This document shows, piece after piece, positions 1-64,000 of a stretch of DNA of 64,000 nt (positions are counted from its first letter, which is position 1; the number at the start of each line of letters is the position of its first letter). The translations under genes and the position numbers were made by a program. The stretch spans positions 14,960 to 78,959 of the forward strand of contig JBGAKH010000011.1 of the NCBI GenBank assembly GCA_044224515.1, written 5' to 3'. The DNA comes from Chlorobiota bacterium. Its GTDB lineage: Bacteria; Bacteroidota; Ignavibacteria; Kapaibacteriales; NICIL-2. The notes below the pieces were generated by a model. The model had not been told where the DNA came from and made no database searches. It saw only the letters and a program-made list of their open reading frames with translations.

Positions 1-574
1 AAGAAGTAGATGTTCCAACCATATCGTTGAATCATCGAGGCGTCGATGCTAATCTGCTTCCGATAACTGATACGTCCGTTGTACGTTTCACTGGTCGGTA
101 GATAACATTGTGTCCACTCCGAGCCTTCCACAGAGCGTTCCCACGTTCCGGCTAAGGAGCTGACAAAGCGGGTGCTAGAAGGAATGAGTTGTTTCCATTG
201 CTCTTGCGTGAATGAGGCGTAGTCTGCGGCCTGCAGACATACCGATGTATTGAGCAGGAGCAAAAGAACAATGAGGGAAGGACGTACTCTCATGGGCGCA
301 GCATTAGTCCGCAAATCATGGAATTAGAAGCGCAAAAATAGTCCGTAGACGCCTTTTGTGCGACTTTTTTGGCGCAGGTCTTTCGACGGTCGACGCCGAA
401 TCCTTGACCCGAGCCGGCTGCAACTCGTCCAGGAGATGTCTGAGTTCCGGCTTGCACAAAATCCGGAGGTTGCGTAATTAGCCGACACAGAGTGCCGCTG
501 CAGTGAATTATGGATCATTCAAGCCTGTGTGACCAAAGCGGAACTCAGATGATACCCGGGGGAGGATACCATTT

Positions 575-3472
575 ATGAAGAAGTTTTTCAAGTGCTTAGA
601 CTTACGAAAGCTGTTGCAAAACGGTGCGGCACCGCTCCTTCTATGGACAGCGCTCTGCGTTCCGCTCTTGGCTCAAGAGAGTTCGATGGAGCTGCTCATG
701 GAAGCCTCGCGTCCTCGTTTCGGTGTACCCTACTTGCTCAGCGCCGGGAGTGGATTTCCTGAAGAAGTACTCGTAAACAATCTCACAAGCGACTTCGAGA
801 ATGTCAATTTGATCGAAGAAGAGACAGATGGGTCGCCAATGCAGAATGAGTCCGCGATTGCTGCCAATCCACTGAATCCACAGTATCTCATTGCGTCGGC
901 AGTCGATTATCGCAGCGCGCAATCGGCTTGGGTCTATGTTTCGAGTGATGGCGGACACCACTGGCGAAACATCAATTTGGGTAAACCAACCAATCTCGCT
1001 TTTGTGGCTGGGAACGATCCAAGCGTCGCTTGGGATTACGAAGGCCGAGCCTTCTATGTGTATGGCGGTTTCGATGCCAAAAGAACCAGTGGCGAAAACG
1101 GAGTGTTTATCTCCATCAGCTCAGATAACGGTACAACCTGGAACAAGCATGTCCCGGTGATTGTGCACGCGGGCACGATGACCAAAGACTCTGCCTTCGA
1201 AGACAAGTATTACATCTCGGTCGACAACGCCGGTTCATCTCCTTACCGCGGACATCTGTATATGCCGTGGAAGCGGGTCATCGATCGCGACTCGTCTACG
1301 CAAATCGTGGTGACAAAATCCAAAGACCACGGTTTAACGTGGTCGACCCCCATACGCGTCAGTGATATCCTTAGTGGTAAGTCACTCGATACAACCTTCG
1401 GTCAGAGCTTTCCGATTTTGAATACCGGCCCGAATGGTGAAGTCTATGTGGCTTGGAATTATGGTCCGCTGCATTCCATTGGTTTCAACAAAAGCACGGA
1501 TGGGGGAGCTACCTGGGGCACACCCAGACTCATACAGAACTATGAGTGGCTCGGTGTTACCATGTTTACGGGATCACAGTATAATCACACGTTAAAGGGC
1601 GGTACGCGTGTTGAATCCTATCCATCCTTGGTGGTTGATACAACACATTCGTCGCGTCGCGGCTGGTTGTACCTGAGTTGGGCTGCAGACAAAACACCCA
1701 ACGTCTACTTTTCTCGTTCGACTGACGGTGGAAGCACGTGGTCCACACCAAAGGTTGTTCACAGCGAAACGGCGAATGATCAGTATTGGCAGTGGATGGC
1801 GCTCGATGGCACCAATGGAGATCTGGCAGTGATGTATTTGGACAGTCGTGATGATCCCGCGAATCGATTGTCACGCTGCTACGTGAGCATCTCACGAGAT
1901 GGAGGAGATACTTGGATCGACCGACCCGCCGACAATACAAGTTTTGATATCCGACGCAATCCCTTTGGCAGCGGTAGTGTCAGCGGAGTTTTTGCCGGTG
2001 ATTACAGTGGCTGCGCTTTCATTGGAGGGAAGGTGTTTCCGTCGCACGTCGACATGCGTAACACCTATCCGAACACTGCCGACAATGATGTGTACACTTC
2101 TGTCATCAATATCAATGCTCCAATGCCGGTTGAGAATTTCAAAGCGGCGACTATCGTTACCGAGCCCACAACCATCTCACTGAGTTGGACTCCGCCAACA
2201 CGTCGTGTGTTCGGTGAGCTCATGGCAAACACCGAGTTTCGACACCGCTTGTATCGTGACAACAGTTTGATTCAAGTTCTCGACGCTAACCGAAATTCGT
2301 TCGTAGACAGTGGATTGAGTCCCTACACCAAACATGACTATCGTATGGTTGTAGTTGCCATTGCGACACCCGATTCATCGGTGGAACGCACCGCAGTTGG
2401 GTATGCCGGCGGTGCAGCTAAACCCATGGCTGCATCACTCCTTCTTGTGCGAGACGACACAAACTCTGCGCGACTTACAGTGCGCTTACCTTCGTTTCGA
2501 GCCGACTCGGTCAATGCCTTGGTGAACTTGCACACGCTCAGAGTTTATCGTGATTCCCTAAAGGTTGAAGACATCCTGCTCAAGAGTAGCGATACTTCTT
2601 TAACTCTAGACTTTAGTCATTTGGTACCCGAGCGAGGATACTATGCCTTCGCAGTCTCCGTTCTCGATGCACAAGGAAACGAAAGCGATCGTAGCCCGGA
2701 GAAGACTATGTACATCGGTCCTGTGGATCAGCAACTGATCGACACCTTTGATGACGCTCCACTGGCGCGATATCTACGTCGTGGCAGCTGGGCGATAAGC
2801 GACGAAAGCTCGCACTCGGCTCCCAACTGTGTGACCGAATCTGTTCGCTCTCAGTATAGAGCAAATGCTCGCGATACTCTCACCTTGTTCCCGTTAAAGG
2901 TTGTAGGTACCAATACCTTGTTGGTGTCGCTCTATCATGCGGCAATCTGCGACAAAGGTGACAGCGGCTATGTGGAAGCCGTGTATATGAATTCGGCACT
3001 GGAAGATTCTGCGATCGTTGTACTGGGTGCTTACAATCGAGCGCAGTACACACCGTGGACAGATAATAGTCTGAACGTAGACGACTGGAAAGGCGAGTTG
3101 TTTACAGTACCGTGCAGAGAAGGACAACGAGTTGCTCTGCGCCTTCGCTTTAAATCCAATATTGTAACGAGCGCAGACGGCTGGTTTGTCGATGATATAA
3201 AGGTGATCGCAGGACCGGTAGGCGTGGAAGGCAACGAGTCTGCTACGACACTCATCTATCCAAATCCTGCTGAGTCATTTGTTACTGTGCGAGCTTCGCA
3301 CGCACAGCGACTGAAAATCGTATCGCTCCTTGGTGAAACGTTGCGCGAAGTCTCCATTCCGGCTTTTGAAGATCTGCGACTCGACCTGCGAGATGTTGCC
3401 TCAGGAAGTTACCTCCTCGTCGAAGAAGGGGCGACGACGCAACGAGCCACACTCCTTCGAGTTGTTCACTAG
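575..3472 (+). CDS. Secreted BNR/Asp-box repeat protein (sialidase-like beta-propeller) with Fn3-like region and T9SS C-terminal sorting domain
   Basis: N-terminal signal peptide (LLLWTALCVPLLAQE). At least six S-x-D-x-G-x-T-W BNR motifs (SSDGGHHW, SDNGTTW, SKDHGLTW, STDGGATW, STDGGSTW, SRDGGDTW). C-terminus LIYPNPAESFVTV...GSYLL matches the T9SS CTD pattern. Confidence 0.7.
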   Translation: MKKFFKCLDLRKLLQNGAAPLLLWTALCVPLLAQESSMELLMEASRPRFGVPYLLSAGSGFPEEVLVNNLTSDFENVNLIEEETDGSPMQNESAIAANPLNPQYLIASAVDYRSAQSAWVYVSSDGGHHWRNINLGKPTNLAFVAGNDPSVAWDYEGRAFYVYGGFDAKRTSGENGVFISISSDNGTTWNKHVPVIVHAGTMTKDSAFEDKYYISVDNAGSSPYRGHLYMPWKRVIDRDSSTQIVVTKSKDHGLTWSTPIRVSDILSGKSLDTTFGQSFPILNTGPNGEVYVAWNYGPLHSIGFNKSTDGGATWGTPRLIQNYEWLGVTMFTGSQYNHTLKGGTRVESYPSLVVDTTHSSRRGWLYLSWAADKTPNVYFSRSTDGGSTWSTPKVVHSETANDQYWQWMALDGTNGDLAVMYLDSRDDPANRLSRCYVSISRDGGDTWIDRPADNTSFDIRRNPFGSGSVSGVFAGDYSGCAFIGGKVFPSHVDMRNTYPNTADNDVYTSVININAPMPVENFKAATIVTEPTTISLSWTPPTRRVFGELMANTEFRHRLYRDNSLIQVLDANRNSFVDSGLSPYTKHDYRMVVVAIATPDSSVERTAVGYAGGAAKPMAASLLLVRDDTNSARLTVRLPSFRADSVNALVNLHTLRVYRDSLKVEDILLKSSDTSLTLDFSHLVPERGYYAFAVSVLDAQGNESDRSPEKTMYIGPVDQQLIDTFDDAPLARYLRRGSWAISDESSHSAPNCVTESVRSQYRANARDTLTLFPLKVVGTNTLLVSLYHAAICDKGDSGYVEAVYMNSALEDSAIVVLGAYNRAQYTPWTDNSLNVDDWKGELFTVPCREGQRVALRLRFKSNIVTSADGWFVDDIKVIAGPVGVEGNESATTLIYPNPAESFVTVRASHAQRLKIVSLLGETLREVSIPAFEDLRLDLRDVASGSYLLVEEGATTQRATLLRVVH

Positions 3473-3572
3473 GAGTCTCGTCCAGAGCTCGGACAGTGCA
3501 CGAACACAGCACGATCAGCAGCTATCCACCCTTTGGCATGAGCGTCCGAATTCCTCTAATGTCACGAACGAC

Positions 3573-3607
3573 AAAGGGCCTTGCACAATGACTGTACAAG
3601 GCCCTTT
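3573..3607. terminator. Bidirectional hairpin terminator between convergent genes
   Basis: Inverted repeat AAAGGGCCTTG...CAAGGCCCTTT, between the + gene ending at 3472 and the - gene ending at 3638. Confidence 0.45.
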
Positions 3608-3637
3608 GCAATTCTCCATCTTTGAGAACTTCGGATT

Positions 3638-4399
3638 CTAGCCGAATGACGATTGAGACATGTCGCCGGAGGAGACTGAGCTTCGACCGCGTCTATTGCG
3701 GACCACCACGTAGATGACGAAAACTACCACCGCGCCCATGAGAAGTACAAAGATCAACGTACCCCAACGGAACGTAGGGGGGTAATACTCTACTGCACCG
3801 TCGGGGCGCATGTAGTATGACGGACTTCCATAGTAAAAGGCCGGGTGGAAAGGAGTGTACCACCACCAACTGGTGCGTCCCATCGCGTAACCCGTCATCA
3901 AGCCATCTGCATATCCACCGTAGTGATTAAAGACATAGTTTCTTGAGACGCCGTCATTGCCGGTATAAGGCGCGGACTCTTGTCGGCGCGGAACGCCATA
4001 GGAACGAGTGTACTCCTGCGCCGAGCCTATCTGCGCTCCTCGAGCAACAGCGGAGTTGCGCGAGCCGCCAAAAGAAGGAGAAGCACCCGAGTTCGAATAA
4101 CCCGGAGTGGAGTTCCGATAGCTCTGGTTCGATCCTGAACCGCGTGATCCTCCGAAACTTGATCCACCTCGGCTTCCACCAAACGATGAGCCACCGCGGG
4201 AACTAAATCCTGACGATCCGCTGCTGCGTGAACCTCCAAACGACGATCCACCACCACGTGATCCGCCAAATGAACTCCGACCACCACTGCGTGCATCAAG
4301 ATGCACAGACAGCAGGAAGCTGGCCAGAAACATGGAACAGACGATGATACAGGCATGCGCGAAGCGCATGCGTAAAAAAGAACTCATATTAGAACACAT
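3638..4399 (-). CDS. Gly/Ser/Arg-rich repeat protein with signal peptide and C-terminal TM anchor
   Basis: N-terminal hydrophobic signal. About ten tandem SFGGSRGG/SSRGGS repeats. Tyr/Trp-rich segment (WWWYTPFHPAFYYGSPSYY). C-terminal TM helix LIFVLLMGAVVVFVIYVVV. Overlaps the upstream gene by 11 nt, suggesting an operon. Confidence 0.55.
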   Translation of the reverse strand: MCSNMSSFLRMRFAHACIIVCSMFLASFLLSVHLDARSGGRSSFGGSRGGGSSFGGSRSSGSSGFSSRGGSSFGGSRGGSSFGGSRGSGSNQSYRNSTPGYSNSGASPSFGGSRNSAVARGAQIGSAQEYTRSYGVPRRQESAPYTGNDGVSRNYVFNHYGGYADGLMTGYAMGRTSWWWYTPFHPAFYYGSPSYYMRPDGAVEYYPPTFRWGTLIFVLLMGAVVVFVIYVVVRNRRGRSSVSSGDMSQSSFG

Positions 4400-4868
4400 T
4401 TTCTGTGCTTAGTGAACCATCTTCATTGCGAAAAGTTACTTCAGCTTTGAAATCCGAATACTCAGGAATTTTCTTAGTACTGAAGAGGGATTTGAGACCA
4501 CCGCTCTCCGTTTTCTCGGGAGCTTTGATATGGACGATCAACGAAGTGATTCCGTCTAAGGGCTGGTCGTTAATCGTGACATAACTGTTTTCGATATCTC
4601 CTCCGCTCTCTACGGATAGCAGTTGAAGTTGTTGCGCTTCATCTTCAGTAAATGACGCCTCCATCGTTTTTACAGCATCCAAATGATCAGTAAAAACCTG
4701 TTTGGCATGCAGAACTTCATCGCTTCCCATATACTGGATAACGGCATCGAAGGTCCCGTCTTCACCCATGTTCAGAAATACTTCGCGAACACCGGCAAGT
4801 TGTTCGCCATTGTAGTAGATAGCTGTTTTTTCAAGGCGACCATTACTTTCAATCGCAAATTTTGGCAT
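4389..4868 (-). CDS. Hypothetical protein
   Basis: 159-aa ORF immediately upstream of, and overlapping, the Gly-rich gene. No recognisable motif. Confidence 0.4.
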   Translation of the reverse strand: MPKFAIESNGRLEKTAIYYNGEQLAGVREVFLNMGEDGTFDAVIQYMGSDEVLHAKQVFTDHLDAVKTMEASFTEDEAQQLQLLSVESGGDIENSYVTINDQPLDGITSLIVHIKAPEKTESGGLKSLFSTKKIPEYSDFKAEVTFRNEDGSLSTENVF

Positions 4869-4898
4869 AAATCCTCCGTTATGGAACCGATGCTACTC

Positions 4899-7800
4899 TT
4901 AGTGGCTAATGTGCAGCATGCAGCGCTGAATACCGCGAGCGCTGAATGCTTCACAAACATACATTCCGGAAGCGAGCTCTTCAGCAGACAAAGAAATTTG
5001 CATGGAATTTGATGGCACAACACCGTCATAAAGGAGCTTGACAACAGTTCCACGAAGATCCACCAATCGGATCTGCACTTGCTCCGATTGCATGTTCTGC
5101 AATTCAAGAACACTTAGTACCGTGCTCGGATTTGGGTACACGTGCAGCAAAGATTCTGTCGTTTGACTATCCTCAACGGCGTTGTCGATATCACGTCCGA
5201 CCCCAATGAGGTTCACCGTCTTGGTAGAAACTGAGCTGTTGATGGTAAGGGTTGCGGTTTTGCGACCAACAGTTCCGGGTGCAAACTTGACAAAAAGAGT
5301 TCCGGATTCGCCGGCATTGAGCAAGGACACGGAACCACTTAAAACAAAATCCGTAGCCGCTGTTCCACCGGTAGGTGTGACATTGTAGGTGCTCACGCTT
5401 AAGGCTGCAGTGCCGGAGTTCTGAACTTGAACACTTTTGGTTTGCGAGTTGCCGACTACCAGCGTATCGAACTGAATAGTGGTCGGAACTGTCAGCACAC
5501 CCGACCCTGATCCATTCAACAGCGGGAATTTGAGCACGCCAATGGTTTTGCCACAGACGTACAGTGTAACCGTCGAAGATGTACTGATACCGTAGCCTGC
5601 TGTTGCGGTCAAGCCATTCTCGCTGACAATTGGACGGAAATGTTTTGCTGTATCTGTCGTGACCACTACTTCGGAACCGGAGGCAACGATCACGCACTGG
5701 GTAGAATTCGGTGGAGCATAGGCATACACCGGATGAATACCGGAAGCAGGGAAGCTGTAACCACTTGCTCCCCAGTTCACACCGCCATCAAGAGTCACAT
5801 AAACCGTAACCGCATCAAACAACGATGCGGTCGGTCGGCTGAACGCATACCCAAGTTTGTTGCTGGAGAAAGCCATTTGGCTTAGCACAGCAGCGCCACT
5901 AATCGAGGATGTCTGCCAGCTTTGCCCGCGATTGGTTGAATAAAAGACACGTCCGGCGCTGGTGCCAATCCAAACATTGTCACCAACCCAAACGATGGAA
6001 GAATTCTGCGCGGTTTCACCGCTCAGAGCAGATGCGATAGTCGTTGATTTTGTCCATGTGGCACCACCGTCGGTCGTAACGCCGACGTTCCATGATCCGC
6101 TCGCAGGGTTTCCAAGAAGCACGCCGTTATTGTTATCAGCCATTGAAATGTTCAATGGTCGTGGTGTGATAGAACTCACACTGGTGTTCGTCCAGCTTGA
6201 TGTGCCGTTCGTGGTTCGAAAAACACGACCCAAGGTTGTGCCGACTAACGCTGATTGCGTCGACACGGCACTTATACAACTCAGATCATCGCTAAGGCTC
6301 GAATCGATACTCGTACCATGAAGAACAACTTTACGATTGCTGCTCGTTTTGCCTATCGCCCAGAACGTAACCGGCGCTTTGGCAAAGGCTCCTGTATAAC
6401 TAACTGCCGGAGTGGTTGCATACTTGCTGTAGCTGGCTTCACTACTGAGGTTTACGACAATGGTGATGGTTTGATAGTTCGTGTAGCTGCCCGAGGTCAT
6501 AACCACATTTGCTTCAATGCTGTTCGACTTGAAGTAGGTTGGATCTGCTGCAGTCAGAGTGCATTGTAGGCCAACACTATCTTCTGCAGGGATCACGCTG
6601 ACATTGAAGCTTGTCTGCGAAAGCTTGATGGCATTATTGACAGGTGTTATGGTGATGACAGCGTTATCGGCGCGACCAAGATAGTTTCGAACATTGAACA
6701 CGGCCGGGACGCCATTGGGCGACTCAACGAAGGCCTTACCGTCGAAGCTCATGCTGCTAATCTCCAAGCCCGGCGTAGTTCCCGTCGTCAAGCTTTTATT
6801 TTCATTGAGGGCACGATAGGCATTGACTCTTCCATAGTACTGCGGACGCAAGGACTGATTCGTCGTTACAACGTTATCACACGTGCTTCGAAGTTGGTGC
6901 ATCACTTGCTTCGGACTCCACTCGGGGTGCATGGAGCGAACGAGTCCGCACAGCCCGGCAACGATTGGACACGAAAATGAAGTGCCGTCTGCCGCCGTAT
7001 ACTTGTTCGGGCTTTGTGTACTGAGAATTCCGGTGCCGGGAGCATAGACATCAACACGTTTACCATAGTTCGAGAAGTCGGCGCGCTTGTCGCTCTGATT
7101 TGTTGCCCCGACGGTTAAGACATTGTTGTAACAAGCAGGAAACTGAAGGGAATCGTCCATATTCAGACTACTGTTGCCGGCTGCCACAACAATGAGACTT
7201 CCCTTGGAAACCACATCATTAATCAAGTCCTGTTCCACCTGACTATTTCCCGGACCGCCCCAACTACAGTTGATGACTTTAGCGCCCAACTTAGCAGCAT
7301 ACGCGATGCCTTCATAGCCAAACATCACTGCTGTTCCAAACTGATCTGATCCACATTTGATAGGAAGATACTTACACTGATAGCCGGTTCCGGCGATGCC
7401 TTTGCTGTTGTTGGTAACAGCGGTCGCACAACCGGTTGTAGCCGTTCCGTGATTGAGTTGCGCGTCCATGTTGCTGTTGCGAACCTTGGGGTCGTTATCA
7501 GGTCGGGTTACTCCTGAGAAAGCCTCTTGGGCTGTGATGTTTCCGATAAAATCCCATCCTCGGTAGTCATCAATAAACCCATTTTTATCATCGTCGACAC
7601 CGTTGGTTCGTTTGTCACGACCTTGAGAATCCGTGCCAAGTTCACCCGGGTTGTTCCATAAGTGTGCTGCTAAATCCTCGTGCTCGAAATCGACACCTGA
7701 ATCAACGTCGGCAATGACCATCGATGCACTTCCCGTTCCAATATCCCACGCTTGTGAGGCTTGAATCTTCGCCAAGGCCCATTGGCTTGAATACTGCGGA

Positions 7801-8315
7801 TCGTTAGGCGTCGAGAAAGTGTAGCGTTTGAAGACCGGGCTTACATACTCGACATCAGGGTTTTGAGCCAGGGTCGCGCATACGTCGTAGGGATCGATGT
7901 CGACATCATAACGAATCTCGAAAATGCGCTGTACACCAAAAGGGTCCGCACTCTGAATGCGGGGTCCACTTGAAGCTTGATTTTGAAAAGGAGCACGGAT
8001 GGATCGCACGGACAAGGGGGAGAGACTCTGTTGCCAGGCGATGGACTGTAAACTCAGAGCCGATTTGTCCGGTGTGTAAGCACTCTTTGTCTTTACCATG
8101 ACCACATGTTCCCAGTAGCCTCCTTGAGCTACATCGGGCAGTGTATAGACACGCGCGGGGAGATGGATCTCACCGGCAGAAACTGCGGGAAGGGCAAAGT
8201 TTAGGGTCGGACGTCCTGCCGTGAGCATGGATGACAATACCAGCGGACCGAGGAGGCAAAGGAGCGTCCGTTTGACGGACAAGTTCAAAGAAATCATGGA
8301 TGTGAGTTGATTCAT
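4899..8315 (-). CDS. S8 subtilisin-family serine peptidase with BNR-like repeats and T9SS C-terminal domain
   Basis: Signal peptide. Catalytic triad motifs VIADVDSGVD (Asp), HGTATTG (His) and GTSFSCPIVAG (Ser). Downstream BNR-like TDGGATWT, STNRGQSW and TLDGGVNW. C-terminus VYPNPSTVLSVLELQN...GMYVCEAF is a T9SS CTD. Confidence 0.85.
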   Translation of the reverse strand: MNQLTSMISLNLSVKRTLLCLLGPLVLSSMLTAGRPTLNFALPAVSAGEIHLPARVYTLPDVAQGGYWEHVVMVKTKSAYTPDKSALSLQSIAWQQSLSPLSVRSIRAPFQNQASSGPRIQSADPFGVQRIFEIRYDVDIDPYDVCATLAQNPDVEYVSPVFKRYTFSTPNDPQYSSQWALAKIQASQAWDIGTGSASMVIADVDSGVDFEHEDLAAHLWNNPGELGTDSQGRDKRTNGVDDDKNGFIDDYRGWDFIGNITAQEAFSGVTRPDNDPKVRNSNMDAQLNHGTATTGCATAVTNNSKGIAGTGYQCKYLPIKCGSDQFGTAVMFGYEGIAYAAKLGAKVINCSWGGPGNSQVEQDLINDVVSKGSLIVVAAGNSSLNMDDSLQFPACYNNVLTVGATNQSDKRADFSNYGKRVDVYAPGTGILSTQSPNKYTAADGTSFSCPIVAGLCGLVRSMHPEWSPKQVMHQLRSTCDNVVTTNQSLRPQYYGRVNAYRALNENKSLTTGTTPGLEISSMSFDGKAFVESPNGVPAVFNVRNYLGRADNAVITITPVNNAIKLSQTSFNVSVIPAEDSVGLQCTLTAADPTYFKSNSIEANVVMTSGSYTNYQTITIVVNLSSEASYSKYATTPAVSYTGAFAKAPVTFWAIGKTSSNRKVVLHGTSIDSSLSDDLSCISAVSTQSALVGTTLGRVFRTTNGTSSWTNTSVSSITPRPLNISMADNNNGVLLGNPASGSWNVGVTTDGGATWTKSTTIASALSGETAQNSSIVWVGDNVWIGTSAGRVFYSTNRGQSWQTSSISGAAVLSQMAFSSNKLGYAFSRPTASLFDAVTVYVTLDGGVNWGASGYSFPASGIHPVYAYAPPNSTQCVIVASGSEVVVTTDTAKHFRPIVSENGLTATAGYGISTSSTVTLYVCGKTIGVLKFPLLNGSGSGVLTVPTTIQFDTLVVGNSQTKSVQVQNSGTAALSVSTYNVTPTGGTAATDFVLSGSVSLLNAGESGTLFVKFAPGTVGRKTATLTINSSVSTKTVNLIGVGRDIDNAVEDSQTTESLLHVYPNPSTVLSVLELQNMQSEQVQIRLVDLRGTVVKLLYDGVVPSNSMQISLSAEELASGMYVCEAFSARGIQRCMLHISH

Positions 8316-8426
8316 AGGTATAAATCTAAATTACGCAATTCAGGCCAGCAGACTTTCCTAACTTGAAGGGTCTACGCGCTCCTCCGTTCTTCCTGATTAA
8401 CAACCAAATCCTAACGGGGATACATT

Positions 8427-9740
8427 GTGAGTCTTCTTTTTATCGTGGCAATCGTGGTTAGCCTGGGCTCTCTCTACCTGGTTCTCAGAGGTTTCGACGT
8501 TCGCCTTGTACTCTTGAGTGCCGCGCTTCTCATCGCCGCTTTGGCGAATAACGTGCTGGCGGTGTTCGACGTGTTTTTTCTTCGCATGGGTGACGGACAG
8601 GTGATTGGTCCAATCTGCTCGGCAATGGGCTATTCCTTTGTTTTGAGGGCAACGGGATGCGACCGAGAGATGGTGCGTTTACTTCTCAAACCACTGCGTC
8701 GCTTCGCCTGGCTGCTCATTCCGGGTGGGGCATTGGTTGGATTTCTCACGAACATGGCCATAACGAGTCAAACTGCGGCGGCAGCTGCCGTAGGACCAAT
8801 CTTGGTGCCACTGATGCTGGCTGCCGGATTTCATCCGCTCAGCGCCGCAGCGACCCTTGTCTTGGGATGCTCCGGTGGAGGTAATCTCTTTAATCCCGGA
8901 GAACCGGACGTCGTAAACATACAGGTCAATACGCACGCCCCCACACCGCAAGTCTTGCAAACAATGATTCTGCCCGAGCTTGCCGGCTTTGTCACAGCAT
9001 TGACTCTGTTTTGGATCGCACGACAACGGGGTGGTCTTTCGCACATGAATGCCCCTCACGGTTCAACGGAAGCGGTCGCTACCGAAGAGCCCATTCATCT
9101 CCTCAAAGCTTTGATGCCTCCGCTGCCCGTGCTCTTATTGTTTGCGCTCATGCCGGGGCTGCATTTGGTGCCGACCTTCAATGCGTGGTACCCGGATGGC
9201 TTTCCGGTGGTTCACGCAATGCTGCTGTCGACAATCGTGATTGCTTTCGTTGTGCGAAAGGACCTGTCGCGTCTTACGAAGGAGTTTTTCGAAGGATTGG
9301 GTTATGGCTATGTACAGGTCATCTCACTCATAATTACGGCCAGCTGCTTCATTGAATCGCTTAAACAAGCGAAGGTGATCGACGTATTGGTTACGCAGCT
9401 TCAAGGCGGTGGGGTTTTCGCCGGATTCTCATCCGCACTAAGTACAATGGCGCTCGCCTTTGTTTCCGGCAGCGGTACTGCACCGAGTATAGCTTTCTCA
9501 AAAGGTGTGCTGCCCGGTTTACTGAAACAGGGTATGGATTTGCAACAAGCTGTGGATCTCGGATGTCTTGGTGCTATTGGCGCGACCTTCGGTCGCACCA
9601 TGTCGCCCGTGGCTGCCATCGTTCTCTTTGCTGCGACCTTGTCCGGCACGCAAGCCAAAGATATTGTCAAACACCTTGCACTGCCCTTGATTATAGGAGT
9701 GTGTGTTGCGGTCATTACAAGTTTAGTCGCACCCTGGTGA
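8427..9740 (+). CDS. Polytopic membrane transporter (DcuC/anaerobic C4-dicarboxylate carrier-like)
   Basis: 437 aa with roughly 10-12 predicted hydrophobic helices. Size and topology fit DcuC-type carriers, but the family assignment is unverified. Confidence 0.4.
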   Translation: MSLLFIVAIVVSLGSLYLVLRGFDVRLVLLSAALLIAALANNVLAVFDVFFLRMGDGQVIGPICSAMGYSFVLRATGCDREMVRLLLKPLRRFAWLLIPGGALVGFLTNMAITSQTAAAAAVGPILVPLMLAAGFHPLSAAATLVLGCSGGGNLFNPGEPDVVNIQVNTHAPTPQVLQTMILPELAGFVTALTLFWIARQRGGLSHMNAPHGSTEAVATEEPIHLLKALMPPLPVLLLFALMPGLHLVPTFNAWYPDGFPVVHAMLLSTIVIAFVVRKDLSRLTKEFFEGLGYGYVQVISLIITASCFIESLKQAKVIDVLVTQLQGGGVFAGFSSALSTMALAFVSGSGTAPSIAFSKGVLPGLLKQGMDLQQAVDLGCLGAIGATFGRTMSPVAAIVLFAATLSGTQAKDIVKHLALPLIIGVCVAVITSLVAPW

Positions 9741-9805
9741 TGATTATCCTCTGAGACGATGAAGGGGATTTCTTCATACTCGAGTCGAGATCAGTTTCCC
9801 GGACT

Positions 9806-10477
9806 TTACTGTGCAGCCAAACGCACCAGATCCTTCACTTCCAGCACGGCACGCTCAGGTGCGCGCGATAGCGCATGGATCATGGCATCACCAAGCTCCT
9901 GCATGCTGCATCCCAGCGAAGGAGCGATTCGTCGAACAATGGGGTACATCCAACTCACGAGGAAATAGTATTTCAGGACGTGAATTGAACCCGGAAGAGG
10001 GTGGATGTAACCCGGACGTATCGCCAATACTTGACGGAAGGGCAAAGCCATCAGATCATTTTCCGTTTTGCCTTTTACTCGAGCCCACATACTGCGTCCA
10101 TTCTCCGTACTATCCGTTCCTGCACCGGAAATGTAGCTGAAGCTCATGTCGGGATGAATCTCAGCCAGCAAGCGAGCCACTGTGAGGGTCGTGTCATAGG
10201 TAATGGCAGTGTACTCTGCTTCACTCTTGCCGATGCTGCTTACACCTGCGCAGAAAAACATGGCGTCATATCCTCGAAGCTCATCGAGATGCTCATGGAG
10301 TACGCTGAAGTCCGACACAAGTAACTCGCTGATTTTGGAGTGTTGTATACCGCTGGGGCGTCTGCCAATCAGGAGGATGCGCGTTACCTGTTCAGAGTCG
10401 ATGCAGCGTCGTGCAACACCTTCACCGACCATACCGCTGGCGCCACTGATGATTACTTTATAACTCATAGGAGACAA
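9806..10477 (-). CDS. NAD(P)H-binding Rossmann-fold oxidoreductase (atypical SDR/NmrA-like)
   Basis: N-terminal VIISGASGMVGEGV glycine-rich dinucleotide-binding motif; 223 aa. Confidence 0.55.
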   Translation of the reverse strand: MSPMSYKVIISGASGMVGEGVARRCIDSEQVTRILLIGRRPSGIQHSKISELLVSDFSVLHEHLDELRGYDAMFFCAGVSSIGKSEAEYTAITYDTTLTVARLLAEIHPDMSFSYISGAGTDSTENGRSMWARVKGKTENDLMALPFRQVLAIRPGYIHPLPGSIHVLKYYFLVSWMYPIVRRIAPSLGCSMQELGDAMIHALSRAPERAVLEVKDLVRLAAQ

Positions 10478-10513
10478 TACAACGATGAAACATACTATCG
10501 ATGAGGCACTGCA

Positions 10514-11893
10514 CTACAAAAGAGTTCCATGAAGCAACAAGGCTGCAATCGTAAAGTAGATCACTAGCCCGGTCACGTCGACCAATGTGGCAACGAAGGG
10601 CGCCGAGGAGGCGGCAGGATCGAGTCCGAAACGCTTCAGCACCATGGGAATCATCGAACCGCTTAAGGTACCCCACAACACGATTCCTATAAGTGAACAG
10701 AAAATTGTGAGAGCAACCAGGACGTAGTGTTCCGTGTAATCATACCAATGCAGATGTTGCCATATGATAATTCTCGTGAAGCCGATTGTGCCGAGAATGA
10801 GACCCAGCGTGAGACCCGAGAGTATTTCGCGACGCATAACGAACCACCAATCTCGCAGACCAAGTTCACGCACCGCCATGGCGCGTATAATCAAGGTGGC
10901 GGCTTGAGAACCACTGTTGCCACCGCTGGAGATAATCAAAGGCACGAACAAGGCGAGCACAACAGCCTTCGAGATTTCCTCGTCAAAGTAGGCCATTGCT
11001 GTTGCCGTCAGCATTTCTCCCACAAACAAAATGATAAGCCATCCTGCCCGCTTTTTAATGAGCGAAAAGAATGGAGTGTTCACATAAGGATAATCCAAAC
11101 TCTCCAAACCACCGAACTTCTGGATCTCTGCTGTTGATTGCTCCTCGGCTAAGTCTAGCACGTCGTCAACCGTTACCACACCAAGCAACACGTTGTCATG
11201 ATTGACAACGGGAAGAACCACGCGGTCATATTCGCGAAATGTATCGACAGCGGTCGCTCTTGTGTCGTCCGGTTTCAAGCGCACGCAAAAGCCATCAAGG
11301 ATGCTTTCAATACTGCTTTGTGGTTCGCTCAACACGAAGCGTCGCACGGGAATGTCATCAATAAGATGTCCCTCGGTATCCACCACATAAATAACATTGG
11401 CAGCCTCACTGTCCGTATGATGTCGGCGAAGGTGTTCGCAGGCTGCCGCGACAGTCATATCTGCACTGATCGTAGCCACATCGGTGTTCAACAGGTGGGC
11501 GATACTTTGCTTGGGATAGCCTAAATAGTCGGTTGTTTCTTGCAGTAGACGTTCATCAAGTAGTTCCAGGTATTCTGTGCGCTGAATTCCATTGATTTTC
11601 GAGAAGAAGAGGAGACGGTCATCGGAAGGAAGTGCGTTCAAGATCGCACGCAGTTCCTCTGCGTCAAGCAGCTTCGCGAAGCGAAGCTGCTGATCAGTAC
11701 TCAAGTACGAAAATGTGGCTATACGAGACTTCGACTGCAGAAGGAGGTAGGTCTTCCGCGCAGCGTCGTCCGGCAAGGTCATCAACAGACGTGCCGCCAC
11801 CGATGGATGGATATAAGCGGTGTCGGAATCCAGGCCAAACACAGCCCGCAAATCGCCTCGTAGTATAGCTTCCGAGAGAGATTTTAAATTCAT
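10514..11893 (-). CDS. mgtE: Magnesium transporter MgtE
   Basis: MgtE_N-like N-terminal region, a central CBS-pair region, and a C-terminal 5-TM domain with the characteristic GGNSGSQAATLIIRAMA segment; 459 aa. Confidence 0.85.
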   Translation of the reverse strand: MNLKSLSEAILRGDLRAVFGLDSDTAYIHPSVAARLLMTLPDDAARKTYLLLQSKSRIATFSYLSTDQQLRFAKLLDAEELRAILNALPSDDRLLFFSKINGIQRTEYLELLDERLLQETTDYLGYPKQSIAHLLNTDVATISADMTVAAACEHLRRHHTDSEAANVIYVVDTEGHLIDDIPVRRFVLSEPQSSIESILDGFCVRLKPDDTRATAVDTFREYDRVVLPVVNHDNVLLGVVTVDDVLDLAEEQSTAEIQKFGGLESLDYPYVNTPFFSLIKKRAGWLIILFVGEMLTATAMAYFDEEISKAVVLALFVPLIISSGGNSGSQAATLIIRAMAVRELGLRDWWFVMRREILSGLTLGLILGTIGFTRIIIWQHLHWYDYTEHYVLVALTIFCSLIGIVLWGTLSGSMIPMVLKRFGLDPAASSAPFVATLVDVTGLVIYFTIAALLLHGTLL

Positions 11894-12101
11894 AATACGG
11901 TTTCGTTGAAAGGGGAAACTGTGTCTAGGTCAAGTGCTAAGTTGTTGCCATGAAAGCACTTGAGTTTGGGTATAGCTTAGCATCCGGCATCTATGACAAA
12001 ACGTAAAAGAAACATGGGCGAACAGCCCTTTGGTGCCGCTCAATTCCCTCACAATGTTTCCGATACCTATGGAATACAGGAGTAACTAATCTTCGGACAG
12101 A

Positions 12102-12398
12102 ATGTACATCATTGTTTCTTGGGACATAGACCCAAACCTACGAGATTGGGCGACAGTATTTACAGACTTTTTAGCCTGTCTTACAAGTCATAAGTACCTG
12201 AAAGTAATGTCCAGCACCTACATTGTCAAGATCGAAGGTCTTGCAGACATCGAGAACATCGCTGTCAAAATGCAGAACGTCATTCGAGCAAATAGTTTGG
12301 ATTCGTCATTCTTGATCACTCCGGAGTTGAGCGGTGACTTGTCGGCACTGCATTTACCGAGCAGTGTTCGAAATCAGTTGAGCTACTTTACGAGCTAG
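12102..12398 (+). CDS. Hypothetical small protein
   Basis: 98-aa ORF divergent from mgtE; no motif. Confidence 0.25.
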   Translation: MYIIVSWDIDPNLRDWATVFTDFLACLTSHKYLKVMSSTYIVKIEGLADIENIAVKMQNVIRANSLDSSFLITPELSGDLSALHLPSSVRNQLSYFTS

Positions 12399-12494
12399 CC
12401 ATGTATCGAGACCCACATAAAGGTCTTCGTCTATAGGTCACAATTCTTCGGCAAGTCAACCGGTGAACCTCGCCATTGGTCTACCCGGCAATAC

Positions 12495-12531
12495 AAAGAA
12501 GGGATCGCGCACTGTGCGCGATCCCTTCTTT
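12495..12531. terminator. Strong bidirectional rho-independent terminator
   Basis: Near-perfect 17-bp stem AAAGAAGGGATCGCGCAC / GTGCGCGATCCCTTCTT with a 1-nt loop and a T-run on the + strand (A-run on the - strand). Sits between convergent genes ending at 12398 and 12648. Confidence 0.6.
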
Positions 12532-12647
12532 GTGTTCAATTCGGCGTACTCTTCTTCAACCGCGCTGCAGTGAAGCACAGAGCTGCACTCACTCCACAAG
12601 TGACACACCCTTTTGGACTCCATTGTACTCGAGTCAAGTCTTGTCGG

Positions 12648-13871
12648 CTAGTGTTGAACACAAAAACTTCGTGAGACGGAGCCGTCGTGCAGGATATACA
12701 ACCCCGATGACCACTCGCCGGTGTTGATGCTGACTGAGGCAGCGCTCAGACCTTGCCACATGAGCTGTCCAAGAGCGTTGTAAAGCTGCAACGGTCTTCC
12801 ACTGTGCGTAAAGCGGAAAGTCGCTTGCACACTGCAAGGTTGGGGATACACCCTCAGCTCGTTGAGGTTTTCCAAATCAATGTCAACTGCGCTGGTAGTT
12901 GAGTACAGCCATGGGCTTACGGTTTCGTCCTTTGTGAAGTAGTCAAACATGAGAGCGCCCATTTTTATTTCTCCGGCCTCCGAAAGGTGGAGTCCGTCTG
13001 CGCCAACATCGGTCGAGCACTGGATGGAAAATCCATCTGCGCGCTTTCGTGATCCATCTGTCCAATGATAGGAGCCCCAGGTTACGAAGAGCAGCGGGTC
13101 ACCCGGTTGTTCAAAGGCATACTGTGGGTCGCCGCTCATCTGCTTTTCAATGAGCATTTTAATACTCCAACCATTATAATAGTCTCTGGGATGGAGCAGA
13201 CCACGTCCAACGGAGGCACCGGAGTCAAGATCCACAAAACCGCTATAGGCTCGTGCGGTAACGTAACAGAGTTTGATATTGGGATAGAGTGACTTCATAG
13301 TCGCAAGGAGAGTACGAAGCTCATCACGGAAAGTCTCTGCGGCGCGTGGAAAGCTGGTATCTGCACTTTGCGTGTTGTCTGTTTCAATCCACGCAACTTG
13401 TACTTGTTTCGCACTCAGACCTGAATCTGAGAGTTGCTTCTCGGCTTGCTTCCAGTAATTGTCTGTTGCACTGTTCATTTTTTGGATGCCTTGTCCACCG
13501 ATGCAGGTGTTTATAAGTCGCACGGACGAGTTCTTTCGAGAAAGTGTATCGATCATAGCGCTGAAGCGCAAGAATTCGGTTCGCGGGTTGGATGCGCCTA
13601 CACCGATCCATACGATGCTTCCGTCGTTAGAGGGCTTTCCATTGATATCCAAAGCACGGATGGCACTGGCTTGTTGTAAGGCTTTGTTACGATGATCGGA
13701 AGGACGGTTGTTTGTTCCGTTATAGTACAGACCTCCGGTGAAGCCTCTCCATTGAGAAGCACCTAAGTCCGGCAAGGGAATCAACCCGGTCGAATCGAAA
13801 GCACAGTTGCGCTGGCTATAGCTTATCGTCACACCGAGAAAGAGCAAGCAAAGGTTGAGCAAGGTTTTCAT
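12648..13871 (-). CDS. Secreted SGNH/GDSL-like esterase with T9SS C-terminal domain
   Basis: Signal peptide. GVGASN (block-I-like Ser) and GADGLHLSEAG (block V DGxH). C-terminal LRVYPQPCS...GLYILH T9SS CTD. Confidence 0.5.
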   Translation of the reverse strand: MKTLLNLCLLFLGVTISYSQRNCAFDSTGLIPLPDLGASQWRGFTGGLYYNGTNNRPSDHRNKALQQASAIRALDINGKPSNDGSIVWIGVGASNPRTEFLRFSAMIDTLSRKNSSVRLINTCIGGQGIQKMNSATDNYWKQAEKQLSDSGLSAKQVQVAWIETDNTQSADTSFPRAAETFRDELRTLLATMKSLYPNIKLCYVTARAYSGFVDLDSGASVGRGLLHPRDYYNGWSIKMLIEKQMSGDPQYAFEQPGDPLLFVTWGSYHWTDGSRKRADGFSIQCSTDVGADGLHLSEAGEIKMGALMFDYFTKDETVSPWLYSTTSAVDIDLENLNELRVYPQPCSVQATFRFTHSGRPLQLYNALGQLMWQGLSAASVSINTGEWSSGLYILHDGSVSRSFCVQH

Positions 13872-14064
13872 AGTTTGTTCTCAGAAGATAGTAGTAGTGT
13901 AGGTAACAGTTTGTATCAAGCACGTACACGGATGGCCAGCCATGAGCGCTGCGCGTCATATTCCTATGAATGAACAAGACGTGTTAAGGTTTAATCTACT
14001 GAGAAATATGATAGTTCGAACGTTTAGGGGCTGAGAAGCTGGATACGAGCGTAGCAGGATACCC

Positions 14065-14226
14065 GTCCGCCTAGCCAACTAGCCAGCCAATCTGTTGCCA
14101 AAGTGGAAAAAAACGGAGAAATTAGTCACTCGGGGTCGAAGTAAATTAGCCACTTGCAGCGGAGAAAACTAGCCAGTCTGCGCCGGTCCATACTAGCCAG
14201 CCCGCGGCGGACCCAATTAGCCATCC
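14065..14226. repeat. Array of ~7 direct copies of the (A/C)TAGCCA(G) / AATTAGCCA motif at ~24-bp spacing
   Basis: Copies at ~14072, 14079, 14122 (variant TTAGTCA), 14146, 14170, 14193 and 14218. Inverted copies (GCTAATTGGCAG, GGTGGCTAAC) lie at 14544-14575. Confidence 0.5.
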
Positions 14227-14565
14227 AATCGCTACCAACCTGTTCATGTTTTGGCAGAACCAATTCTGAGTATGTTCTAGATTTTACAATGGAAACTCCG
14301 GCTAGTGCGACACACTCGTGTTTATCCCAAACGTGCGAATTTATATCAAGGCCAGTACTTTTGTGCGGTGAAGGTGCGTGATCAGTGTCGACGCATGCTC
14401 TTTACGAGTTACACGGGTTGGAACTACTCGGAAAGTCGTTGCGAAAACAGGCAAAGAAGACACACGATCTTGCGGGCAACTAATCTATTTGTGTTCAACC
14501 TTCTGGCAGATTATTAACACGTACTTTGGCAGCAGATTGCGGGGGCTAATTGGCAGCGCCGTAGG

Positions 14566-14931
14566 GTGGCTAACTTACCCGTCTTTTCCAATGACGACAA
14601 TAATTGCCTTGATAGTTGTGTGAAAGATGCATATTTCCAGGCATTTATCACAAATTGTATGGTGACGGATTGGGCTGATAAGGGATATTGTCTGCCGGAA
14701 AAAGTTGAAGATTGCCCAAGCACTAAGACGCATGTTTCGGTAACGAAGGGATTGTGTTGGACAATAACAAACACCGTAAAACCCGGAGGACATTTTGTAC
14801 GATCACTACAATGTTGTCCTGACGCAAATTGCGAAACACTTTATACAATTTGTATAGATCGGACCGTATTCCCGGCCATTGTGCAGTACAATTTCGTGAA
14901 TAAAAATCCCGTGGGATCGCCTACTTGTTAA
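14566..14931 (+). CDS. Hypothetical Cys-rich small protein
   Basis: 121-aa ORF with 10+ Cys and no clear signal peptide. Coding status uncertain. Confidence 0.25.
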   Translation: MANLPVFSNDDNNCLDSCVKDAYFQAFITNCMVTDWADKGYCLPEKVEDCPSTKTHVSVTKGLCWTITNTVKPGGHFVRSLQCCPDANCETLYTICIDRTVFPAIVQYNFVNKNPVGSPTC

Positions 14932-15123
14932 ACGATGTTTCCAATACTTGGCTCCAATAGTTCTAATTGGACGACGCCTTGTTTCCAAATAGATTGTTAC
15001 TAGCGTTGTGGGTAGATCTGTTTAGTGCGGGTCTACCATTTATAGTAAGTACGACTGGAAGAATATTTCAAAATAAAGACGGACTTATTATCTTTCTTCT
15101 ATTCTAAATCACGGATAGCTTCT

Positions 15124-17442
15124 ATGATTCACAGACAGATATCGGCCATATTCTTATGCATCTTCCTGTCAATATCTGCTTCCGCGCATTGCTTCGGGAT
15201 GCAGGGAGCATTTTACTCAGTAGGTACTGACTACGTAAAGGCAGTGTCTGCGGATTCGTGTACATATCTATATGGCTCAAATGGTTTTATAATTGGAACA
15301 AAGGATTTCGGTGATACCTGGAAGAACTGTACGATTCCTGGAGCATATCTGAATATTAAAGGTGTCGCTTGGTCGCACGGAGTACTGTATTCCGTGGACG
15401 AACTCGATGGTGCTTTTCGGATGGACCCTAAGAGTGGGACTTGGAGCAAGTTAAGTGCGGTAAGTGCCATGCTTTCCGGAGACAGTGTGATATCAATGTT
15501 CAGTGATAATGTACATGGCAACGTAGTCATTGTGGCTCGGCACAAAATAGTTTACTATGGCTCGTCAATGATTCCGCAGATGGCACCTGTGCCAGCTATT
15601 ACATCGATCAAAGCAGCAGTTGCAATAGGCTCTTTGTTTTTAGTTAGTGATAGCTTGAAAACCTACAGATTGGATCCTTCCGCTCAATACAGTTTAGTAC
15701 AATGGACCAATCCTGAGTACCTTAAATGCAAGTCGTGCTTGCTGCCTCGAGCAGTGTTTGATTCAGGAGATAGCCTTCTTGTTAATTACGGATATGTATG
15801 GTACCGTGTTTCTGCTGACATGAGTAGTGGTAAGATTATAGACTACACTCGCGGTGTTATTGGAGAACGAAACGGCGTATATCGAGTGTTGGAAGGTGAG
15901 TATAGTTCGGCGGCCGATCACTCTGTATTCCAGTCACGTGCTGTGCGAGAAGCCAATGACTCGTTTCAATATGTGGATACTGTTGCTCAAGACGATGAGT
16001 ATTTCATCGGCGACACTCAACTCAATGATATACGATGGTTGTCGGATTCTGTCGTTATTGTTGCTGGCTCGAAGAGCACGATATTCATTAGTCGTGATGG
16101 TGGCTGGACCTGGCAGCTAAGGTCTTACAATCCGTACGGAGTGGTTCAGAAAATGCGTGACTCTTTATTTGGTATCTCAAATGAACGAATTCGAGTTACG
16201 AGAACATGTGACGGGAATGTCACGTGGTTACCTCAGAAAATGACGAGTGACTTGAGTGACTATAACTGGTATACAGGAGGCGATGTTTTGTATTTAGGGA
16301 CAGATGTGGTAGTTATGGTAGACAATACCGGAACTACTGCCACATCCCACAACTACCGATATTCTTTTGATAGCGGAGCTACAATTAGCTATGGAAATGT
16401 AAAAAATTGGAGAAGCATGTATGCACTGAACAGTATGAGCTTAGAAAAAGATAGCGGGCGCTGGTGTATTTATCGAAGTGGGGAGGGGTATAGTAGTCCC
16501 CCATTCGAGTATTGGTATACTGTTCGCGTGTCTTTCGATTCTTTGATGCAGCCCGTAGGCTATATCCTTTTCGACTCGTTGAAGTATCGGAATATTGTAA
16601 GAATTGACGGCGCTCTTGTGACAGTCGCGACATCGTTTAAAAAGGATACATATGATCAAATCCGGATCATGCGTTCCTCTGATAACGGCAGAACATGGCA
16701 GACTGTTTCGGATACGCTATCACACCAGTATAGCTATCCAAGTGCGATAGCAGCATCTTCAAATCACTTATTTGTGCCAACATTTACGTATGATACGGAC
16801 TCGGTGTCTGTAAGTCTCATATCTTGGTATGACACATCGAATTGGATGAAAAGCGGTACGTGTATCAAGCTAAAACCAGCGGCAGATCCGATAATTGTTG
16901 AATGGCAACGATCGCTATATTTTGGTGGAAGACGCCGTATGTTGGCACATAAGGTAGGTAGTACTGATCCAATGGAATGGGATACCGTGTCACCTTTAGG
17001 CCCTTTATTCTACGGATGTCTTTCGGTTCAGGGGTCTAGCATGATACTATATGTTGCTAAGTTAGATTCGAACAATCGCACCTACAGTCGACGGTACGGG
17101 GTAATGAGACTTGAAGAGCAGAGTGTTGGCGTTGATAACTTGCACATCGAAAACAAAACCAGTATGCTAGTTGGAGATCCGTATCCGACTCCCTGCAGGT
17201 CAATCTGTAGAGTCTATTATTCTCACGACGACCAAGAGGAAGTAACCAATACAAATATCTCCGTATACGATGTCAATGGTTATCTGGTGGATCCGTCGCT
17301 TTATAATCTTAGCGTTGCGAACCAAAGCATGTCAAAGGCAGAGTTGACTTTTGAGATATCAAACTTCACGAAGGGAGTCTATATTTTGAGAGTGCAGAGC
17401 AGAAGTGGTACGCAATGTACAAAACTGCTCAAGTGCGAGTAA
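15124..17442 (+). CDS. Secreted BNR-like repeat protein with T9SS CTD (paralog family A)
   Basis: Signal peptide; SRDGGWTWQ and SDNGRTWQ Asp-box motifs. C-terminus ISVYDVNGYLV...GVYILRV is a T9SS CTD. Clear paralog of 20607..22961 (shared blocks FGDTWKNCTIPG/QGSNWTRFTIPG, VSRDGGRTWHF). Confidence 0.65.
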   Translation: MIHRQISAIFLCIFLSISASAHCFGMQGAFYSVGTDYVKAVSADSCTYLYGSNGFIIGTKDFGDTWKNCTIPGAYLNIKGVAWSHGVLYSVDELDGAFRMDPKSGTWSKLSAVSAMLSGDSVISMFSDNVHGNVVIVARHKIVYYGSSMIPQMAPVPAITSIKAAVAIGSLFLVSDSLKTYRLDPSAQYSLVQWTNPEYLKCKSCLLPRAVFDSGDSLLVNYGYVWYRVSADMSSGKIIDYTRGVIGERNGVYRVLEGEYSSAADHSVFQSRAVREANDSFQYVDTVAQDDEYFIGDTQLNDIRWLSDSVVIVAGSKSTIFISRDGGWTWQLRSYNPYGVVQKMRDSLFGISNERIRVTRTCDGNVTWLPQKMTSDLSDYNWYTGGDVLYLGTDVVVMVDNTGTTATSHNYRYSFDSGATISYGNVKNWRSMYALNSMSLEKDSGRWCIYRSGEGYSSPPFEYWYTVRVSFDSLMQPVGYILFDSLKYRNIVRIDGALVTVATSFKKDTYDQIRIMRSSDNGRTWQTVSDTLSHQYSYPSAIAASSNHLFVPTFTYDTDSVSVSLISWYDTSNWMKSGTCIKLKPAADPIIVEWQRSLYFGGRRRMLAHKVGSTDPMEWDTVSPLGPLFYGCLSVQGSSMILYVAKLDSNNRTYSRRYGVMRLEEQSVGVDNLHIENKTSMLVGDPYPTPCRSICRVYYSHDDQEEVTNTNISVYDVNGYLVDPSLYNLSVANQSMSKAELTFEISNFTKGVYILRVQSRSGTQCTKLLKCE

Positions 17443-17457
17443 ATTGGAAGTATGGTT

Positions 17458-17670
17458 TCAGATGGTGTTTGAATTGGCTCTTGAAATCTCCTCAGCAATG
17501 TCTATCAAATCCTGCCCCTGAATAACGAGATAAGGAGACGCTGTAATCGTCATGGTCTGCGTCTCCTTTTTCGTAAGTTCCAGCCCCTTGTACATCTCGA
17601 GTCCTGTCGTATACCACATTATCCGGAAGTATTTCTGTGACTTTCGCGTGACACGCATGGTATTCGTCAC
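17458..17670 (-). pseudogene. 3' fragment of a phage virion-morphogenesis (Mu G-like) gene
   Basis: 70-aa ORF matches the C-terminal 70 aa of the 51979..52692 product (RKSQKYFRIMWY / RSRKYFWMMYY; ASPYLVIQGQDLIDIAEEISR) but lacks the N-terminal two-thirds. Confidence 0.6.
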
Positions 17671-18025
17671 TCCGAACCGTTAAGCAGTAGCATAGCTTGA
17701 AAAACCGCAGCTGATAAGCCGCTTCTCAATGAAAGTTAGGTCGTGGAATTCGTATTGCCTATGTTTACTGATCCGCGTTATAACATGCAGTAATTGATAC
17801 ACTTCGTGAAGTGCACTAGGGGTATGTAGCATCAAGGTGCTAGATTAATCGGCAGAGGAATGTGTGGGGCTTTAGGGTGGATTGTCCACTTTGTCCGCTG
17901 CAGTTAAGGGGTGTAACTAACACTGTTTATATTGTGTTGAACCAAAGATTATCGTGCGGAACGGCAACTCAACAGTAGACCAATTGTGCTGATCCTAGTG
18001 GTTGCGAGTTGGAGTGTAAGCCACA

Positions 18026-19570
18026 GTGTCCATGATAGAAGTTGCTAATAAGAGGAATAATGATATGCGTACTTACATTGTGCTGATTCTTACAATGGCT
18101 CTCTTTTGTACAAGAATTGATGCTAGATCCGAGTTGCATCATTGGGTCACGAAAACTATTAAAGTCCCTGACTTTAAAATCACCTCCAAGTATTCGGTCG
18201 TTACAATCCAGGACATGATGAAAGTAGGCACCCAGACGTATTTAGTCCTCGGCTCAGCCGAATCTAGCCTTGGTTTGCCGGGTTTCAACAAATTGTATAA
18301 AACCTCTGATACTGGAGTAACACTGCAGGCAGTTACTAGTCAAATGTTTAGTGATTCACTGGGTCAAAATCGCTTTTTTGTACATGAGGATGGCCGCGGT
18401 TGCATTGTCGGCTTTCAACAACGCTACCTGACAAGTGATATCGGGTCTACCTGGAGCAGAATACAGGATCAACAAATGGAGTATTACCGAGGTTCTGATT
18501 CGTATGCTAACGTGATAGTAACAAATTCCCAGCGAGCCAGCATTTCGATCAGTGAAGATTTCGGTCAGTCGTGGCGTAAAATACCAATGCCGGACTCTTC
18601 TACGAATAGAACCAACATGATCAACTATCTTGTACTGGCTGACAGTGCATCTATGTATTTGCTTCGTCAAGATGTTAACTACAACACAGGCAGTGGACAA
18701 CTTCGTTTATTTTCGAGTAGAAATTTAGGAAAGGATTGGATGACATTGCGATGTCCGATTGAAGGGTTCGAGAACGATACTGCCGGAAATTGTAATGTAC
18801 AGGCAATCAAGTTTGTTAATCGTGGAAGTATTGGCTTGGCGTGCATTTCGTATCGAGATTCACTGAATACATTGGTTTACTCGATTGTGCGATCAACAGA
18901 CACCGGAATGCATTGGACGAAGATAGAGACATCACCGTTCGACCAAATGATTAATATGCCGAACCGCTTCTATTCTTATAGCCGAGATACCATTTTCATG
19001 ATCTATAGAAGTGGATGCATTAAAGTATCAACAGATGCTGGTCTATCATGGAGTTGGTTTGTAAAAGAAGTCCCTTGGTTTAAAGATGTAGGCAATACAC
19101 CTAACTATGTATCTTCTATGGGACCGATACTATTTGAGAGCACTAAGACAGCGGTCGCAGCGTTCGCAGGAAGACAAGACGGAGTGTTCAATATTATGTA
19201 CCTGGCAGACGGAGAACATGCCACTAGTGTTGAAGACGATACACTACCGGTGAGGAGTTTGTTGCTGAATTCAACGGTATATGTTGGTGAGTGCTATCCG
19301 ATGCCAGCTACTCGGGATCTTCAAATAGTAACAAACTTCACTCGTGGTTATGATCTTCAAGCTGTTTCCGTTGAAGTCTATGATTTGCAGGGCCAGCGGG
19401 TAGCGACAATGAGAAGTCCGGATGTTGTCTTTACTCCTCATATATGGGGTTCAGGTTGGTATACGCTTGGCATACCATTGGCAAATTTAGAGGTCGGAAC
19501 GTATATCGTTAATGTTTGTGATGGAAGAGGCAGTTGCCGGAGTGTCACGGTGTGTCACACACCTTACTAG
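18026..19570 (+). CDS. Secreted BNR-like repeat protein with T9SS CTD (paralog family B)
   Basis: Signal peptide; SEDFGQSW, STDTGMHWTK and STDAGLSWSW motifs; C-terminal CTD (VEVYDLQGQRV, GTYIVNV). Paralog of 50416..51918. Confidence 0.65.
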   Translation: MSMIEVANKRNNDMRTYIVLILTMALFCTRIDARSELHHWVTKTIKVPDFKITSKYSVVTIQDMMKVGTQTYLVLGSAESSLGLPGFNKLYKTSDTGVTLQAVTSQMFSDSLGQNRFFVHEDGRGCIVGFQQRYLTSDIGSTWSRIQDQQMEYYRGSDSYANVIVTNSQRASISISEDFGQSWRKIPMPDSSTNRTNMINYLVLADSASMYLLRQDVNYNTGSGQLRLFSSRNLGKDWMTLRCPIEGFENDTAGNCNVQAIKFVNRGSIGLACISYRDSLNTLVYSIVRSTDTGMHWTKIETSPFDQMINMPNRFYSYSRDTIFMIYRSGCIKVSTDAGLSWSWFVKEVPWFKDVGNTPNYVSSMGPILFESTKTAVAAFAGRQDGVFNIMYLADGEHATSVEDDTLPVRSLLLNSTVYVGECYPMPATRDLQIVTNFTRGYDLQAVSVEVYDLQGQRVATMRSPDVVFTPHIWGSGWYTLGIPLANLEVGTYIVNVCDGRGSCRSVTVCHTPY

Positions 19571-19583
19571 CATAATCTTTTTG

Positions 19584-20417
19584 CTACCACAGCTGTGAGC
19601 GGCTCCGAGTTTTAGCAATCTCCTCCGCAATATCAATCAAATCCTGTCTTTGAATGACGATGAAAGGAGATGCCGGAATAGTTATTTCCAGCGTCTCCTT
19701 TTTCGTTAGTGCCAGACCTTTGTACAAGGCCGCTGCTTCACTCAGGCGCACGATTGATTTTGAATGTGTTGTCGTATCCTCGCCCTTCTTCTCAGCTCTC
19801 TTCCTTCTCTTCTCAGCTTTGCTCAAGGTGTCTGTGAGCTTCTTGCGCCGGGACTTATCACCGGTGCCAGTGAGCGCGTAGTACATCATCCAGAAGTACT
19901 TGCGTGAGCGTGGGGTAATGCGAACCGTATGAGTGGATCCGAACTGCTGCGCTCGAGCCTGAGCTTTGTTTGAGCTAATGCTTACTTGGTTCGTACCGGA
20001 AACGCTCACCTCAATACTGGCAGCAAGTCCTCCACCGGTTCGTGCGAGTGTTCGCTCGGTGCTTTTTCCCACTGCTGCTTAAGCAACGCGAGTGCTGGCA
20101 GCCAGTGGCTTCCACCTGTCGCTTCCACCCGAGAACGGCGTGATACCAGCATCGCTTGAGTTGTAGCGTCCGCGCTCTTTAAAGTTCTGCTCGAACGATG
20201 CTCGCAGCACCTCGGCAATTTGGCGCATAGCCTCTGGCGGTATCTGTGCAGTCTCAGTTCGGTAATGACATTCGCGACGGAAACGATGTGTCGACCGTCG
20301 TGGAAATGGGGGGGCACTGGGAGTGGATACTCCATAGATGGCAAGAATCGAGCTGTCGACAATGTGTTTATAGAACGATAGTGGAGGTCGTTGAAGTACG
20401 AATTGGTGTATCCTCAT
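19584..20417 (-). pseudogene. Phage virion-morphogenesis (Mu G-like) gene copy inactivated by an in-frame stop
   Basis: Two same-frame ORFs (19584..20072 and 20079..20417) together align at ~90% aa identity with the 237-aa product of 51979..52692. Where the intact copy has Tyr (RVA-Y-AAVGKS), this copy has TAA. The N-terminal ~35 codons are replaced by unrelated sequence. Confidence 0.7.
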
Positions 20418-20419
20418 CC

Positions 20420-20530
20420 GGCATCAACAGGACAAAAAATGTATGGCGGCTTAACCACATACGTTCGGTACTACAATGAGGGACGATTACACAGTAGTCT
20501 GAAGCACCAAACACCGGTTGCAGTTTATCA
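20420..20530 (+). mobile_element. Remnant 3' end of an IS3-family (rve/DDE integrase) transposase gene
   Basis: Translates to ...YGGLTTYVRYYNEGRLHSSLKHQTPVAVYHQKK*, the conserved C-terminal tail of IS3-family OrfB transposases. No upstream catalytic domain is present. Confidence 0.55.
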
Positions 20531-20606
20531 CCAGAAGAAGTAGTTTAGACGTTGCATCCGGGACAGAAAAAGATTTACGCAGAAATCCTAAGATTTTGTC
20601 CGAAGA

Positions 20607-22961
20607 ATGGGGGGGCTCAACCGAAGCAAAAGAACTTACATTGATATATTTATGAAAAGAAGTCGTTTCTGGCATATCCTTTTACTGATGTTCACAGTTC
20701 ATCTTACAACGATTGCCGATGCAGGAATTCCAGTTTTTACCAGTTTAGGTACAGACTACACCGGGTCAGTTGTAGTTGATAATACGATATTTATATACGG
20801 TGAGAATGGCGTTATGATGCGTTCAACCGATCAAGGGTCTAATTGGACAAGATTTACTATTCCGGGACCGTTTCGTAAGATCAAAGGTGTCGTGGCTATT
20901 GGGCATTCAATTTATGCCGCAGATCAGCTCGCCGAGATCTACACTACTGACATAGTAACTTGCAATTGGCAGCCTCTACATGCTGTGTCAGATATGCTTG
21001 AGAATGACTCTGTGGTTGGGATGTTCCGGGAGAAAAACGCCGGTAATATTGTGATAGTGTCTCACAATAGTGTCACATATTTTGATTCCACGTTTCAAGT
21101 GAAGAGAACACTACTGGATAGTTCTCTTAACATTCAGTATGCAAGTATAGTTGGAAACACTATTATGGTCGCTAACAACGTGAAAACTTACATACTTGAT
21201 CGTAACAACGGTTACAAACCTGTGGTTTGGAAGAAGCCCGCTTATTTACAGTGTTCAAACTGCCTCCTCCCAAGCAATGTATGCGATGCTGGAGATAGCT
21301 TATTGGTCAAATACGGAATAGTATGGTATATAGTATCTCCTGATATGCAACAAGGTCGAGTAGTGGAACACAGCGATGGACTTGTTGCGGAGTACCGTGA
21401 CAGATTCACTGTCTTAGAGAATAGTTATGATGCTCCAACTGACCATTCGACGCTTCGATCACGATGTTTCAGAGAAACCAGCGGCCAAACCATTCGCTTC
21501 GACACGTTGATTCAGGAAGATGAGTACTATGTTGGCAGGGTTTACTTAAGCCGCATGAGAACGGTTGGTGATTCGACAATAGTTGCATTTGGAAAGAATA
21601 ATACAATCGTTGTTAGTCGAGACGGTGGACGGACATGGCATTTTAAATCTTATAATGCATATGGTCCTGTGCTTAAAATGCGCGACTCACTGTATGGAAT
21701 CACCAACGATCGCATTAGAGTCATTACGACAAAGGATGGCAATTGTACGTGGCTGCCGCAAAAAATGACTTGTGATACTACCGACCATGGCTGGTTTTCC
21801 GGAGGAGACGTATTCTACCTGGACAGTGTAGCGCTGATGGTTTGTAATAATGCCAACGGATGGACTAAAACGAACTACCGATTCATTTCCGAAAAGGATG
21901 GCGATGTGGTATATGGTAACATACCAGAGTGGAGAAGTGTATATTCAGTAAATAGTATGAGCGTTCTCAAAATTGACGATAGGTGGTCAATTTATCGTAG
22001 TGGACAAGGAGTAAGCTCCATGACTCAGGATTACTGGTACACCACTTTATCTATTCTCGATTCGAATTATAAACCGTTAAGTGTTAAGCTTTATGATTCA
22101 CTTCGAATCAGGAATGTCATAGACTTAGGATTAAAGAAACTCACCATATTTACGTCATATAGGGTCGATGACTATAACACCTCGAATTTATATGAATCAA
22201 CAGACGGAGGAGAATCTTGGACAAAATATACTACGAAAATATCTGCTGGTAATAACTATGATGGTCAGATAGTTAGCAGTGGTGACTTTCTGTTTGTGCC
22301 TAGTAACTATAAAGATTCTATTGGGTCTCGACACAATAGAATGGAGTGGATTGAAGCAAATAAGTATGAGAGTCATGGGGTCTGTTTTGAAGACACGGTG
22401 ACCGATATTACCTCGGTTGTAAACTGGAAAGGCAAAATATATTACGGGCAATTTGGTAGCTTAGTATTGCACTACGCCAAAAGTAGTGACCCTTTAGATT
22501 GGCTCAAGATCGCCCCATTTGGATATCTGTCGTATCACTGTTTTGGAACCCAGGGAGATTGTATGCTTGTTTCTCTTGCAAAAATAAGCTCAGGTAGTAT
22601 TTCCTCGGCAAGACAGTACGGATTATTGACATATTCCGGCGAATTGAGTTCTGTCAGTGAGGCCCATGTAGAAAATGATGCTAGTTTGTATCTACATTCG
22701 ACATATCCAAATCCGTGCAAAACTGTATGCAAATCTCACTATTCACATGATGACCAAGACGAGATTGGTGCGGCAAATATTAGTCTATATGACATTAACG
22801 GATTCGTTATTGATACTCAGGGATACAGTGTTGACGTTGCAAACACAACACTGCTAGAATGCGATATCACTCTTGACCTTACAAAAATACCGAGTGGAAT
22901 ATATGTACTTAGGGTTCGAAGTGGTACTGGTGCTAAATCTGTAAAAATATTGAAACTATAG
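20607..22961 (+). CDS. Secreted BNR-like repeat protein with T9SS CTD (paralog family A)
   Basis: 784 aa, signal peptide, STDQGSNWTR / SRDGGRTWHF / STDGGESWTK motifs. C-terminal ISLYDINGFVID...GIYVLRV CTD. Paralog of 15124..17442. Confidence 0.65.
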   Translation: MGGLNRSKRTYIDIFMKRSRFWHILLLMFTVHLTTIADAGIPVFTSLGTDYTGSVVVDNTIFIYGENGVMMRSTDQGSNWTRFTIPGPFRKIKGVVAIGHSIYAADQLAEIYTTDIVTCNWQPLHAVSDMLENDSVVGMFREKNAGNIVIVSHNSVTYFDSTFQVKRTLLDSSLNIQYASIVGNTIMVANNVKTYILDRNNGYKPVVWKKPAYLQCSNCLLPSNVCDAGDSLLVKYGIVWYIVSPDMQQGRVVEHSDGLVAEYRDRFTVLENSYDAPTDHSTLRSRCFRETSGQTIRFDTLIQEDEYYVGRVYLSRMRTVGDSTIVAFGKNNTIVVSRDGGRTWHFKSYNAYGPVLKMRDSLYGITNDRIRVITTKDGNCTWLPQKMTCDTTDHGWFSGGDVFYLDSVALMVCNNANGWTKTNYRFISEKDGDVVYGNIPEWRSVYSVNSMSVLKIDDRWSIYRSGQGVSSMTQDYWYTTLSILDSNYKPLSVKLYDSLRIRNVIDLGLKKLTIFTSYRVDDYNTSNLYESTDGGESWTKYTTKISAGNNYDGQIVSSGDFLFVPSNYKDSIGSRHNRMEWIEANKYESHGVCFEDTVTDITSVVNWKGKIYYGQFGSLVLHYAKSSDPLDWLKIAPFGYLSYHCFGTQGDCMLVSLAKISSGSISSARQYGLLTYSGELSSVSEAHVENDASLYLHSTYPNPCKTVCKSHYSHDDQDEIGAANISLYDINGFVIDTQGYSVDVANTTLLECDITLDLTKIPSGIYVLRVRSGTGAKSVKILKL

Positions 22962-23188
22962 CCTTGTTTGGACAACCCACCTCTCCTGCTTGCCTAGTCC
23001 GCCGCGGATAGCCCTAGCGCATTCGCATCAAACTTTACGGACTATGGACCTCGAAGAGCTTCTTCTGCTTAGAATTACAAAGTCGAAGCGTAAAGAGATA
23101 CTAAACAGAAACGATTAACCCACATTCGTGAAAACGGTTGGAACTTCAAACTTCCTAGTCCAGTTATACACTCTAAAAAGGACTCGTT

Positions 23189-24493
23189 GTGAAAAATGTC
23201 ATGATATGTAGTGTATTGGCTTTGTCATTGTGGTTGTTTAGTGCAGTTGAAGCAGAAGCTCAACTCAGCTCGGCGTTTTTTGCCGTTCGACCTGAGCAGA
23301 TGCGTTATTTAAGGTACGACCGCATTGTAAACGAATTTGATTCGGCGGTTGTTTCGATAACAGTCGGTGAGTTTAAAGTAAGTAGTGAAACTAACACCTT
23401 ATTGTTACCACTGTTTGTAGTCCCGACTGACTCTGTGGTCAACGGAATTGGTAGTGTGGTTCGGGATAATTCGATTGCTGCGAGAATGAGAACCGAACCC
23501 TTTGCAATTCCCACTAGTACCTTCAACGTAACATTCTTTCGCGAACTATTAGGTACCAACAATTTATGTGCTTTGCCCGGCAATAGCGGTTCTACTGGAA
23601 TTGATAAACACTGGACACTCGGGTCCAACAAAGTAGCTGAGCGCACCGAGTTCATTATTGAAATGGTTCGTCAAAGCGACGGTGCCGTTATCTGCACGGT
23701 GGACTCGGTTGGAGTTTTACCAAATCCTACAACTAGTATTATTCAGCGCTATGGTACATTTCCGGACCACATGAATCATTCTCGTACATTGAGTGGAGTA
23801 TCTTACTCAGATAGCGCTTACTTCAGGATAGTTCCCGCACGAGACACTTTAACACCATTTGGCTTTCGTGCTAGTCAAATGTCTATGTATGTAAATCTGT
23901 CTGCTATTAGAGAGTACTCAGATTCTGCATTAACTAAACTAAATTCGGTCGATTCGGATTCGTTACAGCACCTTTATTATTTAGACTTAAAACAATATTA
24001 TGATAGTACGATAGCTGCAACAGGAAGTTTGCCTTATCGAGCTCCAAATGTTTTACCTGTTGGCTATGAAAGTCAATTTTTAAACTCATATTATGTGAAC
24101 GCAACTCCCTGGAAGACCGACACTATTTTGTGGAAGAATAATCCTGGAGCATACTCAAAAATAGGTTTTACTCCAGGTCGTGACTCGTCGATTCGACTCG
24201 CTGATTTGAAGGATGCTCTATGCACTGTAGAGATGTGGACAGTTAATAGTGGCAGCAGTAATAAAATAGATTTGATAATAAAAACGAGGTTTTACTTTAC
24301 AAATAGCAAAGTTGTCTTGTTTGATATGATGGGGAGAACAGTTGCACAATCTCAAATCCCATTTATTTATACTAAGAACAACAAAATTCAAGTAGATGTG
24401 GATCAAGAACTGGCATCTGGCAGCTATGTTGTGGTACTTTTCAGTAGTGACAATCAATTATTGAGTTGGACAAAAATTGTGTATGAGAAGTAG
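23189..24493 (+). CDS. Secreted hypothetical protein with T9SS CTD
   Basis: Signal peptide (LWLFSAVEAEAQ). C-terminal VVLFDMMGRTVAQ...GSYVVVLF CTD pattern. Confidence 0.5.
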   Translation: MKNVMICSVLALSLWLFSAVEAEAQLSSAFFAVRPEQMRYLRYDRIVNEFDSAVVSITVGEFKVSSETNTLLLPLFVVPTDSVVNGIGSVVRDNSIAARMRTEPFAIPTSTFNVTFFRELLGTNNLCALPGNSGSTGIDKHWTLGSNKVAERTEFIIEMVRQSDGAVICTVDSVGVLPNPTTSIIQRYGTFPDHMNHSRTLSGVSYSDSAYFRIVPARDTLTPFGFRASQMSMYVNLSAIREYSDSALTKLNSVDSDSLQHLYYLDLKQYYDSTIAATGSLPYRAPNVLPVGYESQFLNSYYVNATPWKTDTILWKNNPGAYSKIGFTPGRDSSIRLADLKDALCTVEMWTVNSGSSNKIDLIIKTRFYFTNSKVVLFDMMGRTVAQSQIPFIYTKNNKIQVDVDQELASGSYVVVLFSSDNQLLSWTKIVYEK

Positions 24494-25043
24494 CCGCACG
24501 ACATCGATTTACGTTCTTCTGTGTAAGAAGAAATGAGTGCATTTATATCTAAATGGTTGTTGCATCAACAACGTCTTGCTGCCAAGAATCGGTAAAAAAG
24601 TCCACGGTTGTATGTATTTCTAGTAGTGAGTAAACATTAACTGGCTCTCATTCTGAGTTGGATATTTTGCGTTGGAGGACGGCTTTCAACGCTACAGCTT
24701 TCAACGACGGGTTGTCATACTAACATCTTACAGTCTAGTTGGACAATCCGACCACTTCACCCCAGCAAATCCATATCGAGTTGATCAAGCATCTTCCCGT
24801 CAGACCTTCCAACTCCTAGCTCTCGAAGTTACACTTGTGCTGAAACATACATTGCGGATCAGTAAAGACATCAGAGACGGAAACGATGAGTCGACTGTTG
24901 TGGAAATGGTGGGTCATTAGGTGTGGATTCTCCAGACCTGCCGACAAACTCAAACTAGAGTGAATAGTAGCTTCCGAGAAGATGTTCCAAATGTGCTTGG
25001 CTTTACAAGGCGGGGTGCAACGCAATTGCGGAAAGAAAAAATA

Positions 25044-25073
25044 AAGCCCTTGTCTAATAATAGTCCAAGGGCT
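25044..25073. terminator. Hairpin (AAGCCCTTG...CAAGGGCT) upstream of the integrase
   Basis: 9-bp stem with a 13-nt loop in the intergenic region; preceded by the palindrome CGCAATTGCG. Confidence 0.3.
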
Positions 25074-25295
25074 GAAGAAGAATTGTCGTAAGAGACAGGG
25101 TATGGTTCTTACGAAATTGGATACGTGGGACCTGAGGGACGCTCTGCGGTGTTTTTACATTGCTAGAGTTGTCCGCCTGTTGAAAACAAACACCCGAAAA
25201 TAGGCTTGATTCTGCGTTTCGCGCTCGCGAGTTGTGCGCTGCTTGGTAGTTTTGATTAGTTCAAGAAAGTTCAAAACTGCCCAAAAGCTGCCCAA

Positions 25296-26495
25296 GTGCC
25301 CAAGGTAAATTTCTACATCGAGTCCTACAAAAACCAGCTCGGAGAGTCGCAGCTTCGAGCTCAGATGACCTATGGCAACAAGCGCCTTCGCGTGCCTACA
25401 CTTTTGAGTGTCAAACCAGAGGACTGGGATCCAGTCAAACAGCAGGTTCGAAAGTCTGCGAAGGGGAGCGCCAAACAAAATCACATCCTATCAACCATCA
25501 AGGCACGATTGCTCGACATCTTTCAAGACTTCCAGCTCGCGGGACAGTTCTCGCCCACGGTGGAGCAGATCACAGGTGAGTTCAATAGAAGTACGAACCA
25601 GAAGACCGAGACTATAGAGACGCTCTTTGATGCGTTCATAGCAGAGAAGAGCCCGCTCGTGACAGCAAACCTCATCAAGCACTACGTTATAGCCTTCAAT
25701 CACCTAAAGGCATTCTCAAAGGCAGCACGTGCGCCACTGGTGCTGCAGAACATGGATGAAGGATACTACACTCGCCTGCGCGGGTACCTGGTGGAGCAGG
25801 GCATGCTCAACAACACGATCGGCAATCAGATCAAGTATCTCAAAGCGTTCCTTGCATGGTGCGACCGGCAGGGCTACGCAGTGCACCCTGGTTATAAGCT
25901 ATGGAAGAAGCTTAAAGAGAAGGTGAGTATTGTGACGCTGACCGAAGACGAGCTTGTAGCGATCGAGGCGCTTGATCTTTCGGCCACTCCAGGACTGGCG
26001 CGCACCCGGACACTGTTCTTGCTTGAATGCTACTCCGGTCTCAGATGGTCAGACGCCTCCCGAATAACGAAAGCTTCGCTCCACTCGGACTACTTGCTAG
26101 TGAACGTTCGTAAAACACAAGAGCCCTTGCGTATTCCGCTCACAAGACAGCTCAAGTTGGTAGTGGAGACACTGCTATCCGGCGAGATGCCAAAGGTCTC
26201 AGCACAGAAGTTCAACGATCAGATTAAAGAGGTCTGCCGGCGTGCTGGGATTGACGCCGAGGTGCAGCACGTCAGACATAGTGGGGCTGAGAGACGAGAG
26301 GCGCATTTCGCTAAGTGGCAGCTTGTTACATCGCACACCGGACGTCGGACGTTTGTAACCTTATCACTGCAGAAAGGAATGCGGCCGGAGGTCCTGATGC
26401 AGATCACCGGCCACAAAGACATTGGGACTATGATGCGCTACGTCAATATCTTGGGGGAGACCACTGCGAAGGAGATGAGGAAGGCATGGAGCTAA
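25296..26495 (+). CDS. Tyrosine-type site-specific recombinase (phage integrase)
   Basis: C-terminal catalytic region with HTGRRTF (Arg), GHKDIGTMMRY (His...Tyr). N-terminal arm/SAM-like domain typical of Bacteroidota integrases. GTG start. Confidence 0.8.
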   Translation: MPKVNFYIESYKNQLGESQLRAQMTYGNKRLRVPTLLSVKPEDWDPVKQQVRKSAKGSAKQNHILSTIKARLLDIFQDFQLAGQFSPTVEQITGEFNRSTNQKTETIETLFDAFIAEKSPLVTANLIKHYVIAFNHLKAFSKAARAPLVLQNMDEGYYTRLRGYLVEQGMLNNTIGNQIKYLKAFLAWCDRQGYAVHPGYKLWKKLKEKVSIVTLTEDELVAIEALDLSATPGLARTRTLFLLECYSGLRWSDASRITKASLHSDYLLVNVRKTQEPLRIPLTRQLKLVVETLLSGEMPKVSAQKFNDQIKEVCRRAGIDAEVQHVRHSGAERREAHFAKWQLVTSHTGRRTFVTLSLQKGMRPEVLMQITGHKDIGTMMRYVNILGETTAKEMRKAWS

Positions 26496-26511
26496 GGGCA
26501 AATCTACTCTT

Positions 26512-27267
26512 CTATACGATACGTAACACCGGGCCTGCTGACACATTGGGGGTCTCATTCCATTCTTTGCCGAGTAATTCCCGTCCGTTTGCTTTCTTGC
26601 TTCGTCTCAGACCGTCTGCACCCCAAGTACCCCACTGCTTGAAGAAGAAAGCAGTATTCTGTCTCTCACATTGCAACTTAATATTGAGAGCCCACTCTTC
26701 CTTCATCGGCCGAGCATTTGCACCACTTTCACCACCAACGATCACCCAATGAATTCCCTTAAGATTCAACTTGCCAACGTCCTCTAAAAGAGGCTCAATC
26801 GAGAGAAATCGAATCTTTGCTTTGATTTTTCTCAAGACGTCAATGCGGTTCTTCTTAAGAGAATTCTCCACCGTCACCCCTAACCAAACATTCTCAGGAC
26901 ATTGCCTGCTTCTGAAATATCTTTCAAGTCTATCTTCTCTCTTTGTGAGAATCTGGTATGTGTGCCAAGGGGTTTCAACAATTGTATCGAATACTCTATC
27001 TAAGAAATCATCAGGCATCTTTTCATGAAACAAATCACTCATTGAGTTGACGAAGTACTTTGTCGGTTTCTTGACAGATTTCGGTGCGTCAAGTCGTTCA
27101 GGCAGAAGGTTGAATTTGAACCCTTTTTCATACCCAGGTGTTCCCATCGCTTTCAATCTGCGCGCCATAACTTCAGCATAACAGAATTTGCATCCTGCCG
27201 ATACCTTGGTACAACCAACACTAGGGTTCCAAGTTGCCTCGGTCCACTCAATCTTACTTTGACTCAT
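26512..27267 (-). CDS. Phage Gp37/Gp68-family (three-Cys-motif, DUF5131-like) protein
   Basis: N-terminal KIEWTEATWNPSVGCTKVSAGCKFCYA, i.e. the IEWT...WNP...GC...GC.FCYA signature of the Gp37/Gp68 family. Overlaps the upstream partner gene by 14 nt. Confidence 0.6.
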   Translation of the reverse strand: MSQSKIEWTEATWNPSVGCTKVSAGCKFCYAEVMARRLKAMGTPGYEKGFKFNLLPERLDAPKSVKKPTKYFVNSMSDLFHEKMPDDFLDRVFDTIVETPWHTYQILTKREDRLERYFRSRQCPENVWLGVTVENSLKKNRIDVLRKIKAKIRFLSIEPLLEDVGKLNLKGIHWVIVGGESGANARPMKEEWALNIKLQCERQNTAFFFKQWGTWGADGLRRSKKANGRELLGKEWNETPNVSAGPVLRIV

Positions 27268-28435
27268 GACCCCTTGATGCTAGTGAGAAAACGGCTAAAA
27301 CTTCATTCTTACTGTAGTGCTCGTATGCAATATAGAAACTGTTCGCTTTACGAACTTCGCCAGAATTGTAAGTTACTATTACCACCCTGCGTTTTACGAG
27401 ATCAGCCAGGACTTTTCGAGCATGTTTTGGAAGGTACGAGTTTGTAACCGTTATCTCGTACAATTGAACATTGGTCCTTGACTCGCTTACTGCTTGAAGT
27501 ATTAGACCACGTAGCTTGACAAGGTTTCGTTCAGACTCTTCCAACAACTCCTCATCCGCAAAGAGAGATTCTGTTCCGGATGGCTGTTCCCAAGTCTTAC
27601 CATATCTTGGGTCGATTAAGAACAGGGCTTCCAGTGCCTTCTCCAAACCATATATGTGTGGCGTTACGAAAAAAAGCGCAAAAATTTGACCCTTAACATC
27701 ACTTGTAATACGGAGTGATTTAGCGTAGTATTTGTCGCCGTACTTCAGCGCCTCAGTAAGATACTCAATGAGCTCAAACCTGCTTGGTAACTTGGACCAT
27801 ATGTTGTGCTTTGAATCGAAAAAGCTGCGTAGTAGCTCTTGTAGTGGCTTAAAAAATACCTCTTCTGAGTCTTTGGCAGGACCTATAAAACGCTGTATAT
27901 GGCTAATAGGTGAAAACAAAAATATTTCTGTACGGCCATTAGACAACAATTTATCGAGCAGTACTTTTGTTAGGCCCTTGTAGCCCCAAGGATCTATTAA
28001 AATCAAATTCTTAACAGTTGAATTCTGTCTAACGATGGCAGAATGAACCTTTTCTAAAAACTCCAGCCCGTCGTCGTGACTAGTTTCAATGTTGAATTTG
28101 ACTGTTGTAAGGTCATACTTTGACAAAGCACTTTGAAGCTCCAAGATCCGTTTTTTTTTGTCGTTAAAATGAAGATTTAGACGGCGACTTGCGCTATCAT
28201 CAAATTTCTCCGTCAACTCAATCGCTGTATCGACAGTCCTGATGGGACTACCTTTTCCATCGCCGTTATAGAGACCGGGTCCACAGTAAGCATCATATAT
28301 ATTAATACACGAAATGTAATCAATGTTGAGCATTACAGATAGATACCGAGTCAAGTAAAGTTGCCAAAAATCAAGTTTGGCCTCTGAATGTTTCTTTAGT
28401 GTTTGAGTATGTCTAGTCGGAGCTTTGTTAGTCAT
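27254..28435 (-). CDS. Partner protein of the three-Cys-motif enzyme (TcmP-like?), Rossmann/MTase-like motifs
   Basis: 393 aa, translationally coupled to the Gp37/Gp68 gene. IYDAYCGPGLY (motif-I-like GxG) followed ~100 aa later by LILIDPWGY (motif-IV-like D-P-x-aromatic). Confidence 0.4.
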   Translation of the reverse strand: MTNKAPTRHTQTLKKHSEAKLDFWQLYLTRYLSVMLNIDYISCINIYDAYCGPGLYNGDGKGSPIRTVDTAIELTEKFDDSASRRLNLHFNDKKKRILELQSALSKYDLTTVKFNIETSHDDGLEFLEKVHSAIVRQNSTVKNLILIDPWGYKGLTKVLLDKLLSNGRTEIFLFSPISHIQRFIGPAKDSEEVFFKPLQELLRSFFDSKHNIWSKLPSRFELIEYLTEALKYGDKYYAKSLRITSDVKGQIFALFFVTPHIYGLEKALEALFLIDPRYGKTWEQPSGTESLFADEELLEESERNLVKLRGLILQAVSESRTNVQLYEITVTNSYLPKHARKVLADLVKRRVVIVTYNSGEVRKANSFYIAYEHYSKNEVLAVFSLASRGHESK

Positions 28436-28710
28436 TGTAGCCTCGGAGATCTGTCTGCCGAAATAATAGGATGCATAATTATGGATGTTTTCAGTATTTC
28501 ACCAACCTTAAGTTTTTACATGCAGTTAAGCGAGTGAAATAAAAAGTGTGCTTGCGAATCAGTATCTATGCGACTCTCAATCTTCTCTAATACGCTCGAA
28601 TGCACGAATATTTAAAAAAGAGACTCGAAAAAGAATGATGTAGTATCTTTAATCTAATTGCAACGCACTGCGTGTCAATCGAAATATTGATACCTAGTAC
28701 AAACAGTGTG

Positions 28711-29547
28711 CTATACACGTCTCGATTTTAGAAAATTCGAAAACGCCGAACACGCGACTAAAAAGAACTTTGCTTCATCAAAGTCGACTTCATGGTCATC
28801 TTCGATAAGTGCATGGCGTATGCCTCCTGCGTCACTTGTGTATCCGTACAGTGACGAGAAAGCTTTTCGAATCGCACCGTGTAACTGTCCTCTTTCTTGG
28901 AGAAATTTTAGAGCGTCCTCAATGCGAGCATTAGCGTCGCCTGTAACTAAAACGCTCGCGGACTCTATGGAAGATATTGACTCTTTTACCGAATTGCGGT
29001 AGTCCGGAGTTTCTCGGTGTGTTAAGTGACGAAGTGCCGTAGTCAAGTGAGTAGAAACGCTCTCCCATTGATCTTCAAATGTTATGGCCGACTCAATTGA
29101 CGAAATTTCAATAGTATCAGTTATAGGTGTTATGATGCCGTTTATTATCCGGTATCCACATAGCTCCTTCTCAAACTCGGCATTGAGTAAATTGGATGCA
29201 GTAGCTACTCTGTTCCGGGCCATAACGCTCCAAATATACTCAATGAGATCATAGACTTTATACCAAGGGGTAGCTCTCCCAAAAAACCAACTCTCTAATT
29301 CCTGTCTGAAACTTAAATATGATAAGGTGCCGTTGATGTCTCGTGGAAAGTTGTTCAATTTATAGATAAAAAACTCGCACCAGATGAGCTTGCAAATCCT
29401 CGTTGTGTTCGGCTTTTCATCATGCGGAATTCTTTCCAAGACATTAGTTGTAACACAATTCCAAATACGAACTCTAAGGTTATAATCTATGTCGTTTAGT
29501 TGTAAGTCCACTCTCGGTGGTAAATATCCATTTCTAGTAGAGAACAA
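28711..29547 (-). CDS. Hypothetical protein, possible abortive-infection (AbiJ/HEPN-like) protein
   Basis: 278-aa cytoplasmic singleton in a defense island. R/H-rich C-terminal segments (ALRHLTHRETPDYRN, DAGGIRHALIEDDH). Assignment is tentative. Confidence 0.25.
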   Translation of the reverse strand: MFSTRNGYLPPRVDLQLNDIDYNLRVRIWNCVTTNVLERIPHDEKPNTTRICKLIWCEFFIYKLNNFPRDINGTLSYLSFRQELESWFFGRATPWYKVYDLIEYIWSVMARNRVATASNLLNAEFEKELCGYRIINGIITPITDTIEISSIESAITFEDQWESVSTHLTTALRHLTHRETPDYRNSVKESISSIESASVLVTGDANARIEDALKFLQERGQLHGAIRKAFSSLYGYTSDAGGIRHALIEDDHEVDFDEAKFFLVACSAFSNFLKSRRV

Positions 29548-29595
29548 GGATGCTCCTTATTGAATGTAACGGTACCTAGTGAGACACAATAACAG

Positions 29596-30567
29596 TTAAA
29601 ACGAAAACGTATGGCTGGCATTTAACTGCACACTCGTGACAAAGTAGTCTTGATCAAGCTTGAAGGCTCCACCTTGCTTGCCGGTGATGAAGATACACTC
29701 AGATTTGATCGAGATTTTTGTGTCAGATGACGTAGTAACATTCACACAGATGCCGGCATAGGCATTCGTAAACTCATGGTTGCCGTGAAAGATTCCGGGG
29801 AGATTGCCACTTGCAAGACCCATATATCGGACGCCACCGTATAGGGCTCCAGTCTCACCATAGCCGATTTGACCTGAAAGATCAAAAGTTCCGACGCCGG
29901 TCTGAATGGACTTGCGAACCTTAGAGTTTGTGTCCGTTGGATTGCTCAACTCAGAGTACCCAATTTGAACGCTTCCCATAGTGAAGGTCCCGACGAACCC
30001 AGCAGAGAATCTTTTGCTGGGATCTTCTTGTTTTGAAAGGTTAAAAGCCTGAATGAGGTCTACCTGGAGTGACAATCCCAGTTCGATAGTGTGCAAAGGC
30101 TGTTGGAGTATGCGTTTTAGGTTGGCCAATGTTGATATCTCTCCCGTTGTGTCACCGACCGGCAGTCCAGATCTCAGATAGCCACCTGCAGCAAAGCCAT
30201 TTGAAAGTGATGTGACTGGAGCTTTCAAATTGATGGTAGGTTGTACTGAGAGCGAAGACAGAGGGGTGAAGAATCCTGTTAAGGCATCTAGCTTACTTGT
30301 GGTGTCGGTAGCGTCTTTTTTCATACTAGCGGCATGCGTCGAGATAGAAGAAGGAAGAGCATCTAGTGCAGCGTTAATTTTTGTAGCGTCAACAGCTTTA
30401 TCTTTTAATAAGTCACCGAGTACTATTCGCGTGATGTTCAACGAATCGATAACCGGTGCTGCCTTTACTTTTGCTTTGCCTCGCACAGTATTTGTTATAT
30501 CGAACTGCGAGTATGAGCTTACGCTGACGAAGGCAAGTGTCGTCAGAACCGCCACGATGAACTTCAT
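29596..30567 (-). CDS. Outer-membrane beta-barrel-like secreted protein
   Basis: Probable start at MKFIVAVLTTLAFVSVSSYSQ (signal peptide). Alternating amphipathic beta-strand pattern. C-terminal ...ASHTFSF ends in an aromatic residue, as in OMPs. Confidence 0.45.
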   Translation of the reverse strand: MKFIVAVLTTLAFVSVSSYSQFDITNTVRGKAKVKAAPVIDSLNITRIVLGDLLKDKAVDATKINAALDALPSSISTHAASMKKDATDTTSKLDALTGFFTPLSSLSVQPTINLKAPVTSLSNGFAAGGYLRSGLPVGDTTGEISTLANLKRILQQPLHTIELGLSLQVDLIQAFNLSKQEDPSKRFSAGFVGTFTMGSVQIGYSELSNPTDTNSKVRKSIQTGVGTFDLSGQIGYGETGALYGGVRYMGLASGNLPGIFHGNHEFTNAYAGICVNVTTSSDTKISIKSECIFITGKQGGAFKLDQDYFVTSVQLNASHTFSF

Positions 30568-31011
30568 TGTCGATCCCCGATTAGTTGGAAATAGGGCACC
30601 GATGTGCACATCAGTGTCCGCTTGATGACTTTGGGTAGTACCTATTTACTCGTGGGAGCTAAAACGACATAACAATGTCCATACATGAGTTGACATGCAG
30701 GAATCTGTCTGCCGATAACGTGCGGTGTGGATCGCACACCTCCAAGTGTGGATGGGAGGTTGGCCCTAATATAACATGGTTTTAGATTAATGCAAGTACT
30801 GTCGTGCATCAATATCGAGTTAAAACAACTTCTCTGAAGTTTTGAGGACTTGTTTGTTGATTACGGGGCCGGGGTGTTAAATAGTAAAGTAGTTGCTTAC
30901 ACCATCAGTTCTACGCACTAGGCCAGGAAGCATGATGAACAGCTTACCACGGGAGGCGTAGACTGTGCCGGGGATGGAGAGGCTAGTTTTGGCCATTATG
31001 AATCTCTTCTG

Positions 31012-31467
31012 TCATGGCCTCTTAAGCCACAAAAAACATGTTGGCTGGGGAAAGTGTATTGCAGTAGTTTGAACTAGATACTCCTTACCGTCGACTACTC
31101 GAATGACAGCATGCCAGCCTGCATCTGATGGACCTTGTGTATAGTTGTATTGACCTGATGCAAACTCAAGCGCTATTGGATCAAATCGAAGTGATCCTTT
31201 CCAAGTTCTTGTAGTACCCTGCCCCAAATTATCAATGCCACTTACTTCAAACATGCCTGCGTTTTTAATGCTTGTTTCTAAACGCACCTTACATTCTGGC
31301 TGAGTAGTTAGTGGTTTGCGTGTGACCGGATTGCAAACAATGTAGTCTCCAGCAATTTTTTTTGATCTGAGATAAAGTAACAATGGACGAACTATGAATT
31401 CGTAACCAACTAAGAAAATCACTGACGCGACGAGATTCAGAAGAATGTTATCTAACACATCACACAT
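31012..31467 (-). CDS. Small membrane-anchored protein (1 N-terminal TM)
   Basis: 151 aa with N-terminal TM helix ILLNLVASVIFLVGYEFIV. Lies 25 nt downstream of the MTase::Mrr gene on the same strand. Confidence 0.4.
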   Translation of the reverse strand: MCDVLDNILLNLVASVIFLVGYEFIVRPLLLYLRSKKIAGDYIVCNPVTRKPLTTQPECKVRLETSIKNAGMFEVSGIDNLGQGTTRTWKGSLRFDPIALEFASGQYNYTQGPSDAGWHAVIRVVDGKEYLVQTTAIHFPQPTCFLWLKRP

Positions 31468-31492
31468 ATGAGCTCCTAATTCATGGTTGCTA

Positions 31493-33151
31493 CTACAGCC
31501 CTAACTGGTCCTGTTGGCCACGTCGTTCTATTTGTGCTTTCTTGAAGTTGAGTGCACCAACACCCAAGTCTGGATATTCAGCCCTCTTCGTTTTGTTCAG
31601 TAATTGCTCGATTGTGAGGATCTGCACCTTGGGATACTGCCGTCCGATCGCGGAGTCATAATATCCGGCAGTTATAGCCTCAGTCTCCATTGGCTTGGTG
31701 GGTGCTGCCAACGTAACGAAGAGCCCAATGGATGCCTTCTCGCGGTCCACGACGTGCGCAAGGTCGCGCACCATGGCAACATTTACATTGTCACCACCTT
31801 TGACCGACACGACGATCTTCTTTGCAGCACCGGCGTCATCTTGGAAGTAGATGAGTCCATCGATGCCACCATCAGCGCCTTTCTTTTTGCCTTGAAAAGG
31901 CTGAGCGTTGACTAGTGAGCATGCCCACCATTGGAATTGATACTTGTCGCGCAGGGCAAGGTCCTTTGCGCTGTCGAGATCTTTCGGAGTTCCCTCGACG
32001 TCAAACTTGATACCTGGAAAGGCATCACGTAGTCTTTTCTCGATCAGAGAAATTGCAAGGTGCGTGATGTCTATGCCGATCCATTGCCGGCCGAGTTTCT
32101 GTGCTGCATGGACGGCTGTGCCGCAACCGCAGAAGGGATCCAACACAACACCTGAATCTTCTGTGGATGACCGAATGATCCTTTCTAAAAGCGCGATGGG
32201 TTTCTGAGTTGGATAACCAAGACGCTCTAAGGCTTGAGGATTTACTGGTGGGATATCTACCCATATATTCTGCAGGGGAACACCTGGCATTTCGTCAGCG
32301 TACTGAAGAAGAGTTGGCGTGCCAGTCCTAGTGTAACGCAATAGACCTTGGGATTCGTACTCCTCCATTTTTTCACGTTTAATGGCCCAGGTTCTGGTCG
32401 AAGCAGGCAACCTACCCTTCCATTCGTAAAGTAGCGACGCCGATCCCGAACTGTGTCGCGGAGCATCCAGTGGAACGGTCCGATAGTATCTCCCGTTTTC
32501 GTCCTTCTTAAAATGCGTATTGTAATATTCCTCTCGATACGCGGTGTGCTGTGTGTGCCAAAAAGATTTGCTGCTTTTCGTGTAATATAGAATAGTGTCG
32601 GAAACACGACCAAACGCCTTTGGATCATTATGGGCGTTCGCTCGTTTCCAAATTATTTCATTTTTGAACATTGCGTTCCCAAACACACCATCTAACAAAA
32701 TCTTGAGATAATGACTTGCAGTGGAGTCGCAATGAAGAAAGAGCGACCCCGTGGACCTTAGTACTCGGTGCAATTCAAGTAGCCGGTTTGCCATCATCAC
32801 TAGATACGCCATCATGTCATTCTCACCAAGGAACGAACGCAGCGCTCGAATCATCTCCGCGACATCAGTATTGCGCTGATGCAGGATCTCATTGAACTCA
32901 CGCTCAGCCTGTTCTCCCCAGTGCCATGAATCCTCAAAGGCCGTGATCTGTGCTTCGGACTGGTGACCTTTGGGGGACTTGAACAGGAGGTTATAGTCCC
33001 GCTTCGAGTTGAACGGCGGATCCAAGTAGATCAGGTCGACAGACTCGGACGCGATGTGGTCGCGCAGGATGTTGAGGTTGTCGCCGAAGAAGAGTTTGTT
33101 CATATCATTTCCAGTCCCTTTTGAGTCAAAAAGATAGGGTAGGTCCGCCAA
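31493..33151 (-). CDS. N6-adenine/N4-cytosine DNA methyltransferase fused to a C-terminal Mrr-type PD-(D/E)XK nuclease domain
   Basis: Motif IV IYLDPPFNS precedes motif I VLDPFCGCGTAVHAA (beta-class amino-MTase order). The C-terminal ~130 aa carry GADGGIDGLIY...KKIVVSVKGG, the DGGIDG/(V/I)xxK signature of Mrr_cat restriction-endonuclease folds. Confidence 0.7.
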   Translation of the reverse strand: MADLPYLFDSKGTGNDMNKLFFGDNLNILRDHIASESVDLIYLDPPFNSKRDYNLLFKSPKGHQSEAQITAFEDSWHWGEQAEREFNEILHQRNTDVAEMIRALRSFLGENDMMAYLVMMANRLLELHRVLRSTGSLFLHCDSTASHYLKILLDGVFGNAMFKNEIIWKRANAHNDPKAFGRVSDTILYYTKSSKSFWHTQHTAYREEYYNTHFKKDENGRYYRTVPLDAPRHSSGSASLLYEWKGRLPASTRTWAIKREKMEEYESQGLLRYTRTGTPTLLQYADEMPGVPLQNIWVDIPPVNPQALERLGYPTQKPIALLERIIRSSTEDSGVVLDPFCGCGTAVHAAQKLGRQWIGIDITHLAISLIEKRLRDAFPGIKFDVEGTPKDLDSAKDLALRDKYQFQWWACSLVNAQPFQGKKKGADGGIDGLIYFQDDAGAAKKIVVSVKGGDNVNVAMVRDLAHVVDREKASIGLFVTLAAPTKPMETEAITAGYYDSAIGRQYPKVQILTIEQLLNKTKRAEYPDLGVGALNFKKAQIERRGQQDQLGL

Positions 33152-33153
33152 CG

Positions 33154-33699
33154 TTACTTCTTTAATCGCTTATCTTCAGTTTGAATTATGTCCTCCATCC
33201 ATTCGTCGATTATTACTTTAACGACATACCAAACAGCTAGTATGACGCTAATTGTTGTTGCTGATAGTGCTAAGCATAATGCTGCCGTCCAATCTCGTAA
33301 GACCAGCCCAAAACTAATTTGTGCTGTTGATGTTAGATATGATAAGAGTACGCTATATAAAAGTAACTTACTAAGATTCTCCATTGGGGTGAACTTGTTC
33401 TCGATGTTTGGATTTTTCGTTCGAGCATCGGCGTATTTCTTCTCATAATTATCATTTTCAAACACTTCTTTAGCCTTTGCCAATATGAATGTCTTCATAG
33501 ATAGTAGAAAGCTTCCAGCTGTGATAAAGCCTGTAAACATGGCAGGTCTTATCTTTTCGAAAGTTTCCAAGAATTTTGCATCACAATTGACAATGTGATA
33601 GACAATCGCACCTACGCCTACAAATACGATAGATGAAGTTAGTAAAATACCTCTTGGTGTGGGTGAGAATATATTCAATGTGTGGATGGTCGAATTCAT
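33154..33699 (-). CDS. Small 4-TM membrane protein
   Basis: 181 aa with four hydrophobic helices. Overlaps the upstream gene by 4 nt (ATGA), and its stop abuts the MTase start. Confidence 0.45.
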   Translation of the reverse strand: MNSTIHTLNIFSPTPRGILLTSSIVFVGVGAIVYHIVNCDAKFLETFEKIRPAMFTGFITAGSFLLSMKTFILAKAKEVFENDNYEKKYADARTKNPNIENKFTPMENLSKLLLYSVLLSYLTSTAQISFGLVLRDWTAALCLALSATTISVILAVWYVVKVIIDEWMEDIIQTEDKRLKK

Positions 33700-34655
33700 G
33701 AATTTATCACATCGCGTGCTTCAGTGTTGGCCAAATCAATTAAATGGCTAACCAATCTAGATGAGCTTAGATCCGCAGCCAATGTCTCGGCAGTGTAGTG
33801 TATGTTAGCAAAAATGTCATTGAAATTGACACGTTCCACAATCATCTTGTCCGATGTTGCTAGAGAATCGAAATGTCGATAGTTGTCATCGGAATCCAAT
33901 CCAGTTATTTTGTATTGAATCTCATTGTTGCTGCTGACGAAACTACGTAAAAACTGCTTCAACTGTCCAGCCATTCTCGATTCACGACGAACAACAAATT
34001 TCTCAGTCCTGCGCTCAACGAACTCTCTTAAACGCGCGTATCCTCGAGGTAGCTGGCGGAGTTGTGCATGCTCTACAGAAAACTCAAAGCCTGAGACTGA
34101 CTGAATGGCATTAAGAAAATCATCCAAGTTATTAGTATTCATAATCAAGATAGGATTTACAAGCGACTCTTGCCATTGCTTCTTGATGCGTGCTTTTTCT
34201 ATAGGGGTCAAATCGTTGTCTGGAGATTCGTAGTGGGAATTTTCTAACACTCCATATTTTCTCCGGATAAAAGTAAAAAATTCGGAAATGGATGTAGACC
34301 CCGAATAGTGCTGATATAGACCGTGCAGTAGTTTTGGATTATGACTATCAATACGCAGTAAAAAGTGATTGAACTCGGCCATCTTTTCATTGTCGTCGAA
34401 TCTCTGAGGGTCTACAGTAAAAGCTTGAGTCGTGCCCGTTATTTTGATAAAAGCATCCATGTTCTTGATGCGCAGCAATACGCCACACCAATATGGATAA
34501 TCGGCATCGGTTATATTAGCGAAGGGAAGCATTCCATAAATGATGTTGCCTCTATACACTTCTACAGCGGTGCTTGTATTAATATCATTAACAAGCTCAT
34601 CTGCTGTAGTGACACCAGTTAATAGTATGCTAAAAGCGTATGTAAAAACTTCCAT
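33696..34655 (-). CDS. Hypothetical cytoplasmic protein (first gene of the MTase::Mrr operon)
   Basis: 319 aa, no recognisable motif. Translationally coupled to the 4-TM gene. Confidence 0.4.
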   Translation of the reverse strand: MEVFTYAFSILLTGVTTADELVNDINTSTAVEVYRGNIIYGMLPFANITDADYPYWCGVLLRIKNMDAFIKITGTTQAFTVDPQRFDDNEKMAEFNHFLLRIDSHNPKLLHGLYQHYSGSTSISEFFTFIRRKYGVLENSHYESPDNDLTPIEKARIKKQWQESLVNPILIMNTNNLDDFLNAIQSVSGFEFSVEHAQLRQLPRGYARLREFVERRTEKFVVRRESRMAGQLKQFLRSFVSSNNEIQYKITGLDSDDNYRHFDSLATSDKMIVERVNFNDIFANIHYTAETLAADLSSSRLVSHLIDLANTEARDVINS

Positions 34656-34973
34656 TTGTCGCGAACAGAAATGATTGCTATTCCAGATACAGTAGTGTCG
34701 AGCTCAAGTATAGTATTATTTCTTAAATGCAGACTACACAAAAACTACACAGTTGCTAAGAATTAATAACTTCCACATCCCACTCCCAGGCCCAGCAATC
34801 ACTGCCGTTGTCCAAGTAGACATTGTAGCAGGTCTTCACACCGCCCTCATGCCTATCGATCGTGTGTTTTCGCTCTACGCCAAGCTGCTGGTACATCTCC
34901 GAAAACACCCTCGCGCCAATTGAGAGAACGTAGCCTCTGAAGGTGTTGGTGGAGAGGACGAGCCAATATGACC

Positions 34974-35951
34974 TTACAACCCACCCCGAATACCAAAACC
35001 AACACTCAACCCTCGATCCGCGTCGTAATGAATCGTGGCACTACCTTGCTCTCCTAGACCTAGTCGAAGTCCGCCGCAGGGTTGCCAATCCGTACCTGAA
35101 CCGGTATAGACCTGTTGATTCGAGTAAATAGAATACTCACCTGTATAGTATGCTGCTCCAAGGTCAATTGACGTGTTCTTCGTTATCGGAATACTGATCC
35201 CAAATGAGATACCGCTCATGCTCAGCTCTCCCATCGGGAATACATCTTTTGATGGCTGCAGGAAGGATGTATACTCAGCCCACACATAAGAAACCCTGGC
35301 AATCACACCAGCACCACCGATTGTAGTTGACGCCCGGCTTGACGCAAGGGACAATGAAAACCCCAAGTCAAGGCTATTGCGAAATGCCGCAAGATAATCG
35401 TCGTCACTGTTAGTTATGTCGCAAGTGGATGCGCAATACTCTAGCTTTGTTAGATAAGCGTTCGACCCATTGTGTTTTTGCTCTATGCTCAGAACTGCAT
35501 CCATTTCGTTGGGCATTCCACAGCGCGCCGACCATCTATATAGAAGCTCATTCTCATTCGGCTGGCTGAATGAACCTGATCCGTAATCACTTGCAAGCGA
35601 ATCCTTGGCCTGCTTGAATGCTGCTAGTACGCTTGAATTTAAACTAAGTACTGATTGCCTGAACGTAACGACCGACTGCCCACTGAAGTAAACGATAACA
35701 ACCTGTTCGGTTGTTAGGGCGGAACTCGTTTTGACGTACTTCCTGTACTCGGCAACATCTACAGATGGCTTGTAGCCAAGGGCTAAAATGGCTTTCTGAA
35801 AACCAAGTGTATCTGTTGGGATCTTGACGACCATTTGCTCATCAAGGATATATATTCTCGGGCACAATGTAGGGGAGCTCCATAGGCACGTCACGTCAAA
35901 CGCAATGGCAGAAATGAGTATTAAAAATCTTCGCATCAAGCAGAATGCCAC
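34974..35951 (-). CDS. Secreted/lipoprotein beta-rich protein co-transcribed with the prophage repressor
   Basis: Signal peptide (RRFLILISAIAFDVTC). Gly/Ser/Tyr-rich beta-strand-like C-terminal half. Start codon lies 4 nt downstream of the repressor stop. Confidence 0.45.
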   Translation of the reverse strand: MAFCLMRRFLILISAIAFDVTCLWSSPTLCPRIYILDEQMVVKIPTDTLGFQKAILALGYKPSVDVAEYRKYVKTSSALTTEQVVIVYFSGQSVVTFRQSVLSLNSSVLAAFKQAKDSLASDYGSGSFSQPNENELLYRWSARCGMPNEMDAVLSIEQKHNGSNAYLTKLEYCASTCDITNSDDDYLAAFRNSLDLGFSLSLASSRASTTIGGAGVIARVSYVWAEYTSFLQPSKDVFPMGELSMSGISFGISIPITKNTSIDLGAAYYTGEYSIYSNQQVYTGSGTDWQPCGGLRLGLGEQGSATIHYDADRGLSVGFGIRGGL

Positions 35952-35954
35952 AGC

Positions 35955-36647
35955 TTAAAGCTTAGGCTTGTAGTTTTTAATGTCAGTGTGAACAGACAGT
36001 ACAACACCTTGAAGTACAGCAGGTGCATCTTCGGTTAAAGGAATGTCTTTGTATCGTTTCGGGCTTTCGCTGCGCAGCCTCAACGTTCCTTCCTCTTCAA
36101 CCAGCCGCTTGACTAAAGTAACACCATTCCTGTTCGCGACGACAATCTGACCAATCAGATCGCGCCAATCCTTGCGAACCCTTGTACACACAAGGAAGCT
36201 CCCATCAAGTATCCCCGCGTAAACCATCGAGTCGCCGGAAGCGAACATGCAAAACCCATCTTCTGGTTTGTCTATTAGCGATGCATCCACTTCACGCTCA
36301 AATGGCGTCGGAGCATCGAGAGGGACTCCAAGCCCAGCGTTAGCATTCTGCGGATAGAACTTGATCTTAACAGTTGTTGCTGTAAAGCTGACGGAATTCT
36401 TAACAAACTGTGCATTAGATTTTGGAGCCTGGTGCGATGAAGCCAAATCGCCTGAAAATAGCATTTCAGCTGGCACCTCAAGTTTGGAAAGCACCAAATC
36501 ACGATCAATTGTGCCTCTGCGCTTCCAATTAGATATCGTAGCAGCTGTCACACCCAAGGCATCGGCCAGCTCTTTATCAGACCTAAAGCCCTGTGAATGT
36601 TTAATGTTGAAAATAATATTTTCAATCTGTAAAGATTTTGCTTGCAT
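35955..36647 (-). CDS. CI/LexA-like prophage repressor (XRE HTH + S24 peptidase domain)
   Basis: N-terminal HTH (ELADALGVTAATISNWKRRG). C-terminal S24 autopeptidase motifs FASGDSMV (Ser) and VTLVKRL (Lys). Confidence 0.8.
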   Translation of the reverse strand: MQAKSLQIENIIFNIKHSQGFRSDKELADALGVTAATISNWKRRGTIDRDLVLSKLEVPAEMLFSGDLASSHQAPKSNAQFVKNSVSFTATTVKIKFYPQNANAGLGVPLDAPTPFEREVDASLIDKPEDGFCMFASGDSMVYAGILDGSFLVCTRVRKDWRDLIGQIVVANRNGVTLVKRLVEEEGTLRLRSESPKRYKDIPLTEDAPAVLQGVVLSVHTDIKNYKPKL

Positions 36648-36708
36648 GATGTAAACAAACTGTTTAGTTTCGCGTCACAGAAAAACACAACGCGACACAA
36701 TTTAGCAC

Positions 36709-36906
36709 ATGGCTACAAATACAAAAGCAGTAGAAACACGTAGTGGCCCGAAACGCAGAACGTTAAGCGTGAACGAGAAAACGGTCGAGTTGATTGAACG
36801 GATAGCTGAGTCTCACGTGCCACGGTTGACGTATTCGCAGGTGATCGAGCTGGCAGTTGTAGGACTCGCAAAGGTGACGAAGCTAAAGCCAAGGAGAAAG
36901 AAATGA
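36709..36906 (+). CDS. Cro-like small DNA-binding protein
   Basis: 65-aa ORF divergent from the repressor across a 60-bp operator region. Confidence 0.4.
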   Translation: MATNTKAVETRSGPKRRTLSVNEKTVELIERIAESHVPRLTYSQVIELAVVGLAKVTKLKPRRKK

Positions 36907-37082
36907 GCACCACACTCGACAAAGTCCGCACGCGATCCAGCCGCGAAAGGCTAGCTCCCGATCTGGCATTCAAGCCAACAGAGGCGCAAAGCCGCTGGAT
37001 CATAAAAGAGGCAAAGCGCCTCAAGATCAAACGCACAGAGTTTCTTAGGCGAATTGTTCAGGTAGTGATGGAGGAGGCTTAA
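36903..37082 (+). CDS. Ribbon-helix-helix (CopG/Arc-like) small protein
   Basis: 59-aa ORF not in the supplied track: MSTTLDKVRTRSSRERLAPDLAFKPTEAQSRWIIKEAKRLKIKRTEFLRRIVQVVMEEA. ATGA overlap with the preceding gene; the KRTEFLRRIV pattern is typical of RHH proteins. Confidence 0.35.
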   Translation: MSTTLDKVRTRSSRERLAPDLAFKPTEAQSRWIIKEAKRLKIKRTEFLRRIVQVVMEEA

Positions 37083-37442
37083 ATGTTCATCGAAGAGAAA
37101 CTAACCGTGCTGCAAAACAGCCTCTGTGACATTCTCACAGCACTGACTAACCAGCAAGACAAGCTCGAGCGTATCGCGGCTGTTGTTGAGAAGATGCTGC
37201 CGGACACCATGTCCACACAAGAGATTGCAGCCACACTAGGCTGTCATAAGGTAACTGTTCAAAAGATGTTTCGCACTGGCGTGCTCACGAATGTTGGCAA
37301 GAGTAAGAGTATGCGTGCAACCAGAGATCAAGTAGCAGCAGTTCTTAAAGGTGAATCGACGCTGCCAGAGGACAAACCGGTGCAGCGGAAAGTGAATCGC
37401 GGAACAGCGCTGTATGCAAGCGCTCCAAAGAGATTGAAATAA
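37083..37442 (+). CDS. HTH DNA-binding protein (excisionase/early regulator-like)
   Basis: MSTQEIAATLGCHKVTVQKMFRTGVL helix-turn-helix; 119 aa. Confidence 0.45.
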   Translation: MFIEEKLTVLQNSLCDILTALTNQQDKLERIAAVVEKMLPDTMSTQEIAATLGCHKVTVQKMFRTGVLTNVGKSKSMRATRDQVAAVLKGESTLPEDKPVQRKVNRGTALYASAPKRLK

Positions 37443-37810
37443 AAACGCCCCGATCTGATTTAGCGAGAAGATCGAGGCGCACAGTTCACGTGTGGAACCA
37501 TTCACAACCAAATATAAGGAAAGGCTTAGTATGACAGCCACAATTTACATCTGCTCGGTGCTGCTAGCCGTAGTGCTTACCACAGTGGCAGTCCGCAAGT
37601 CGGATGAGAAGCGTCTGCGCTACTGGAAGCGCCGGTGCGCCTCTTTTGAATCGGTCCTCAACCAGGACCGTTGCGTAAGGAGGATCTCATGAAGACACTC
37701 ATCACTGCGCTTTTAGTGCTCTCAGCCGTGCTCTACGCTTGCCAGAGCGATAATGCCTGCAAGGGTAACGCCTGCAAAGCAGAACGCGACTTCTATGAAG
37801 GGGTGTTGCT

Positions 37811-38785
37811 ATGACGGACTCTCTCGACATCGTTGAAGCATCACCGGCGTTCATCTCAGAGCTTGTAAAGAAGCGTAGACCAAATCTGTGGCGCATGGAC
37901 GGTCAAGGTTTCCGCTTCTACTATGAGCTCGGCGGTCCTCGGATCATCTTCCGCGCGAGCTGGACCTCAGCTATCGGTGATCAACTAGGTTTCCCCATAG
38001 GCTTGCTCGACTGGTACCTCAAACATGGCAAAAAGGAAGCCGAACGTTTGCGTGACGAACGCGCACACTACGGCTCTTGTCTTCACCTGGTACTTGCATA
38101 CTTCGCCGAAACTCGGCGGATCAAACCTTCAGGCATCGAGAACATCATCTTGAGCTATGCTGCCAAAAAGGGGCTTGCAGAGGCAGCTACGCTTGCAGAC
38201 TGGCGCCATGATATGATGAGCGATACGCTCGCATTCGCGCAGTTCATTAACGACAAGAACGTTGTCCCGATCGCAATCGAAATCCCGCTCGTGTCCGAGC
38301 ACTACAACTTGGCAGGCACCATTGACATGATCTGCGAAATGGACTTCAACAAGAAGCGCGTTATCGCCGTGGTCGACATCAAGAGCGGGCGCAAAGGCTT
38401 CTACGAATCTCACGCCATCCAGCTTGCTGCGTATCAAGCAATGTGGAATGAGAACTTCCCGGAGCTGCAAGCGACCATGTGTTTTAACTGGTCGCCAAAA
38501 GAGTGGACCAAGACTCCTACGTACAACCTTGTAAACCAAACTGAGAACGGTAGCGCTTTAAAGCTTGACTCGCTGGTGCGAATGTTCTTCATCGATCATC
38601 CATGCCCGGAGCCAAAGCCAGTTAGACAGTTCACAGGTGATATCACATTTGGCATGGACCTCACTGGAATCTACCGCGACGTTGACATCCAGGAATACCT
38701 GCAGGCAAAGCACTCCGACTACTACTCATCGCTCGAAGCCGATGCTGCCAGCAACAAGCAACAGTTACTCTCCGCAGACTTCTAG
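37811..38785 (+). CDS. PD-(D/E)XK-family nuclease (YqaJ/RecB-like phage recombination exonuclease)
   Basis: GTIDMICEMD...VVDIKSGRK gives a D...E.K / D-I-K catalytic arrangement; 324 aa in the phage early region. Confidence 0.45.
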   Translation: MTDSLDIVEASPAFISELVKKRRPNLWRMDGQGFRFYYELGGPRIIFRASWTSAIGDQLGFPIGLLDWYLKHGKKEAERLRDERAHYGSCLHLVLAYFAETRRIKPSGIENIILSYAAKKGLAEAATLADWRHDMMSDTLAFAQFINDKNVVPIAIEIPLVSEHYNLAGTIDMICEMDFNKKRVIAVVDIKSGRKGFYESHAIQLAAYQAMWNENFPELQATMCFNWSPKEWTKTPTYNLVNQTENGSALKLDSLVRMFFIDHPCPEPKPVRQFTGDITFGMDLTGIYRDVDIQEYLQAKHSDYYSSLEADAASNKQQLLSADF

Positions 38786-38811
38786 AATCTTGAAACCAAC
38801 TCTTTACAACA

Positions 38812-40275
38812 ATGAAAATCGCAAAAATCAAAATCCAAAACATCGTCGGTATCGACGAGTTCGAAGTAGAGCCGGGACGCCTGACACTGATCGAAGGCAA
38901 GAACGGAAAAGGCAAGTCATCAGTGCTTAAAGGTATTGAGACCGCACTCGGCGGTGGGGATTACGCAGAGCTTCTTCGCAAGGGCATGGGAGTAGCCGAG
39001 ACCGTACTTGTGCTCGATGACAACACCGAGATCCGCCGCAAGATCACAATGAATGGTGAAGGGGAAGTAAGCGGCAAGGTCACGGTCACCAATGGTGACG
39101 GTATGAAGGCTGCCAAGCCTCAGACTTGGATCGATGCACTCTACAATCCTCTTCAGACAAATCCGCTGGCGCTTCTTGCCACCGACAAGAAGTCACGCGA
39201 TGAGCGTCTTCAAGTGCTCCTGGAAGCTGTGCCGATGAAGCTCACGCGCGCCGAGATGGAGCAGAAGTTCCCAGCGCTAAAGAGCACGTGCGGGCAGCTT
39301 GACTATTCGCGTCATGCACTTGAAGTCTATGACAAGCTCTACGACATCGTATTCAAATCTCGCACCGAGATCAACCGCGATGCAAAGAAGCTCACCGGAA
39401 CAATCGCGCAGCTCACTGACGCTCTAGGGGGACGCACAGTCAATGAGAACATCGATCAAGAGCTCCTAGATCTCACAGATGTGCGCATAAAGCTTGAGGG
39501 CTTGCGTGATAAGTATATCAATGAGTTCGCACTCGAGCGCCGATCGGCAGACCAAGCAGCCAACGACAAGCATGCAGCAACGCTAGAGCTCCTTGCAAAG
39601 GAGAAAGAGGAAGCACAGGCAAAGGTCATGCAGACCTATAACGAACGCCTGCAGGAGCTCAACCAATGGAAGCAGCAGCAAACCGAGTACAACTCCTCGG
39701 TTTATATGAGCGGCAAGGACAACTGCGACACCATCAAAACAAACGAGCTCGCTGCTTCAACCGAAGCACACGACAAGAATCTCGGTGAAAAGATGGAGCT
39801 TTTCAAAGCCAAGTACGATCCTGTCACTACCCGCATCGCTGAGCTGAGTAAGGACAAGGAGGATGAGAAGGCGATCCGGATCCAGACGGAAATGAGGGAC
39901 AAGGCAGTTAAGGAGTTCGAAGAACTCGATGTGAAGTCCAAGTCCATGACAGAAAGCCTGGATGCCATCAAAGCTGCGAAAGAATCGATGCTGAAAAACA
40001 TCCCGATCCCGGGTCTTGAGATTAAGGACGCAGACATCTACTACAACGGCATCAGCTTCGATATGCTCAACATGGCTAAGCGCATTGACCTCTCGGTCGA
40101 GATCGCAAAGCTCAGCGCCGGTAAGCTTGGCATCATCTGCGTAGACGGTCTGGAGAACTTCGACAGCGAGACACTCGCGGCGTTTGAAGCCAAGTGCAAA
40201 GACTCTGACCTTCAAGTCATAGCTACGCGAGTGAGCGATGACGCAGAGCTCACGGTCCACACCATCGGCAACTAA
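38812..40275 (+). CDS. SMC/RecF/SbcC-like P-loop ATPase with long coiled coil
   Basis: N-terminal Walker A LIEGKNGKGKSS. Central coiled-coil region. C-terminal LGIICVDGLENFD (Walker B/D-loop). Confidence 0.6.
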   Translation: MKIAKIKIQNIVGIDEFEVEPGRLTLIEGKNGKGKSSVLKGIETALGGGDYAELLRKGMGVAETVLVLDDNTEIRRKITMNGEGEVSGKVTVTNGDGMKAAKPQTWIDALYNPLQTNPLALLATDKKSRDERLQVLLEAVPMKLTRAEMEQKFPALKSTCGQLDYSRHALEVYDKLYDIVFKSRTEINRDAKKLTGTIAQLTDALGGRTVNENIDQELLDLTDVRIKLEGLRDKYINEFALERRSADQAANDKHAATLELLAKEKEEAQAKVMQTYNERLQELNQWKQQQTEYNSSVYMSGKDNCDTIKTNELAASTEAHDKNLGEKMELFKAKYDPVTTRIAELSKDKEDEKAIRIQTEMRDKAVKEFEELDVKSKSMTESLDAIKAAKESMLKNIPIPGLEIKDADIYYNGISFDMLNMAKRIDLSVEIAKLSAGKLGIICVDGLENFDSETLAAFEAKCKDSDLQVIATRVSDDAELTVHTIGN

Positions 40276-40305
40276 TCCACTTTTATTCATTGGAGGAATC
40301 ACTAT

Positions 40306-40779
40306 ATGCCAATCATCACGATTGAACACAAGCTGACAGATGAGGAGATCAACGAGCGCGCTAAAGAACTCGCAGAACAAGTCATCGAACGCGCTTCGTT
40401 GCTAGCATCAAAAGCAGACGCGGTGCGCGAGTACAACAACGACATTAAGGTCGTTGACAAAGCAATCAACCATCTTTCACGCGCGATCGAGTCCGGGCAT
40501 GAGGACAAGAACGTTGACTGCATTATCGAGAAGGATTTCGAGACAAAGGAGATCCGCTATCTCGATTCGATAACGAATGAAGTTGTAAAGGTTGTGCCTC
40601 TATCGCCGGCTGACCAGCAACTCTCGATGCAGGAAGACATTGAGAACGCTGAGAATCCAGAAGCAGACATCGACGAAATGGAGGCAGGTGCTGATGAAGA
40701 CGCAAGCGAGAGTGATGACGACCTCGCGGCAGAGCCCAGCGACGAATTCAGTGCTGCTACTGCTGCTGTTGGCCTTTAA
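40306..40779 (+). CDS. Highly acidic phage protein
   Basis: 157 aa. The C-terminal 45 aa are >50% Asp/Glu (ENAENPEADIDEMEAGADEDASESDDDLAAEPSDEF). Confidence 0.4.
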   Translation: MPIITIEHKLTDEEINERAKELAEQVIERASLLASKADAVREYNNDIKVVDKAINHLSRAIESGHEDKNVDCIIEKDFETKEIRYLDSITNEVVKVVPLSPADQQLSMQEDIENAENPEADIDEMEAGADEDASESDDDLAAEPSDEFSAATAAVGL

Positions 40780-40819
40780 TCTCTTCCTCATGCATCAAAA
40801 GGTCAGCAGCACACCAAAA

Positions 40820-40858
40820 GGGCCGGCAATCCCCCCGGAACAATCCGGCCCTGTTTTA
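40820..40858 (+). terminator. Rho-independent terminator
   Basis: GGGCCGG...CCGGCCC stem followed by TGTTTT. Confidence 0.5.
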
Positions 40859-41161
40859 ATCACGAACAAATTCTGAAAATGGAATACACTGAATCAAACA
40901 TCCTTCGGCACCTCTCGCGCTTCGGCATTCATGCAAGCGGTAGGTTGATCGAGGTGAAGAAAGGAACAGTGGGTAACGGGCTGCTTGGTAAGCTGGACTA
41001 TCTGGCAAGCAAGCACGGCTATCATATCCACTTCGTTTAAGCTTTAAGGGTTCCACACATGACCACACGTGCGTGTTGCGAGCCGGCGTATGTAAAGAGT
41101 CGTCGTAAAGAGATAGCACGCACACATTGAAGCCAGACGCTCGCTGTGAGGCTTCACAAAG

Positions 41162-41247
41162 TGCCACATAGCTCAAATACACACACAGGAAGAGCAGCAC
41201 AATCCTACATATGCATGGATGCAGGTTCGAATCCTGCTGTGGCACCA
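41162..41247 (+). other. tRNA-like element (perfect T-arm + 7-bp acceptor stem + CA), non-canonical D/anticodon region
   Basis: GCAGG-TTCGAAT-CCTGC T-arm, then TGTGGCA pairing perfectly with TGCCACA 76 nt upstream, then C-CA. The internal region does not fold into canonical D or anticodon arms. Confidence 0.3.
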
Positions 41248-41648
41248 ACACAATTAATGATACCAGTATGAACACAGTGAACATGGACGTAATGGAGAAG
41301 GAGTCGAGAGCCTTCCTTCTTGAGCGAGAGCGAGACGTGCTCTGGCTGCTAGTGAACTTCGGCGAGCGAGTCACCACACCACTGCTCGAGGAGATCAGCG
41401 CGCTGAATGAGAAGCTCAAGGCTCAGAAGGAAATCGAAAGCGCCATGATACTAACGATGTGCGAGCTCGAGGAGCGCAAAATGGAACTTGAGCTTGAGAA
41501 TGCAGCGCTCAAGGAGCATGCACAAAACGGCAAAAGCTGGCTCGATGCATGGAGAGAAGCTGAAGGAAGAGCGGAAGTGTTCAAGCGGTTCTACGAGGCA
41601 CCAGTAACAACTTTTGGAGAGATACATGAGACCCATGAAAAAGTATAA
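41211..41648 (+). CDS. Hypothetical coiled-coil protein
   Basis: 145-aa ORF with a heptad-like EL/KL-rich segment. The true start is probably downstream of the tRNA-like element. Confidence 0.3.
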   Translation: MHGCRFESCCGTNTINDTSMNTVNMDVMEKESRAFLLERERDVLWLLVNFGERVTTPLLEEISALNEKLKAQKEIESAMILTMCELEERKMELELENAALKEHAQNGKSWLDAWREAEGRAEVFKRFYEAPVTTFGEIHETHEKV

Positions 41649-41762
41649 GATAAGCCTTCGCAACGTTGATGGCAACCTGTTCGTGATCTATCGTTACTTC
41701 ACGAGCGAAGCTGAGGCAAGCAAACTGTTTACAGATGCAATCGAGATTGAGGAGGTTCTGGG

Positions 41763-42008
41763 ATGAAAACCATTTTTCTAATCCTGCTTGTGATGCTTAT
41801 CGGTTGCAATGAGACAGGCAATGAAGGCGCTAAAGCTGTTGACTATGGTAACCAGCACGACGAGCACATGTTCGTTCAAACGCTCGACAGCTGCGAATAT
41901 GTGACGTGGAGGGAGTCGGGTGCTCGCGAAGTAGGTGTATCGATCTGCCACAAAGGCAACTGCCGCTACTGCGCCTCTCGCGCAAAGAAAGTGGTGGTGG
42001 TCAAATGA
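41763..42008 (+). CDS. Small lipoprotein
   Basis: MKTIFLILLVMLIGCNE is a lipoprotein signal with lipobox LIGC; 81 aa. Confidence 0.4.
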   Translation: MKTIFLILLVMLIGCNETGNEGAKAVDYGNQHDEHMFVQTLDSCEYVTWRESGAREVGVSICHKGNCRYCASRAKKVVVVK

Positions 42009-42259
42009 AATCAATACCATTTGAATTGCCCACAGAAGTCCTCTCCAAAGGAAGCTTCGTTCGCTGGGAGACCAAGCGAGTGCTGGCCGCCAGAGAAACG
42101 AAGTATGGCAGGTTTGAACACTTTGTGAATCATCCGCTTACGTGGACCGGACCAACAATGGTGATGGTTCACGTAGCCGGCAGAACACGTCTTCTCAAAA
42201 TTGAAGCATCACGTTTAGAAATTATCACAAAACAGGAGTATGAATATGGCATCGCATGA
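42006..42259 (+). CDS. Hypothetical small protein
   Basis: MKSIPFELPTE...; ATGA-coupled to the preceding gene; 84 aa. Confidence 0.3.
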
Positions 42260-42977
42260 CATGGTCATCTTTGACTTAGAGACAACAGGCACCGACACGA
42301 ACAACGACCGCATCATCTCATTTGCAGCGCGCAAGTGGGTGAGTGACGAGAAATTTGAGTTGGAGTTTAAATGCAATCCCGGTATCCCGATCCCGGAAGG
42401 GGCAACGGCAGTGCACGGTATATCAAACGAAGATGTAGCAGGCCTGCCATCATTCATGCACTACAGCGCGCTCGTGATGGACTTCATTGAAGGTCTGCCA
42501 CTTGCCGGTTACAACATCGCATCGTTCGACGTGCCTATGCTTGACGCTGAACTGCGCCGCTGCGGGCTACCTGGACTGCCAACGAATGTCAAGATCATCG
42601 ACGCATTGCTTCTCTGGCGCGCAAAAGAGACGCGCACACTCTCTGATGCCTTCCGTCACTTCTGCGATCTAGAGCACGCGGAGGCACATGATGCAATGGC
42701 TGACGTTGAGGTGTGTGATGCGATCCTTGAGAAGATGTGTTTGAAGTACGGTATCACTGAGGCTGAAGTCCCGTCGATCACCGGAACAGACCAGCGCCTT
42801 GACTTCAGCGGATCGTTTGTGACGAATGATGCAGGAGAGGTCGTATTTAGCTTCGGCAAGCACAAAGGCAAGGTTGCATCATCGGAGCACGGTTATCTCA
42901 AATGGATGCTCTCAAGCGATTTCAGCGCCAGCACTAAGCAGGTTGCAACGATGATCTTGAATGGGGAGCTGCAGTAA
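42240..42977 (+). CDS. DnaQ-like 3'-5' exonuclease (DEDDh family)
   Basis: Exo I VIFDLETTG, Exo II YNIASFDVPML, Exo III HDAMADVEV. Confidence 0.8.
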   Translation: MNMASHDMVIFDLETTGTDTNNDRIISFAARKWVSDEKFELEFKCNPGIPIPEGATAVHGISNEDVAGLPSFMHYSALVMDFIEGLPLAGYNIASFDVPMLDAELRRCGLPGLPTNVKIIDALLLWRAKETRTLSDAFRHFCDLEHAEAHDAMADVEVCDAILEKMCLKYGITEAEVPSITGTDQRLDFSGSFVTNDAGEVVFSFGKHKGKVASSEHGYLKWMLSSDFSASTKQVATMILNGELQ

Positions 42978-43195
42978 TGACACACATTGAACTCATAATT
43001 GAAAAACTACTGGACGGCGCTTACGCCACTGGCCCGGGAAGTGTTCGCGAGACTGCCAAGCGTGTTGCGCTTGAAGCGTGTGCTAAGCAGCGCGATCTCT
43101 GTGCTGAGGCATTTAAAACACGGGATATCATGGATCATGTCGTCGACGAGGTGCGCTTTGCTGGATTAGAGATCGTAGAGAAGGCTGGATCATGA
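42977..43195 (+). CDS. Hypothetical small phage protein
   Basis: 72-aa ORF, start overlapping the previous stop. Confidence 0.3.
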   Translation: MTHIELIIEKLLDGAYATGPGSVRETAKRVALEACAKQRDLCAEAFKTRDIMDHVVDEVRFAGLEIVEKAGS

Positions 43196-43395
43196 GCAAG
43201 ACACCTGATGAACTCATTAAATGCGCGGAGCGTGAGATCGCAATGCGCAAACGAGTATACGCGCTGCATGTCGGATCCGGACGGATGAAGCAGGAAACAG
43301 CAGATCATGAGATCGAGTGCATGCAGGAGATTCTGCAAATAGTTATCGGGCATAAGGACAGGCTGGTCCCTATGCTTTTTGAATCAGCAAGCTAG
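43192..43395 (+). CDS. Hypothetical small phage protein
   Basis: 67-aa ORF, ATGA-coupled. Confidence 0.3.
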   Translation: MSKTPDELIKCAEREIAMRKRVYALHVGSGRMKQETADHEIECMQEILQIVIGHKDRLVPMLFESAS

Positions 43396-43441
43396 AGGGG
43401 CACTACAGGCCCACATTATTCATTCATTTAAAGGAGTAGTT

Positions 43442-44119
43442 ATGTCAGAAGGTTTTTCAACCGAAACTGGTGGGAATTATGTGCGCGTCACGCGTGGCTT
43501 GTTCTTGCTCAAGGATCAGCATGGAGACTTTGAGCTCATCGCAGACGATGGCACTAAGACCATGTTCAAATCCAATAATACATTCCGTGGCTCGCTGGTT
43601 GGTATCGATACCAAAGAAGGCAAGCACGGATGGCAGTGGATCTTCAAGCTCCGCGCCGGCATGTCTGTTTATCTCTTTGCTTTCACCAAAGGCTCGCTCA
43701 CCGCTCAAGGCTTCTTGAACGCACTGGCAAACCTTGGAGATTATCAGAACCTGACGCTGAAGTCTTGGTCCAAGGATGGGGCCAAAACCTCCATGACGTC
43801 GATCTATGTCTACAAAGGCAACGAGCAGGCAGAGTGGAAGTGGAAGATAGACGAGCTGCCACCGGTGCCGGACTTGATCGATAGTAAAGGACGTCCGGTT
43901 ATGGGTAAACACGGCAAACCTCAGAAGGATGATGAGGAACGCGTGAAGTTCTTTGATATCGTCATCGCTCAAATCAACAAGCGCCTCGGCTATACGCCGG
44001 GTGTCAATGAGGACACGGGTGAGATTTCCGATGAAGGATTTGTCCAGGAGCTCGAGTCGGCAGGTGCTGAGCAGTCAGAGGCAAAGGTCGCTAAGGCGAC
44101 AGCTGACGTCAACTTCTAA
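43442..44119 (+). CDS. Putative ssDNA-binding/annealing protein
   Basis: RBS AAAGGAG precedes ATG 43442. Acidic C-terminal tail ending ...ATADVNF resembles SSB tails. Sits directly upstream of the primase gene. Confidence 0.3.
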   Translation: MSEGFSTETGGNYVRVTRGLFLLKDQHGDFELIADDGTKTMFKSNNTFRGSLVGIDTKEGKHGWQWIFKLRAGMSVYLFAFTKGSLTAQGFLNALANLGDYQNLTLKSWSKDGAKTSMTSIYVYKGNEQAEWKWKIDELPPVPDLIDSKGRPVMGKHGKPQKDDEERVKFFDIVIAQINKRLGYTPGVNEDTGEISDEGFVQELESAGAEQSEAKVAKATADVNF

Positions 44120-44260
44120 AATGGAAGGCCAAGCAGAGGATCGAATGTCAGAGCCCAAGAAACTCAAAACGGCATTCGGCCTCTGCCCTTGGTGATCTTC
44201 CTGTACTCTGGATAGCCCAACTATGAAACTGAACTACGAATACATGTCAAAAGTAACACT

Positions 44261-46759
44261 ATGCAGCCAAGCAATCCACTTACCGAGCAGGCACTGAGGC
44301 TTCGAAGTCTGGGCTTGTCGGTGATCGCAACAACCAGCGAGAAGCGTGCGCTTCGGCCATGGAAGAAATATCAGTCAGAGATTATCTCAGAGGAAGAGTT
44401 GCGCGCGCAGCTTGAGGATCCAAACGCAGCTTCAATTGCTATTGTCGCTGGCGCAGTCAGTGGGAACCTCGAGTTTATCGATATCGATGAAAAGTATAAC
44501 GCAAGCGAGGCATCGCTCATAGAGCGCTGGCGTGACCTTGTAAAGTCAGAAGCACCTGAAGTCCTATCAAAACTTCTAGTCCAAAGTACGCCTTCCGGTG
44601 GATTTCATATTATCTACAGAAGTCTGCTCCCAGTCTCATCCAATAAGAAGCTCGCGCGCCGGTCTGCAACAGAAGAAGAAACAGCCTCTAACGGCTCTAA
44701 AGTAATGGTACTCATTGAGACAAGAGGCGAAGGCGGATACGCTCTCGTTGAGCCGAGTGATGGTTATTCGTTGCGCCTTGGCGCGTGGGACCGTCTGTCA
44801 GTGCTGAGTCAAGAGGAGCGAAGTGTACTTATAAAGTGCGCAGCAGCACTCAACGAGTATGAGGACGACACGGTCGTTCGAGGAGAAACTAGCTCTTCAA
44901 AAGCGATCGAGTCCATGGGCATCAAGCCAGGCGAAGATTTCAATCAGCACGGAGACCACTCATCGGTGCTGCGTGACCTTGGATGGAAGTTCCACCGAAA
45001 TGGCGGAGAGTTGGAGTTTTGGACACGACCCGGCAAAGACAAAGGTGTAAGTGCATCATGGAACAAACGCACTAGGCACTTCGCCGTCTTCTCGAGTTCG
45101 ACAGAGTTCGAGTCTGTGCTTGACAACCGAACAACCTACTCGCTATTTGGTATCCTGGCACGAGCAAAATTCAACAACGACTTTCAAGCATGTGCTAAAG
45201 ATCTCTACCGGCAAGGCTACGGCAAGAAGTCCGAGCGACTCTCACGCCGCTCTGTGAACGTCGATGGGGAAGTTGTCACCGAGGACTTCCCGAAGTTCTG
45301 GGTTGAGGACGCAGACAAACGAACAGGTGAAATTGAGCTTAAGATCAGCCGTTTTCATCTCATGTGCTTTCTCGAGTCAAACGGCTTCGGCAAGTTCTGG
45401 GCAGGGAAGTCCTACCAGCTGATTCGCGTTCTCGACAACGTTGTAAGCGAAGTGACGGCAGTCTCGATAAAGGATTATTGCCGTGACTACATCAACCAGA
45501 TCCCAGATGAGCTTGTCAGCGCCGTGACTAAAGAATTGCTGCTTGCTAAACTCTACGCCGGTGCATCTCAGTTCTTTGGAGAGGCGTTCCTGGACTTCAT
45601 CAAGGCACCTGAGCTCTGCTTCCTGCGTGATACAGCAGACGCCGGATACTTCTTCTACAAGAACTGCTATGTGAAAGTCACTGCCGGCGGACACGAAGTG
45701 CTGGCATACGATAAGATGGCTGGAGTCATTTGGGAGAAGCAGCGCATCTCAAGATCCTACGTAGACCCGACCGACGATGAAACGCCGGAAATCGAAACGT
45801 TTACGCATAGGATCTGTTCCACAGCACCACCAGGAGAGGATGGAGCGGATGTAGAAGTAAATGAAGAGAAACTCGCATCCCTCTACTCAGCGATCGGATA
45901 CCTGCTCCACCGCTTTAAGGATCGCACACTTACCAAAGCCATTGTCCTTTGTGATGAGAAGATCAGCGATAAGCCATCCGGCCGAACCGGCAAAGGAATG
46001 ATTTGCACTGTTCTGAACTACTTCCGCAATACCCTGCGCATCGATGCGCGCAACTTCAACTTCGATAAAAGCTTCATGTTCCAGTCCGTTTCATTCGACA
46101 CCGACATCGTCGAATTCAACGACTGCGTACGCGAGTTCCCATTCGAACGCTTGTTCGGCATCCTCACTGAGGATATGACAATTGAGAAAAAGAACCGCGA
46201 TGAGTTCGTGCTAACCTTTGCCGAATCGCCAAAGTTCGTTCTCTCGACCAATTACACGATCCTAGGAGACGGCCCATCGTTTCGCGGCCGCGTCCTCGAG
46301 ATTGAGCTCTCGGACTTCTACAGTGACAGCTTCACACCAATTCAAGACTTCGGGCACCGACTTTTTGATGATTGGGACCAGGACGAATGGTCCCGATTCG
46401 ATCGGTGGGCTATGCGCTGCCTGCAGCTCTTCCTTCGCCACAAGCTGATCGAGTACGTTCCCAAAAACCTCTACAAGAAGAAGATCATCCAGGCCACTTG
46501 CCTGGACTTTGTCACCTTCGCCGACGAGTCCTGGAAGACAGGAGAGGAGTATGACAAGAAGGTAGAGTTCGAGAAGTACTGCGATCTGTTTAACGACAAG
46601 AAGCTGGGGCAGAGGACTTTTACCAAGTGGATAAGGGAGTATACCACGTTTATAAAGACGTCGCTATACGAGCGCAGATCACATGGGAAATCGCTCTTTC
46701 AATTCGTAGGCGCAGGTAATGATCCGGTCGTCGATGACGTTGAAGAAAAGTTGTTTTGA
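44261..46759 (+). CDS. Phage/plasmid DNA primase: N-terminal bifunctional Prim-Pol domain plus P4/D5-type C-terminal NTPase domain
   Basis: LEFIDIDEK (DxD) and SGGFHIIYRS (catalytic His) in the N-terminal 200 aa. Walker-A-like DKPSGRTGKGM near residue 560. 832 aa. Confidence 0.65.
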   Translation: MQPSNPLTEQALRLRSLGLSVIATTSEKRALRPWKKYQSEIISEEELRAQLEDPNAASIAIVAGAVSGNLEFIDIDEKYNASEASLIERWRDLVKSEAPEVLSKLLVQSTPSGGFHIIYRSLLPVSSNKKLARRSATEEETASNGSKVMVLIETRGEGGYALVEPSDGYSLRLGAWDRLSVLSQEERSVLIKCAAALNEYEDDTVVRGETSSSKAIESMGIKPGEDFNQHGDHSSVLRDLGWKFHRNGGELEFWTRPGKDKGVSASWNKRTRHFAVFSSSTEFESVLDNRTTYSLFGILARAKFNNDFQACAKDLYRQGYGKKSERLSRRSVNVDGEVVTEDFPKFWVEDADKRTGEIELKISRFHLMCFLESNGFGKFWAGKSYQLIRVLDNVVSEVTAVSIKDYCRDYINQIPDELVSAVTKELLLAKLYAGASQFFGEAFLDFIKAPELCFLRDTADAGYFFYKNCYVKVTAGGHEVLAYDKMAGVIWEKQRISRSYVDPTDDETPEIETFTHRICSTAPPGEDGADVEVNEEKLASLYSAIGYLLHRFKDRTLTKAIVLCDEKISDKPSGRTGKGMICTVLNYFRNTLRIDARNFNFDKSFMFQSVSFDTDIVEFNDCVREFPFERLFGILTEDMTIEKKNRDEFVLTFAESPKFVLSTNYTILGDGPSFRGRVLEIELSDFYSDSFTPIQDFGHRLFDDWDQDEWSRFDRWAMRCLQLFLRHKLIEYVPKNLYKKKIIQATCLDFVTFADESWKTGEEYDKKVEFEKYCDLFNDKKLGQRTFTKWIREYTTFIKTSLYERRSHGKSLFQFVGAGNDPVVDDVEEKLF

Positions 46760-47108
46760 CGGTGCATAGAGTGGTGCATAGGGCTTTCACTTATGCCCCC
46801 ATTCATCACCTTATGTACCGTAGCAGCTAATAAAGCGACACTACTAACGGGAAATGATAAACTTTATGCACTTCTGCACCGTACGCGGTGCACATTAAAA
46901 AACACTATGCACCGGCAATGCACCGCTTTACGCACCCTGTTTTCCCTCTAATTCTTCTTTATTCTCCTTTTGGTACATAAGTACATAATAATAAGTAATG
47001 AAGAGGAGTAGTAAGAAAGTAGGGATAAAGGGGGCAGAGACAGTAGAGATATAGTAGAAATACACACTACAGGAGCACATAGGGAATTTTTACGCACCTA
47101 GTGCACCA
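46760..47108. repeat. Candidate phage replication origin: >=9 GGTGCAT/ATGCACC iterons flanking an AT-rich unwinding element
   Basis: ggtgcatagagtggtgcatag, ttatgcacttctgcaccg, cggtgcacatt, ctatgcaccggcaatgcaccgc, ttacgcaccc, ttttacgcacctagtgcaccaatg. An AT-rich 80-bp stretch lies at 46950-47030. The region is non-coding, between primase and helicase. Confidence 0.5.
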
Positions 47109-47483
47109 ATGACGAAAATGACTACTCTCAATGATCTGGGTTTTAAAGCCCCTAAAAAATCAACACCGAGACAAGAGCCGATGGCTGCAGTGTCAACGCC
47201 AAGTGATGCGCAGCCCGCTGCGGAGACTCGAAAGTCGAATTCGGTTTCCACCGAGCGGGTCGCAAAAGCAACCACACCTGAGCTGGCAGCACCACGTTTT
47301 TTGTCAAGCGATGAGAAGCTTCGCTTCGCAAAGACTCGGCACTGCCCGCCTCATGTGGCAGCCCAGCCGGACGAATGGGAAGTGCTCTGGGAAGGTGGCT
47401 CGACATTCCTTTTCGCGCGCTCATGGGAAAGCCATGACGCAATTATCAACAGACTGAATTTGATGGGGCACGCGGATGCTTAG
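47109..47483 (+). CDS. Hypothetical phage protein
   Basis: 124-aa ORF; overlaps the helicase start by 8 nt. Confidence 0.35.
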   Translation: MTKMTTLNDLGFKAPKKSTPRQEPMAAVSTPSDAQPAAETRKSNSVSTERVAKATTPELAAPRFLSSDEKLRFAKTRHCPPHVAAQPDEWEVLWEGGSTFLFARSWESHDAIINRLNLMGHADA

Positions 47484-48792
47484 AGACTATCAACAAAGAT
47501 TAGCGGAGCAAGGTGCGGTTGTCTTGATGGAGCATGGGCTCGTGTACTACTCCATTGAGATGCGGGTTGGCAAGACGCTCATAGCACTTGCGACCGCTGA
47601 ACTGGCAGGAGCTGCAAGGGTGCTGTTCGTGACAAAGAAGAAGGCTATCGAATCGGTTGAGTTGGACTTTCAGCGCGAGCCGTTCACCTTCACACTGGAT
47701 GTCACTAACTACGAGCAAGTGTCCAAGTTCGGTGGTAAGCAGCACTATGACGTTATTATCGTCGATGAAGCACATGGGCTCGGCGCGTTTCCGAAACCGT
47801 CACTTCGCACCGAGCAGCTCAAGGAACTAGCAAAGCGCTCTCAGATCATTTATCTCTCCGGCACGCCGACACCTGAGACCTACTCACAGATATTCCACCA
47901 GCTGTGGATAAGCCCGTTCTCTCCGTTCGAGCACAAGAACTTTTACAAATGGGCTAAAGAGTACGTTGATATCAGAGAGCGTGTCATCAACGGTTACAAG
48001 ATGAACGACTACACCAAGGCGCGAAAGGACCTCATTGATGAGAAGACCAAACACCTGTTCGTCAGCTATACGCAATCCGAGGCTGGATTCACTGCTGGTG
48101 AGGTTCAGGAGTCGATCCTGCTGGTCCCGATGGATGAGCGGATCTACAAACTCTCCAAGCTGCTTGTCGCCAACAAGTATCACAAGTTCCTCGACGGGTC
48201 AGAGTTAGTGTGCGACTCAGCAGTGAAGCTGCAGAACAAGCTCCATCAGATCTTTTCCGGTACGATCATAACCGAAACCGGAGAGCCAAAGATCCTCGAT
48301 CGCTCAAAGGCGAAGTTCATCAAGCGGTTCTTCGAAGGCAAGAAGATCGCCGTCTTTTACCAATTCCAAGCCGAAGGCACAATGCTCCGAGAGGAACTTG
48401 AGAACATCACCGACTCACCATCTGAGTTCAACGTCTCAACCGATAAGACTTTTCTCTGCCAGATCCAGTCAGGGTCGATGGGTATCAACCTTGCCACAGC
48501 AGACGCACTGGTCTTCATGAATATCAACTTCAGCTTCGTGCAGTACTGGCAAGCTCGCGCAAGAGCTCAAGCACTCGAGCGTGAGGATTCGGCAAAGGTA
48601 TACTGGATCTTCTCCGAGAACGGCATTGAGCAGAAGATCCTTGAGGCAGTCACAAAGAAGAAAAACTACACACTCTCATATTTCAATCGGGACTATGGAA
48701 TCGGGCATTCAAGCACAAATCCTAGACTGGCTCAAAGAGCAGGGCATCTACGCAGAGAAGATGGTCATCGGCAACCGCTCCGGTCTGCCTGA
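47476..48792 (+). CDS. SNF2/DEAH-box superfamily II helicase
   Basis: LRDYQ, Walker A MRVGKTL, IVDEAHGL (DEAH); 438 aa. Confidence 0.7.
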   Translation: MLRDYQQRLAEQGAVVLMEHGLVYYSIEMRVGKTLIALATAELAGAARVLFVTKKKAIESVELDFQREPFTFTLDVTNYEQVSKFGGKQHYDVIIVDEAHGLGAFPKPSLRTEQLKELAKRSQIIYLSGTPTPETYSQIFHQLWISPFSPFEHKNFYKWAKEYVDIRERVINGYKMNDYTKARKDLIDEKTKHLFVSYTQSEAGFTAGEVQESILLVPMDERIYKLSKLLVANKYHKFLDGSELVCDSAVKLQNKLHQIFSGTIITETGEPKILDRSKAKFIKRFFEGKKIAVFYQFQAEGTMLREELENITDSPSEFNVSTDKTFLCQIQSGSMGINLATADALVFMNINFSFVQYWQARARAQALEREDSAKVYWIFSENGIEQKILEAVTKKKNYTLSYFNRDYGIGHSSTNPRLAQRAGHLRREDGHRQPLRSA

Positions 48793-48988
48793 CGTTCGTT
48801 GCTGCGTCGCTGGCCTGTATGTCGCTTTCGAGGTCAAAGTACCTGGTGAACGACCGCGACCACTTCAAGCCTACAACCTGAAGAAAATCCGCGAAAGCGG
48901 GGGGATTGCGGTAACGGTGACATCACTCGAAGAAGCCAAGGTCATCGTTAAATCAGCCCGAATGAAAGCGTCGACAAATAAGCGTTAA
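48692..48988 (+). CDS. VRR-NUC domain nuclease
   Basis: MESGIQAQILDWLKEQG...PDVRCCVAGLYVAFEVKV carries the D...EVK PD-(D/E)XK signature. Overlaps the helicase 3' end by ~100 nt in another frame. Confidence 0.55.
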   Translation, partial: TMESGIQAQILDWLKEQGIYAEKMVIGNRSGLPDVRCCVAGLYVAFEVKVPGERPRPLQAYNLKKIRESGGIAVTVTSLEEAKVIVKSARMKASTNKR

Positions 48989-49064
48989 ATATCTTTTATT
49001 CACTACTACATCACGTAGGCTCCACAAGCCGCCAAGGATTGCCTCACTATTCACGCGAGACGAA

Positions 49065-49352
49065 ATGAACCAGCTACTTGACCTATTAGAACCAGACGAC
49101 CTTCTGCACACGGACCTGGAGACGGTTGTTAACGCCTGCGGGGTGGAGGTTGCAAAGGACCTACTCGAGCATTGTGCCGGCGGTGCGATCTACGTTCCAA
49201 AGCCTGTGAGTATTGACCTCTTGGTGGAGCGCTTCATTCAGGCAAGGATGAATGTTGGGGTGGTCAGTGTGAAGGTGCTTGCCCGGCAGCTTGGATGCTC
49301 TGAGCGGCACGTGCGCCTCTTGCAAACCAGAATACGAGACAGAAGACGGTAG
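49065..49352 (+). CDS. Mor/C-family late transcription activator
   Basis: 95 aa with GGAIYVPKP (the G..IYIP signature of Mu Mor family) and C-terminal HTH LARQLGCSERHVRLL. Confidence 0.5.
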   Translation: MNQLLDLLEPDDLLHTDLETVVNACGVEVAKDLLEHCAGGAIYVPKPVSIDLLVERFIQARMNVGVVSVKVLARQLGCSERHVRLLQTRIRDRRR

Positions 49353-49730
49353 AATCAACTAATTAATCACTTAAAAAAAAGAGAGTCTAGACAAGTAAAA
49401 AATAAACTTGCATTTGAATCAAACTTGTGTATTTTATCTCGGGCTCCACACACCCAAAGAGGACCAGACAAGTAGGAACTAGCATGTCTGGCACTCACTC
49501 GACCCCACGAGTCGAGCTTCTATCTAGTTGAGTAATCTTGGCCGCTGGATAATGCGGTCGTGTTCAACCTATGTGTGGAGGAAGCATGTATAGAGCCTTT
49601 ATCCCACCGTAATAGTACTTATCGATACCTTGTATTAGTTGACTTGCTCTTTTTCTTCTGGGTTAGATGACAAAAGTGTGCTCGATCTTGTGCCAAATGT
49701 AATGCTTCTCACATTAAACAAATAAAAATC

Positions 49731-50411
49731 ATGAATACTGTAAAGCTACTCGTAGTAGCTGCGTTGCTGCTAACTACGTCACCTATATATACGTACAGTC
49801 AGTGTCCTATCGGGTGGAAGTACATAGTAGTAAACTCAGCGGCAGGAGCCTGCCCTTGGAAGATAGAGTTGTGTGCGTTCTACGACAATACTGTTACTCC
49901 GAATGTTCTGCACATGAATGTTTTGAGTGCCAAGACTATAGCGGGTTGTCCATGCGTAACCAAAGCCGGTCTAGTGAATCAGTTTAACGCGAATATATTT
50001 CCTAGTGTGGTGCTTCAACTAGCTGCGCAGGGAATAAATATAAGTATACCAGTCTGTCCGAATCCTATCCCGTCGCCACCCGATCCAGCTGACTATGGAC
50101 TGATTCTCAAATATTCATGGAGCAACTGCGCGACAGATTGCCTTAACAGACTAGAGACAGAGACTTTTTCTGACGGTCAAGAACACGAAGTATTTTCAAG
50201 CTCTGACTGCAATACTTCTACATCATGTTTTCATACGTATGGTGTATGTTGTCCAGCTAGTCCAACACTAGGCTGCCCTCCTATTGCATATCACTTTGCC
50301 GATTTTGGAGTAGAAACCGGCGGAATTACTCCTGAGTGTGGGGTGCAAGTTGTTATTACCAAAGAATACCCGTTAGGACATACTTATCAATGCTATCCAC
50401 AATGCCCATAG
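49731..50411 (+). CDS. Secreted Cys-rich protein (cargo)
   Basis: Signal peptide MNTVKLLVVAALLLTTSPIYTYSQ. About 24 Cys in 226 aa, with CPxxC/CC pairs. Confidence 0.5.
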   Translation: MNTVKLLVVAALLLTTSPIYTYSQCPIGWKYIVVNSAAGACPWKIELCAFYDNTVTPNVLHMNVLSAKTIAGCPCVTKAGLVNQFNANIFPSVVLQLAAQGINISIPVCPNPIPSPPDPADYGLILKYSWSNCATDCLNRLETETFSDGQEHEVFSSSDCNTSTSCFHTYGVCCPASPTLGCPPIAYHFADFGVETGGITPECGVQVVITKEYPLGHTYQCYPQCP

Positions 50412-50415
50412 TGAA

Positions 50416-51918
50416 ATGCTAGATTTGAGAAAACACCTCTACTTTGTTGCCGTTCTGCTTCACATTTCATTGGTTTGCTGGTCGCAAGACACATTCAGAT
50501 GGAGTGCTAAAGCAGTGTACTGCGATGGTCGTAGTAAAATTGGGTTTCAAGATTTCGTCTCAACTAATTGCATCTTTGACATTGAATCCGGGAAACTTCT
50601 TTGGGTTGCGACGGCTTCAAGTGACATTTCTACGCCTTACAAGCTGAAGTACCAGCTTAATAGCTTCAATGACTCATCTTGTGCAGTTAAGAACAATATT
50701 CTGATTGAGCTTGATTCGTTTACGAATGCGATTGGCATACAGCTTAATAGAACGTCATGCATGATCTTGTCCCAAAGAGAGTGCATTTCAACAAACGATG
50801 GATTTCGCTCATGGAGTACGTCAACAAACGATTCCTTGTACGGGTTTTACTGGGGATATGATGTGCGAGATTCAACAATACTCGTTAGCCTTAACTATTC
50901 GAATGCATACCTCTGTAGCACTAATTCAGGAAAAGAATGGCACAGATTGACAACACCTAGGATGGGGTCAACAGCCCACGTTGTGCTGAATCGATTCCGC
51001 ATCGTTGAACCGAACGTATACTTTTGCGTTTCTTCCCATTCAGACCGTGAAGCTGGAACAAAGTTGTATAAGTCTCAGGATGGAGGTGGTTCGTGGACAG
51101 AGATGGTTGATTGCTTTCCAACGTCGAACAATGATTCAACAGATCTCTATAACGTAAATGCCATTACTTTCACTTCGGCTGGGATTGGCATAATGGAAGT
51201 AAGCCACACTGTAAATGGCATATCTTTCCATGAGATACTTCGGTCAACGGATAAGGGCAAGACTTGGCTGTTGATTCGATCCAGTGAGTATAACGTCGGT
51301 GATGTACGTTCTCCAGGCATACATTTGAAGTGCGTTAGTGCCGATACGCTGTTGCTGTTTTGCATTAAGGGGCAGGTAATGATAAGCAAGGATGCAGGTC
51401 TGAGTTGGTCATGGTTGGTTCGAGAAGATCTAAGTAAGTATGATGACGGCAGGCCATTACCAATACAGGTAGTTAGCAACCCATTGGTAATTTCAAGTAC
51501 AGAGGTGTACGCGTCATTCGATTGGAGACAAGATGATAGTTTGAATATTATGAAACTTGTTCCGGAAACAGTTAACGAAGTCGAGGATAAAATTGACACC
51601 GAGACGAACAGAATTGAGTACAATGACATGTGGTTTGGAGAAGCCATACCTAGCCCAGCCTACGAGGAGTTGCGTTTAGGAGTGTCGCTACTAAAATCTG
51701 TTCCATTTGAGTCAACCAGATACGCACTCTACGATTTCTATGGGACTAGGATTCAAAGTGGCACTCTTGGTCAGTTGGAAGTTCGCGGCCATAGGTACGG
51801 TATGTCATGGAGTACGTATGTGCTCAATCTGAGTCAGTATCCGGAAGGCATTTATTTCGTGCAAGTTGGCGATCAAACGTATACCGATTGCAAGGCAATA
51901 ATGCATCTCAGACGTTGA
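50416..51918 (+). CDS. Secreted BNR-like repeat protein with T9SS CTD (paralog family B)
   Basis: STDKGKTWLL, SQDGGGSWTEM, SKDAGLSWSW. C-terminal CTD (RYALYDFYGTRI..GIYFVQV). Paralog of 18026..19570. Confidence 0.65.
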   Translation: MLDLRKHLYFVAVLLHISLVCWSQDTFRWSAKAVYCDGRSKIGFQDFVSTNCIFDIESGKLLWVATASSDISTPYKLKYQLNSFNDSSCAVKNNILIELDSFTNAIGIQLNRTSCMILSQRECISTNDGFRSWSTSTNDSLYGFYWGYDVRDSTILVSLNYSNAYLCSTNSGKEWHRLTTPRMGSTAHVVLNRFRIVEPNVYFCVSSHSDREAGTKLYKSQDGGGSWTEMVDCFPTSNNDSTDLYNVNAITFTSAGIGIMEVSHTVNGISFHEILRSTDKGKTWLLIRSSEYNVGDVRSPGIHLKCVSADTLLLFCIKGQVMISKDAGLSWSWLVREDLSKYDDGRPLPIQVVSNPLVISSTEVYASFDWRQDDSLNIMKLVPETVNEVEDKIDTETNRIEYNDMWFGEAIPSPAYEELRLGVSLLKSVPFESTRYALYDFYGTRIQSGTLGQLEVRGHRYGMSWSTYVLNLSQYPEGIYFVQVGDQTYTDCKAIMHLRR

Positions 51919-51978
51919 CAATTTGATGAAGTACACAGTCCTCGACAACTGCTCGTTACGTGACTATAGTTTCTACAA

Positions 51979-52692
51979 TTAGCGTTTTCGAGTGCGAGAT
52001 ATCTCCTCAGCAATTTCAATCAAATCCTGCCTTTGAATAACGATATAAGGAGATGCCGGAATAATTATTTCCAGCGTCTCCTTTTTCGTTAGTGCCAGAC
52101 CTTTGTACAAGGCAGCAGCTTCACTCAGGCGCACGATAGCTTTTGAGTGTGTGGCTGTATCCTCACCCTTCTTCTCGTCACGCTTCCTTCTCTTCTCAGC
52201 TTTGCTCAAAGTGTCTTTGAGCTTCTTGCGCCGGGACTTATCACCTGTGCCCGTGAGCGCATAGTACATCATCCAGAAGTACTTGCGTGAGCGTGGGGTA
52301 ATGCGAACCGTATGAGTGGATCCGAACTGCTGCGCTCTGGCCTGTGCTTTATTCGAGCTGATGCTCACCTGGTTCGTACCGGAAACGCTCACCTCAATAC
52401 TGGCAGCAAGTCCTCCACCGGTTCGTGCGAGTGTTCGCTCGGTGCTTTTTCCCACTGCTGCGTATGCAACGCGAGTGCTTGCAGCCAGTGGCTTCCATCT
52501 GTCGCTTCCTCCAGAGAACGGCGTGATCCCGGCATCGCTTGAGTTGTAGCGTCCGCGCTCTTTGAAGTTCTGTTCAAACGATGCTCGCAGCACCTCGGCA
52601 ATTTGGCGCATTGCCTCAGGGGGGATCCGTGCTGTCTCGGCAGCAAGCCGTGAGACAAGCTCGTTTATTGTTTGTGGGTCCGCAGCAATCAT
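51979..52692 (-). CDS. Phage virion morphogenesis protein (Mu G/P2 S-like) with Lys/Arg-rich insertion
   Basis: AQQFGSTHTVRITPRSRKYF resembles the YAxIHQFGG block of the tail_comp_S family. Lies downstream of F-like in Mu order. Contains a KR-rich insert (SRRKKLKDTLSKAEKRRKRDEKKGED) that is absent from the 17458 fragment. Confidence 0.55.
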   Translation of the reverse strand: MIAADPQTINELVSRLAAETARIPPEAMRQIAEVLRASFEQNFKERGRYNSSDAGITPFSGGSDRWKPLAASTRVAYAAVGKSTERTLARTGGGLAASIEVSVSGTNQVSISSNKAQARAQQFGSTHTVRITPRSRKYFWMMYYALTGTGDKSRRKKLKDTLSKAEKRRKRDEKKGEDTATHSKAIVRLSEAAALYKGLALTKKETLEIIIPASPYIVIQRQDLIEIAEEISRTRKR

Positions 52693-53549
52693 TACTTAAC
52701 CTTTAGAGTGCTTTGAAGGATCTTGGCGATGTCTGAATCGTACTTGCTAAGGTCTGGAGTCCAGGGGACACCAGGAGGTGAGTTGAAGCCCGGCGCTGGT
52801 GGATACTGCGCGTATATCTCCGGACCTGACTTGGAGAGGCCGAAGCGGTTCATCTCGCGCTCGCCAAGGCTGCGTGTGCGTGTTCTGCACATGTAGTGAA
52901 GGGGAGGATTGCGCACTTCTGATCCAAGCAAGTCAACAACTACTCCGTCGAGACCTGCACACGTTGACGTCGTGCGCTCATCGACCACGGCAATGTACTG
53001 CATGTACGGACGCCTATCTGCTGCCTGCTTCATCTGATCGTAGCGCGAGTTCATGTAAGCGGACTGCATGTTGGTGTCGTAGATGTTGCGCAGACGTGAT
53101 CCTGCCGACAGATCCACTGTACTTGTCTTGCCGGTAGCTGGGTCGACAACGTCATTTGGTCCGTACCATCCTCTGCTTTTGAGCTGCTCAGTTACAGTTT
53201 CCTTCCAGGCTTCAAAGGTCTGCCCTTCCTCTTGCGCGGTGTCTATCGAGTCGCGTAGCATCTGCAGCACGTCTGCACTTACGACCTTAGCCGATGTGAA
53301 TGCTTGGTCGTGTGCTGTTTTCTCCAGGTCGTTCCAGTTCCACGTCGCAACGATGTCCTTTGCTTTGAACATGTCGATTGTCTTCTGTGGTGGCTGGCTG
53401 AATACCTTGCCAAAGAAGTCCGCTTGATCTTGCGTAGCGGGGTCGCCGCCAAATGATAGTCCATCATCACTTGGAGTTCGTCCATTTGCGGCTAAGTAGC
53501 GAGCGCTGAGCTCAGCGTACCTGAGTGCGTTAGTTACTTGCATTGGCAT
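52692..53549 (-). CDS. Phage head morphogenesis protein (Mu F/SPP1 gp7-like)
   Basis: LRNIYDTNMQSAYMNSRYDQM...VVDERTTSTCAGLDG resembles the Phage_Mu_F domain. Start probably at MPMQ; the supplied ORF extends to 53627. Confidence 0.55.
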   Translation of the reverse strand: MPMQVTNALRYAELSARYLAANGRTPSDDGLSFGGDPATQDQADFFGKVFSQPPQKTIDMFKAKDIVATWNWNDLEKTAHDQAFTSAKVVSADVLQMLRDSIDTAQEEGQTFEAWKETVTEQLKSRGWYGPNDVVDPATGKTSTVDLSAGSRLRNIYDTNMQSAYMNSRYDQMKQAADRRPYMQYIAVVDERTTSTCAGLDGVVVDLLGSEVRNPPLHYMCRTRTRSLGEREMNRFGLSKSGPEIYAQYPPAPGFNSPPGVPWTPDLSKYDSDIAKILQSTLKVK

Positions 53550-55182
53550 CCTCCATCTGCGCAGATGCATGACCAATGACCTTCGAGCCGAATATTGCGT
53601 TGAAGAGTATCGCACGGAGGTTATCATCCGGCAACTCGCTCATAAGAGAGGTAAGTCTGCGGTTAGCTTCACCGAAACTCTTCGAGTCATGTATCACTTT
53701 GATCATGGGTGCCAGCATCTCGGCGACTGCCGACTGCGACTCTTTTGACAGCTTAGCGATGGCGGTGTCGATTGCCATTTGATCGGCTGTTGTGAGTTTG
53801 TCTGCGAAGCTCTCAATAGGCTCAGCCGGGGTCTCAACGGCTGGTGTCGTCTCTGCAGCTTGCGTTGCCGATGCCGGTGCTGCTGAACTTACAAGCTCAA
53901 TGTGCTCAGGCTTAAAGCCGTACACGTCTTGGTAGTACTCGCTTGTGAAAGCAAGCCGAGGGTTCTTAAGCAAGTATGAGTCACGAAGTGCGCGGTCGGT
54001 GTCGATCGACTCCTGAGCATAGAACTTAGCCGTAGGGTAGTGGCTCGGAGACCAGAAGTTTGCGTCGATCACCCAACGAAACAAGGTGTTAAGCGTTTGG
54101 CAGACGAGCCCCTGATCGGCGAGTGCAATGTCCTTGCTAACCTCCAGCGCTGTTGTATCGCTTCCAAGCTTTCCGGGTGTGCCTGCAACAGCTCCTTCGT
54201 GCCCAAGCTCAAGCTCGATGATATCGGCGCGCATGTCCTCACGCAGACCTCGCCAAAGTTCGGCTGATGCTTTGCCACTTGCATCAATGATGTTGATGTC
54301 CTGATCATCCGGCGTGACGACAACACCATCTTGCTGCAACTGCTCGAGATAGTCAAAGAGTTCGTCGAAGTCTTCCGTGTCGGAGCCTCTACGAACCTTG
54401 CCATGCAGGTAAGGCATGCCGTATTTCTGCAGGAACTTCATGTACAGCTTCTGCCCACCCTTCATAAAGTGCACGCTCCAGAAGCAACTAGCAAGTATAG
54501 GCTCTCCATAAGGGCGCTCGAACTGATCGGCCTCGTGCTTAGTTACCAGGAACTTACGTGCCGGCACTACCTCACCATTGATCGGCTGCTCGCGTGTCTT
54601 GAACCGTAGCTGCTCTTGCGCATCAAATCCGAACCAGTCGTTTGGCTTTGCCTTCACTTCAGTAGGCAGCATCATGCCACCGCGCTCGTTCCAGTAGACC
54701 TCTTGAATCCGGTAACCGAACTGCGGTGCATCGAGGATATCATTGATGATGCGGTTCAAGTTGAGCTTTGCGATCACCTGCTCTTTAATGAACTTGGCCT
54801 CAGGGGTCTCACCAAAGTCGCGGTCAACGTCGAGCGTGTCTTTTAGAACACCGTACTTGCGCCGGGCGATGCTGGTTTTCACGATAGGGAATTGCCTAAG
54901 CTCTGAGTAGGTCATCTGATCCAGTCCACGTCGCTTGAGCATCTCATCCGGGTTGGGCAAGATCTTGATGAACTTGGTTGAGTAGCGCATGTCATAAGCA
55001 GCGTCGGCTGTTGCCCAGACGTCTGGTGGCGCCATCTGCCGATCGAAGGTCGAGCGGCGTCCTGAGCGTTCAGCTTTGTCGGCGACCTTTTGATTTTGTG
55101 GCACAGTCGCAGCTGGTAGCAATGGCGCTGCCTCTTGAATTCGTTGTGCGGCAAACTGCCAGAGTCTATCTGTGATTCCCAT
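53530..55182 (-). CDS. Portal protein (Mu gp29/DUF935-like)
   Basis: 550 aa, lying between terminase large subunit and F-like, as in Mu-like head modules. Confidence 0.5.
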   Translation of the reverse strand: MGITDRLWQFAAQRIQEAAPLLPAATVPQNQKVADKAERSGRRSTFDRQMAPPDVWATADAAYDMRYSTKFIKILPNPDEMLKRRGLDQMTYSELRQFPIVKTSIARRKYGVLKDTLDVDRDFGETPEAKFIKEQVIAKLNLNRIINDILDAPQFGYRIQEVYWNERGGMMLPTEVKAKPNDWFGFDAQEQLRFKTREQPINGEVVPARKFLVTKHEADQFERPYGEPILASCFWSVHFMKGGQKLYMKFLQKYGMPYLHGKVRRGSDTEDFDELFDYLEQLQQDGVVVTPDDQDINIIDASGKASAELWRGLREDMRADIIELELGHEGAVAGTPGKLGSDTTALEVSKDIALADQGLVCQTLNTLFRWVIDANFWSPSHYPTAKFYAQESIDTDRALRDSYLLKNPRLAFTSEYYQDVYGFKPEHIELVSSAAPASATQAAETTPAVETPAEPIESFADKLTTADQMAIDTAIAKLSKESQSAVAEMLAPMIKVIHDSKSFGEANRRLTSLMSELPDDNLRAILFNAIFGSKVIGHASAQMEDANASN

Positions 55183-55202
55183 GGTATAACCTCAAGTGTT
55201 AG

Positions 55203-56516
55203 TTAGTATCCTGCGTAATCGTCAGCACTCGATCGTGAGCGCCTCTCGTGTGTTCGTTTGGAGATGCCGATGGTTCGTGGTCTTGAGTTGTCAAATGCGC
55301 GCCATCCGTAGTTCAAGAAGTGGGAGTACATGCCATAGCGCAGCGCATCAACTGCGTGATCGTGGAACTTGATAGGCTCATCTAAGATGCGTCCTGCCTT
55401 GTCCGACTTCCATGAGTACTTCTTCTTTTCATCGAGCAGGTCGGTAGAGTCAGCGGTCACGTGAATCTTGAAGCGCTTGACAAACTCAATACCATTCATA
55501 ACCTCTTTGACTGCCGGCATCACGTTGAAGCCAGCGTTGTAGATCTCCTCAACGGCGCGCTTGTCTTCGGGGTCGGCATAGATGAAAGACTTCTTCGAAG
55601 CGGTGCCAAGGATGCGAGTGAGACGCTTGATGAGTTCACCTGTTCCGAGTCCGCGCTCGTAGATCTCTTGTTTGACGTACGGCACACCGTCAACGACTCG
55701 AATGCGCACGAGTGCGGTCTCGTTGTTGAAACCGAAGTCCAAACCAAAGAACTCTTCGCCACCGCCGGCAGGGATTGACGGGACGACGTCCCAATTGTCA
55801 TAGATGATCTTGCGCGACTTCGAATACTGACCGAGTCCATAGATGGTCCAGTATGCCGGGTCATCGATCTTTAGGCGCTCGATCTCCTCACGGTATTCTT
55901 TCGACAAGAATGGATTGTCTAGGTACGTGCTCTCAATCAGCTCGACGTCATCACGGCCTAGGAGCTGAATATTAATGAAGTCGTTTTCGTCCGAAGGGTT
56001 AAGCGCAAGGAATATTTGATTCGGTTCATCAGGAGAGGTAGGCGCAGACATGCGGAGCTTGATCGACATGAAGTCCTCGTAGGAGAACTCATCTGCTTCC
56101 TCGAACAGTACTTTGTTCCACTCTGATGACTTCATCTTCTGGTGGTCATCTATCGAAGTAAAAGTGATCTGATTGTTCCGGTACGAGTACGTGCGCTCAG
56201 ACATGTGGTGCGCGCGAGGGTCGTACAGGTTGTGGCTCTTGAGCATATTGATGAAGACCTTGTAGGTCGTCATGCGTAGTGCGGGCAAGGTCTTACGAGT
56301 AATCAGAAGGTTCTTGCCGGAGCCTGTGAACAGATAGGTCATGAAGAGCTGGCAGAGCGAGTATGACTTACTGCTCCGAGCTCCACCTTTATTGACGACA
56401 ATTGGTTTCTTGGCTGCCATGTTCCGATCGAACACGTTGCTTACATTGCCAAGATCAAGGGTTGTCATTTGCCGGTGGGTCATCCACCGTTTCGACCGTT
56501 TCGGTTCGGACAACAT
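55203..56516 (-). CDS. Terminase large subunit
   Basis: Walker-A-like VVNKGGARSSKSYSL, Walker B LFEEADEF, C-terminal acidic nuclease region. 437 aa. Confidence 0.65.
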   Translation of the reverse strand: MLSEPKRSKRWMTHRQMTTLDLGNVSNVFDRNMAAKKPIVVNKGGARSSKSYSLCQLFMTYLFTGSGKNLLITRKTLPALRMTTYKVFINMLKSHNLYDPRAHHMSERTYSYRNNQITFTSIDDHQKMKSSEWNKVLFEEADEFSYEDFMSIKLRMSAPTSPDEPNQIFLALNPSDENDFINIQLLGRDDVELIESTYLDNPFLSKEYREEIERLKIDDPAYWTIYGLGQYSKSRKIIYDNWDVVPSIPAGGGEEFFGLDFGFNNETALVRIRVVDGVPYVKQEIYERGLGTGELIKRLTRILGTASKKSFIYADPEDKRAVEEIYNAGFNVMPAVKEVMNGIEFVKRFKIHVTADSTDLLDEKKKYSWKSDKAGRILDEPIKFHDHAVDALRYGMYSHFLNYGWRAFDNSRPRTIGISKRTHERRSRSSADDYAGY

Positions 56517-57123
56517 TATACTTTACTTCGGTAATGTTAACGTTTGCTTCAAGTCGGACGTCGTTTTGTTTAATCTCATCTGCCTCGCCCTTTGCAGTGC
56601 GCTCGAGTTTGGCGATGTTCGGATAGGCGTGTGCAACCTTGACGATGATGTTGAAAAGGTCCTCCATCGTCATGTTTTCAAAAGCAGCCACGCCGCCTTG
56701 CTTGATCTTATTCGAGAGGATGCCAGCCGGCAGCATGAGCATAGACTGAAGGTTGGCAGAGTTGCGAGCATGACGCTCGTTCATCTCTTTGATCACATCG
56801 AGCTGAGTCTCACGCGCAATTCGGTCGCACTCATCATCCCAAGCGGACGCACGCTTTACCCAGTTGTAGCGCTGAGACTTGACGTGCAGATTCTTGTAGT
56901 TGAGATTCATCTTCACGCTCACTGCCTTGATCGAGCGCGACTCACAATTCATGTCACGGTAGACAGTGAACAGATAGAAGTCCCAATCATTCTCATCGTG
57001 CGCACGTTCGTAGAGCGGCCGCTCTTCCTGCTCGAGGTCGTCCTCGTCATCGGGGCGCGCCGGTATCTCGACCACGTACACCTGTTTGTTGTCTTTGTAG
57101 GCTGGGATAAAGGATCCGTTCAT
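56455..57123 (-). CDS. Putative terminase small subunit
   Basis: 222 aa, located upstream of and overlapping TerL. Acidic segment DDEDDLEQEE; the assignment rests on position only. Confidence 0.3.
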   Translation of the reverse strand: MNGSFIPAYKDNKQVYVVEIPARPDDEDDLEQEERPLYERAHDENDWDFYLFTVYRDMNCESRSIKAVSVKMNLNYKNLHVKSQRYNWVKRASAWDDECDRIARETQLDVIKEMNERHARNSANLQSMLMLPAGILSNKIKQGGVAAFENMTMEDLFNIIVKVAHAYPNIAKLERTAKGEADEIKQNDVRLEANVNITEVKYNVVRTETVETVDDPPANDNP

Positions 57124-58568
57124 CGTTGCTCCTGCGATGCATAGTGCAGGTCAAAGTCTGAAAGTGTGATTGGCACTCCGTTTCGCAGCACTCGGCGTGC
57201 TATGTTATTCTCATCGCAGTAGCGCATGTAGCGGCGAACGATGCCATCGACAAAGGCTGGTTCCATCTCCATAAGCCGTGCGCGTCGCTGCAATTGTTCG
57301 GCCGCCATGAGTGTTGAACCGGATCCTCCGAAGAGATCAAGTACCGTTTCATGCGGTGCTGAGCTGTTGCGCATTGCGCGTGCAGCGAGCGCGACGGGCT
57401 TTTGAGTTGGATGGATATATGTGCTGCTGGACTCTAGCGCGATGTCCCAGACGTTTGTTTCGTTGTCGGGTCCAAACCAGCGAGCTCCTTCACCGGCACC
57501 ATTGACTGCACCTTTGCCGGCGTAGATACACGGCTCGTACTTGCATTTGTAACGTCGCCATGAGATCGGCGCACGATTCTTCACCCAGATAATCGGGACC
57601 TTATCAAAGCGAAACTCCAGCGCCATGAGGGTAGCGCACAGCTCTGCGTGATAAAGTGATGCGTACCAGATGTAGAAGTGCGCCATCTCACGCGAGTATT
57701 TCTTCGCAAGCGCTAAGAACTTTTCTAAGAAGCTGCGATAGTCTTCATCCGACATAGAGTCGGTCCATTCGGTTCCGGTCTCAGAGCCCCAGTCTTTGCC
57801 ACCCTCGCGAGCTGAATTATACTCGTTGTAGTTGACATTGTAGGGCGGGTCAGTATGCACGAGGGAGGCAAGCTCGCCGGCCATGAGTGTTGCAACGTCA
57901 TCCTCTGATGTCGAGTCACCACACAAGAGCCTGTGATCGCCGAGTTCGTACAGATCACCTAAGCAAGAGAGTGGGTGTTTGGGAGGTTCTTCCAAGCATT
58001 CATCTTCAACGATGTCGACGTTGCTCTCTGTTGTTATGCCTGCATCCGTTAGCATCTGCTCGAGCTCGCGCGAGTCAAACGGGATCATCTCTCGCATATC
58101 ATCTATGCTGAACTGCTCGCTGATGTCCTGAAGCATTTCAGAAAGCTTTTCCTCAATGATGGGGAAGCGAGTTTCATTCGTTACGATCGCAGCCATTTTA
58201 GCCTCAGCCAGGCTGATCCTGCCGTGGTTCATCACGACGGCATAGCTGCGGCCAGTCTCTAAGTAGTCATCAAGCCTGTGGTTGCCGTCAACTACTTCAA
58301 AGTATCCGGTCTCAAGCTCGCGAACTTGAAGGTTTACGATTTGGCCGAATGTCTTGGATGAGTTGGAGAGCTTCTTAGCGGTTGCCTCGTCCCCATCCTT
58401 GTAGTTCCACACCGCCTTAACAAGCAATGCGATAGGTGCGAGTTGGTATTTGGCGAAGTTCTTTGCTTCGCTGGGTGGTACTCCTAAGGCTAGGAGATCT
58501 TCCTCGGAGCTGAACATTGGGCGCACTAAAGCCCGCAGCTCGTCTACAGTGGTGGTGACGTCAGTCAT
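57120..58568 (-). CDS. ParB-like nuclease domain fused to N6A/N4C DNA methyltransferase
   Basis: N-terminal ParB/Srx motif VVDGNHRLDDYLETG. C-terminal MTase motif IV LVHTDPPYNVNYNEY. 482 aa. Confidence 0.75.
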   Translation of the reverse strand: MTDVTTTVDELRALVRPMFSSEEDLLALGVPPSEAKNFAKYQLAPIALLVKAVWNYKDGDEATAKKLSNSSKTFGQIVNLQVRELETGYFEVVDGNHRLDDYLETGRSYAVVMNHGRISLAEAKMAAIVTNETRFPIIEEKLSEMLQDISEQFSIDDMREMIPFDSRELEQMLTDAGITTESNVDIVEDECLEEPPKHPLSCLGDLYELGDHRLLCGDSTSEDDVATLMAGELASLVHTDPPYNVNYNEYNSAREGGKDWGSETGTEWTDSMSDEDYRSFLEKFLALAKKYSREMAHFYIWYASLYHAELCATLMALEFRFDKVPIIWVKNRAPISWRRYKCKYEPCIYAGKGAVNGAGEGARWFGPDNETNVWDIALESSSTYIHPTQKPVALAARAMRNSSAPHETVLDLFGGSGSTLMAAEQLQRRARLMEMEPAFVDGIVRRYMRYCDENNIARRVLRNGVPITLSDFDLHYASQEQR

Positions 58569-58639
58569 ATTCCCTCATGAAATGTTCTGAATCGCGAATT
58601 GTCGCGTGCGTCAGAAACATAGTCACGGGGGTGTGTCAT

Positions 58640-58712
58640 TTTACTTTGCAAGATGCAATGCACTATGCACTGCAAGATGCATTGCAGGAAAAAGTGCATT
58701 CTGCAATGTAAA
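58640..58712. promoter_or_regulatory. Divergent late-promoter/operator region with TGCAAGATGCA(A/T)TGCA repeats
   Basis: 17-nt direct repeat at 58647-58663 and 58671-58687. Their cores, TGCAATGCA and TGCATTGCA, are reverse complements of each other. A third partial copy GTGCATTCTGCAATG lies at 58694-58708. The region sits between divergent packaging and head operons. Confidence 0.45.
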
Positions 58713-58735
58713 ACGACACAACGCCTAGTAGAAGT

Positions 58736-60688
58736 TTGCGCCACGAGGTCAGTACTGAAACCACCGTAGGGCGCATCGTGGAAATCGCAATCTTTAAATC
58801 AGGCACGCACACCGACTCATCGGGAACAACTGCCGAATTCACGCCAGAACAGATCGTTGCTATGGCTGAGAAAAACACTGCGCGCTACAACCAGAACCAA
58901 TACAAGGTCCCCGCGATAATCTCAGAAGAGGGGCACACCAACAAGAATCTCCCTGCTTACGGCTGGTTTACGACTTTCACGACGCGTGAAGAAGACGGCG
59001 CGACAGTACTCTACGCTGAGCTCGAGGAACCAATGCTCGAAGCGTTCAGCAATGTGATTGCCAACCAGACGTACAAAAACAGGTCAGTGTCGTTCAACAA
59101 CGAAGGTATGATCACGCACGTGGCATTCCTTGGCGCTATGCCTCCTGCGATCAAGGACCTGCCTGAAATCAACATGGCATTATCTGAATGCCGAAGCTTC
59201 AGCGAAGTAAACACCAAGTATGACGAAGCTCAAAACGCGCGCGCAACTCAGTACGCCATCAGCATTAAGTCTCCTGGTGCAAAGCCCGCAGAGAGCTACA
59301 CCGATGAGCAGTATGCCGACCCGGTGAACTACAAGTTCCCTGTAGCATCAAAAGAAATCTGCTCCGCCACACTCGCGTCATGGAGCAAGGACTCATCACA
59401 GGCTGGATACACCGATGCTGAGAAGCAGGTCGTAGCAGCACGCATGGTCAAGGCTGCACTTGCCTACGGCATCACGCTTACGCCGTACTCATGGGCTTAC
59501 ACGGTGCCCGAATCCGGTGTAACAGAGCAGCAAGCTGCTTCAGCCAAGTTCGGTATTGCCATCAAGATGGTTAACTCAGCAAGCTTACCTGAGAATACCC
59601 AGCAAGCCTATCAGAAACCAGCCGCACTCGCTTCACTTACCGACGATCAATTCGGTGATCCGGTGAACTACAGGTTCCCGATCCACAGCAAAGCATACGT
59701 GCTCTCATCGATTAAAGAGTTCGGTTCTTGGGAAAACCGCGACATGTATTCAGAGCAGGAACGACAGTTCATCTTCGCCCGGTTGTTTGAAGCCGCAGAG
59801 GCACTCGGTGTCGACGTTGATAAGATCGGCTTGTCATACTACGCATCCATGACAAAAGGCACCAAGTCTATCACTGCCAAATTCTCAAGCGGCCAGCACA
59901 TCACCGTGCCGGCCGACTCACTTTCAAAGAAACAACTCCTCGACGTTGTATCAAAGCTCTCAGGCACCCCTGGTGCATCTGGTGCTGCAACAAGTCAACA
60001 TGCAAGTAACCCCTCAACTAATCAAGGAACCAGTATGAACGAAGAGCAAATAAAAGCGCTGTTCGAGGAGCTGCTTCAGTGGGCATCCGACACTTTGGGC
60101 GAAGAAGTTGCAACGCAACTCTCGGCAAAGAAGGACGAGCTTCTGACTCAGTATCTCCAACAAGCTGCTGCAGCTGGCACCGATCCCGGTAGCCAAGCAA
60201 GCGCTCAAGGCGGTACCGCTGCTACCGATCCGAAGTATTCGGAAATGCAAGCTGAGATCGACGCGCTCAAAAAGACTAACCGCACAGCGGAGTTTCGCGA
60301 GTTCGCTAAGGATCTGATCTCCAAGGGTCACATTACTCCTGCTCAAGAGCAGATCGTGATGAACCTCATGGAGGCAATGCACGCAGACAAGTCAAGCTTC
60401 TCCTTCACCGAAGGTGGCAAGACCAAGACTGCAAGCCCACTGGATGCTCTCAAGAGCTTCATGTCATCAATCAAGCAAGTCGCAGTAGGCGAGCATGCAA
60501 GTGCAGGTTCTGCATTTGCCGGCTCAAGCAAAGGCAATAACGAATTCTCTGAATTCGGCCAGGTCGACGATGAGCGATTGGAACTCCACAACGCCGCTAT
60601 GAAGCTTGTTGAATCAACAGCTACAAGCGCCAACCCCATTAGTTACGCCCAAGCAATTGTTAAAGTCAGCCAAGGAGTACAAGCGTAA
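58736..60688 (+). CDS. Capsid scaffolding/prohead-protease-like protein with internal duplication and C-terminal coiled coil
   Basis: 650-aa ORF with a TTG start; the true start is uncertain. Two ~60-aa repeats (YTDEQYADPVNYKFPVASK... and LTDDQFGDPVNYRFPIHSK...). Ala/Gln-rich coiled-coil C-terminus. Sits immediately upstream of the capsid gene. Confidence 0.4.
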   Translation: MRHEVSTETTVGRIVEIAIFKSGTHTDSSGTTAEFTPEQIVAMAEKNTARYNQNQYKVPAIISEEGHTNKNLPAYGWFTTFTTREEDGATVLYAELEEPMLEAFSNVIANQTYKNRSVSFNNEGMITHVAFLGAMPPAIKDLPEINMALSECRSFSEVNTKYDEAQNARATQYAISIKSPGAKPAESYTDEQYADPVNYKFPVASKEICSATLASWSKDSSQAGYTDAEKQVVAARMVKAALAYGITLTPYSWAYTVPESGVTEQQAASAKFGIAIKMVNSASLPENTQQAYQKPAALASLTDDQFGDPVNYRFPIHSKAYVLSSIKEFGSWENRDMYSEQERQFIFARLFEAAEALGVDVDKIGLSYYASMTKGTKSITAKFSSGQHITVPADSLSKKQLLDVVSKLSGTPGASGAATSQHASNPSTNQGTSMNEEQIKALFEELLQWASDTLGEEVATQLSAKKDELLTQYLQQAAAAGTDPGSQASAQGGTAATDPKYSEMQAEIDALKKTNRTAEFREFAKDLISKGHITPAQEQIVMNLMEAMHADKSSFSFTEGGKTKTASPLDALKSFMSSIKQVAVGEHASAGSAFAGSSKGNNEFSEFGQVDDERLELHNAAMKLVESTATSANPISYAQAIVKVSQGVQA

Positions 60689-61656
60689 TGAGTAAGATCA
60701 CTCAAAATCGGATCGTAGATCCAGTACTCACGACACTTGCGCGTGGGTACAAAAACTCTGCCTTTGTTGGCGAGAACCTTTTCCCAACCGTTATGGTTGA
60801 TAAGGAAACGGGTCGCATCCCGCTCTTCGGCAAAGACGCATTCAAGGTGTACAACACCAAGCGTGCTCCAACAGCGGCGTCCAACGTGCGCACGATTGAC
60901 GGCGTGCACAACATCCGCTTTGTGCTCGATGAGCATGACCTTGTGACTCCGGTTGATTACCGAGAAGAAAAGGAAGCGGCGTACAGTTTGGAAGCTCGAG
61001 CAACTGCTGTGAATCAAGCATCCATCGAACTCGAGATGGAAGTTCATGCAGCCAACTATGCGCAGGACATCGCTGCATACCATACCAATAACAAACTTCA
61101 GATGACATCCGGTGACTACTTCGATGAGTCCGGCGGTGATCCTGAAGCAGTTATCAGCGACTCGATTGAGACGCTGCGCTCCATTATCGGCGTTCGTCCG
61201 AACGTGTGTGTTATCGGCGGCAAGGTGTTCAAGGGTCTCAAGAAGAGTCCGAAGCTCAAGACCGCGTTGCAATACGCAACAGGTGGAGTGATTGGACTTG
61301 CACAGCTCAAGCAGCAATTCCAACTCGACAACATCGTAGTTGGTGAAGCTGTCTACGCCAACGCTTCAGATGGCGCCTTCGGTGACGTCTGGGGTAACAA
61401 CATCATTCTTGCTTATGTCGCTCCGCAGGCAGCAGACACTCGCAATCCGAACGAGCCAAGCTTTGGTTATCGTTTGCGCGTGAAGGGTCAGCCGGTCGTA
61501 GACAAGATCGAGATGAACCCTGGCAAGGTGTACGGCGTTCGTAACACGGACATCACAAACGTCTTCCGCACCGGCGTTGTAAACACTGGCACCGAGTCAA
61601 GCCCAACATGGGTAATCGAGTCAGCGTACATCATCTACGACTGCGTTACTCCCTAA
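60688..61656 (+). CDS. Major capsid protein (lambda E/Mu T-like)
   Basis: 322 aa, directly follows the scaffold gene with an ATGA overlap. Size and position, with no strong motif. Confidence 0.5.
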   Translation: MSKITQNRIVDPVLTTLARGYKNSAFVGENLFPTVMVDKETGRIPLFGKDAFKVYNTKRAPTAASNVRTIDGVHNIRFVLDEHDLVTPVDYREEKEAAYSLEARATAVNQASIELEMEVHAANYAQDIAAYHTNNKLQMTSGDYFDESGGDPEAVISDSIETLRSIIGVRPNVCVIGGKVFKGLKKSPKLKTALQYATGGVIGLAQLKQQFQLDNIVVGEAVYANASDGAFGDVWGNNIILAYVAPQAADTRNPNEPSFGYRLRVKGQPVVDKIEMNPGKVYGVRNTDITNVFRTGVVNTGTESSPTWVIESAYIIYDCVTP

Positions 61657-61758
61657 CGCCACCACGTTATAAACTGACGAATCACGAGGCTTAGCTCACA
61701 ACGACTAGCCTCGTGGTTTTGCAGGAACTAGTTAGTACCACAACTCCTCTAAACGACG

Positions 61759-62061
61759 ATGAAATTCAAAGTCCAAGGTCAGTGCTTCTATGCGAACCGT
61801 ACGGTTCACATGCCAGGTGCAGTAATCGAACTCGACGAAAAGTATGCTGGTCATCCTGCTCTTTTGCTACTTGATTCGGTTGTTGAACCGGATGCGCCAC
61901 TCATGGCCGGTGCAGAAAGCAGCGATGCTGTTAGTACGACTTCTGAGCCAGTAGAAGAGGTACCTGCAGATGAGGCTGAAACAACAGCCTCAGAGCCTGA
62001 GCCTAGCGCCTTTGATGACATCATTTCTGTAGTTCCAAAATCCAAAACGAAGAAAGGTTAA
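61759..62061 (+). CDS. Hypothetical head-associated protein
   Basis: 100 aa with an acidic/Ser-Thr-rich C-terminal half. Confidence 0.3.
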   Translation: MKFKVQGQCFYANRTVHMPGAVIELDEKYAGHPALLLLDSVVEPDAPLMAGAESSDAVSTTSEPVEEVPADEAETTASEPEPSAFDDIISVVPKSKTKKG

Positions 62062-62063
62062 TC

Positions 62064-62411
62064 ATGCCTGTTACAGTTCAAGACACATTTAAGCCTGGTT
62101 TAAGCCACAGCATCCCTGCAACAGCAGACATCACAGAAGGATGCTTTGTCAGTTTCTCCGGTGGCCTGTGTGGTAATCATGCTCAGGCGCTTGGCGTATG
62201 TAGCCAAGATGTAGACTCCGGTGATGAAATGCCGGTAGTGCTGGACGGTATTGTTTCGGTTGAACTTGCCGGAACGGTTGCGGTAGGTGACGCACTCACT
62301 TCCAACGCAAGCGGCAAAGCGATCAAGTCAACAGACTCCACGTGGGCTGTCAATGGCTGGGCGCTGAAGGCTGGCGTAAGTGGCGAGTTTATCCCGGTTA
62401 AGCTTCAGTAA
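62064..62411 (+). CDS. DUF2190-like head decoration/cement protein
   Basis: 115 aa, Gly/Val-rich beta protein that immediately follows the capsid module. Confidence 0.35.
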   Translation: MPVTVQDTFKPGLSHSIPATADITEGCFVSFSGGLCGNHAQALGVCSQDVDSGDEMPVVLDGIVSVELAGTVAVGDALTSNASGKAIKSTDSTWAVNGWALKAGVSGEFIPVKLQ

Positions 62412-62478
62412 TCAAGAGGGGGGCGCAGGCTGTATTCCGTGCCATGCGTCCCCAGCTTTTATCTAGAGAGAGCATGCG

Positions 62479-62892
62479 ATGTACTGCACGGTTGACGACA
62501 TAGAGCAGGAACTCGGAGCAACAACGCTCGCGGAGTTGTCAAGCGAAAATGGGGACACCATCGACGCAACTGTCGTTGAAGCTTACATTGCTGAAGAGAG
62601 CGGAGTCATTGACTCCTATCTGCGTCTTCGCTATGTAACTCCCGTCTCGCCGGCTCCCATCCCGATCAAGAAGTACACACGACGACTTGTTGTGCTGGAC
62701 CTCTACCGCAAACGTAATCGCTCGCTCACGCAAGATGAATCCTCGGAGTTCGACTCCATTATGGAGTGGCTTACTCAAGTCCGCAAAGGGCTTGTTAGCA
62801 TAGACGCCGAGGTATTAGAATCTACGTCTGGGCGAAGCGCACACTCAAGAGCAAACTACCGCACGCCAGTAATCTCCACGGAGGGTTACTAA
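62479..62892 (+). CDS. Mu gp36-like (DUF1320) head-tail connector/completion protein
   Basis: 137 aa. DIEQELGATTLAELS...IDSYLRLRYVTPV resembles the DUF1320 RY..P signature. Confidence 0.45.
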   Translation: MYCTVDDIEQELGATTLAELSSENGDTIDATVVEAYIAEESGVIDSYLRLRYVTPVSPAPIPIKKYTRRLVVLDLYRKRNRSLTQDESSEFDSIMEWLTQVRKGLVSIDAEVLESTSGRSAHSRANYRTPVISTEGY

Positions 62893-63344
62893 TGCGTGCG
62901 ACGACAATTGAGCAAACGATCGTTGACAAGTTGACAGCTGAGTTTGAGCGGGTGATAGGGGTCGAGAGATACCCAAACAACCCCACCTCTTATAAGCTCA
63001 CTCATCCTAAAGGTGTTGTGCTGGTCCGATACAACGGCACCAACTTCGCCAACCCGGTAGGCGCGTCTGCAAACACAGGTCTTCAGACCGGACTAATGGA
63101 GTGGGAGTTTGTGATCATCATGCGCAATCTGCGTTTTGATCGTAATCAGGAGGGAGTGTACGAATTGCTTGAACGCGTGCGTGCTGCGATATGCGCTCTG
63201 TATATCAAGGGTCACGGATTCTTCTACCAGACGAATGAAGACTTCTTGGCAGAATCAGAGGGGATATGGCAGTATGGAATGCACTTCATGCTTCCGCGCA
63301 TTTACCGCAGAGGTGTTGAAGAAGTTGATCCGGAGGAGAACTAG
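62892..63344 (+). CDS. Hypothetical phage neck/tail protein
   Basis: 150 aa, ATGA-coupled to gp36-like. Confidence 0.35.
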   Translation: MRATTIEQTIVDKLTAEFERVIGVERYPNNPTSYKLTHPKGVVLVRYNGTNFANPVGASANTGLQTGLMEWEFVIIMRNLRFDRNQEGVYELLERVRAAICALYIKGHGFFYQTNEDFLAESEGIWQYGMHFMLPRIYRRGVEEVDPEEN

Positions 63345-63724
63345 TGGCAAACGTACTCGAAATAACTGCCGGCAACGATGAAGACTTCGAGATCGTAGTC
63401 ACAGAGGTTGATCCTGACACGGAAATAGAAACCGCAGTCGACATCACCGGCTACACCTTCTTCTTCACAGCCAAAGAGCAGAACGTAATCTCGACGGATG
63501 CTGATGATAACGACGCTCTTGTGAAAGTCACATGGACGGATCACTCCGTGCCACTTGAAGGCAAGACCGTGCTACTGATTCCAAACGCATCGACACGGGA
63601 CTTAAAGCCTGGTGACTTGTGGTTTGGTATCAAGTACAAGACAGCCGGTGGCATTATCAAAAACTTAGAGCTTGGAACGGACACACTTCGCGTTCGTCGC
63701 CAGGTAACAAACCGGATATCATGA
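63344..63724 (+). CDS. Hypothetical phage structural protein
   Basis: 126 aa, ATGA-coupled. Confidence 0.35.
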   Translation: MANVLEITAGNDEDFEIVVTEVDPDTEIETAVDITGYTFFFTAKEQNVISTDADDNDALVKVTWTDHSVPLEGKTVLLIPNASTRDLKPGDLWFGIKYKTAGGIIKNLELGTDTLRVRRQVTNRIS

Positions 63725-64000
63725 GTGGCATCATCAAAGCACGCATATCGCGACCTCGGATACTGGCAACGATCAAGCGTGGCGCTACGATCGCAGCTCA
63801 CATCAGCGGATCGCGCACTGTCGTTCATACTGGTGCAACAACGGTTATTAACGAGACTCCATCGGGTGCCGTTGATGGATCAAATGCAACGTTTAGTGTA
63901 AGTCTCGATTTCGTGCCTGAATCCGTCGAGGTCATACTGAATGGATTATCTCTGAGACCGATCGACGACTTTGTTACATCCGGAGTTCGCAGTGTTCACC
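63721..64000 (+). CDS. Phage structural protein (partial, runs off window)
   Basis: Starts MSGIIKARISRPRILATIKRG with an ATGA overlap; truncated by the window end. Confidence 0.3.
   Translation, partial: MSGIIKARISRPRILATIKRGATIAAHISGSRTVVHTGATTVINETPSGAVDGSNATFSVSLDFVPESVEVILNGLSLRPIDDFVTSGVRSVH

What the first reader, a model, noticed from the sequence alone, without database searches (positions are those of the whole stretch)
15124..24920. Decayed prophage remnant next to the intact prophage, retaining only cargo genes
The region holds four T9SS-CTD cargo genes, interleaved with two decayed copies of the phage G-like morphogenesis gene (a 3' fragment at 17458-17670 and a nonsense pseudogene at 19584-20417). 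It also contains an IS3-family transposase tail (20420-20530) and a short sequence repeated just upstream of the live prophage integrase. This suggests serial or tandem integration of related phages at the same site, followed by erosion of the older one while the secreted-protein morons were kept.
Basis: partly seen in the sequence, partly recalled or inferred. Interest (0 to 1): 0.55.

Follow-up and report, generated by a model that had tools for sequence, protein, structure and literature searches.

The report
Eroded prophage relics keeping secreted-protein genes
Next to a live prophage inserted in a tRNA-Met gene lies 11 kb of wreckage from at least two older, related phages, in which only the phage-carried genes for surface or secreted (T9SS) proteins are still intact; this is an ordinary kind of genomic fossil with an unusual cargo.

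Summary
Window 13.9-25.1 kb is low-GC DNA whose only long intact ORFs are four signal-peptide/T9SS-CTD genes. Between them lie a 3' fragment and a nonsense, 5'-truncated copy of the live prophage's Mu-G-like gene, plus IS3 transposase debris.

New evidence supports a prophage-relic origin:
- Three related genomes have tRNA-Met 0.5-1.8 kb from the 407-aa/MgtE genes. Here the exact 16-nt 3' end of that tRNA sits once, 155 bp upstream of the live integrase. The relic therefore fills the slot where older integrants would be pushed.
- The pseudogene differs from the live G almost only at third codon positions (dN/dS 0.09, dS 0.33), so it came from a separate functional phage.
- The arrangement 'cargo gene convergent on G' occurs three times, once inside the live prophage.
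- A related MAG carries a comparable array.

Corrections: the 'att-like' repeat upstream of the integrase is IS3 debris, not att. No second att core or integrase relic survives. A phage origin for cargo3 and cargo4 is only circumstantial.

The kind is known (a cryptic prophage at a tRNA hotspot that keeps its morons). T9SS cargo as the moron, sitting between conserved flanks while itself very divergent, is the modestly new part.

The parts
13872..14565 (.). Eroded left border between the host 407-aa CTD gene and the relic. It has no recognisable gene and holds a 29-nt imperfect inverted repeat (14194-14222 / 14544-14572).
   Evidence: A six-frame Pfam scan found nothing. 14401-14455 shows a weak 76% match to the IstB 3' end in L039. 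No tRNA-Met core is present.
14566..14931 (+). 5'-truncated Cys-rich 'partner' gene upstream of cargo1. It is the counterpart of the 226-aa gene that precedes cargo5 in the live prophage.
   Evidence: 32% identity over 56 aa (E 2e-5) to the 204-aa Cys-rich protein that precedes a distant cargo-family gene in L118. The ORF lacks a signal peptide and the N-terminal ~95 aa.
15124..17442 (+). cargo1: an intact 772-aa gene encoding a signal peptide, tandem beta-propellers and a T9SS type A C-terminal domain.
   Evidence: PF18962 E 6.4e-10. TIGR04183 28.2 bits, above the cut-off of 23. AF2 model pLDDT 81, with two propellers plus a C-terminal beta-sandwich. 38% aa identity to cargo3.
17458..17677 (-). 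G' : a 3' fragment (last ~70 codons) of a 'short-type' Mu-G-like virion morphogenesis gene, convergent on cargo1 with a 15-bp gap.
   Evidence: 82% nt to 51998-52109 and 79% to the other copy. The translation lacks the K/R-rich insert. 81% nt over 186 bp to L039 G#1.
18026..19570 (+). cargo2: an intact 514-aa beta-propeller/CTD gene and a distant homolog of the live prophage's cargo5.
   Evidence: Sortilin-Vps10 E 8.5e-12, with the CTD match below the cut-off. 23% aa identity over the full length to cargo5, E 4e-28.
19584..20255 (-). G pseudogene ('long type'). It has one nonsense codon (20079-20081), the first ~19 codons are deleted, and it is convergent on cargo2 with a 13-bp gap.
   Evidence: 92% nt over 638 bp to the live G. 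dN/dS 0.09, dS 0.33, differences by codon position 6/7/44. phrog_26 E 5.5e-7.
20259..20615 (+). IS3-family transposase 3' remnant. It has an in-frame stop, its own stop codon ends at 20543, and about 70 nt of probable IS end follow. It abuts the truncated 5' end of the G pseudogene and ends just before cargo3.
   Evidence: rve_3 E 2.3e-11. 52-53% aa to the ISGlo6 transposase. 75% nt over 273 bp to L039 1555-1827.
20652..22961 (+). cargo3: an intact ~769-aa paralog of cargo1 (the ORF opens at 20607).
   Evidence: PF18962 E 2.5e-7 and TIGR04183 30.6 bits. The database entry P0022 is 769 aa.
23189..24493 (+). cargo4: an intact 434-aa gene with a signal peptide and a weak T9SS CTD. It is unrelated to the other cargo genes.
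   Evidence: CTD 17.3 and 15.8 bits, both below the cut-off. The C-terminal motif was judged by eye. No paralog in the window.
24859..24947 (+). Second short internal fragment of an IS3-type transposase gene. This is the 'repeat upstream of the integrase'.
   Evidence: 78-82% identity to 20259-20347, which runs directly into the rve_3 tail in copy A. The assignment rests on that continuity, so it is of moderate strength.
25125..25140 (-). Exact 16-nt 3' end of tRNA-Met(CAT). This is the displaced att core marking the integrase-side end of the live prophage and the right-hand limit of the relic.
   Evidence: It is the only match in the window. The tRNA sequence comes from L007-L009. About 3e-5 such matches are expected by chance in 128 kb.
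25296..26495 (+). Tyrosine integrase of the live prophage.
   Evidence: Phage_integrase, Arm-DNA-bind_5 and SAM_5 domains. phrog_1 E 2e-27.
49731..51918 (+). Reference moron module inside the live prophage: a 226-aa Cys-rich secreted protein plus cargo5 (500 aa). It is low in GC and convergent on G.
51979..52692 (-). Live Mu-G-like virion morphogenesis gene, the last gene of the TerL-portal-MuF-G operon.
   Evidence: PF05069 33.9 bits, above the cut-off of 24.3. The neighbours match Phage_Mu_F, Portal_Mu and Terminase_3.

Best explanation
Window ~13.9-25.1 kb is a graveyard of at least two older temperate phages of the same family as the live prophage, downstream of a tRNA-Met integration hotspot.

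How it arose (inferred from position, order and orientation):
- Each phage integrated through its tyrosine integrase into the 3' end of tRNA-Met.
- Each new integration rebuilds the tRNA and pushes earlier integrants away from it, towards the host 407-aa gene.
- Deletions and IS3 activity then removed the integrases, att cores, early genes and nearly all virion genes.

What remains (shown):
- The moron modules these phages carry between the end of the early operon and the end of the packaging operon. Each module is a small Cys-rich secreted protein plus a beta-propeller protein with a T9SS sorting domain.
- Whatever piece of the convergent G gene lay within a few hundred bp of each module.

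Function (inferred, not shown): the cargo genes stay open, most likely because the host benefits from these T9SS-exported surface or secreted proteins.
For: 1. Insertion site.
- L007, L008 and L009 (MgtE 72-77% identical) keep synteny with window 575-11893, and L007 also with 12648-13871.
- They then have tRNA-Met(CAT) and a conserved 259/600/568-aa trio. None of these is in the window, and there are no homologs of cargo1-4, G or the integrase.
- The source organism's ortholog of the 259-aa gene (P0008) is reported on a 163,699-bp NCBI contig, the same length as the contig carrying G (taken to be the same contig). In a contig from the same sample (L038) it is followed by the 5' part of tRNA-Met.
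- The exact 16-nt tRNA 3' end lies once, in the expected orientation, at 25125-25140, 155 bp before the integrase.

2. Separate phage origin.
- The G pseudogene versus the live G gives dS 0.33 and dN/dS 0.09.
- G' is a different subtype, without the insert.

3. Same architecture.
- Cargo converges on G, 13-60 bp apart, three times in the same orientation and order as in the live prophage. G homology ends at its stop codon.
- cargo2 is homologous to cargo5.
- Truncated partner genes lie upstream of cargo1 and, weakly, of cargo2.

4. Foreign composition. GC is 0.40-0.47, against about 0.51 for both host and phage core.

5. Parallel case. L039, from the same MAG as L008, carries G pseudogene / F fragment / IS3 tail / cargo-family gene / G pseudogene / F fragment / frameshifted integrase.

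6. Differential decay. About 2,500 cargo codons carry no disruption, while the ~290 codons of G relics are truncated and carry a nonsense codon. This is a rough post hoc comparison.
Against: - No second copy of the tRNA-Met core was found (up to 3 mismatches in 16), and no integrase or other phage-gene relic besides G, anywhere in 13.9-25.1 kb. Same-site integration of the older phages is therefore not directly shown.
- cargo3 and cargo4 have no attached phage fragment and are bracketed by IS3 debris, so they may have arrived by another route.
- In L039 the two G/F fragments share the same truncation point and are 87% identical. This shows that such units can also multiply by duplication of a segment that has already decayed.
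- The nearest relatives available are different species or genera, and no strain of the same species without the insert could be found.
- The right end of the live prophage (attR) lies outside the window.
Confidence: 0.69

Rival explanations
1. The cargo/G units were not left behind by whole phages that integrated here. They were copied into this intergenic region piecemeal, by recombination with a passing or resident phage, by IS3-mediated mobilisation (a composite or one-ended transposon carrying cargo3 and cargo4), or by segmental duplication of units that had already decayed.
For: - IS3 fragments in the same orientation bracket cargo3-cargo4.
- The IS3-tail/cargo junction is shared with L039 at 75% nt.
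- The two G/F fragments in L039 have an identical truncation point, which implies duplication of a decayed unit.
- The relic has no att core or integrase remnant.
Against: - G' and the G pseudogene are different subtypes with different truncation points, so in the window they are not duplicates of each other.
- Order, orientation and position match what tandem integration at tRNA-Met predicts.
- In L039 the cargo gene has an IS3 remnant on one side only.
Confidence: 0.17
2. The four T9SS genes are an ancestral chromosomal cluster, and the phage G fragments and IS debris were inserted among them secondarily.
For: - The host carries many BNR/CTD genes. 575-3472, 4899-8315 and 12648-13871 are conserved in relatives.
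- The wider cargo1/3 family is chromosomal in other organisms. L118 sits among PGI, TGT and NusB.
Against: - No homolog of cargo1-4 lies at the syntenic locus of three relatives.
- GC is 6-10 points below that of the host T9SS genes.
- A cargo2 homolog sits inside the live prophage in the same position relative to G.
- The only close relative of cargo1/3 (P0023) again lies among G pseudogenes and an integrase.
Confidence: 0.04
3. The array is kept because it is useful as such. The conserved flanks (the G 3' end downstream, the IS3 tail or partner gene upstream) would act as recombination handles. Incoming or resident phages and the chromosome could then swap very divergent alleles of a surface-protein gene, making the array a cassette reservoir under diversifying selection.
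For: In three comparisons the flanks are far more conserved than the cargo:
- G 92% nt against cargo2/cargo5 23% aa.
- IS3 tail 75% nt against cargo3/cargoX 30% aa.
- G'/G#2 78% nt against cargo1/cargoX 29% aa.

Homology breaks exactly at gene borders. A similar array exists in a second genome.
Against: - Sharp mosaic borders around morons are normal in phages and need no dedicated mechanism.
- The cargo genes are complete, independently startable genes, not silent cassettes.
- No exchange event has been observed, and there are only two genomes.
Confidence: 0.1

Closest known systems
Cryptic (defective) prophages and tRNA-linked islands formed by serial integration, such as the E. coli K-12 cryptic prophages or tandem islands at tRNA genes (from general knowledge)
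   Same: - Lies beside a tRNA att site next to a related live prophage.
- Virion genes are pseudogenised or truncated, with IS debris among them.
- Accessory (moron) genes are kept.
- The region is absent from the same locus in relatives.
   Different: - Erosion is extreme. No integrase, att core or any phage gene other than G fragments is left.
- The retained genes are all T9SS substrates.
- The host belongs to a poorly studied Kapabacteria/'Chlorobiota'-like lineage known only from MAGs.
Phage morons / lysogenic-conversion genes placed between convergent operons (for example in lambdoid and Mu-like phages; general knowledge; reviewed in PMC7380047 and PMC6469090)
   Same: - Atypical GC.
- The insertion sits at an operon boundary just past the stop codon of the last packaging gene.
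- The encoded proteins carry export signals.
- Different phages of one family hold different alleles in the same slot.
   Different: - The cargo carries a type IX secretion sorting domain. Three full-text searches found no paper describing T9SS substrates as prophage morons.
- The module has two genes, a Cys-rich partner plus a beta-propeller.
T9SS type A CTD cargo proteins of Bacteroidota (TIGR04183 / PF18962)
   Same: N-terminal signal peptide, a beta-rich passenger (tandem beta-propellers in the cargo1 model) and a C-terminal beta-sandwich of about 75-85 aa with the family motifs.
   Different: - cargo2, cargo4 and cargo5 score below the curated cut-offs.
- Secretion was not tested.
- The genes are phage-borne or phage-derived rather than core chromosomal.
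IS3-family insertion sequences
   Same: The C-terminal rve_3 part of the transposase, 52-53% identical to ISGlo6, followed by a probable IS end.
   Different: Only a decayed 3' remnant of about 285-355 bp and a ~90-bp internal fragment are left. There is no orfA, no DDE core and no inverted-repeat pair. The remnant is conserved next to a cargo gene in two genomes.

Membership tests
Defective prophage remnant | Contains phage virion-gene sequences that carry inactivating lesions. | tested here: met
   There are two relics of the G gene. One is a 3' fragment only. The other has a nonsense codon plus a 5' truncation.
Defective prophage remnant | Derived from a phage that was once functional, rather than from a duplicated host gene. 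| tested here: met
   dN/dS is 0.09 and dS 0.33 against the live G, with 44 of 57 differences at third codon positions.
Defective prophage remnant | Lies at a phage integration site and is absent from the same locus in relatives. | tested here: met
   It lies between the displaced tRNA-Met 3' end (25125-25140) and the host 407-aa gene. In L007-L009 that interval is 0.5-1.8 kb and holds no cargo or phage genes. Caveat: the relatives are other species.
Defective prophage remnant | Has its own att repeats and/or an integrase relic. | tested here: not met
   There is no second tRNA-Met core (up to 3 mismatches in 16) and no integrase or other phage-protein similarity in the intergenic stretches. 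This lowers confidence in 'same-site serial integration' but not in a phage origin.
T9SS type A cargo | C-terminal sorting domain scoring above the curated cut-off (PF18962 27 bits; TIGR04183 23 bits). | tested here: inconclusive
   Met for cargo1 (39.6 and 28.2 bits) and cargo3 (31.3 and 30.6 bits). Below the cut-off for cargo2 (21.6 and 20.6), cargo4 (17.3 and 15.8) and cargo5 (16.9; no TIGR04183 match).
T9SS type A cargo | N-terminal Sec signal peptide. | tested here: inconclusive
   Hydrophobic N-terminal segments are present in all of them, but only by inspection. The cargo1 model has an N-terminal helix at residues 2-22. No signal-peptide predictor was available.
T9SS type A cargo | The host has a T9SS, and the protein is exported and processed by it. 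| not testable with these tools
   The only support is indirect: conserved chromosomal CTD proteins in the host and its relatives.
Mu G / Phage_tail_S virion morphogenesis protein (PF05069) | Profile match above the gathering score, and a position after the Mu-F-like and portal genes. | tested here: met
   The live G scores 33.9 bits against a cut-off of 24.3. The order TerL-portal(Mu)-MuF-G is seen here and in L005. The relics are assigned through their homology to the live G.
IS3 family | Transposase with an rve/rve_3 integrase core. | tested here: met
   rve_3 E 2.3e-11, and 52-53% identity to an annotated IS3-like ISGlo6 transposase. Only the tail is present.
IS3 family | A complete element with orfA/orfB, a programmed frameshift and terminal inverted repeats. 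| tested here: not met
   Only 3' and internal fragments remain, and they contain stop codons. They are remnants, not an active IS.
Moron | An autonomous transcription unit (own promoter and terminator) of atypical composition, inserted at a gene border of the phage. | tested here: inconclusive
   The composition and gene-border criteria are met. Promoter and terminator scans gave no more hits than shuffled sequence, and the consensus used may not suit this phylum.

The most novel reading that the evidence does not exclude
The relic may not be mere wreckage but a maintained chromosomal store of T9SS surface-protein cassettes. Highly divergent alleles of two cargo families sit between conserved 'handles': the G 3' end on one side and an IS3 tail or partner gene on the other. 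Phages of this family and their hosts could exchange surface-protein alleles by homologous recombination, under diversifying selection such as receptor masking or superinfection exclusion. A comparable array in a second genome (L039) would then be a recurrent, selected architecture.
Probability: 0.1. Interest if true: 0.65.

Novelty: new member of a known kind. Interest (0 to 1): 0.38.

Why it matters
This is a clean, well-bounded example of how prophage decay feeds genes into a host. The only survivors of at least two dead phages are genes for proteins exported by the type IX secretion system.

If temperate phages of these little-known Bacteroidota/'Chlorobiota' relatives routinely carry T9SS substrates as lysogenic-conversion genes, then phages help shape the cell-surface and secreted proteome of T9SS-bearing bacteria. 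Three full-text searches found no paper describing this. In practice it also warns annotators that low-GC T9SS genes beside a tRNA may be phage-derived.

Tried and rejected
- att core from the 76-89-bp repeat: rejected. The repeat runs directly into an IS3 transposase tail.
- Other direct repeats linking 24.9-25.3 kb with the left border: only a 16-nt match with two mismatches (14766-14781 / 25185-25200), which is at chance level.
- tRNA and Rfam scans of the window: nothing found.
- Walking off the right end of the window to find attR: four exact-protein look-ups failed, because the NCBI source contig is not indexed.
- Close relatives of G or of the cargo genes in viral contigs: none.
- The word-indexed search for cargo2/5 found only the protein itself.
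- Metagenome scan with a G profile: 78 loci, all distant (24-35% identity). By inspection of ORF sizes and C-termini, none has an evident CTD-type cargo gene downstream of G.
- Sequence search of the PDB with cargo1 and cargo2: no hits.
- Fold search with the cargo1 model: only generic tandem beta-propellers, for example the Bacteroides HTCS sensor domains, with TM 0.3-0.5. No specific function follows from this.
- Promoter and terminator scan: no more hits than in shuffled sequence.
- Six-frame Pfam and tblastn of all prophage ORFs against the intergenic stretches: no integrase or other relics.
- DNA similarity between the region downstream of the tRNA in relatives and the window: only a 21-nt match with E 0.11.

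Full report
**Map of the window**

Window 1 to about 13.9 kb is host chromosome (GC about 0.51). It holds two BNR/CTD genes (one with a subtilase domain), a transporter, an epimerase, MgtE and a 407-aa CTD gene.

From 25.3 kb to beyond 64 kb lies a seemingly complete temperate phage:
- an integrase at 25296-26495;
- a low-GC block of defence-type genes;
- a CI-like repressor and replication genes;
- a low-GC two-gene module at 49731-51918;
- on the minus strand, G-MuF-portal-TerL, followed by head genes that run off the window.

The finding concerns the low-GC stretch between the two (GC 0.40-0.47).

**Observation check**

- The only long ORFs in the stretch are four genes with hydrophobic N-termini and C-terminal T9SS-type domains. 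The domain matches are above the curated cut-offs for cargo1 and cargo3 and below them for cargo2 and cargo4.
- 19618-20255 is 92% identical over 638 bp to 52001-52638 inside the live G gene. It has a single TAC-to-TAA nonsense codon and has lost the first ~19 codons.
- 17458-17670 encodes the last ~70 residues of a G protein. It is 82% identical at the DNA level to the live G and lacks the K/R-rich insert.
- The + strand of 20319-20543 encodes the tail of an IS3-family transposase, with an rve_3 match at E 2.3e-11 and 52-53% identity to ISGlo6.
- 20259-20347 is repeated at 24859-24947 at 78-82% identity.

**Where the region sits**

A genome scan with MgtE found three related MAGs (72-77% identical, labelled 'Chlorobiota bacterium'; nearby database names point to Kapabacteria).
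- They are syntenic with window 575-11893, and L007 also with the 407-aa gene. This includes the host T9SS genes, which are therefore ancestral.
- Beyond that point all three have tRNA-Met(CAT) and then a conserved trio of 259-, ~600- and 568-aa genes. None of these is in the window, and no relative has cargo1-4, G or the integrase within the 10-kb flank.
- The source organism's ortholog of the 259-aa gene (P0008, 79%) is reported on a 163,699-bp NCBI contig, the same length as the contig that carries G, which I take to be the same contig. In a contig from the same sample (L038) it is followed by the first 29 nt of tRNA-Met, where that contig ends.
- The exact last 16 nt of that tRNA occur once in the window. 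They lie on the expected strand at 25125-25140, 155 bp upstream of the integrase. About 3e-5 such matches would be expected by chance.

So the live prophage is integrated in the 3' end of tRNA-Met. The region in question (13872-25124) fills the interval between the displaced tRNA end and the host 407-aa gene. That interval is 0.5-1.8 kb in the relatives.

In a tRNA hotspot, each new integrant rebuilds the tRNA and pushes older ones away from it. The older ones end up exactly in this interval.

**Origin of the G relics**

The pseudogene and the live G differ at 57 sites, 44 of them at third codon positions (dS 0.33, dN/dS 0.09). The two genes therefore diverged as working genes in separate phages, and the inactivation is recent. 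The pseudogene is not a decayed duplicate of the resident gene.

G' belongs to another subtype. It lacks the ~50-aa insert and is 81% identical over 186 bp to a G copy in L039. At least two older phage lineages are therefore represented.

**Shared architecture**

In the live prophage a 226-aa Cys-rich secreted protein and cargo5 converge on G, with 60 bp between the stop codons.
- cargo1/G' and cargo2/G-pseudogene show the same convergent layout, with gaps of 15 and 13 bp. Strand and order are those expected for tandem prophages.
- In all three copies the G homology ends at or near the stop codon, and each copy joins a different cargo gene.
- cargo2 is a full-length but very distant homolog of cargo5 (23% aa). 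cargo1 and cargo3 are paralogs (38% aa).
- Upstream of cargo1, ORF 14566-14931 is a 5'-truncated Cys-rich gene. It is homologous to the 204-aa gene that precedes a distant member of the cargo family in an ordinary chromosomal context (L118).
- A possible 13-aa trace of such a partner gene precedes cargo2 (E 0.6).

The broader cargo1/3 family is thus a normal chromosomal family of proteins about 760 aa long, with about 90 members at E below 1e-10, from which the phages picked up members. An AlphaFold model of cargo1 (pLDDT 81) shows two beta-propellers and a C-terminal beta-sandwich. Structure matches are generic tandem propellers.

**The 'att-like' repeat**

Copy A of the repeat runs without a break into the IS3 transposase tail, and the secure transposase homology overlaps it by about 29 nt. 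It is therefore best read as transposase-coding debris, and copy B as a second short IS3 fragment.

The true att core occurs only once in the window. There are no integrase relics and no other phage-protein similarities in the intergenic stretches. Same-site integration of the older phages is therefore inferred from position, order and orientation, not demonstrated.

**A parallel case**

The only close relative of cargo1/3 in 1.84 billion representative proteins (P0023) lies in the same MAG as L008, on another contig (L039). The order there is:
- a G nonsense pseudogene;
- an F C-terminal fragment;
- a longer remnant of the same IS3;
- the cargo-family gene;
- a heavily decayed G copy;
- a second F fragment;
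- a frameshifted integrase, followed by IS elements.

The IS3 tail and about 70 nt beyond its stop codon are 75% identical between the two genomes, and the similarity ends just before the cargo start. The cargo proteins themselves share only 30% identity. The two G/F fragments in L039 are 87% identical and end at the same nucleotide, so there a unit that had already decayed was duplicated.

This shows that such arrays recur. It also keeps open a rival route to the same structure: piecemeal copying, or IS-linked movement, particularly for cargo3 and cargo4.

**Verdict**

The most likely reading (about 0.7) is serial integration of related phages at tRNA-Met, followed by deletion and IS-driven erosion, with the T9SS-cargo morons preserved. 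About 2,500 cargo codons carry no disruption, while the neighbouring G relics are truncated and carry a nonsense codon. This suggests selection on the cargo, but the comparison is rough and post hoc.

The kind of feature, a cryptic prophage at a tRNA hotspot that retains its morons, is well known. What is new is the nature of the morons. Three full-text searches found no description of prophage-borne T9SS substrates. The other new point is the pattern of conserved flanks around very divergent cargo alleles, which leaves room for a cassette-exchange reading that I consider unlikely (about 0.1).

Noticed in passing
L039:1-6600 (GCA_039810585.1 JBDHXF010000047.1, same MAG as L008): A second genome carries a comparable array: G nonsense pseudogene, F fragment, IS3 remnant, cargo-family gene (P0023), decayed G, F fragment, frameshifted integrase, then IS4 and IS21 elements. 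The two G/F fragments are 87% identical and end at the same nucleotide, about 165 bp before the integrase.
   Followed up: partly
window 20341-20613 and L039:1555-1827: The IS3 transposase tail and about 70 nt beyond its stop codon are 75% identical between the two genomes, and the similarity stops just before the cargo start. The adjacent cargo proteins share only ~30% identity. The IS remnant may be kept because it supplies the cargo gene's promoter, or it may mark a mobile IS-cargo unit.
   Followed up: partly
window 49731-50411, 14566-14931; L118:7309-7923: The beta-propeller/CTD genes come with an upstream small Cys-rich secreted protein, forming a two-gene module. The module is intact in the live prophage, truncated upstream of cargo1, and also present in a housekeeping chromosomal context in a distant genome.
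   Followed up: partly
window 52100-52260 (live G) and 19720-19880 (pseudogene): The live G and its pseudogene carry a ~50-aa K/R/E-rich insert (TGTGDKSRRKKLKDTLSKAEKRRKRDEKKGEDT...). It is absent from G', from L039 G#1 and from the three other homologs aligned (P0003-P0005). P0003 has a different charged insert at another position.
   Followed up: no
window 26512-35951: A low-GC block next to the integrase inside the live prophage holds a DUF5131 protein, a GMT-wHTH protein, an AbiJ N-terminal-domain protein, an N6/N4 methylase fused to an Mrr-type endonuclease domain, and several ORFs with no family match. It looks like a defence or moron island.
   Followed up: no
window 14194-14572: A 29-nt imperfect inverted repeat pair (79%) encloses about 320 bp, and its middle (14401-14455) weakly resembles the 3' end of an IS21 istB gene in L039. 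It may be a MITE or IS relic that truncated the partner gene at the relic's left border.
   Followed up: no
L038:10784-10855 (Logan SRR28480385): The contig from the same sample that carries the 260-aa gene stops at position 29 of tRNA-Met, and contig L001 stops inside the G pseudogene. Both assembly breaks fall at repeats (tRNA or att, and G), which fits the structure deduced here.
   Followed up: partly
window 575-3472, 4899-8315, 12648-13871: The host's own T9SS-CTD genes have normal GC (~0.51) and are conserved at 55-68% aa in three related MAGs. They are a useful contrast to the low-GC, unconserved cargo1-5.
   Followed up: yes
window 57120-58568 and 31493-33151: The prophage encodes two N6/N4 DNA methylases. 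One heads the packaging operon and the other is fused to an Mrr-like nuclease domain.
   Followed up: no

Follow-up and report, generated by a model that had tools for sequence, protein, structure and literature searches.

A type IX secretion system (T9SS) is the principal means by which the Bacteroidota and their relatives dress their surfaces and secrete enzymes. Prophages, in turn, may carry lysogenic-conversion genes, or "morons" in the concept of Hendrix and colleagues, with bor and lom of phage lambda as examples. Routine use of the T9SS by phages is almost unexplored, and a single metagenomic report was found. It concerns Cryophage, a Bacteroidetes phage of 76 kb known from metagenomes of cryoconite, whose cargo proteins carry T9SS type-A C-terminal sorting domains (CTDs), and its authors proposed strain competition or superinfection exclusion as cargo roles (Bellas et al. 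2020, Nat Commun 11:4403, PMC7468147). As in the phage described below, these proteins are encoded in hypervariable regions of a conserved phage genome. The cargoes themselves differ: those of Cryophage are an endoglucanase, a GH39 protein and a PA14 protein, whereas those here are predicted BNR/Asp-box propellers plus one unknown domain, and the likeness drawn is one of description. In further contrast to Cryophage, the present phage is integrated and temperate, has a Mu-like head and resides in a host labelled Chlorobiota, and additional cargo alleles survive in the chromosome next to the decayed copies of the phage. Phage-encoded, hypervariable T9SS cargo has already been reported once, with Cryophage in 2020, and the present locus is a probable further case, in a temperate phage. 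The remark in an initial annotation of this DNA that such substrates are rarely described is borne out, with one precedent in the searchable literature.

Exported proteins are also encoded by prophages of Porphyromonas gingivalis, a member of a T9SS-bearing phylum, as proteins with Sec signal peptides that obey the Bacteroidetes "Q-rule" (Matrishin et al. 2023, PMC10367356). The same glutamine at predicted position +1 is seen here in two of the five cargo proteins (C and B2) and in a Cys-rich neighbor. Unlike the present case, that paper describes no T9SS CTD or BNR domain, and its text contains neither "T9SS" nor "CTD". Like a classical moron, the cargo is an additional gene where two modules meet, is missing from a related phage, deviates in base composition and has an envelope or secreted product; the difference is the export route, which is putatively the T9SS here as opposed to Sec or lipoprotein export only.

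The 64-kb stretch of DNA analyzed (the window) encodes five such proteins, which are probably accessory ("moron") cargo of one temperate-phage lineage, occupying a hypervariable slot and retained among prophages eroded by insertion sequences (ISs). An intact ORF is present at each of the five starts claimed in the initial annotation (15124, 18026, 20607, 23189 and 50416), and the genes are named below in that order as A1, B1, A2, C and B2. They are listed with two Cys-rich neighbors.

Cargo A1, 15124..17442, plus strand: 772 aa; putative signal peptide; 3 Asp-boxes; type-A CTD of the T9SS kind, residues 687-769.
Cargo B1, 18026..19570, plus strand: 514 aa from a GTG; putative signal peptide; 5 Asp-boxes; CTD-like C-terminus.
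Cargo A2, 20607..22961, plus strand: 784 aa; putative signal peptide; 3 Asp-boxes; type-A CTD of the T9SS kind.
Cargo C, 23189..24493, plus strand: 434 aa; putative signal peptide, Gln at +1; no Asp-box; CTD-like C-terminus.
Cargo B2, 50416..51918, plus strand: 500 aa; putative signal peptide, Gln at +1; 4 Asp-boxes; CTD-like C-terminus; within the resident prophage.
Cys-rich ORF 5′ of A1, 14566..14931, plus strand: 121 aa; GTG start; ORF without signal peptide; GC3 0.377.
Cys-rich secreted protein, 49731..50411, plus strand: 226 aa; 16 Cys; end 4 nt before B2; GC3 0.374.

Some starts can be refined. For B1, the ATG at 18065 is likelier than the GTG and yields 501 aa, which is also the length of the Logan gene call; for A2, the ATG at 20652 is likelier (769 aa). 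The NCBI call of B2, at 467 aa, places the start beyond the signal peptide. The 226-aa Cys-rich protein has no match in Pfam or PHROG, and its gene is probably cargo co-transcribed with B2. The 121-aa ORF, which likewise has no Pfam or PHROG match and does not significantly resemble the 226-aa protein, is possibly the remnant of a Cys-rich secreted partner resembling 49731-50411.

A signal-peptide-like N-terminus was recognized by eye in all five cargo proteins, with a basic n-region, a hydrophobic core and small residues at -3/-1. The type IX sorting domains that had been claimed for all five are clear in two. Against curated cut-offs of 27 bits (Pfam) and 23 bits (TIGR), the extreme C-terminus of A1 scores 39.6 bits with Por_Secre_tail (PF18962) and 28.2 bits with TIGR04183, and that of A2 scores 31.3 and 30.6 bits, respectively. 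The remaining three fall under the cut-offs, although their matches are correctly placed at the extreme C-terminus (Pfam 21.6, 17.3 and 16.9 bits for B1, C and B2; TIGR04183 20.6, 15.8 and 12.5 bits). An independent CTD HMM, trained only on relatives from outside the window plus two host-flank proteins, gave 39.1 bits for A1 and 43.0 for A2, and 19.6, 19.4 and 24.6 bits for B1, B2 and C, again at the extreme C-terminus. The best of 1000 shuffled decoys reached 8.2 bits, and no other ORF of the island or prophage exceeded 8 bits. Genes for the T9SS machinery (PorK/L/M/N, Sov/SprA, PorV, PorU) are absent from the window. That the host has such a system is suggested indirectly, by CTD proteins encoded in its conserved flank and by its FCB-group relatives.

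Asp-boxes, counted with the pattern [ST]x[DN]xGxx[WFY], occur in A1 (3), A2 (3), B1 (5) and B2 (4), against a shuffle expectation of 0.08-0.16. Cargo C has none and no BNR match, so that the motif originally attributed to all five proteins holds for four; the N-terminal domain of C matches no recognizable family. Among the propeller models considered (PF02012, PF13088, PF15902 and PF14870), B1 matches Sortilin-Vps10 at 45 bits (cut-off 33), and A2 matches PSII_BNR at 32.4 and BNR at 27.8 (gathering score 27 for both), while A1 (best 19.8) and B2 (30.3 vs. 33) stay under the gathering score. AlphaFold2 models of B2 and A1, built from two-sequence alignments, are all-beta but of low confidence (pLDDT 45.9 and 36.9, respectively).

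No catalytic family was found at threshold for the cargo proteins. A GH33 sialidase was rejected, as the FRIP/Arg-triad motif ([FYWLIV]R[IVL]P) is absent from all five, and matches to sialidases in the PDB are local Asp-box matches only (E 6.6e-5 or worse). Nor is there full-length homology, including the catalytic Asp pair, to a GH74 xyloglucanase; the match of the family A profile (A1 and A2) to 2cn2/2cn3 is local (~50 residues, E 9.1e-6), with no stretch significant alone. GH74 enzymes, with two seven-bladed propellers in ~740 aa, are near family A in size, but their catalytic residues cannot be aligned with it.

Going by what is known of these families, each cargo protein would be exported by Sec via its signal peptide, its CTD would be recognized by the host T9SS so that the protein crosses the outer membrane, and cleavage of the CTD would leave it either released or anchored at the surface. 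Four of the five would thereby present a BNR/Asp-box beta-propeller that most likely binds or modifies glycans; this would alter the lysogen's surface or the range of its extracellular substrates. The roles first suggested, in surface conversion, glycan binding or superinfection exclusion, are speculative. If these proteins do act as surface shields or glycan-active enzymes, the prophage content of wastewater FCB-group bacteria would be linked to their surface phenotype and phage resistance.

The phage itself appears to be temperate, with a Mu-like head module and an uncultured FCB-group bacterium as its probable host. The resident prophage extends from an integrase at 25296, its probable left end, to beyond 64000, and, besides the integrase, comprises a cI/S24 repressor, a replication module, a Mor-like gene and a head/packaging module of the Mu type. 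The features that bear on the cargo are as follows.

Tyrosine integrase, 25296..26495, plus strand: Pfam Phage_integrase, Arm-DNA-bind_5 and Phage_int_SAM_5; GC3 0.652, like the phage core genes.
Mor-like transcription activator, 49065..49352, plus strand: Pfam Mor E 1.1e-4, under cut-off; homologue in the matching position of a related phage.
G-like virion morphogenesis/tail completion gene, intact, 51979..52692, minus strand: phrog_26 E 9.9e-12; convergent with B2, with 60 nt between the two.
Remainder of the Mu-like head/packaging operon, 52692..58568, minus strand: F-like minor head protein, portal, large and small terminase, ParB-methyltransferase fusion.

The portal is ~35% identical to those of BcepMu and phiE255. 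A related phage contig (L002), the only related phage compared, has a portal 62% identical and keeps the order of helicase, nuclease, Mor, slot, convergent G, F and portal; its homologue of G has a weak Phage_tail_S match. The variable slot lies between the Mor-like gene, the last conserved gene of the early/replication operon, and the convergent 3′ end of the G-like gene. It holds the Cys-rich secreted protein and B2 in the resident prophage, and in L002 a 191/221-aa non-secreted protein with no BNR/CTD gene. The proposed tie between T9SS-type cargo and phage is supported by B2, which lies within the prophage between the Mor-like and G-like genes. The geometry given in the initial annotation, with cargo downstream of G, is incorrect: the two are on opposite strands and convergent, and their 3′ ends face each other 14-60 nt apart.

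The other four cargo genes are found intact in an 11-kb island (~13.9-25.2 kb) directly left of the integrase, together with two decayed pieces of G and two IS fragments.

G-like remnant 1, 17479..17691, minus strand: 3′-terminal fragment only, starting 37 nt past the A1 stop; tblastx support.
G-like pseudogene, remnant 2 (G′), 19584..20261, minus strand: 92% nucleotide identity to the live G; phrog_26 E 5.5e-7.
DDE transposase fragment (rve_2/rve_3 C-terminus), 20259..20543, plus strand: Pfam rve_3 E 1.6e-7, rve_2 E 4.5e-7.
IS-related sequence, second copy, 24855..24959, plus strand: 78-82% identical to 20255-20359; ~340 nt left of the integrase.

By blastn, remnant 1 is 82% identical to 51998-52109 and 79% identical to 19617-19726. 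G′ carries one in-frame stop (Tyr76 to stop) and has its first ~18 codons swapped for IS-derived sequence, and the transposase fragment links this truncated end to the upstream region of A2. A reading of 20255-20359 and 24855-24959 as remnants of G or F was ruled out, both being IS-derived. The 3′ ends of A1 and B1 are flush with the G remnants, in the same geometry as B2 and G in the live phage. Accordingly, the claim that all five genes sit in one slot beside G stands for A1, B1 and B2, which adjoin G or a remnant of it, and fails for the other two: next after A2 comes C, which in turn has an IS-related fragment behind it.

While G′ and the live G are 92% identical, the cargo genes that adjoin them (B1 and B2) encode proteins only 23% identical, which indicates that the slot was refilled by replacement and not by divergence in place. 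Two-sided homologous exchange of a cassette with the live phage was considered and rejected, as the G side alone is shared and nothing 5′ of the cargo is. The locus offers a concrete case of a defined slot with three very different past occupants (A1, B1 and B2). The island would be what is left of earlier prophages of a related kind, inserted in tandem into a single site, from which IS-associated deletions may have stripped all but the cargo. Tandem integration is something we infer: the att sites of the prophage fall outside the window, a search for direct repeats resembling att sites along the borders of the remnants gave none that convinced, and neither tRNA nor Rfam searches yielded a landmark for an att site. 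The survival of cargo alone in decayed prophages suggests that it benefits the host, and the locus amounts to a natural experiment in retention, with cargo kept intact while all neighboring phage genes decayed.

One rival explanation is that the cargo serves the lytic cycle, being made on induction or infection and secreted by the T9SS as a receptor-destroying or matrix-degrading enzyme that, much as a neuraminidase does, frees progeny or prevents their re-adsorption to debris. The genes lie on the strand of the early/replication operon, directly 3′ of it and of the Mor-like gene, and BNR propellers include sialidases and other glycosidases. Scans for promoters (sigma-70-type and the Bacteroidetes -7 motif TAnnTTTG, with a promoter model that is not of this phylum) and for terminators gave no excess over shuffles, and an independent cargo promoter was thus not detected. 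Against this, four cargo genes remain intact in remnants that lack Mor, the early operon and virion genes, for which a host-side benefit is the better fit, and the GH33 motif and a catalytic family at threshold are both missing. A role as lytic helper seems unlikely.

A second explanation, also unlikely in our estimation, is that the island is part of one composite element, or a product of recombination or misassembly through the G copies, such as a 32.4-kb unit inserted within G by homologous recombination. Independent Logan assemblies recover A1-B1-G′ and A2-C-integrase through B2-G; the A1 gene is identical on an independent contig, and cargo C is identical on a contig that runs on into the integrase. 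The joins across both copies of G, however, are present in the NCBI contig only: both Logan contigs end inside a 49-nt exact repeat common to G and G′. The distance between the two copies is exactly 32,383 bp, identical stretches as long as 92 nt are common to both, the remnants are not bounded by att-like repeats, and the right end of the prophage lies beyond the 64-kb window. Arguing for a true prophage and genuine remnants are the conserved order of Mor, slot, intact G, F and portal in L002, the truncation and stop codon of G′, and the IS fragments at the joints. In addition, the third and more diverged G fragment after A1 (79-82%) means that at least two separate decay events would be needed.

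A more speculative version of the accessory-cargo reading, and a doubtful one, treats the slot as an arms-race locus. The T9SS-delivered propeller of each variant would coat the lysogen and mask or destroy the receptor of competing phages, giving superinfection exclusion, and cargo of dead prophages would be kept in the chromosome as a growing collection of shields. If correct, this would constitute a phage-derived, T9SS-delivered repertoire of surface defense, with alleles replaced at gene-boundary resolution beside G.

A1 and A2 share 38% identity over 742 aa, and B1 and B2 share 23% over 496 aa (E 3e-29), which supports the two paralog families proposed earlier (A: 15124 and 20607; B: 18026 and 50416); their diversification is real. 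Family A falls within a loosely defined family whose members are 750-790 aa long and have 640 representatives at E<1e-3. Chromosomal BNR/Ycf48-like double-propeller proteins of the FCB group share with it a length of ~750-790 aa, a signal peptide, a CTD and the conserved motifs CxxC...P and DG(N/G)xTWLPQ, and TIGR04183 matches 17 of 28 aligned members. Of the proteins from outside the window, one alone is close to family A (P0006; E 3.6e-99, 28% identity), all others having E>1e-21.

No homologues of family A or B were found in phage collections (IMG/VR, INPHARED and JGI metagenomes), and the sole signal on the phage side comes from B2, which weakly matches PHROG 8700 (E 7.7e-6). Word-based searches with A1 and the family B profile returned the query proteins alone. 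Matches were likewise absent from IMG/VR scanned with G, the portal, the portal pair and the profiles of both families, from GTDB genomes searched with G, from JGI metagenomes searched with family A and the portal pair, and from deposited phages searched by tblastn with A1 and B2 and by megablast with both regions. The families are close to absent from every database, so their absence from phage collections says little. The initial annotation was to be doubted if the C-termini failed to match CTD models and homologues were missing from phage genomes; the C-termini do match, two of them above the curated cut-offs, whereas the doubt on the phage side is not cleared, given PHROG 8700 as the only and weak match.

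By a third rival, the cargo genes are ordinary chromosomal T9SS substrates of a host rich in BNR/CTD proteins, and the phage integrated alongside and once captured one copy (B2). In its favor are the breadth of the family to which A1 and A2 belong, the lack of phage homologues, and the conserved host flank, where genes 575-3472 and 4899-8315 encode proteins with BNR and CTD. Even so, it is very unlikely. A fragment of G lies 14-40 nt past the stops of A1 and B1, oriented as in the live phage. In the closest relative genome (MgtE 77% identical), synteny is kept up to gene 12648-13871 and nothing to the right is common, so that island and prophage are both absent. GC3 is 0.36-0.45 in the cargo, as opposed to 0.52-0.56 in host genes, a difference of 0.1-0.2, and 0.54-0.66 in the phage core including the integrase. 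Descent from the flanking host BNR genes was rejected, as the cargo shows no detectable similarity to them.

That the propellers are receptor-binding or tail-associated parts of the virion is extremely improbable, for despite the neighboring morphogenesis gene and a very weak match of A2 to a minor-tail PHROG (E 0.004), the proteins have putative N-terminal signal peptides and T9SS CTDs or CTD-like C-termini, are encoded opposite to the head operon with foreign base composition, and are absent from L002.

As regards the host, relatives of its MgtE all come from FCB-group MAGs, and it is an uncultured wastewater bacterium of that group, labelled Chlorobiota in NCBI MAGs.

Five open reading frames begin where the initial annotation placed its cargo genes, and that account, of secreted Asp-box proteins with T9SS sorting domains, each downstream of a G-like morphogenesis gene, is largely right. 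It misdescribes the geometry relative to G and one of the five genes, C, which is not an Asp-box protein.

Cargo ORFs, with bit scores of the C-terminal sorting domain (CTD) for Pfam PF18962, TIGR04183 and our own CTD HMM, respectively
A1: start 15124, plus strand, 772 aa; 39.6, 28.2, 39.1
B1: start 18026, plus strand, 514 aa; 21.6, 20.6, 19.6
A2: start 20607, plus strand, 784 aa; 31.3, 30.6, 43.0
C: start 23189, plus strand, 434 aa; 17.3, 15.8, 24.6
B2: 50416–51918, plus strand, 500 aa; 16.9, 12.5, 19.4

Matches to PF18962 and TIGR04183 are confined to the last ~80 residues of all five proteins. With cut-offs of 27 bits (PF18962) and 23 bits (TIGR04183), A1 and A2 pass both, while B1, B2 and C fall below. 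Our own HMM was trained on the C-termini of 26 relatives from outside the window and of two host-flank proteins. The top score among 1000 shuffled decoys was 8.2 bits, and only the five cargo and the two host-flank training proteins exceed 8 bits among window ORFs of at least 100 aa. As two proteins pass curated criteria and three give weaker but non-random scores, all five are read as having CTD-like ends.

Signal peptides were judged by inspection: all five N-termini have a few basic residues, then a hydrophobic core, and small residues ahead of a plausible cleavage site. Alternative ATG starts from other gene calls, at 18065 (B1) and 20652 (A2), yield cleaner putative signal peptides. Gln is found at +1 of the predicted cleavage site in C, B2 and the Cys-rich protein neighboring B2, a feature known as the “Q-rule” of Bacteroidetes, including phage proteins of P. 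gingivalis (PMC10367356). Since the public record of B2 (467 aa) begins at an internal GTG, which cuts off the signal peptide, annotation pipelines would overlook its predicted export.

Asp-boxes number three each in A1 and A2, five in B1 and four in B2, against an expectation of ~0.1. B1 exceeds the Pfam cut-off for Sortilin-Vps10 and A2 those for PSII_BNR and BNR, and the BNR-type scores of A1 and B2 lie under the cut-offs. C lacks Asp-boxes and, apart from the weak CTD, any Pfam domain; no relative was found in the PDB. A motif scan found the FRIP motif of sialidases in none of the five. PDB profile searches gave local blade matches only, to Ycf48, GH74 and sialidases, and AlphaFold2 models from two-sequence alignments are all-beta and unreliable (pLDDT 45.9 for B2 and 36.9 for A1).

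The proposed two paralog families are borne out: A1 and A2 share 38% identity over 742 residues, and B1 and B2 share 23% over 496 (E 3e-29). Apart from single blades and the CTD, no significant similarity links family A, family B, C and the BNR proteins of the host flank to one another. Word-based homolog searches matched only the queries themselves. By exhaustive profile search, family A falls within a diffuse group of 750–790-aa proteins that combine a signal peptide, propellers and a CTD; 640 representatives have E<1e-3, but just three (A1, A2 and the outsider P0006) have E<1e-30.

B2 belongs to a resident prophage, which is organized as follows.

25296–26495: tyrosine integrase, the probable leftmost prophage gene
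26512–35951, minus strand: low-GC accessory block between integrase and cI repressor
35955–36647: cI-type S24 repressor, facing an HTH gene
plus strand: replication module (exonuclease, SbcC-like, polymerase exonuclease subunit, primase-polymerase, helicase, nuclease)
49065–49352: Mor-like activator
49731–50411 and 50416–51918: cargo pair right of the Mor-like gene (Cys-rich protein and B2)
minus strand: head/packaging genes (G-like, phrog_26; F-like; Mu-type portal; large and small terminase; ParB-methylase fusion)
plus strand, to the window edge: protease/scaffold, major head protein, connector proteins

Given an integrase GC3 of 0.65, the same as in the phage core, the left end is placed just before this gene; the right end lies beyond the window. 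The portal shares ~35% identity with the BcepMu and phiE255 portals. In Mu, the same morphogenesis genes form a single co-directional block, whereas here (51979–61656) they are split into two divergent operons, with G, F, portal and terminases on the minus strand, and protease/scaffold and major head protein on the plus strand. The fusion of a ParB-like domain to a DNA methyltransferase (57120–58568, minus strand; phrog_498, E 8.8e-87) heads the packaging operon. Candidate anti-phage genes in the accessory block include a PDC-M30 A/B pair (DUF5131 plus a GMT-wHTH protein), a PDC-S32/AbiJ-like protein and a fusion of a DNA methylase with an Mrr-type nuclease, alongside several ORFs without an assigned family.

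Rather than lying downstream of G, B2 is tail-to-tail with it, and 60 nt separate the end of B2 from the stop codon of this convergent gene. The only related phage found, an ENA contig (L002; portal 62% and F-like protein 53% identical), has the order helicase, nuclease, small membrane protein and Mor, followed by a 191/221-aa protein that is not secreted and by the convergent genes for G, F, portal and terminase. The slot between Mor and G thus has conserved flanks and different contents in the two phages, and B2 and its Cys-rich partner are accessory genes. The L002 occupant (5316–5981, minus strand) is cytoplasmic-looking, overlaps the 3′ end of G and has only a faint PHROG match (phrog_28055). 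The Cys-rich partner, a predicted secreted protein of 226 aa with 16 cysteines and no known family, is separated from B2 by 4 nt. Upstream of A1 is a second Cys-rich ORF (14566–14931), whose 121-aa product, as called, lacks a signal peptide. No similarity between the two is detectable at the sequence level; both may be partners of propeller cargo.

The other cargo genes occupy an island left of the integrase. A 3′ fragment of G (17479–17691; 79–82% identical) begins 37 nt past the A1 stop, and a nearly full-length G pseudogene, G′ (19584–20261, minus strand), begins 14 nt past that of B1. From this shared geometry, A1, B1 and B2 would each have occupied the same slot in related phages. G′ is 92% identical to live G in DNA but B1 and B2 share only 23% identity, which shows that closely related phages have had the content of this slot replaced. 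G′ is interrupted by a single in-frame stop and lacks the first ~18 codons; its truncation point abuts a transposase fragment (rve_2/rve_3) reaching up to A2, and a related IS fragment follows C, ~340 nt left of the integrase. GC3 is 0.36–0.45 in cargo, 0.52–0.56 in host genes, 0.54–0.66 in the phage core and a phage-like 0.55 in G′. No further phage gene remnants were detected at 12–25.3 kb (tblastx against the prophage), and neither att repeats at remnant borders nor a tRNA or other integration landmark was found. In the simplest history, related phages would have integrated in tandem at one site, and IS-associated deletions would then have taken out what lay between G in one copy and a point just before the cargo of the following copy. 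Four long ORFs have kept their signal peptides and CTDs whole while all phage genes around them decayed, which suggests selection for cargo, and their retention in remnants without Mor and the early operon favors expression independent of both. A 29-nt inverted repeat pair at the island's left edge (14194–14222 and 14544–14572, 321 nt apart) may be the sign of a small mobile element or of the island's border.

Two Logan contigs (run SRR28480385) match the window exactly, one over 7178–19711 and the other from 21114 to an end estimated near 52094, so the cargo–G adjacencies and the stretch from C through the integrase to B2 are independently supported. Both stop within a 49-nt run common to G and G′, and the assignment of G copies to B1 versus B2 depends on the NCBI contig, whose order agrees with the gene order of L002 and keeps the intact G together with the intact phage.

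Cargo of the TIGR04183 type is exported via Sec, its CTD is recognized by the T9SS translocon and cleaved by a PorU-type sortase, and the protein is released or anchored at the surface. The cargo proteins, by analogy, would be exported via Sec, recognized by the translocon through their CTDs, and released or surface-anchored after PorU-type cleavage. Outside the cell, glycan binding or modification would be the generic expectation for Asp-box propellers. This view of export agrees with a review that PMC7468147 cites. In the 76-kb “Cryophage”, Bellas et al. (2020) described three T9SS-CTD genes that are hypervariable and code for an endoglucanase, a GH39 and a PA14 protein (PMC7468147). Full-text literature searches turned up no further example of T9SS together with phage-encoded cargo or Por_Secre_tail, and a survey of P. 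gingivalis phages mentions only Sec-type signal peptides (PMC10367356). The locus is a second, independent example of predicted phage-encoded T9SS cargo, differing from Cryophage in protein class and in the temperate nature of the phage; it also brings a defined slot and a set of cargo alleles retained in the chromosome.

The nearest host relatives are “Chlorobiota bacterium” MAGs from membrane bioreactors (MgtE 72–77% identical). In the best of these (L003), synteny is kept through the gene at 12648–13871, and beyond 13.9 kb nothing is in common. This last syntenic gene (minus strand) encodes a predicted secreted protein of 407 aa, 67% identical in L003, with a marginal CTD signal (Pfam 18.2 bits, own HMM 3.9 bits). 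A near-perfect 47-nt palindrome (12490–12536) lies between two host genes. Farther left, at 575–3472 and 4899–8315, are two large T9SS-type proteins, one a BNR protein with six Asp-boxes and the other combining an S8 peptidase with BNR and Ig-like domains; the related MAGs L003–L005 share them both, and the host lineage is therefore rich in such architecture.

Follow-up and report, generated by a model that had tools for sequence, protein, structure and literature searches.

Within the window, by which we mean the whole 64-kb stretch of DNA that was analysed, two overlapping genes on the minus strand encode TcmP, a three-Cys-motif partner protein, and a DUF5131 (Gp37/Gp68) protein. Translation of the window gave the same gene coordinates and the same lengths of 393 aa and 251 aa as a preliminary description of this DNA, with an overlap of 14 nt, and all of the motifs quoted there (IEWT..WNP, the three-Cys cluster, DAYCGPG and DPWGY) were present. 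The features of the locus are as follows.

25296-26495, plus strand: tyrosine integrase (Phage_integrase, Arm-DNA-bind_5, Phage_int_SAM_5)
26512-27267, minus strand: DUF5131/Gp37-Gp68 protein, 251 aa (PF07505, 349 bits; PDC-M30B, 390 bits)
26515-26631, minus strand: C-terminal tail of DUF5131 (residues 213-251), basic and conserved, of low confidence in the monomer model
26725-26736, minus strand: G178-G-E-S181 motif of DUF5131, in 77/77 homologs
27181-27213, minus strand: three-Cys motif CTKVSAGCKFC of DUF5131 (C19-x6-C26-x2-C29), putative ligands of a site-differentiated [4Fe-4S] cluster, all Cys in 77/77 homologs
27254-27267, minus strand: 14 nt shared by the end of TcmP and the beginning of DUF5131, ATGAGTCAAAGTAA
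27254-28435, minus strand: TcmP, 393 aa (TIGR04474, 114 bits; PDC-M30A, 264 bits)
27365-27571, minus strand: C-terminal winged helix of TcmP (GMT-like wHTH, PF22560), residues 289-357
27581-28435, minus strand: N-terminal class I methyltransferase-like Rossmann domain of TcmP, residues ~1-285, with seven-stranded β1-β7 topology in the model and Foldseek matches
27977-27994, minus strand: motif IV-like D148-P-W-G-Y152-K153 of TcmP, after β4 (strand 141-147)
28274-28294, minus strand: motif I-like D48-A-Y-C-G52-P-G54 of TcmP (D-x-F/Y-x-G-x-G), after β1 (strand 43-48)
28376-28390, minus strand: H16-S-E-A-K20 helix motif (motif X-like) at the N-terminus of TcmP, with H16 and K20 in 77/77 homologs
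28436-28710, minus strand: intergenic region 5' of TcmP, 275 nt, with one sigma-70-like site
35955-36647, minus strand: CI-type repressor with S24 peptidase domain (Peptidase_S24, Phage_CI_repr)

The integrase is convergent with the pair, and 16 nt separate its end from the stop codon of DUF5131. On the other side lie the CI/S24 repressor, which has the same orientation as the pair and every cargo gene in between, then replication genes and finally Mu-F/tail-S morphogenesis genes, so the annotated integrase, repressor and phage genes agree with the position as prophage cargo beside an integrase that had been proposed earlier. The same integrase/repressor cargo slot is occupied by the pair in Gordonia phage ThankyouJordi. 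Five cargo ORFs of the prophage had no match in Pfam or PADLOC, and the 64-kb window contained no tRNA or Rfam matches. The GC content of the two genes (40.6% and 44.3%) is below that of the prophage backbone (~50%), and DUF5131 occurs in 436 plasmid and 178 phage records; the pair is thus of foreign base composition and was probably acquired horizontally. This copy, clean and intact, belongs to the lysogeny cargo of a prophage whose host is probably a member of the Bacteroidota/FCB group, a context which argues for a function that would benefit the lysogen.

A purine-rich AAGGGG lies immediately 5' of the DUF5131 ATG, and the overlap of the two genes probably reflects translational coupling. 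The intergenic region upstream of TcmP contains a sigma-70-like site (TTGACA-16-TAGATT at 28678-28651, 10/12 matches), of a kind that may count for little in a host that probably uses other promoter types. Promoter and terminator signals scanned across the region of the pair were no more frequent than expected by chance, and the limits of the transcription unit are therefore not firm.

Membership of the upstream gene product in the TcmP family, suspected in the preliminary description, was confirmed by TIGR04474, in which model positions 1-258 of 263 align with residues 15-270 (114.1 bits, E = 1e-32, cutoff 53), and the PADLOC model PDC-M30A matches over positions 6-368 of 372. The protein shares no more than 38% identity with any of 5.8 billion catalogued proteins and, judged by its sequence, is a very divergent member of a known, uncharacterised kind. 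In the AlphaFold (AF2) model (pLDDT 89.6), a class I methyltransferase (MTase) Rossmann fold is followed by a C-terminal winged helix. The model has the seven strands of a class I SAM-dependent MTase (43-48, 85-91, 114-119, 141-147, 169-175, 237-244 and 251-258), a Gly-rich loop after β1 and an acidic residue after β2. Foldseek searches of the PDB returned class I SAM MTases (best E 6e-6), with all 45 matches at E <= 1e-3 being MTases or proteins of the same fold, and BFVD returned generic class I MTases only (best E 1.4e-6). The Rossmann fold anticipated earlier for this protein is thus found in both the predicted structure and its structural neighbours. With TM <= 0.35, the matches are all remote, and small-molecule or RNA MTases predominate among them, so the proposal of DNA as the substrate rests on the winged helix and on genomic context.

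The residues at the motif positions of this fold are strongly conserved in a comparison of 77 homologs. In motif I, D48 is found in 77/77, G52 in 76/77 and G54 in 74/77, and position 50 is occupied by F (72 homologs) or Y (4 homologs); a motif II-like N91-D92 is likewise conserved; and in motif IV, D148, P149 and Y152 are all found in 77/77, with position 150 always aromatic (Y in 73, F in 3, W in 1). Most homologs therefore have D-P-Y-G-Y as motif IV, and the present protein D-P-W-G-Y, instead of (D/N/S)-P-P-(Y/F/W). The N-terminal domain is covered by no Pfam model. No Pfam MTase model, N6_Mtase, N6_N4_Mtase, MethyltransfD12 and Eco57I included, consistently matched 37 TcmP members at E <= 1, a Cons_hypoth95 match in one of them (E 0.08) was isolated, and PDB sequence searches with TcmP alone and with a TcmP profile returned nothing. 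Because motif IV is non-canonical and no Pfam MTase model matches, the methyltransferase activity of TcmP is only putative. The gamma-class MTase order assigned to it earlier is supported, with motif I preceding motif IV and a DNA-binding domain at the C-terminus; at motif IV itself the similarity to that class is partial. Homology to RlmJ, suspected from the motifs, was rejected, since hhalign against E. coli RlmJ gave a probability of 3.7% and aligned only the region of a G-S-P tripeptide. In the C-terminal part, PF22560 is detected in 28 of the 37 TcmP members, with E-values as low as 1e-11, and matches the present TcmP under the cutoff (E 8.6e-4). The winged helix can be aligned across the family, N322 is found in 75/77 homologs, and identity is 33% in this domain vs 37.5% in the catalytic domain; its interpretation as a hypervariable specificity domain is unsupported, given these identities and the conserved residues.

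The assignment of the downstream gene product to the Gp37/Gp68 family was confirmed over the full PF07505 model (residues 3-240, positions 1-243 of 243; 349.1 bits, E = 1.7e-104, cutoff 28.9). The IEWTEATWNP signature is encoded at 27223-27252, and E7, W8, N14, P15, C19, C26 and C29 are each present in all 77 homologs. C200 is the sole further conserved Cys (58/77 homologs), there being no invariant fourth Cys. The motif G178-G-E-S181 may serve SAM binding. The canonical Cys spacing of radical SAM enzymes is C-x3-C-x2-C, although variant spacings occur in genuine members; the spacing in DUF5131 is C-x6-C-x2-C, with exactly three invariant Cys. TIGR04471, one of the models suggested earlier as a check, matches residues 15-211 (106.9 bits, E = 1e-30) and thereby indicates homology, but the score lies far under the equivalog cutoff of 355, and DUF5131 is therefore a distant relative and not a member of that equivalog. 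DUF5131 has been placed by RadicalSAM.org in Megacluster-5-2, a subgroup of the radical SAM superfamily, and spore photoproduct lyase (SPL) belongs to Megacluster-5 as well (PMC9477430). The best solved-structure match of the DUF5131 model is SPL (4fhg), although this match is weak (E 3.9e-3, TMq 0.45-0.49); lipoyl synthase and anSME also match, generic TIM barrels score similarly, and nothing was found at E <= 1e-3. Pfam Radical_SAM (PF04055) matched none of 40 DUF5131 members even at E <= 1, weak zf-dskA_traR matches were seen in 7/40 (best E about 0.1), and PDB sequence searches with DUF5131 alone and with its profile returned nothing.

DUF5131 is 72-78% identical across phyla. Its C-terminal tail has pLDDT <50 in the monomer model over residues 213-232 and 234-251 (block means 35-42), and W215, G216, D218, G219, R222, K224, K225, N227, G228, R229, E235, W236, N237 and P240 within it are invariant in 40 close homologs. 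It is possible that this basic segment binds the partner or DNA.

Both genes are present in 79/81 related loci, the exceptions being one locus at a contig end and one with a DUF5131 remnant, and the junction in these 79 loci is mostly -4 to +9 nt. Close DUF5131 homologs also have TcmP upstream, and the two genes are essentially obligate partners. Their products co-vary (Spearman 0.41) but evolve at very different rates, the median identity between pairs of homologs being 55% in DUF5131 and 36% in TcmP. The pair is very widespread and is already listed as a candidate anti-phage system: TcmP forms 4,177 clusters at 50% identity, and PDC-M30 was predicted in 32/100 P. aeruginosa strains in one survey. 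It often lies at the 3' end of restriction-modification (R-M) operons, and in at least 8 of 67 loci the gene next to the pair on its upstream side encodes an N6-MTase/Eco57I/MmeI-type enzyme. The neighbours further include HsdR, Res and MTases of other kinds, and several of them abut or overlap TcmP; these R-M neighbours vary in type, and in some genomes the pair is alone amid housekeeping genes. Among 67 upstream and 69 downstream neighbours, we found no conserved 'reader' nuclease and no conserved nucleotide kinase or other nucleotide-handling partner, and Pfam, TIGR and PADLOC models detected no nuclease domain in TcmP or DUF5131. Integrase adjacency is seen here, on Pseudomonas plasmids and in some phages; as a general rule it was rejected, as Phage_integrase is not among the families matched by at least two of the same neighbours.

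DUF5131 is also present without TcmP in many phages. In mycobacteriophages, such a solo gene adjoins one for a C5-cytosine DNA methylase and, within the early replication operon, overlaps a DUF4326 gene; DUF4326 is presumably related to the NADAR-type enzymes, which remove ADP-ribose from modified DNA bases. The DUF5131 gene of Rhizobium phage RR1-A is overlapped at its start by a small wHTH gene. COG4422 is enriched alongside R-M COGs in sponge symbionts. Some phage annotators have labelled DUF5131 an 'RNA methyltransferase'.

We tentatively interpret the pair as a DNA modification complex in which the MTase-like TcmP guides a radical SAM DUF5131 in phage-host conflict, a reading to which we would give somewhat less than an even chance. 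The two genes would encode a stoichiometric two-subunit, SAM-using enzyme that covalently modifies DNA, carried as lysogeny-side prophage cargo and serving phage-host or inter-element conflict. The winged helix of TcmP would bind DNA and a nucleotide, probably flipped out, would be presented in the Rossmann-domain pocket with its D-x-F/Y-x-G-x-G, N-D and D-P-aromatic-G-Y motifs, where TcmP may additionally transfer a methyl group. DUF5131 would dock on TcmP and DNA, possibly via its basic tail. With a [4Fe-4S] cluster held by C19, C26 and C29, DUF5131 would then cleave SAM reductively, and the nucleotide on display, which may by then be methylated, would lose a hydrogen to the resulting 5'-deoxyadenosyl radical, so that a modification is installed or elaborated. 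In the lysogen, the mark on resident DNA, both host and prophage, would amount to epigenetic hypermodification. This interpretation is favoured by the invariant TcmP residues lying exactly at the positions of motifs I, II and IV and followed by a winged helix, by the invariant Cys triad of DUF5131 together with its TIGR04471 homology, best structural match and shared megacluster, by the near-constant linkage and the co-variation of the two partners, by the signs of horizontal acquisition, and by the DNA-related company of DUF5131 elsewhere, the R-M neighbours, the PDC-M30 listing and the lysogeny slot. Against it stand the non-canonical Cys spacing, the lack of a Radical_SAM match and the weakness of the fold match to SPL, and, for TcmP, the non-canonical motif IV and the lack of Pfam MTase or PDB sequence matches. 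A modification-only module with no conserved reader nuclease would also, by itself, leave an anti-phage benefit unexplained. If this model is true, a radical SAM enzyme acting on DNA under the guidance of an MTase-like partner would represent a new enzymatic logic for DNA modification or restriction and perhaps yield a new DNA base modification, with relevance to host-range barriers in phage therapy, to epigenomic sequencing and to enzyme tools.

Much of this evidence could also be accommodated by a type III-like restriction system based on radical SAM chemistry, which we consider possible though unlikely. TcmP, being Mod-like, would recognise DNA and methylate resident DNA as a self mark, and DUF5131, being Res-like, would use the 5'-deoxyadenosyl radical to damage base or sugar at unmarked incoming sites, producing a strand break or a replication-blocking lesion with no need for a nuclease. 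The coupled, M-then-R-like layout, the lack of a nuclease domain in or beside the cassette and the intact MTase-like motifs of TcmP are all compatible with such a system, as is a DUF5131 which itself lacks a DNA-binding domain but whose nearest fold match acts on DNA. The putative targeting subunit TcmP also evolves far faster than the catalytic DUF5131, the pair is found among R-M genes and as a PADLOC defence candidate, and prophage-encoded defences typically occupy the lysogeny-expressed slot of temperate phages. However, the winged helix is alignable, conserved and only slightly faster evolving than the catalytic domain, unlike hypervariable specificity domains, and the occurrence of DUF5131 without TcmP in so many phages would be odd for a toxic R subunit. 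That TcmP self-marking and DUF5131 radical damage to unmarked DNA would constitute a previously unknown, nuclease-free class of R-M system is, in our estimation, less probable again. A small-molecule pathway can be envisaged by analogy with prokaryotic viperins, which are radical SAM enzymes making antiviral nucleotide analogues, and with the unrelated Ophion system, in which a radical SAM enzyme is similarly employed. DUF5131 would turn a free nucleotide into a chain-terminating or toxic analogue, TcmP would methylate the product or a precursor, and the winged helix would serve autoregulation only. The best PDB matches of TcmP are mostly small-molecule MTases (EgtD, HNMT, PsiM and COMT), albeit all distant, and the very high identity of DUF5131 across phyla would suit a universal small substrate. 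We nevertheless judge this pathway improbable, considering that no nucleotide-handling partner is conserved beside the pair, that a fused, conserved winged helix and strict 1:1 translational coupling suggest a complex working on a macromolecule, and that the nearest fold match of DUF5131 acts on DNA.

An RNA substrate seems slightly more doubtful still. The pair could modify tRNA or rRNA and so alter translation in the lysogen or of an infecting phage, in the manner of the radical SAM enzyme and class I MTase of wybutosine synthesis or of RlmN/Cfr, and both the presence of TYW4, Trm5a and KsgA among the top Foldseek matches of TcmP and the annotators' label mentioned above could be cited in favour. 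At a TM of about 0.3, however, those structures are remote and reflect the shared fold only, and the relationship to RlmJ was rejected. The pair is moreover mobile and patchy, lies among R-M and defence genes rather than translation genes, and includes a DUF5131 devoid of the extra conserved Cys of the RlmN/Cfr mechanism, which uses additional conserved cysteines. Lowest, and about equally so, we place two further explanations. In one, DUF5131 would act in SPL-like DNA repair, reversing a lesion or a hostile modification made by a competitor toxin or a defence system, with TcmP recognising the lesion. SPL is the best structural match of DUF5131 and shares Megacluster-5, and the solo mycobacteriophage gene overlapping DUF4326 would fit; but the match is weak, a relation to SPL is undetected at the sequence level, TcmP retains every residue that SAM binding and catalysis should require, although a protein that only reads lesions could do without them, and repair is less readily reconciled with a location in defence islands and R-M operons. 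In the other, DUF5131 would be a TIM-barrel metalloenzyme outside the radical SAM superfamily, its three Cys forming a structural site for Zn or Fe, and TcmP a dead MTase-fold scaffold, the pair having an unrelated mobile-element function. The Cys spacing, the failure of PF04055 even at a permissive threshold, the weak zf-dskA_traR matches, the ranking of generic TIM barrels near radical SAM structures and the non-canonical motif IV could all be explained in this way, and the pair does recur beside integrases and S24 repressors. A structural Zn site usually requires four ligands, whereas exactly three invariant Cys is the pattern to be expected of a cluster whose fourth iron binds SAM; TIGR04471 homology is significant, DUF5131 has been curated into the radical SAM superfamily, and integrase adjacency is not general in the neighbour census.

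With respect to known systems, the pair is closest to PDC-M30, the models of which, together with PDC-M41, were the only ones matched in the PADLOC scan. Both proteins match the A and B models full-length and are adjacent, and the genomic behaviour is alike (two genes, mobile, in defence regions), although the TcmP found here is a very divergent member. PDC-M30 is itself a 'guilt-by-embedding' candidate not validated by experiment (PMC10855318), and membership is therefore uninformative on mechanism. We found no functional study of TcmP, DUF5131 or the PDC-M30 pair in the literature, and this, together with the PDC-M30 match, agrees with the earlier description of a modification or defence cassette of unknown function; having been catalogued before, the pair is less new than that description implied. 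TIGR04471, the 'radical SAM mobile pair protein A', is homologous to DUF5131 and likewise belongs to a mobile-element gene pair, but by its NCBIfam name this is a different 'radical SAM mobile pair', not paired with TcmP. Ophion is a radical SAM defence system of other architecture (rSAM, PHP and PRTase). SPL, a radical SAM enzyme which acts on a flipped-out DNA lesion, has no detectable sequence similarity to DUF5131, the Cys spacing of which departs from the canonical C-x3-C-x2-C; DUF5131 is ~90 residues shorter and has an obligate MTase-like partner that is absent from SPL. The gamma-class N6-adenine/N4-cytosine DNA MTases (M.TaqI-like enzymes and the Eco57I/MmeI modules) have the class I Rossmann fold in common with TcmP, as well as the order of N-terminal helix, motif I, acidic motif II (N-D), motif IV D-P and C-terminal DNA-binding domain. 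They differ in motif IV, which in TcmP is D-P-(Y/W/F)-G-Y, and in the C-terminus, where TcmP has a conserved winged helix instead of a variable target-recognition domain, and the structural matches are distant. The Dnd/Ssp phosphorothioation and Dpd 7-deazaguanine systems had no homologous component in the PADLOC scan, and the cassette here consists of two genes. What the pair would share with them, and with phage thymidine hypermodification and its radical SAM steps, is the concept of non-methyl DNA modification enzymes that travel in defence islands or phages, sometimes without a restriction partner.

We found the locus to be a divergent yet intact copy of a catalogued, uncharacterised pair consisting of a three-Cys-motif partner (TcmP, TIGR04474) and a Gp37/Gp68 family protein (DUF5131, PF07505). 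Both minus-strand ORFs were found where the preliminary description had placed them and overlap as it had claimed, sharing 14 nt (ATGAGTCAAAGTAA). Immediately 5' of the DUF5131 ATG stands AAGGGG, a purine-rich sequence.

27254-28435, minus strand: TcmP ORF, 393 aa
26512-27267, minus strand: DUF5131 ORF, 251 aa
26515-26631, minus strand: C-terminal tail of DUF5131, residues 213-251 (39 residues)

All of the motifs quoted in that description are present at verified coordinates, including IEWTEATWNP, C19-x6-C26-x2-C29 (inside CTKVSAGCKFC), DAYCGPG and DPWGYK, and the proposed Gp37/Gp68 membership of the 251-aa protein is borne out by a full-length match to PF07505 (1.7e-104, 349 bits, model positions 1-243 of 243). 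A comparison that it had suggested, with TIGR04471 ('radical SAM mobile pair protein A'), held for homology (1e-30) but not for membership, since DUF5131 scored 107 bits against a cutoff of 355 and is thus a homolog outside that family. The 393-aa protein scores 114 bits with TIGR04474, above the cutoff of 53. Towards its C-terminus TcmP has a GMT-like winged helix, recognized by a weak PF22560 match (residues 289-357) that is stronger in most of its relatives (28 of 37). The window proteins are, according to PADLOC, the A and B components of its candidate defence system PDC-M30 (264 and 390 bits, respectively), and the pair is therefore already catalogued. The original observation is confirmed, and its interpretation, with small corrections, is supported.

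The two genes are obligately linked and coupled. One genome per GTDB species was scanned, yielding 274 TcmP relatives, of which 80 loci were kept from Bacteroidota, Acidobacteriota, Spirochaetia, Cyanobacteria, Proteobacteria, Ignavibacteria and other groups. Downstream of TcmP, 79 of 81 loci have a DUF5131 gene on that strand, mostly with a junction of -4 to +9 nt; the two unpaired TcmP genes are accounted for by one contig end and one DUF5131 remnant. When close DUF5131 homologs were the starting point, TcmP was found upstream with a 4-nt overlap. Plasmids of Pseudomonas and Comamonas carry the pair in the opposite order, DUF5131 preceding TcmP, which indicates that the partnership is family-wide and the gene order subfamily-specific. 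These reversed loci are found on P. aeruginosa plasmid pF046 (L096, 6995-9076), where TcmP is longer (438 aa), and on a Comamonas plasmid (L097, 6360-8751); one reversed pair directly follows a site-specific integrase and the other an overlapping S24 peptidase gene. A single gammaproteobacterial locus (L035, 9887-11137, plus strand) has a second, weak TcmP-like ORF (60 bits) immediately 3' of DUF5131, giving the arrangement TcmP-DUF5131-TcmP-like.

The evolutionary rates of the two partners are very different. The window DUF5131 shares 72-78% identity with homologs from unrelated phyla, whereas no TcmP homolog exceeds 38% identity to the window TcmP. Across a common set of 77 genomes, DUF5131 sequences have a median pairwise identity of 55% and TcmP sequences one of 36%, and the two proteins co-vary (Spearman 0.41). 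An exhaustive profile search (E <= 1e-3) gave 4,177 TcmP clusters at 50% identity. The data gave no support to the TcmP winged helix (wHTH) being a hypervariable specificity domain, as its divergence is little greater than that of the catalytic domain (33% vs 37.5% identity) and it retains conserved residues.

In the window, the pair is part of the cargo of a prophage, the relevant features of which are as follows.

25296-26495, plus strand: tyrosine integrase of the prophage
28711-29547, minus strand: AbiJ-NTD4 protein, 278 aa, directly upstream of the pair (PF18863, 2.6e-31)
31012-31467, minus strand: uncharacterised ORF downstream of the fusion gene, 151 aa
31493-33151, minus strand: fusion of an N6_N4 DNA methylase with a Mrr_cat/NA-iREase1 nuclease-like domain, 552 aa
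33154-33699 and 33696-34655, minus strand: two overlapping uncharacterised ORFs upstream of the fusion gene
35955-36647, minus strand: CI/S24 repressor, at the top of the minus-strand cargo block

The prophage further encodes an HTH protein, a PD-(D/E)XK nuclease, an AAA ATPase, an exonuclease, a Prim-Pol and a SNF2-like helicase, as well as the morphogenesis genes Mu-F and tail-S. The proposed 'prophage moron island' beside the integrase is supported. The cargo block between integrase and repressor (26512-35951) has a GC content of 44.1% (TcmP 40.6%, DUF5131 44.3%), lower than that of the integrase (52.8%) and the prophage backbone (36000-58600, 50.3%; about 50% with the host flank), which suggests that the cargo was acquired horizontally and recently. 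The flanking T9SS-sorted proteins suggest a host in Bacteroidota/FCB. The cargo genes all share the direction of the repressor, an orientation that would fit expression in the lysogen; a promoter scan of the region was uninformative on cargo expression. The AbiJ-NTD4 gene is also a defence candidate, the second in this block: its product aligns end to end with PADLOC's single-gene candidate PDC-S32 (2.8e-90). The methylase-nuclease fusion lies in an apparent operon (31012-34655, minus strand) whose three other ORFs gave no Pfam or PADLOC match, and this operon may be an uncharacterised multi-gene R-M-like system.

Elsewhere in the window, a Sortilin/BNR-like protein is encoded in a low-GC patch between the replication and morphogenesis modules (50416-51918, plus strand), and similar BNR/Sortilin proteins with T9SS sorting domains are encoded in a low-GC region left of the integrase (15124-22961, plus strand); surface proteins may be among the cargo that the prophage carries or exchanges. 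The ~800 nt upstream of the integrase (24494-25295) hold only short ORFs of 56-82 aa, and a tRNA and Rfam search of the whole window gave no match.

In other genomes, the genes immediately upstream of TcmP (n=67) include carriers of N6_Mtase (8) and Eco57I (8) domains and MmeI-like genes (5), besides HsdR, Res, N6_N4 and EcoRI-type methylases, HerA and Fic. Several large genes (type IIG/IIL, type I HsdR and Res-like) run up to the TcmP start or overlap it. The 3' neighbours are mostly unrelated housekeeping genes. Since the pair also occurs alone amid housekeeping genes in some genomes, it is an autonomous cassette that favours the 3' end of R-M/defence operons. Near two other pairs we noted a 576-aa PNP_UDP_1 protein beside a 578-aa DUF7768 protein (L093, 6779-10245, minus strand) and a 534-aa protein with a dCMP/cytidine deaminase domain (L092, 2975-4579, plus strand), which look like more defence-island content.

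Among phages, 178 of 50,697 records contain DUF5131; among plasmids, 436 of 72,556 do. In Gordonia phage ThankyouJordi, TcmP is full-length (95 bits), sits downstream of and right next to the immunity repressor, and is convergent with DUF5131, both between integrase and repressor, the same slot as that of the window pair. Mycobacteriophages have DUF5131 but no TcmP beside it: the gene belongs to a conserved block of the early replication operon, with a methylase gene 5' and a DUF4326 gene overlapping its stop codon. This arrangement represents a second, phage-lytic use of DUF5131, which may serve in counter-defence. The upstream gene is a C5-cytosine methylase (PF00145) in Mycobacterium prophage prophiT36-2a (L086, 4296-7352) and is noted as 'DNA methylase' in the record of phage Squirty (L087, 2989-4313). 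A small wHTH gene overlaps the DUF5131 start in Rhizobium phage RR1-A, so that, with the mycobacteriophages, DUF5131 is repeatedly accompanied by DNA methylases or DNA-binding proteins.

The AlphaFold model of TcmP, built from an alignment of 37 homologs, is confident (pLDDT 89.6, pTM 0.88) and has a class I methyltransferase topology of seven strands, after which comes a helical winged-helix region. All 45 Foldseek matches in the PDB at E <= 1e-3 are SAM-dependent methyltransferases or proteins of the same fold (including TYW4, EgtD, HNMT, PsiM, KsgA, Trm5a, COMT and GRAS proteins), all of them distant (TM <= 0.34, identity <= 15%), and a fold search of viral models likewise returned class I methyltransferases. 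The Rossmann fold, whose absence from the partner would have spoken against the preliminary description, is thus present in the model. The methyltransferase-like domain had no match among Pfam models or PDB sequences, and a suspected resemblance to RlmJ was rejected (hhalign probability 3.7%). Invariant in 77 of 77 homologs are H16 and K20 in the N-terminal helix, D48 of motif I (D-x-F/Y-x-G-x-G, with conserved G52-x-G54), and D148, P149 and Y152 of the D148-P149-aromatic-G-Y152 segment after beta4; N91-D92 at the end of beta2 is also conserved. These residues occupy the positions expected of SAM-binding and catalytic motifs, but because motif IV only partly resembles the amino-methyltransferase (D/N/S)-P-P-(Y/F/W), methyl transfer is a plausible but putative activity of TcmP.

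The DUF5131 model (overall pLDDT 80.4, good for residues 7-212) has an alpha/beta barrel-like core, and the fold search of the PDB returned nothing at E <= 1e-3; the best match, spore photoproduct lyase (SPL) 4fhg, is weak (E 3.9e-3, TMq 0.49); lipoyl synthase and anSME rank lower, and generic TIM barrels have similar scores. RadicalSAM.org places DUF5131 in radical SAM subgroup Megacluster-5-2, with SPL as 5-3 of the same Megacluster-5 (PMC9477430). The C-x6-C-x2-C spacing and the lack of even a weak PF04055 match among DUF5131 members count against canonical membership. However, exactly three Cys are invariant (77 of 77 homologs; the sole other conserved Cys is found in 58), a pattern that would be expected for a cluster with SAM on the fourth iron and that counts in favour of membership. 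G178-G-E-S181 is invariant too. The C-terminal tail, which scarcely varies among close homologs and has many invariant basic and aromatic residues, comes out as disordered in the monomer prediction (pLDDT 35-42), and its W-G-x-D segment is missing from 29 of 77 more distant partners. It probably becomes ordered on the partner or on nucleic acid, and could be a subfamily-specific interaction element.

The analysis establishes the identities of the two proteins, their folds and invariant motifs, the obligate linkage and coupling of the genes, the genomic contexts and the foreign composition. What we infer about cofactors, substrate, division of labour and benefit can be put together in a few ways. 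Our leading, still tentative reading is a two-subunit DNA-modifying complex, in which TcmP would bind DNA via its wHTH and hold a nucleotide in its amino-methyltransferase-like pocket, possibly methylating it, while DUF5131 would split SAM at a three-Cys [4Fe-4S] cluster to direct radical chemistry at the presented nucleotide, leaving a non-standard mark on resident DNA. The main rival and the most novel of the readings, in our estimate unlikely, is an R-M-like system, where TcmP would mark self DNA and DUF5131 would damage unmarked DNA without a nuclease. A viperin-like small-molecule pathway is improbable, and RNA modification by the pair very improbable. We give the least credence to two readings: SPL-like lesion reversal, which would draw on the weak 4fhg match, and a metalloenzyme that does not use radical SAM chemistry, paired with a dead scaffold, which would suit the Cys spacing and sit poorly with the three-Cys pattern.

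In summary, the window copy itself adds little new, and the TcmP-DUF5131 family, being abundant, mobile and mechanistically opaque, makes a good experimental target. We found no functional study of either family in the literature. PDC-M30 is described as an unvalidated 'guilt-by-embedding' candidate, with predictions in 32 of 100 P. aeruginosa strains; of these 32, 68.8% belonged to the phage-resistant groups (PMC10855318). COG4422 (gp37) is enriched together with R-M COGs in sponge symbionts (PMC5649159), and in Sinorhizobium a TcmP gene adjoins the Hna defence gene (PMC12445080). Ophion is a defence system that also involves radical SAM, but its architecture differs from that of TcmP-DUF5131.
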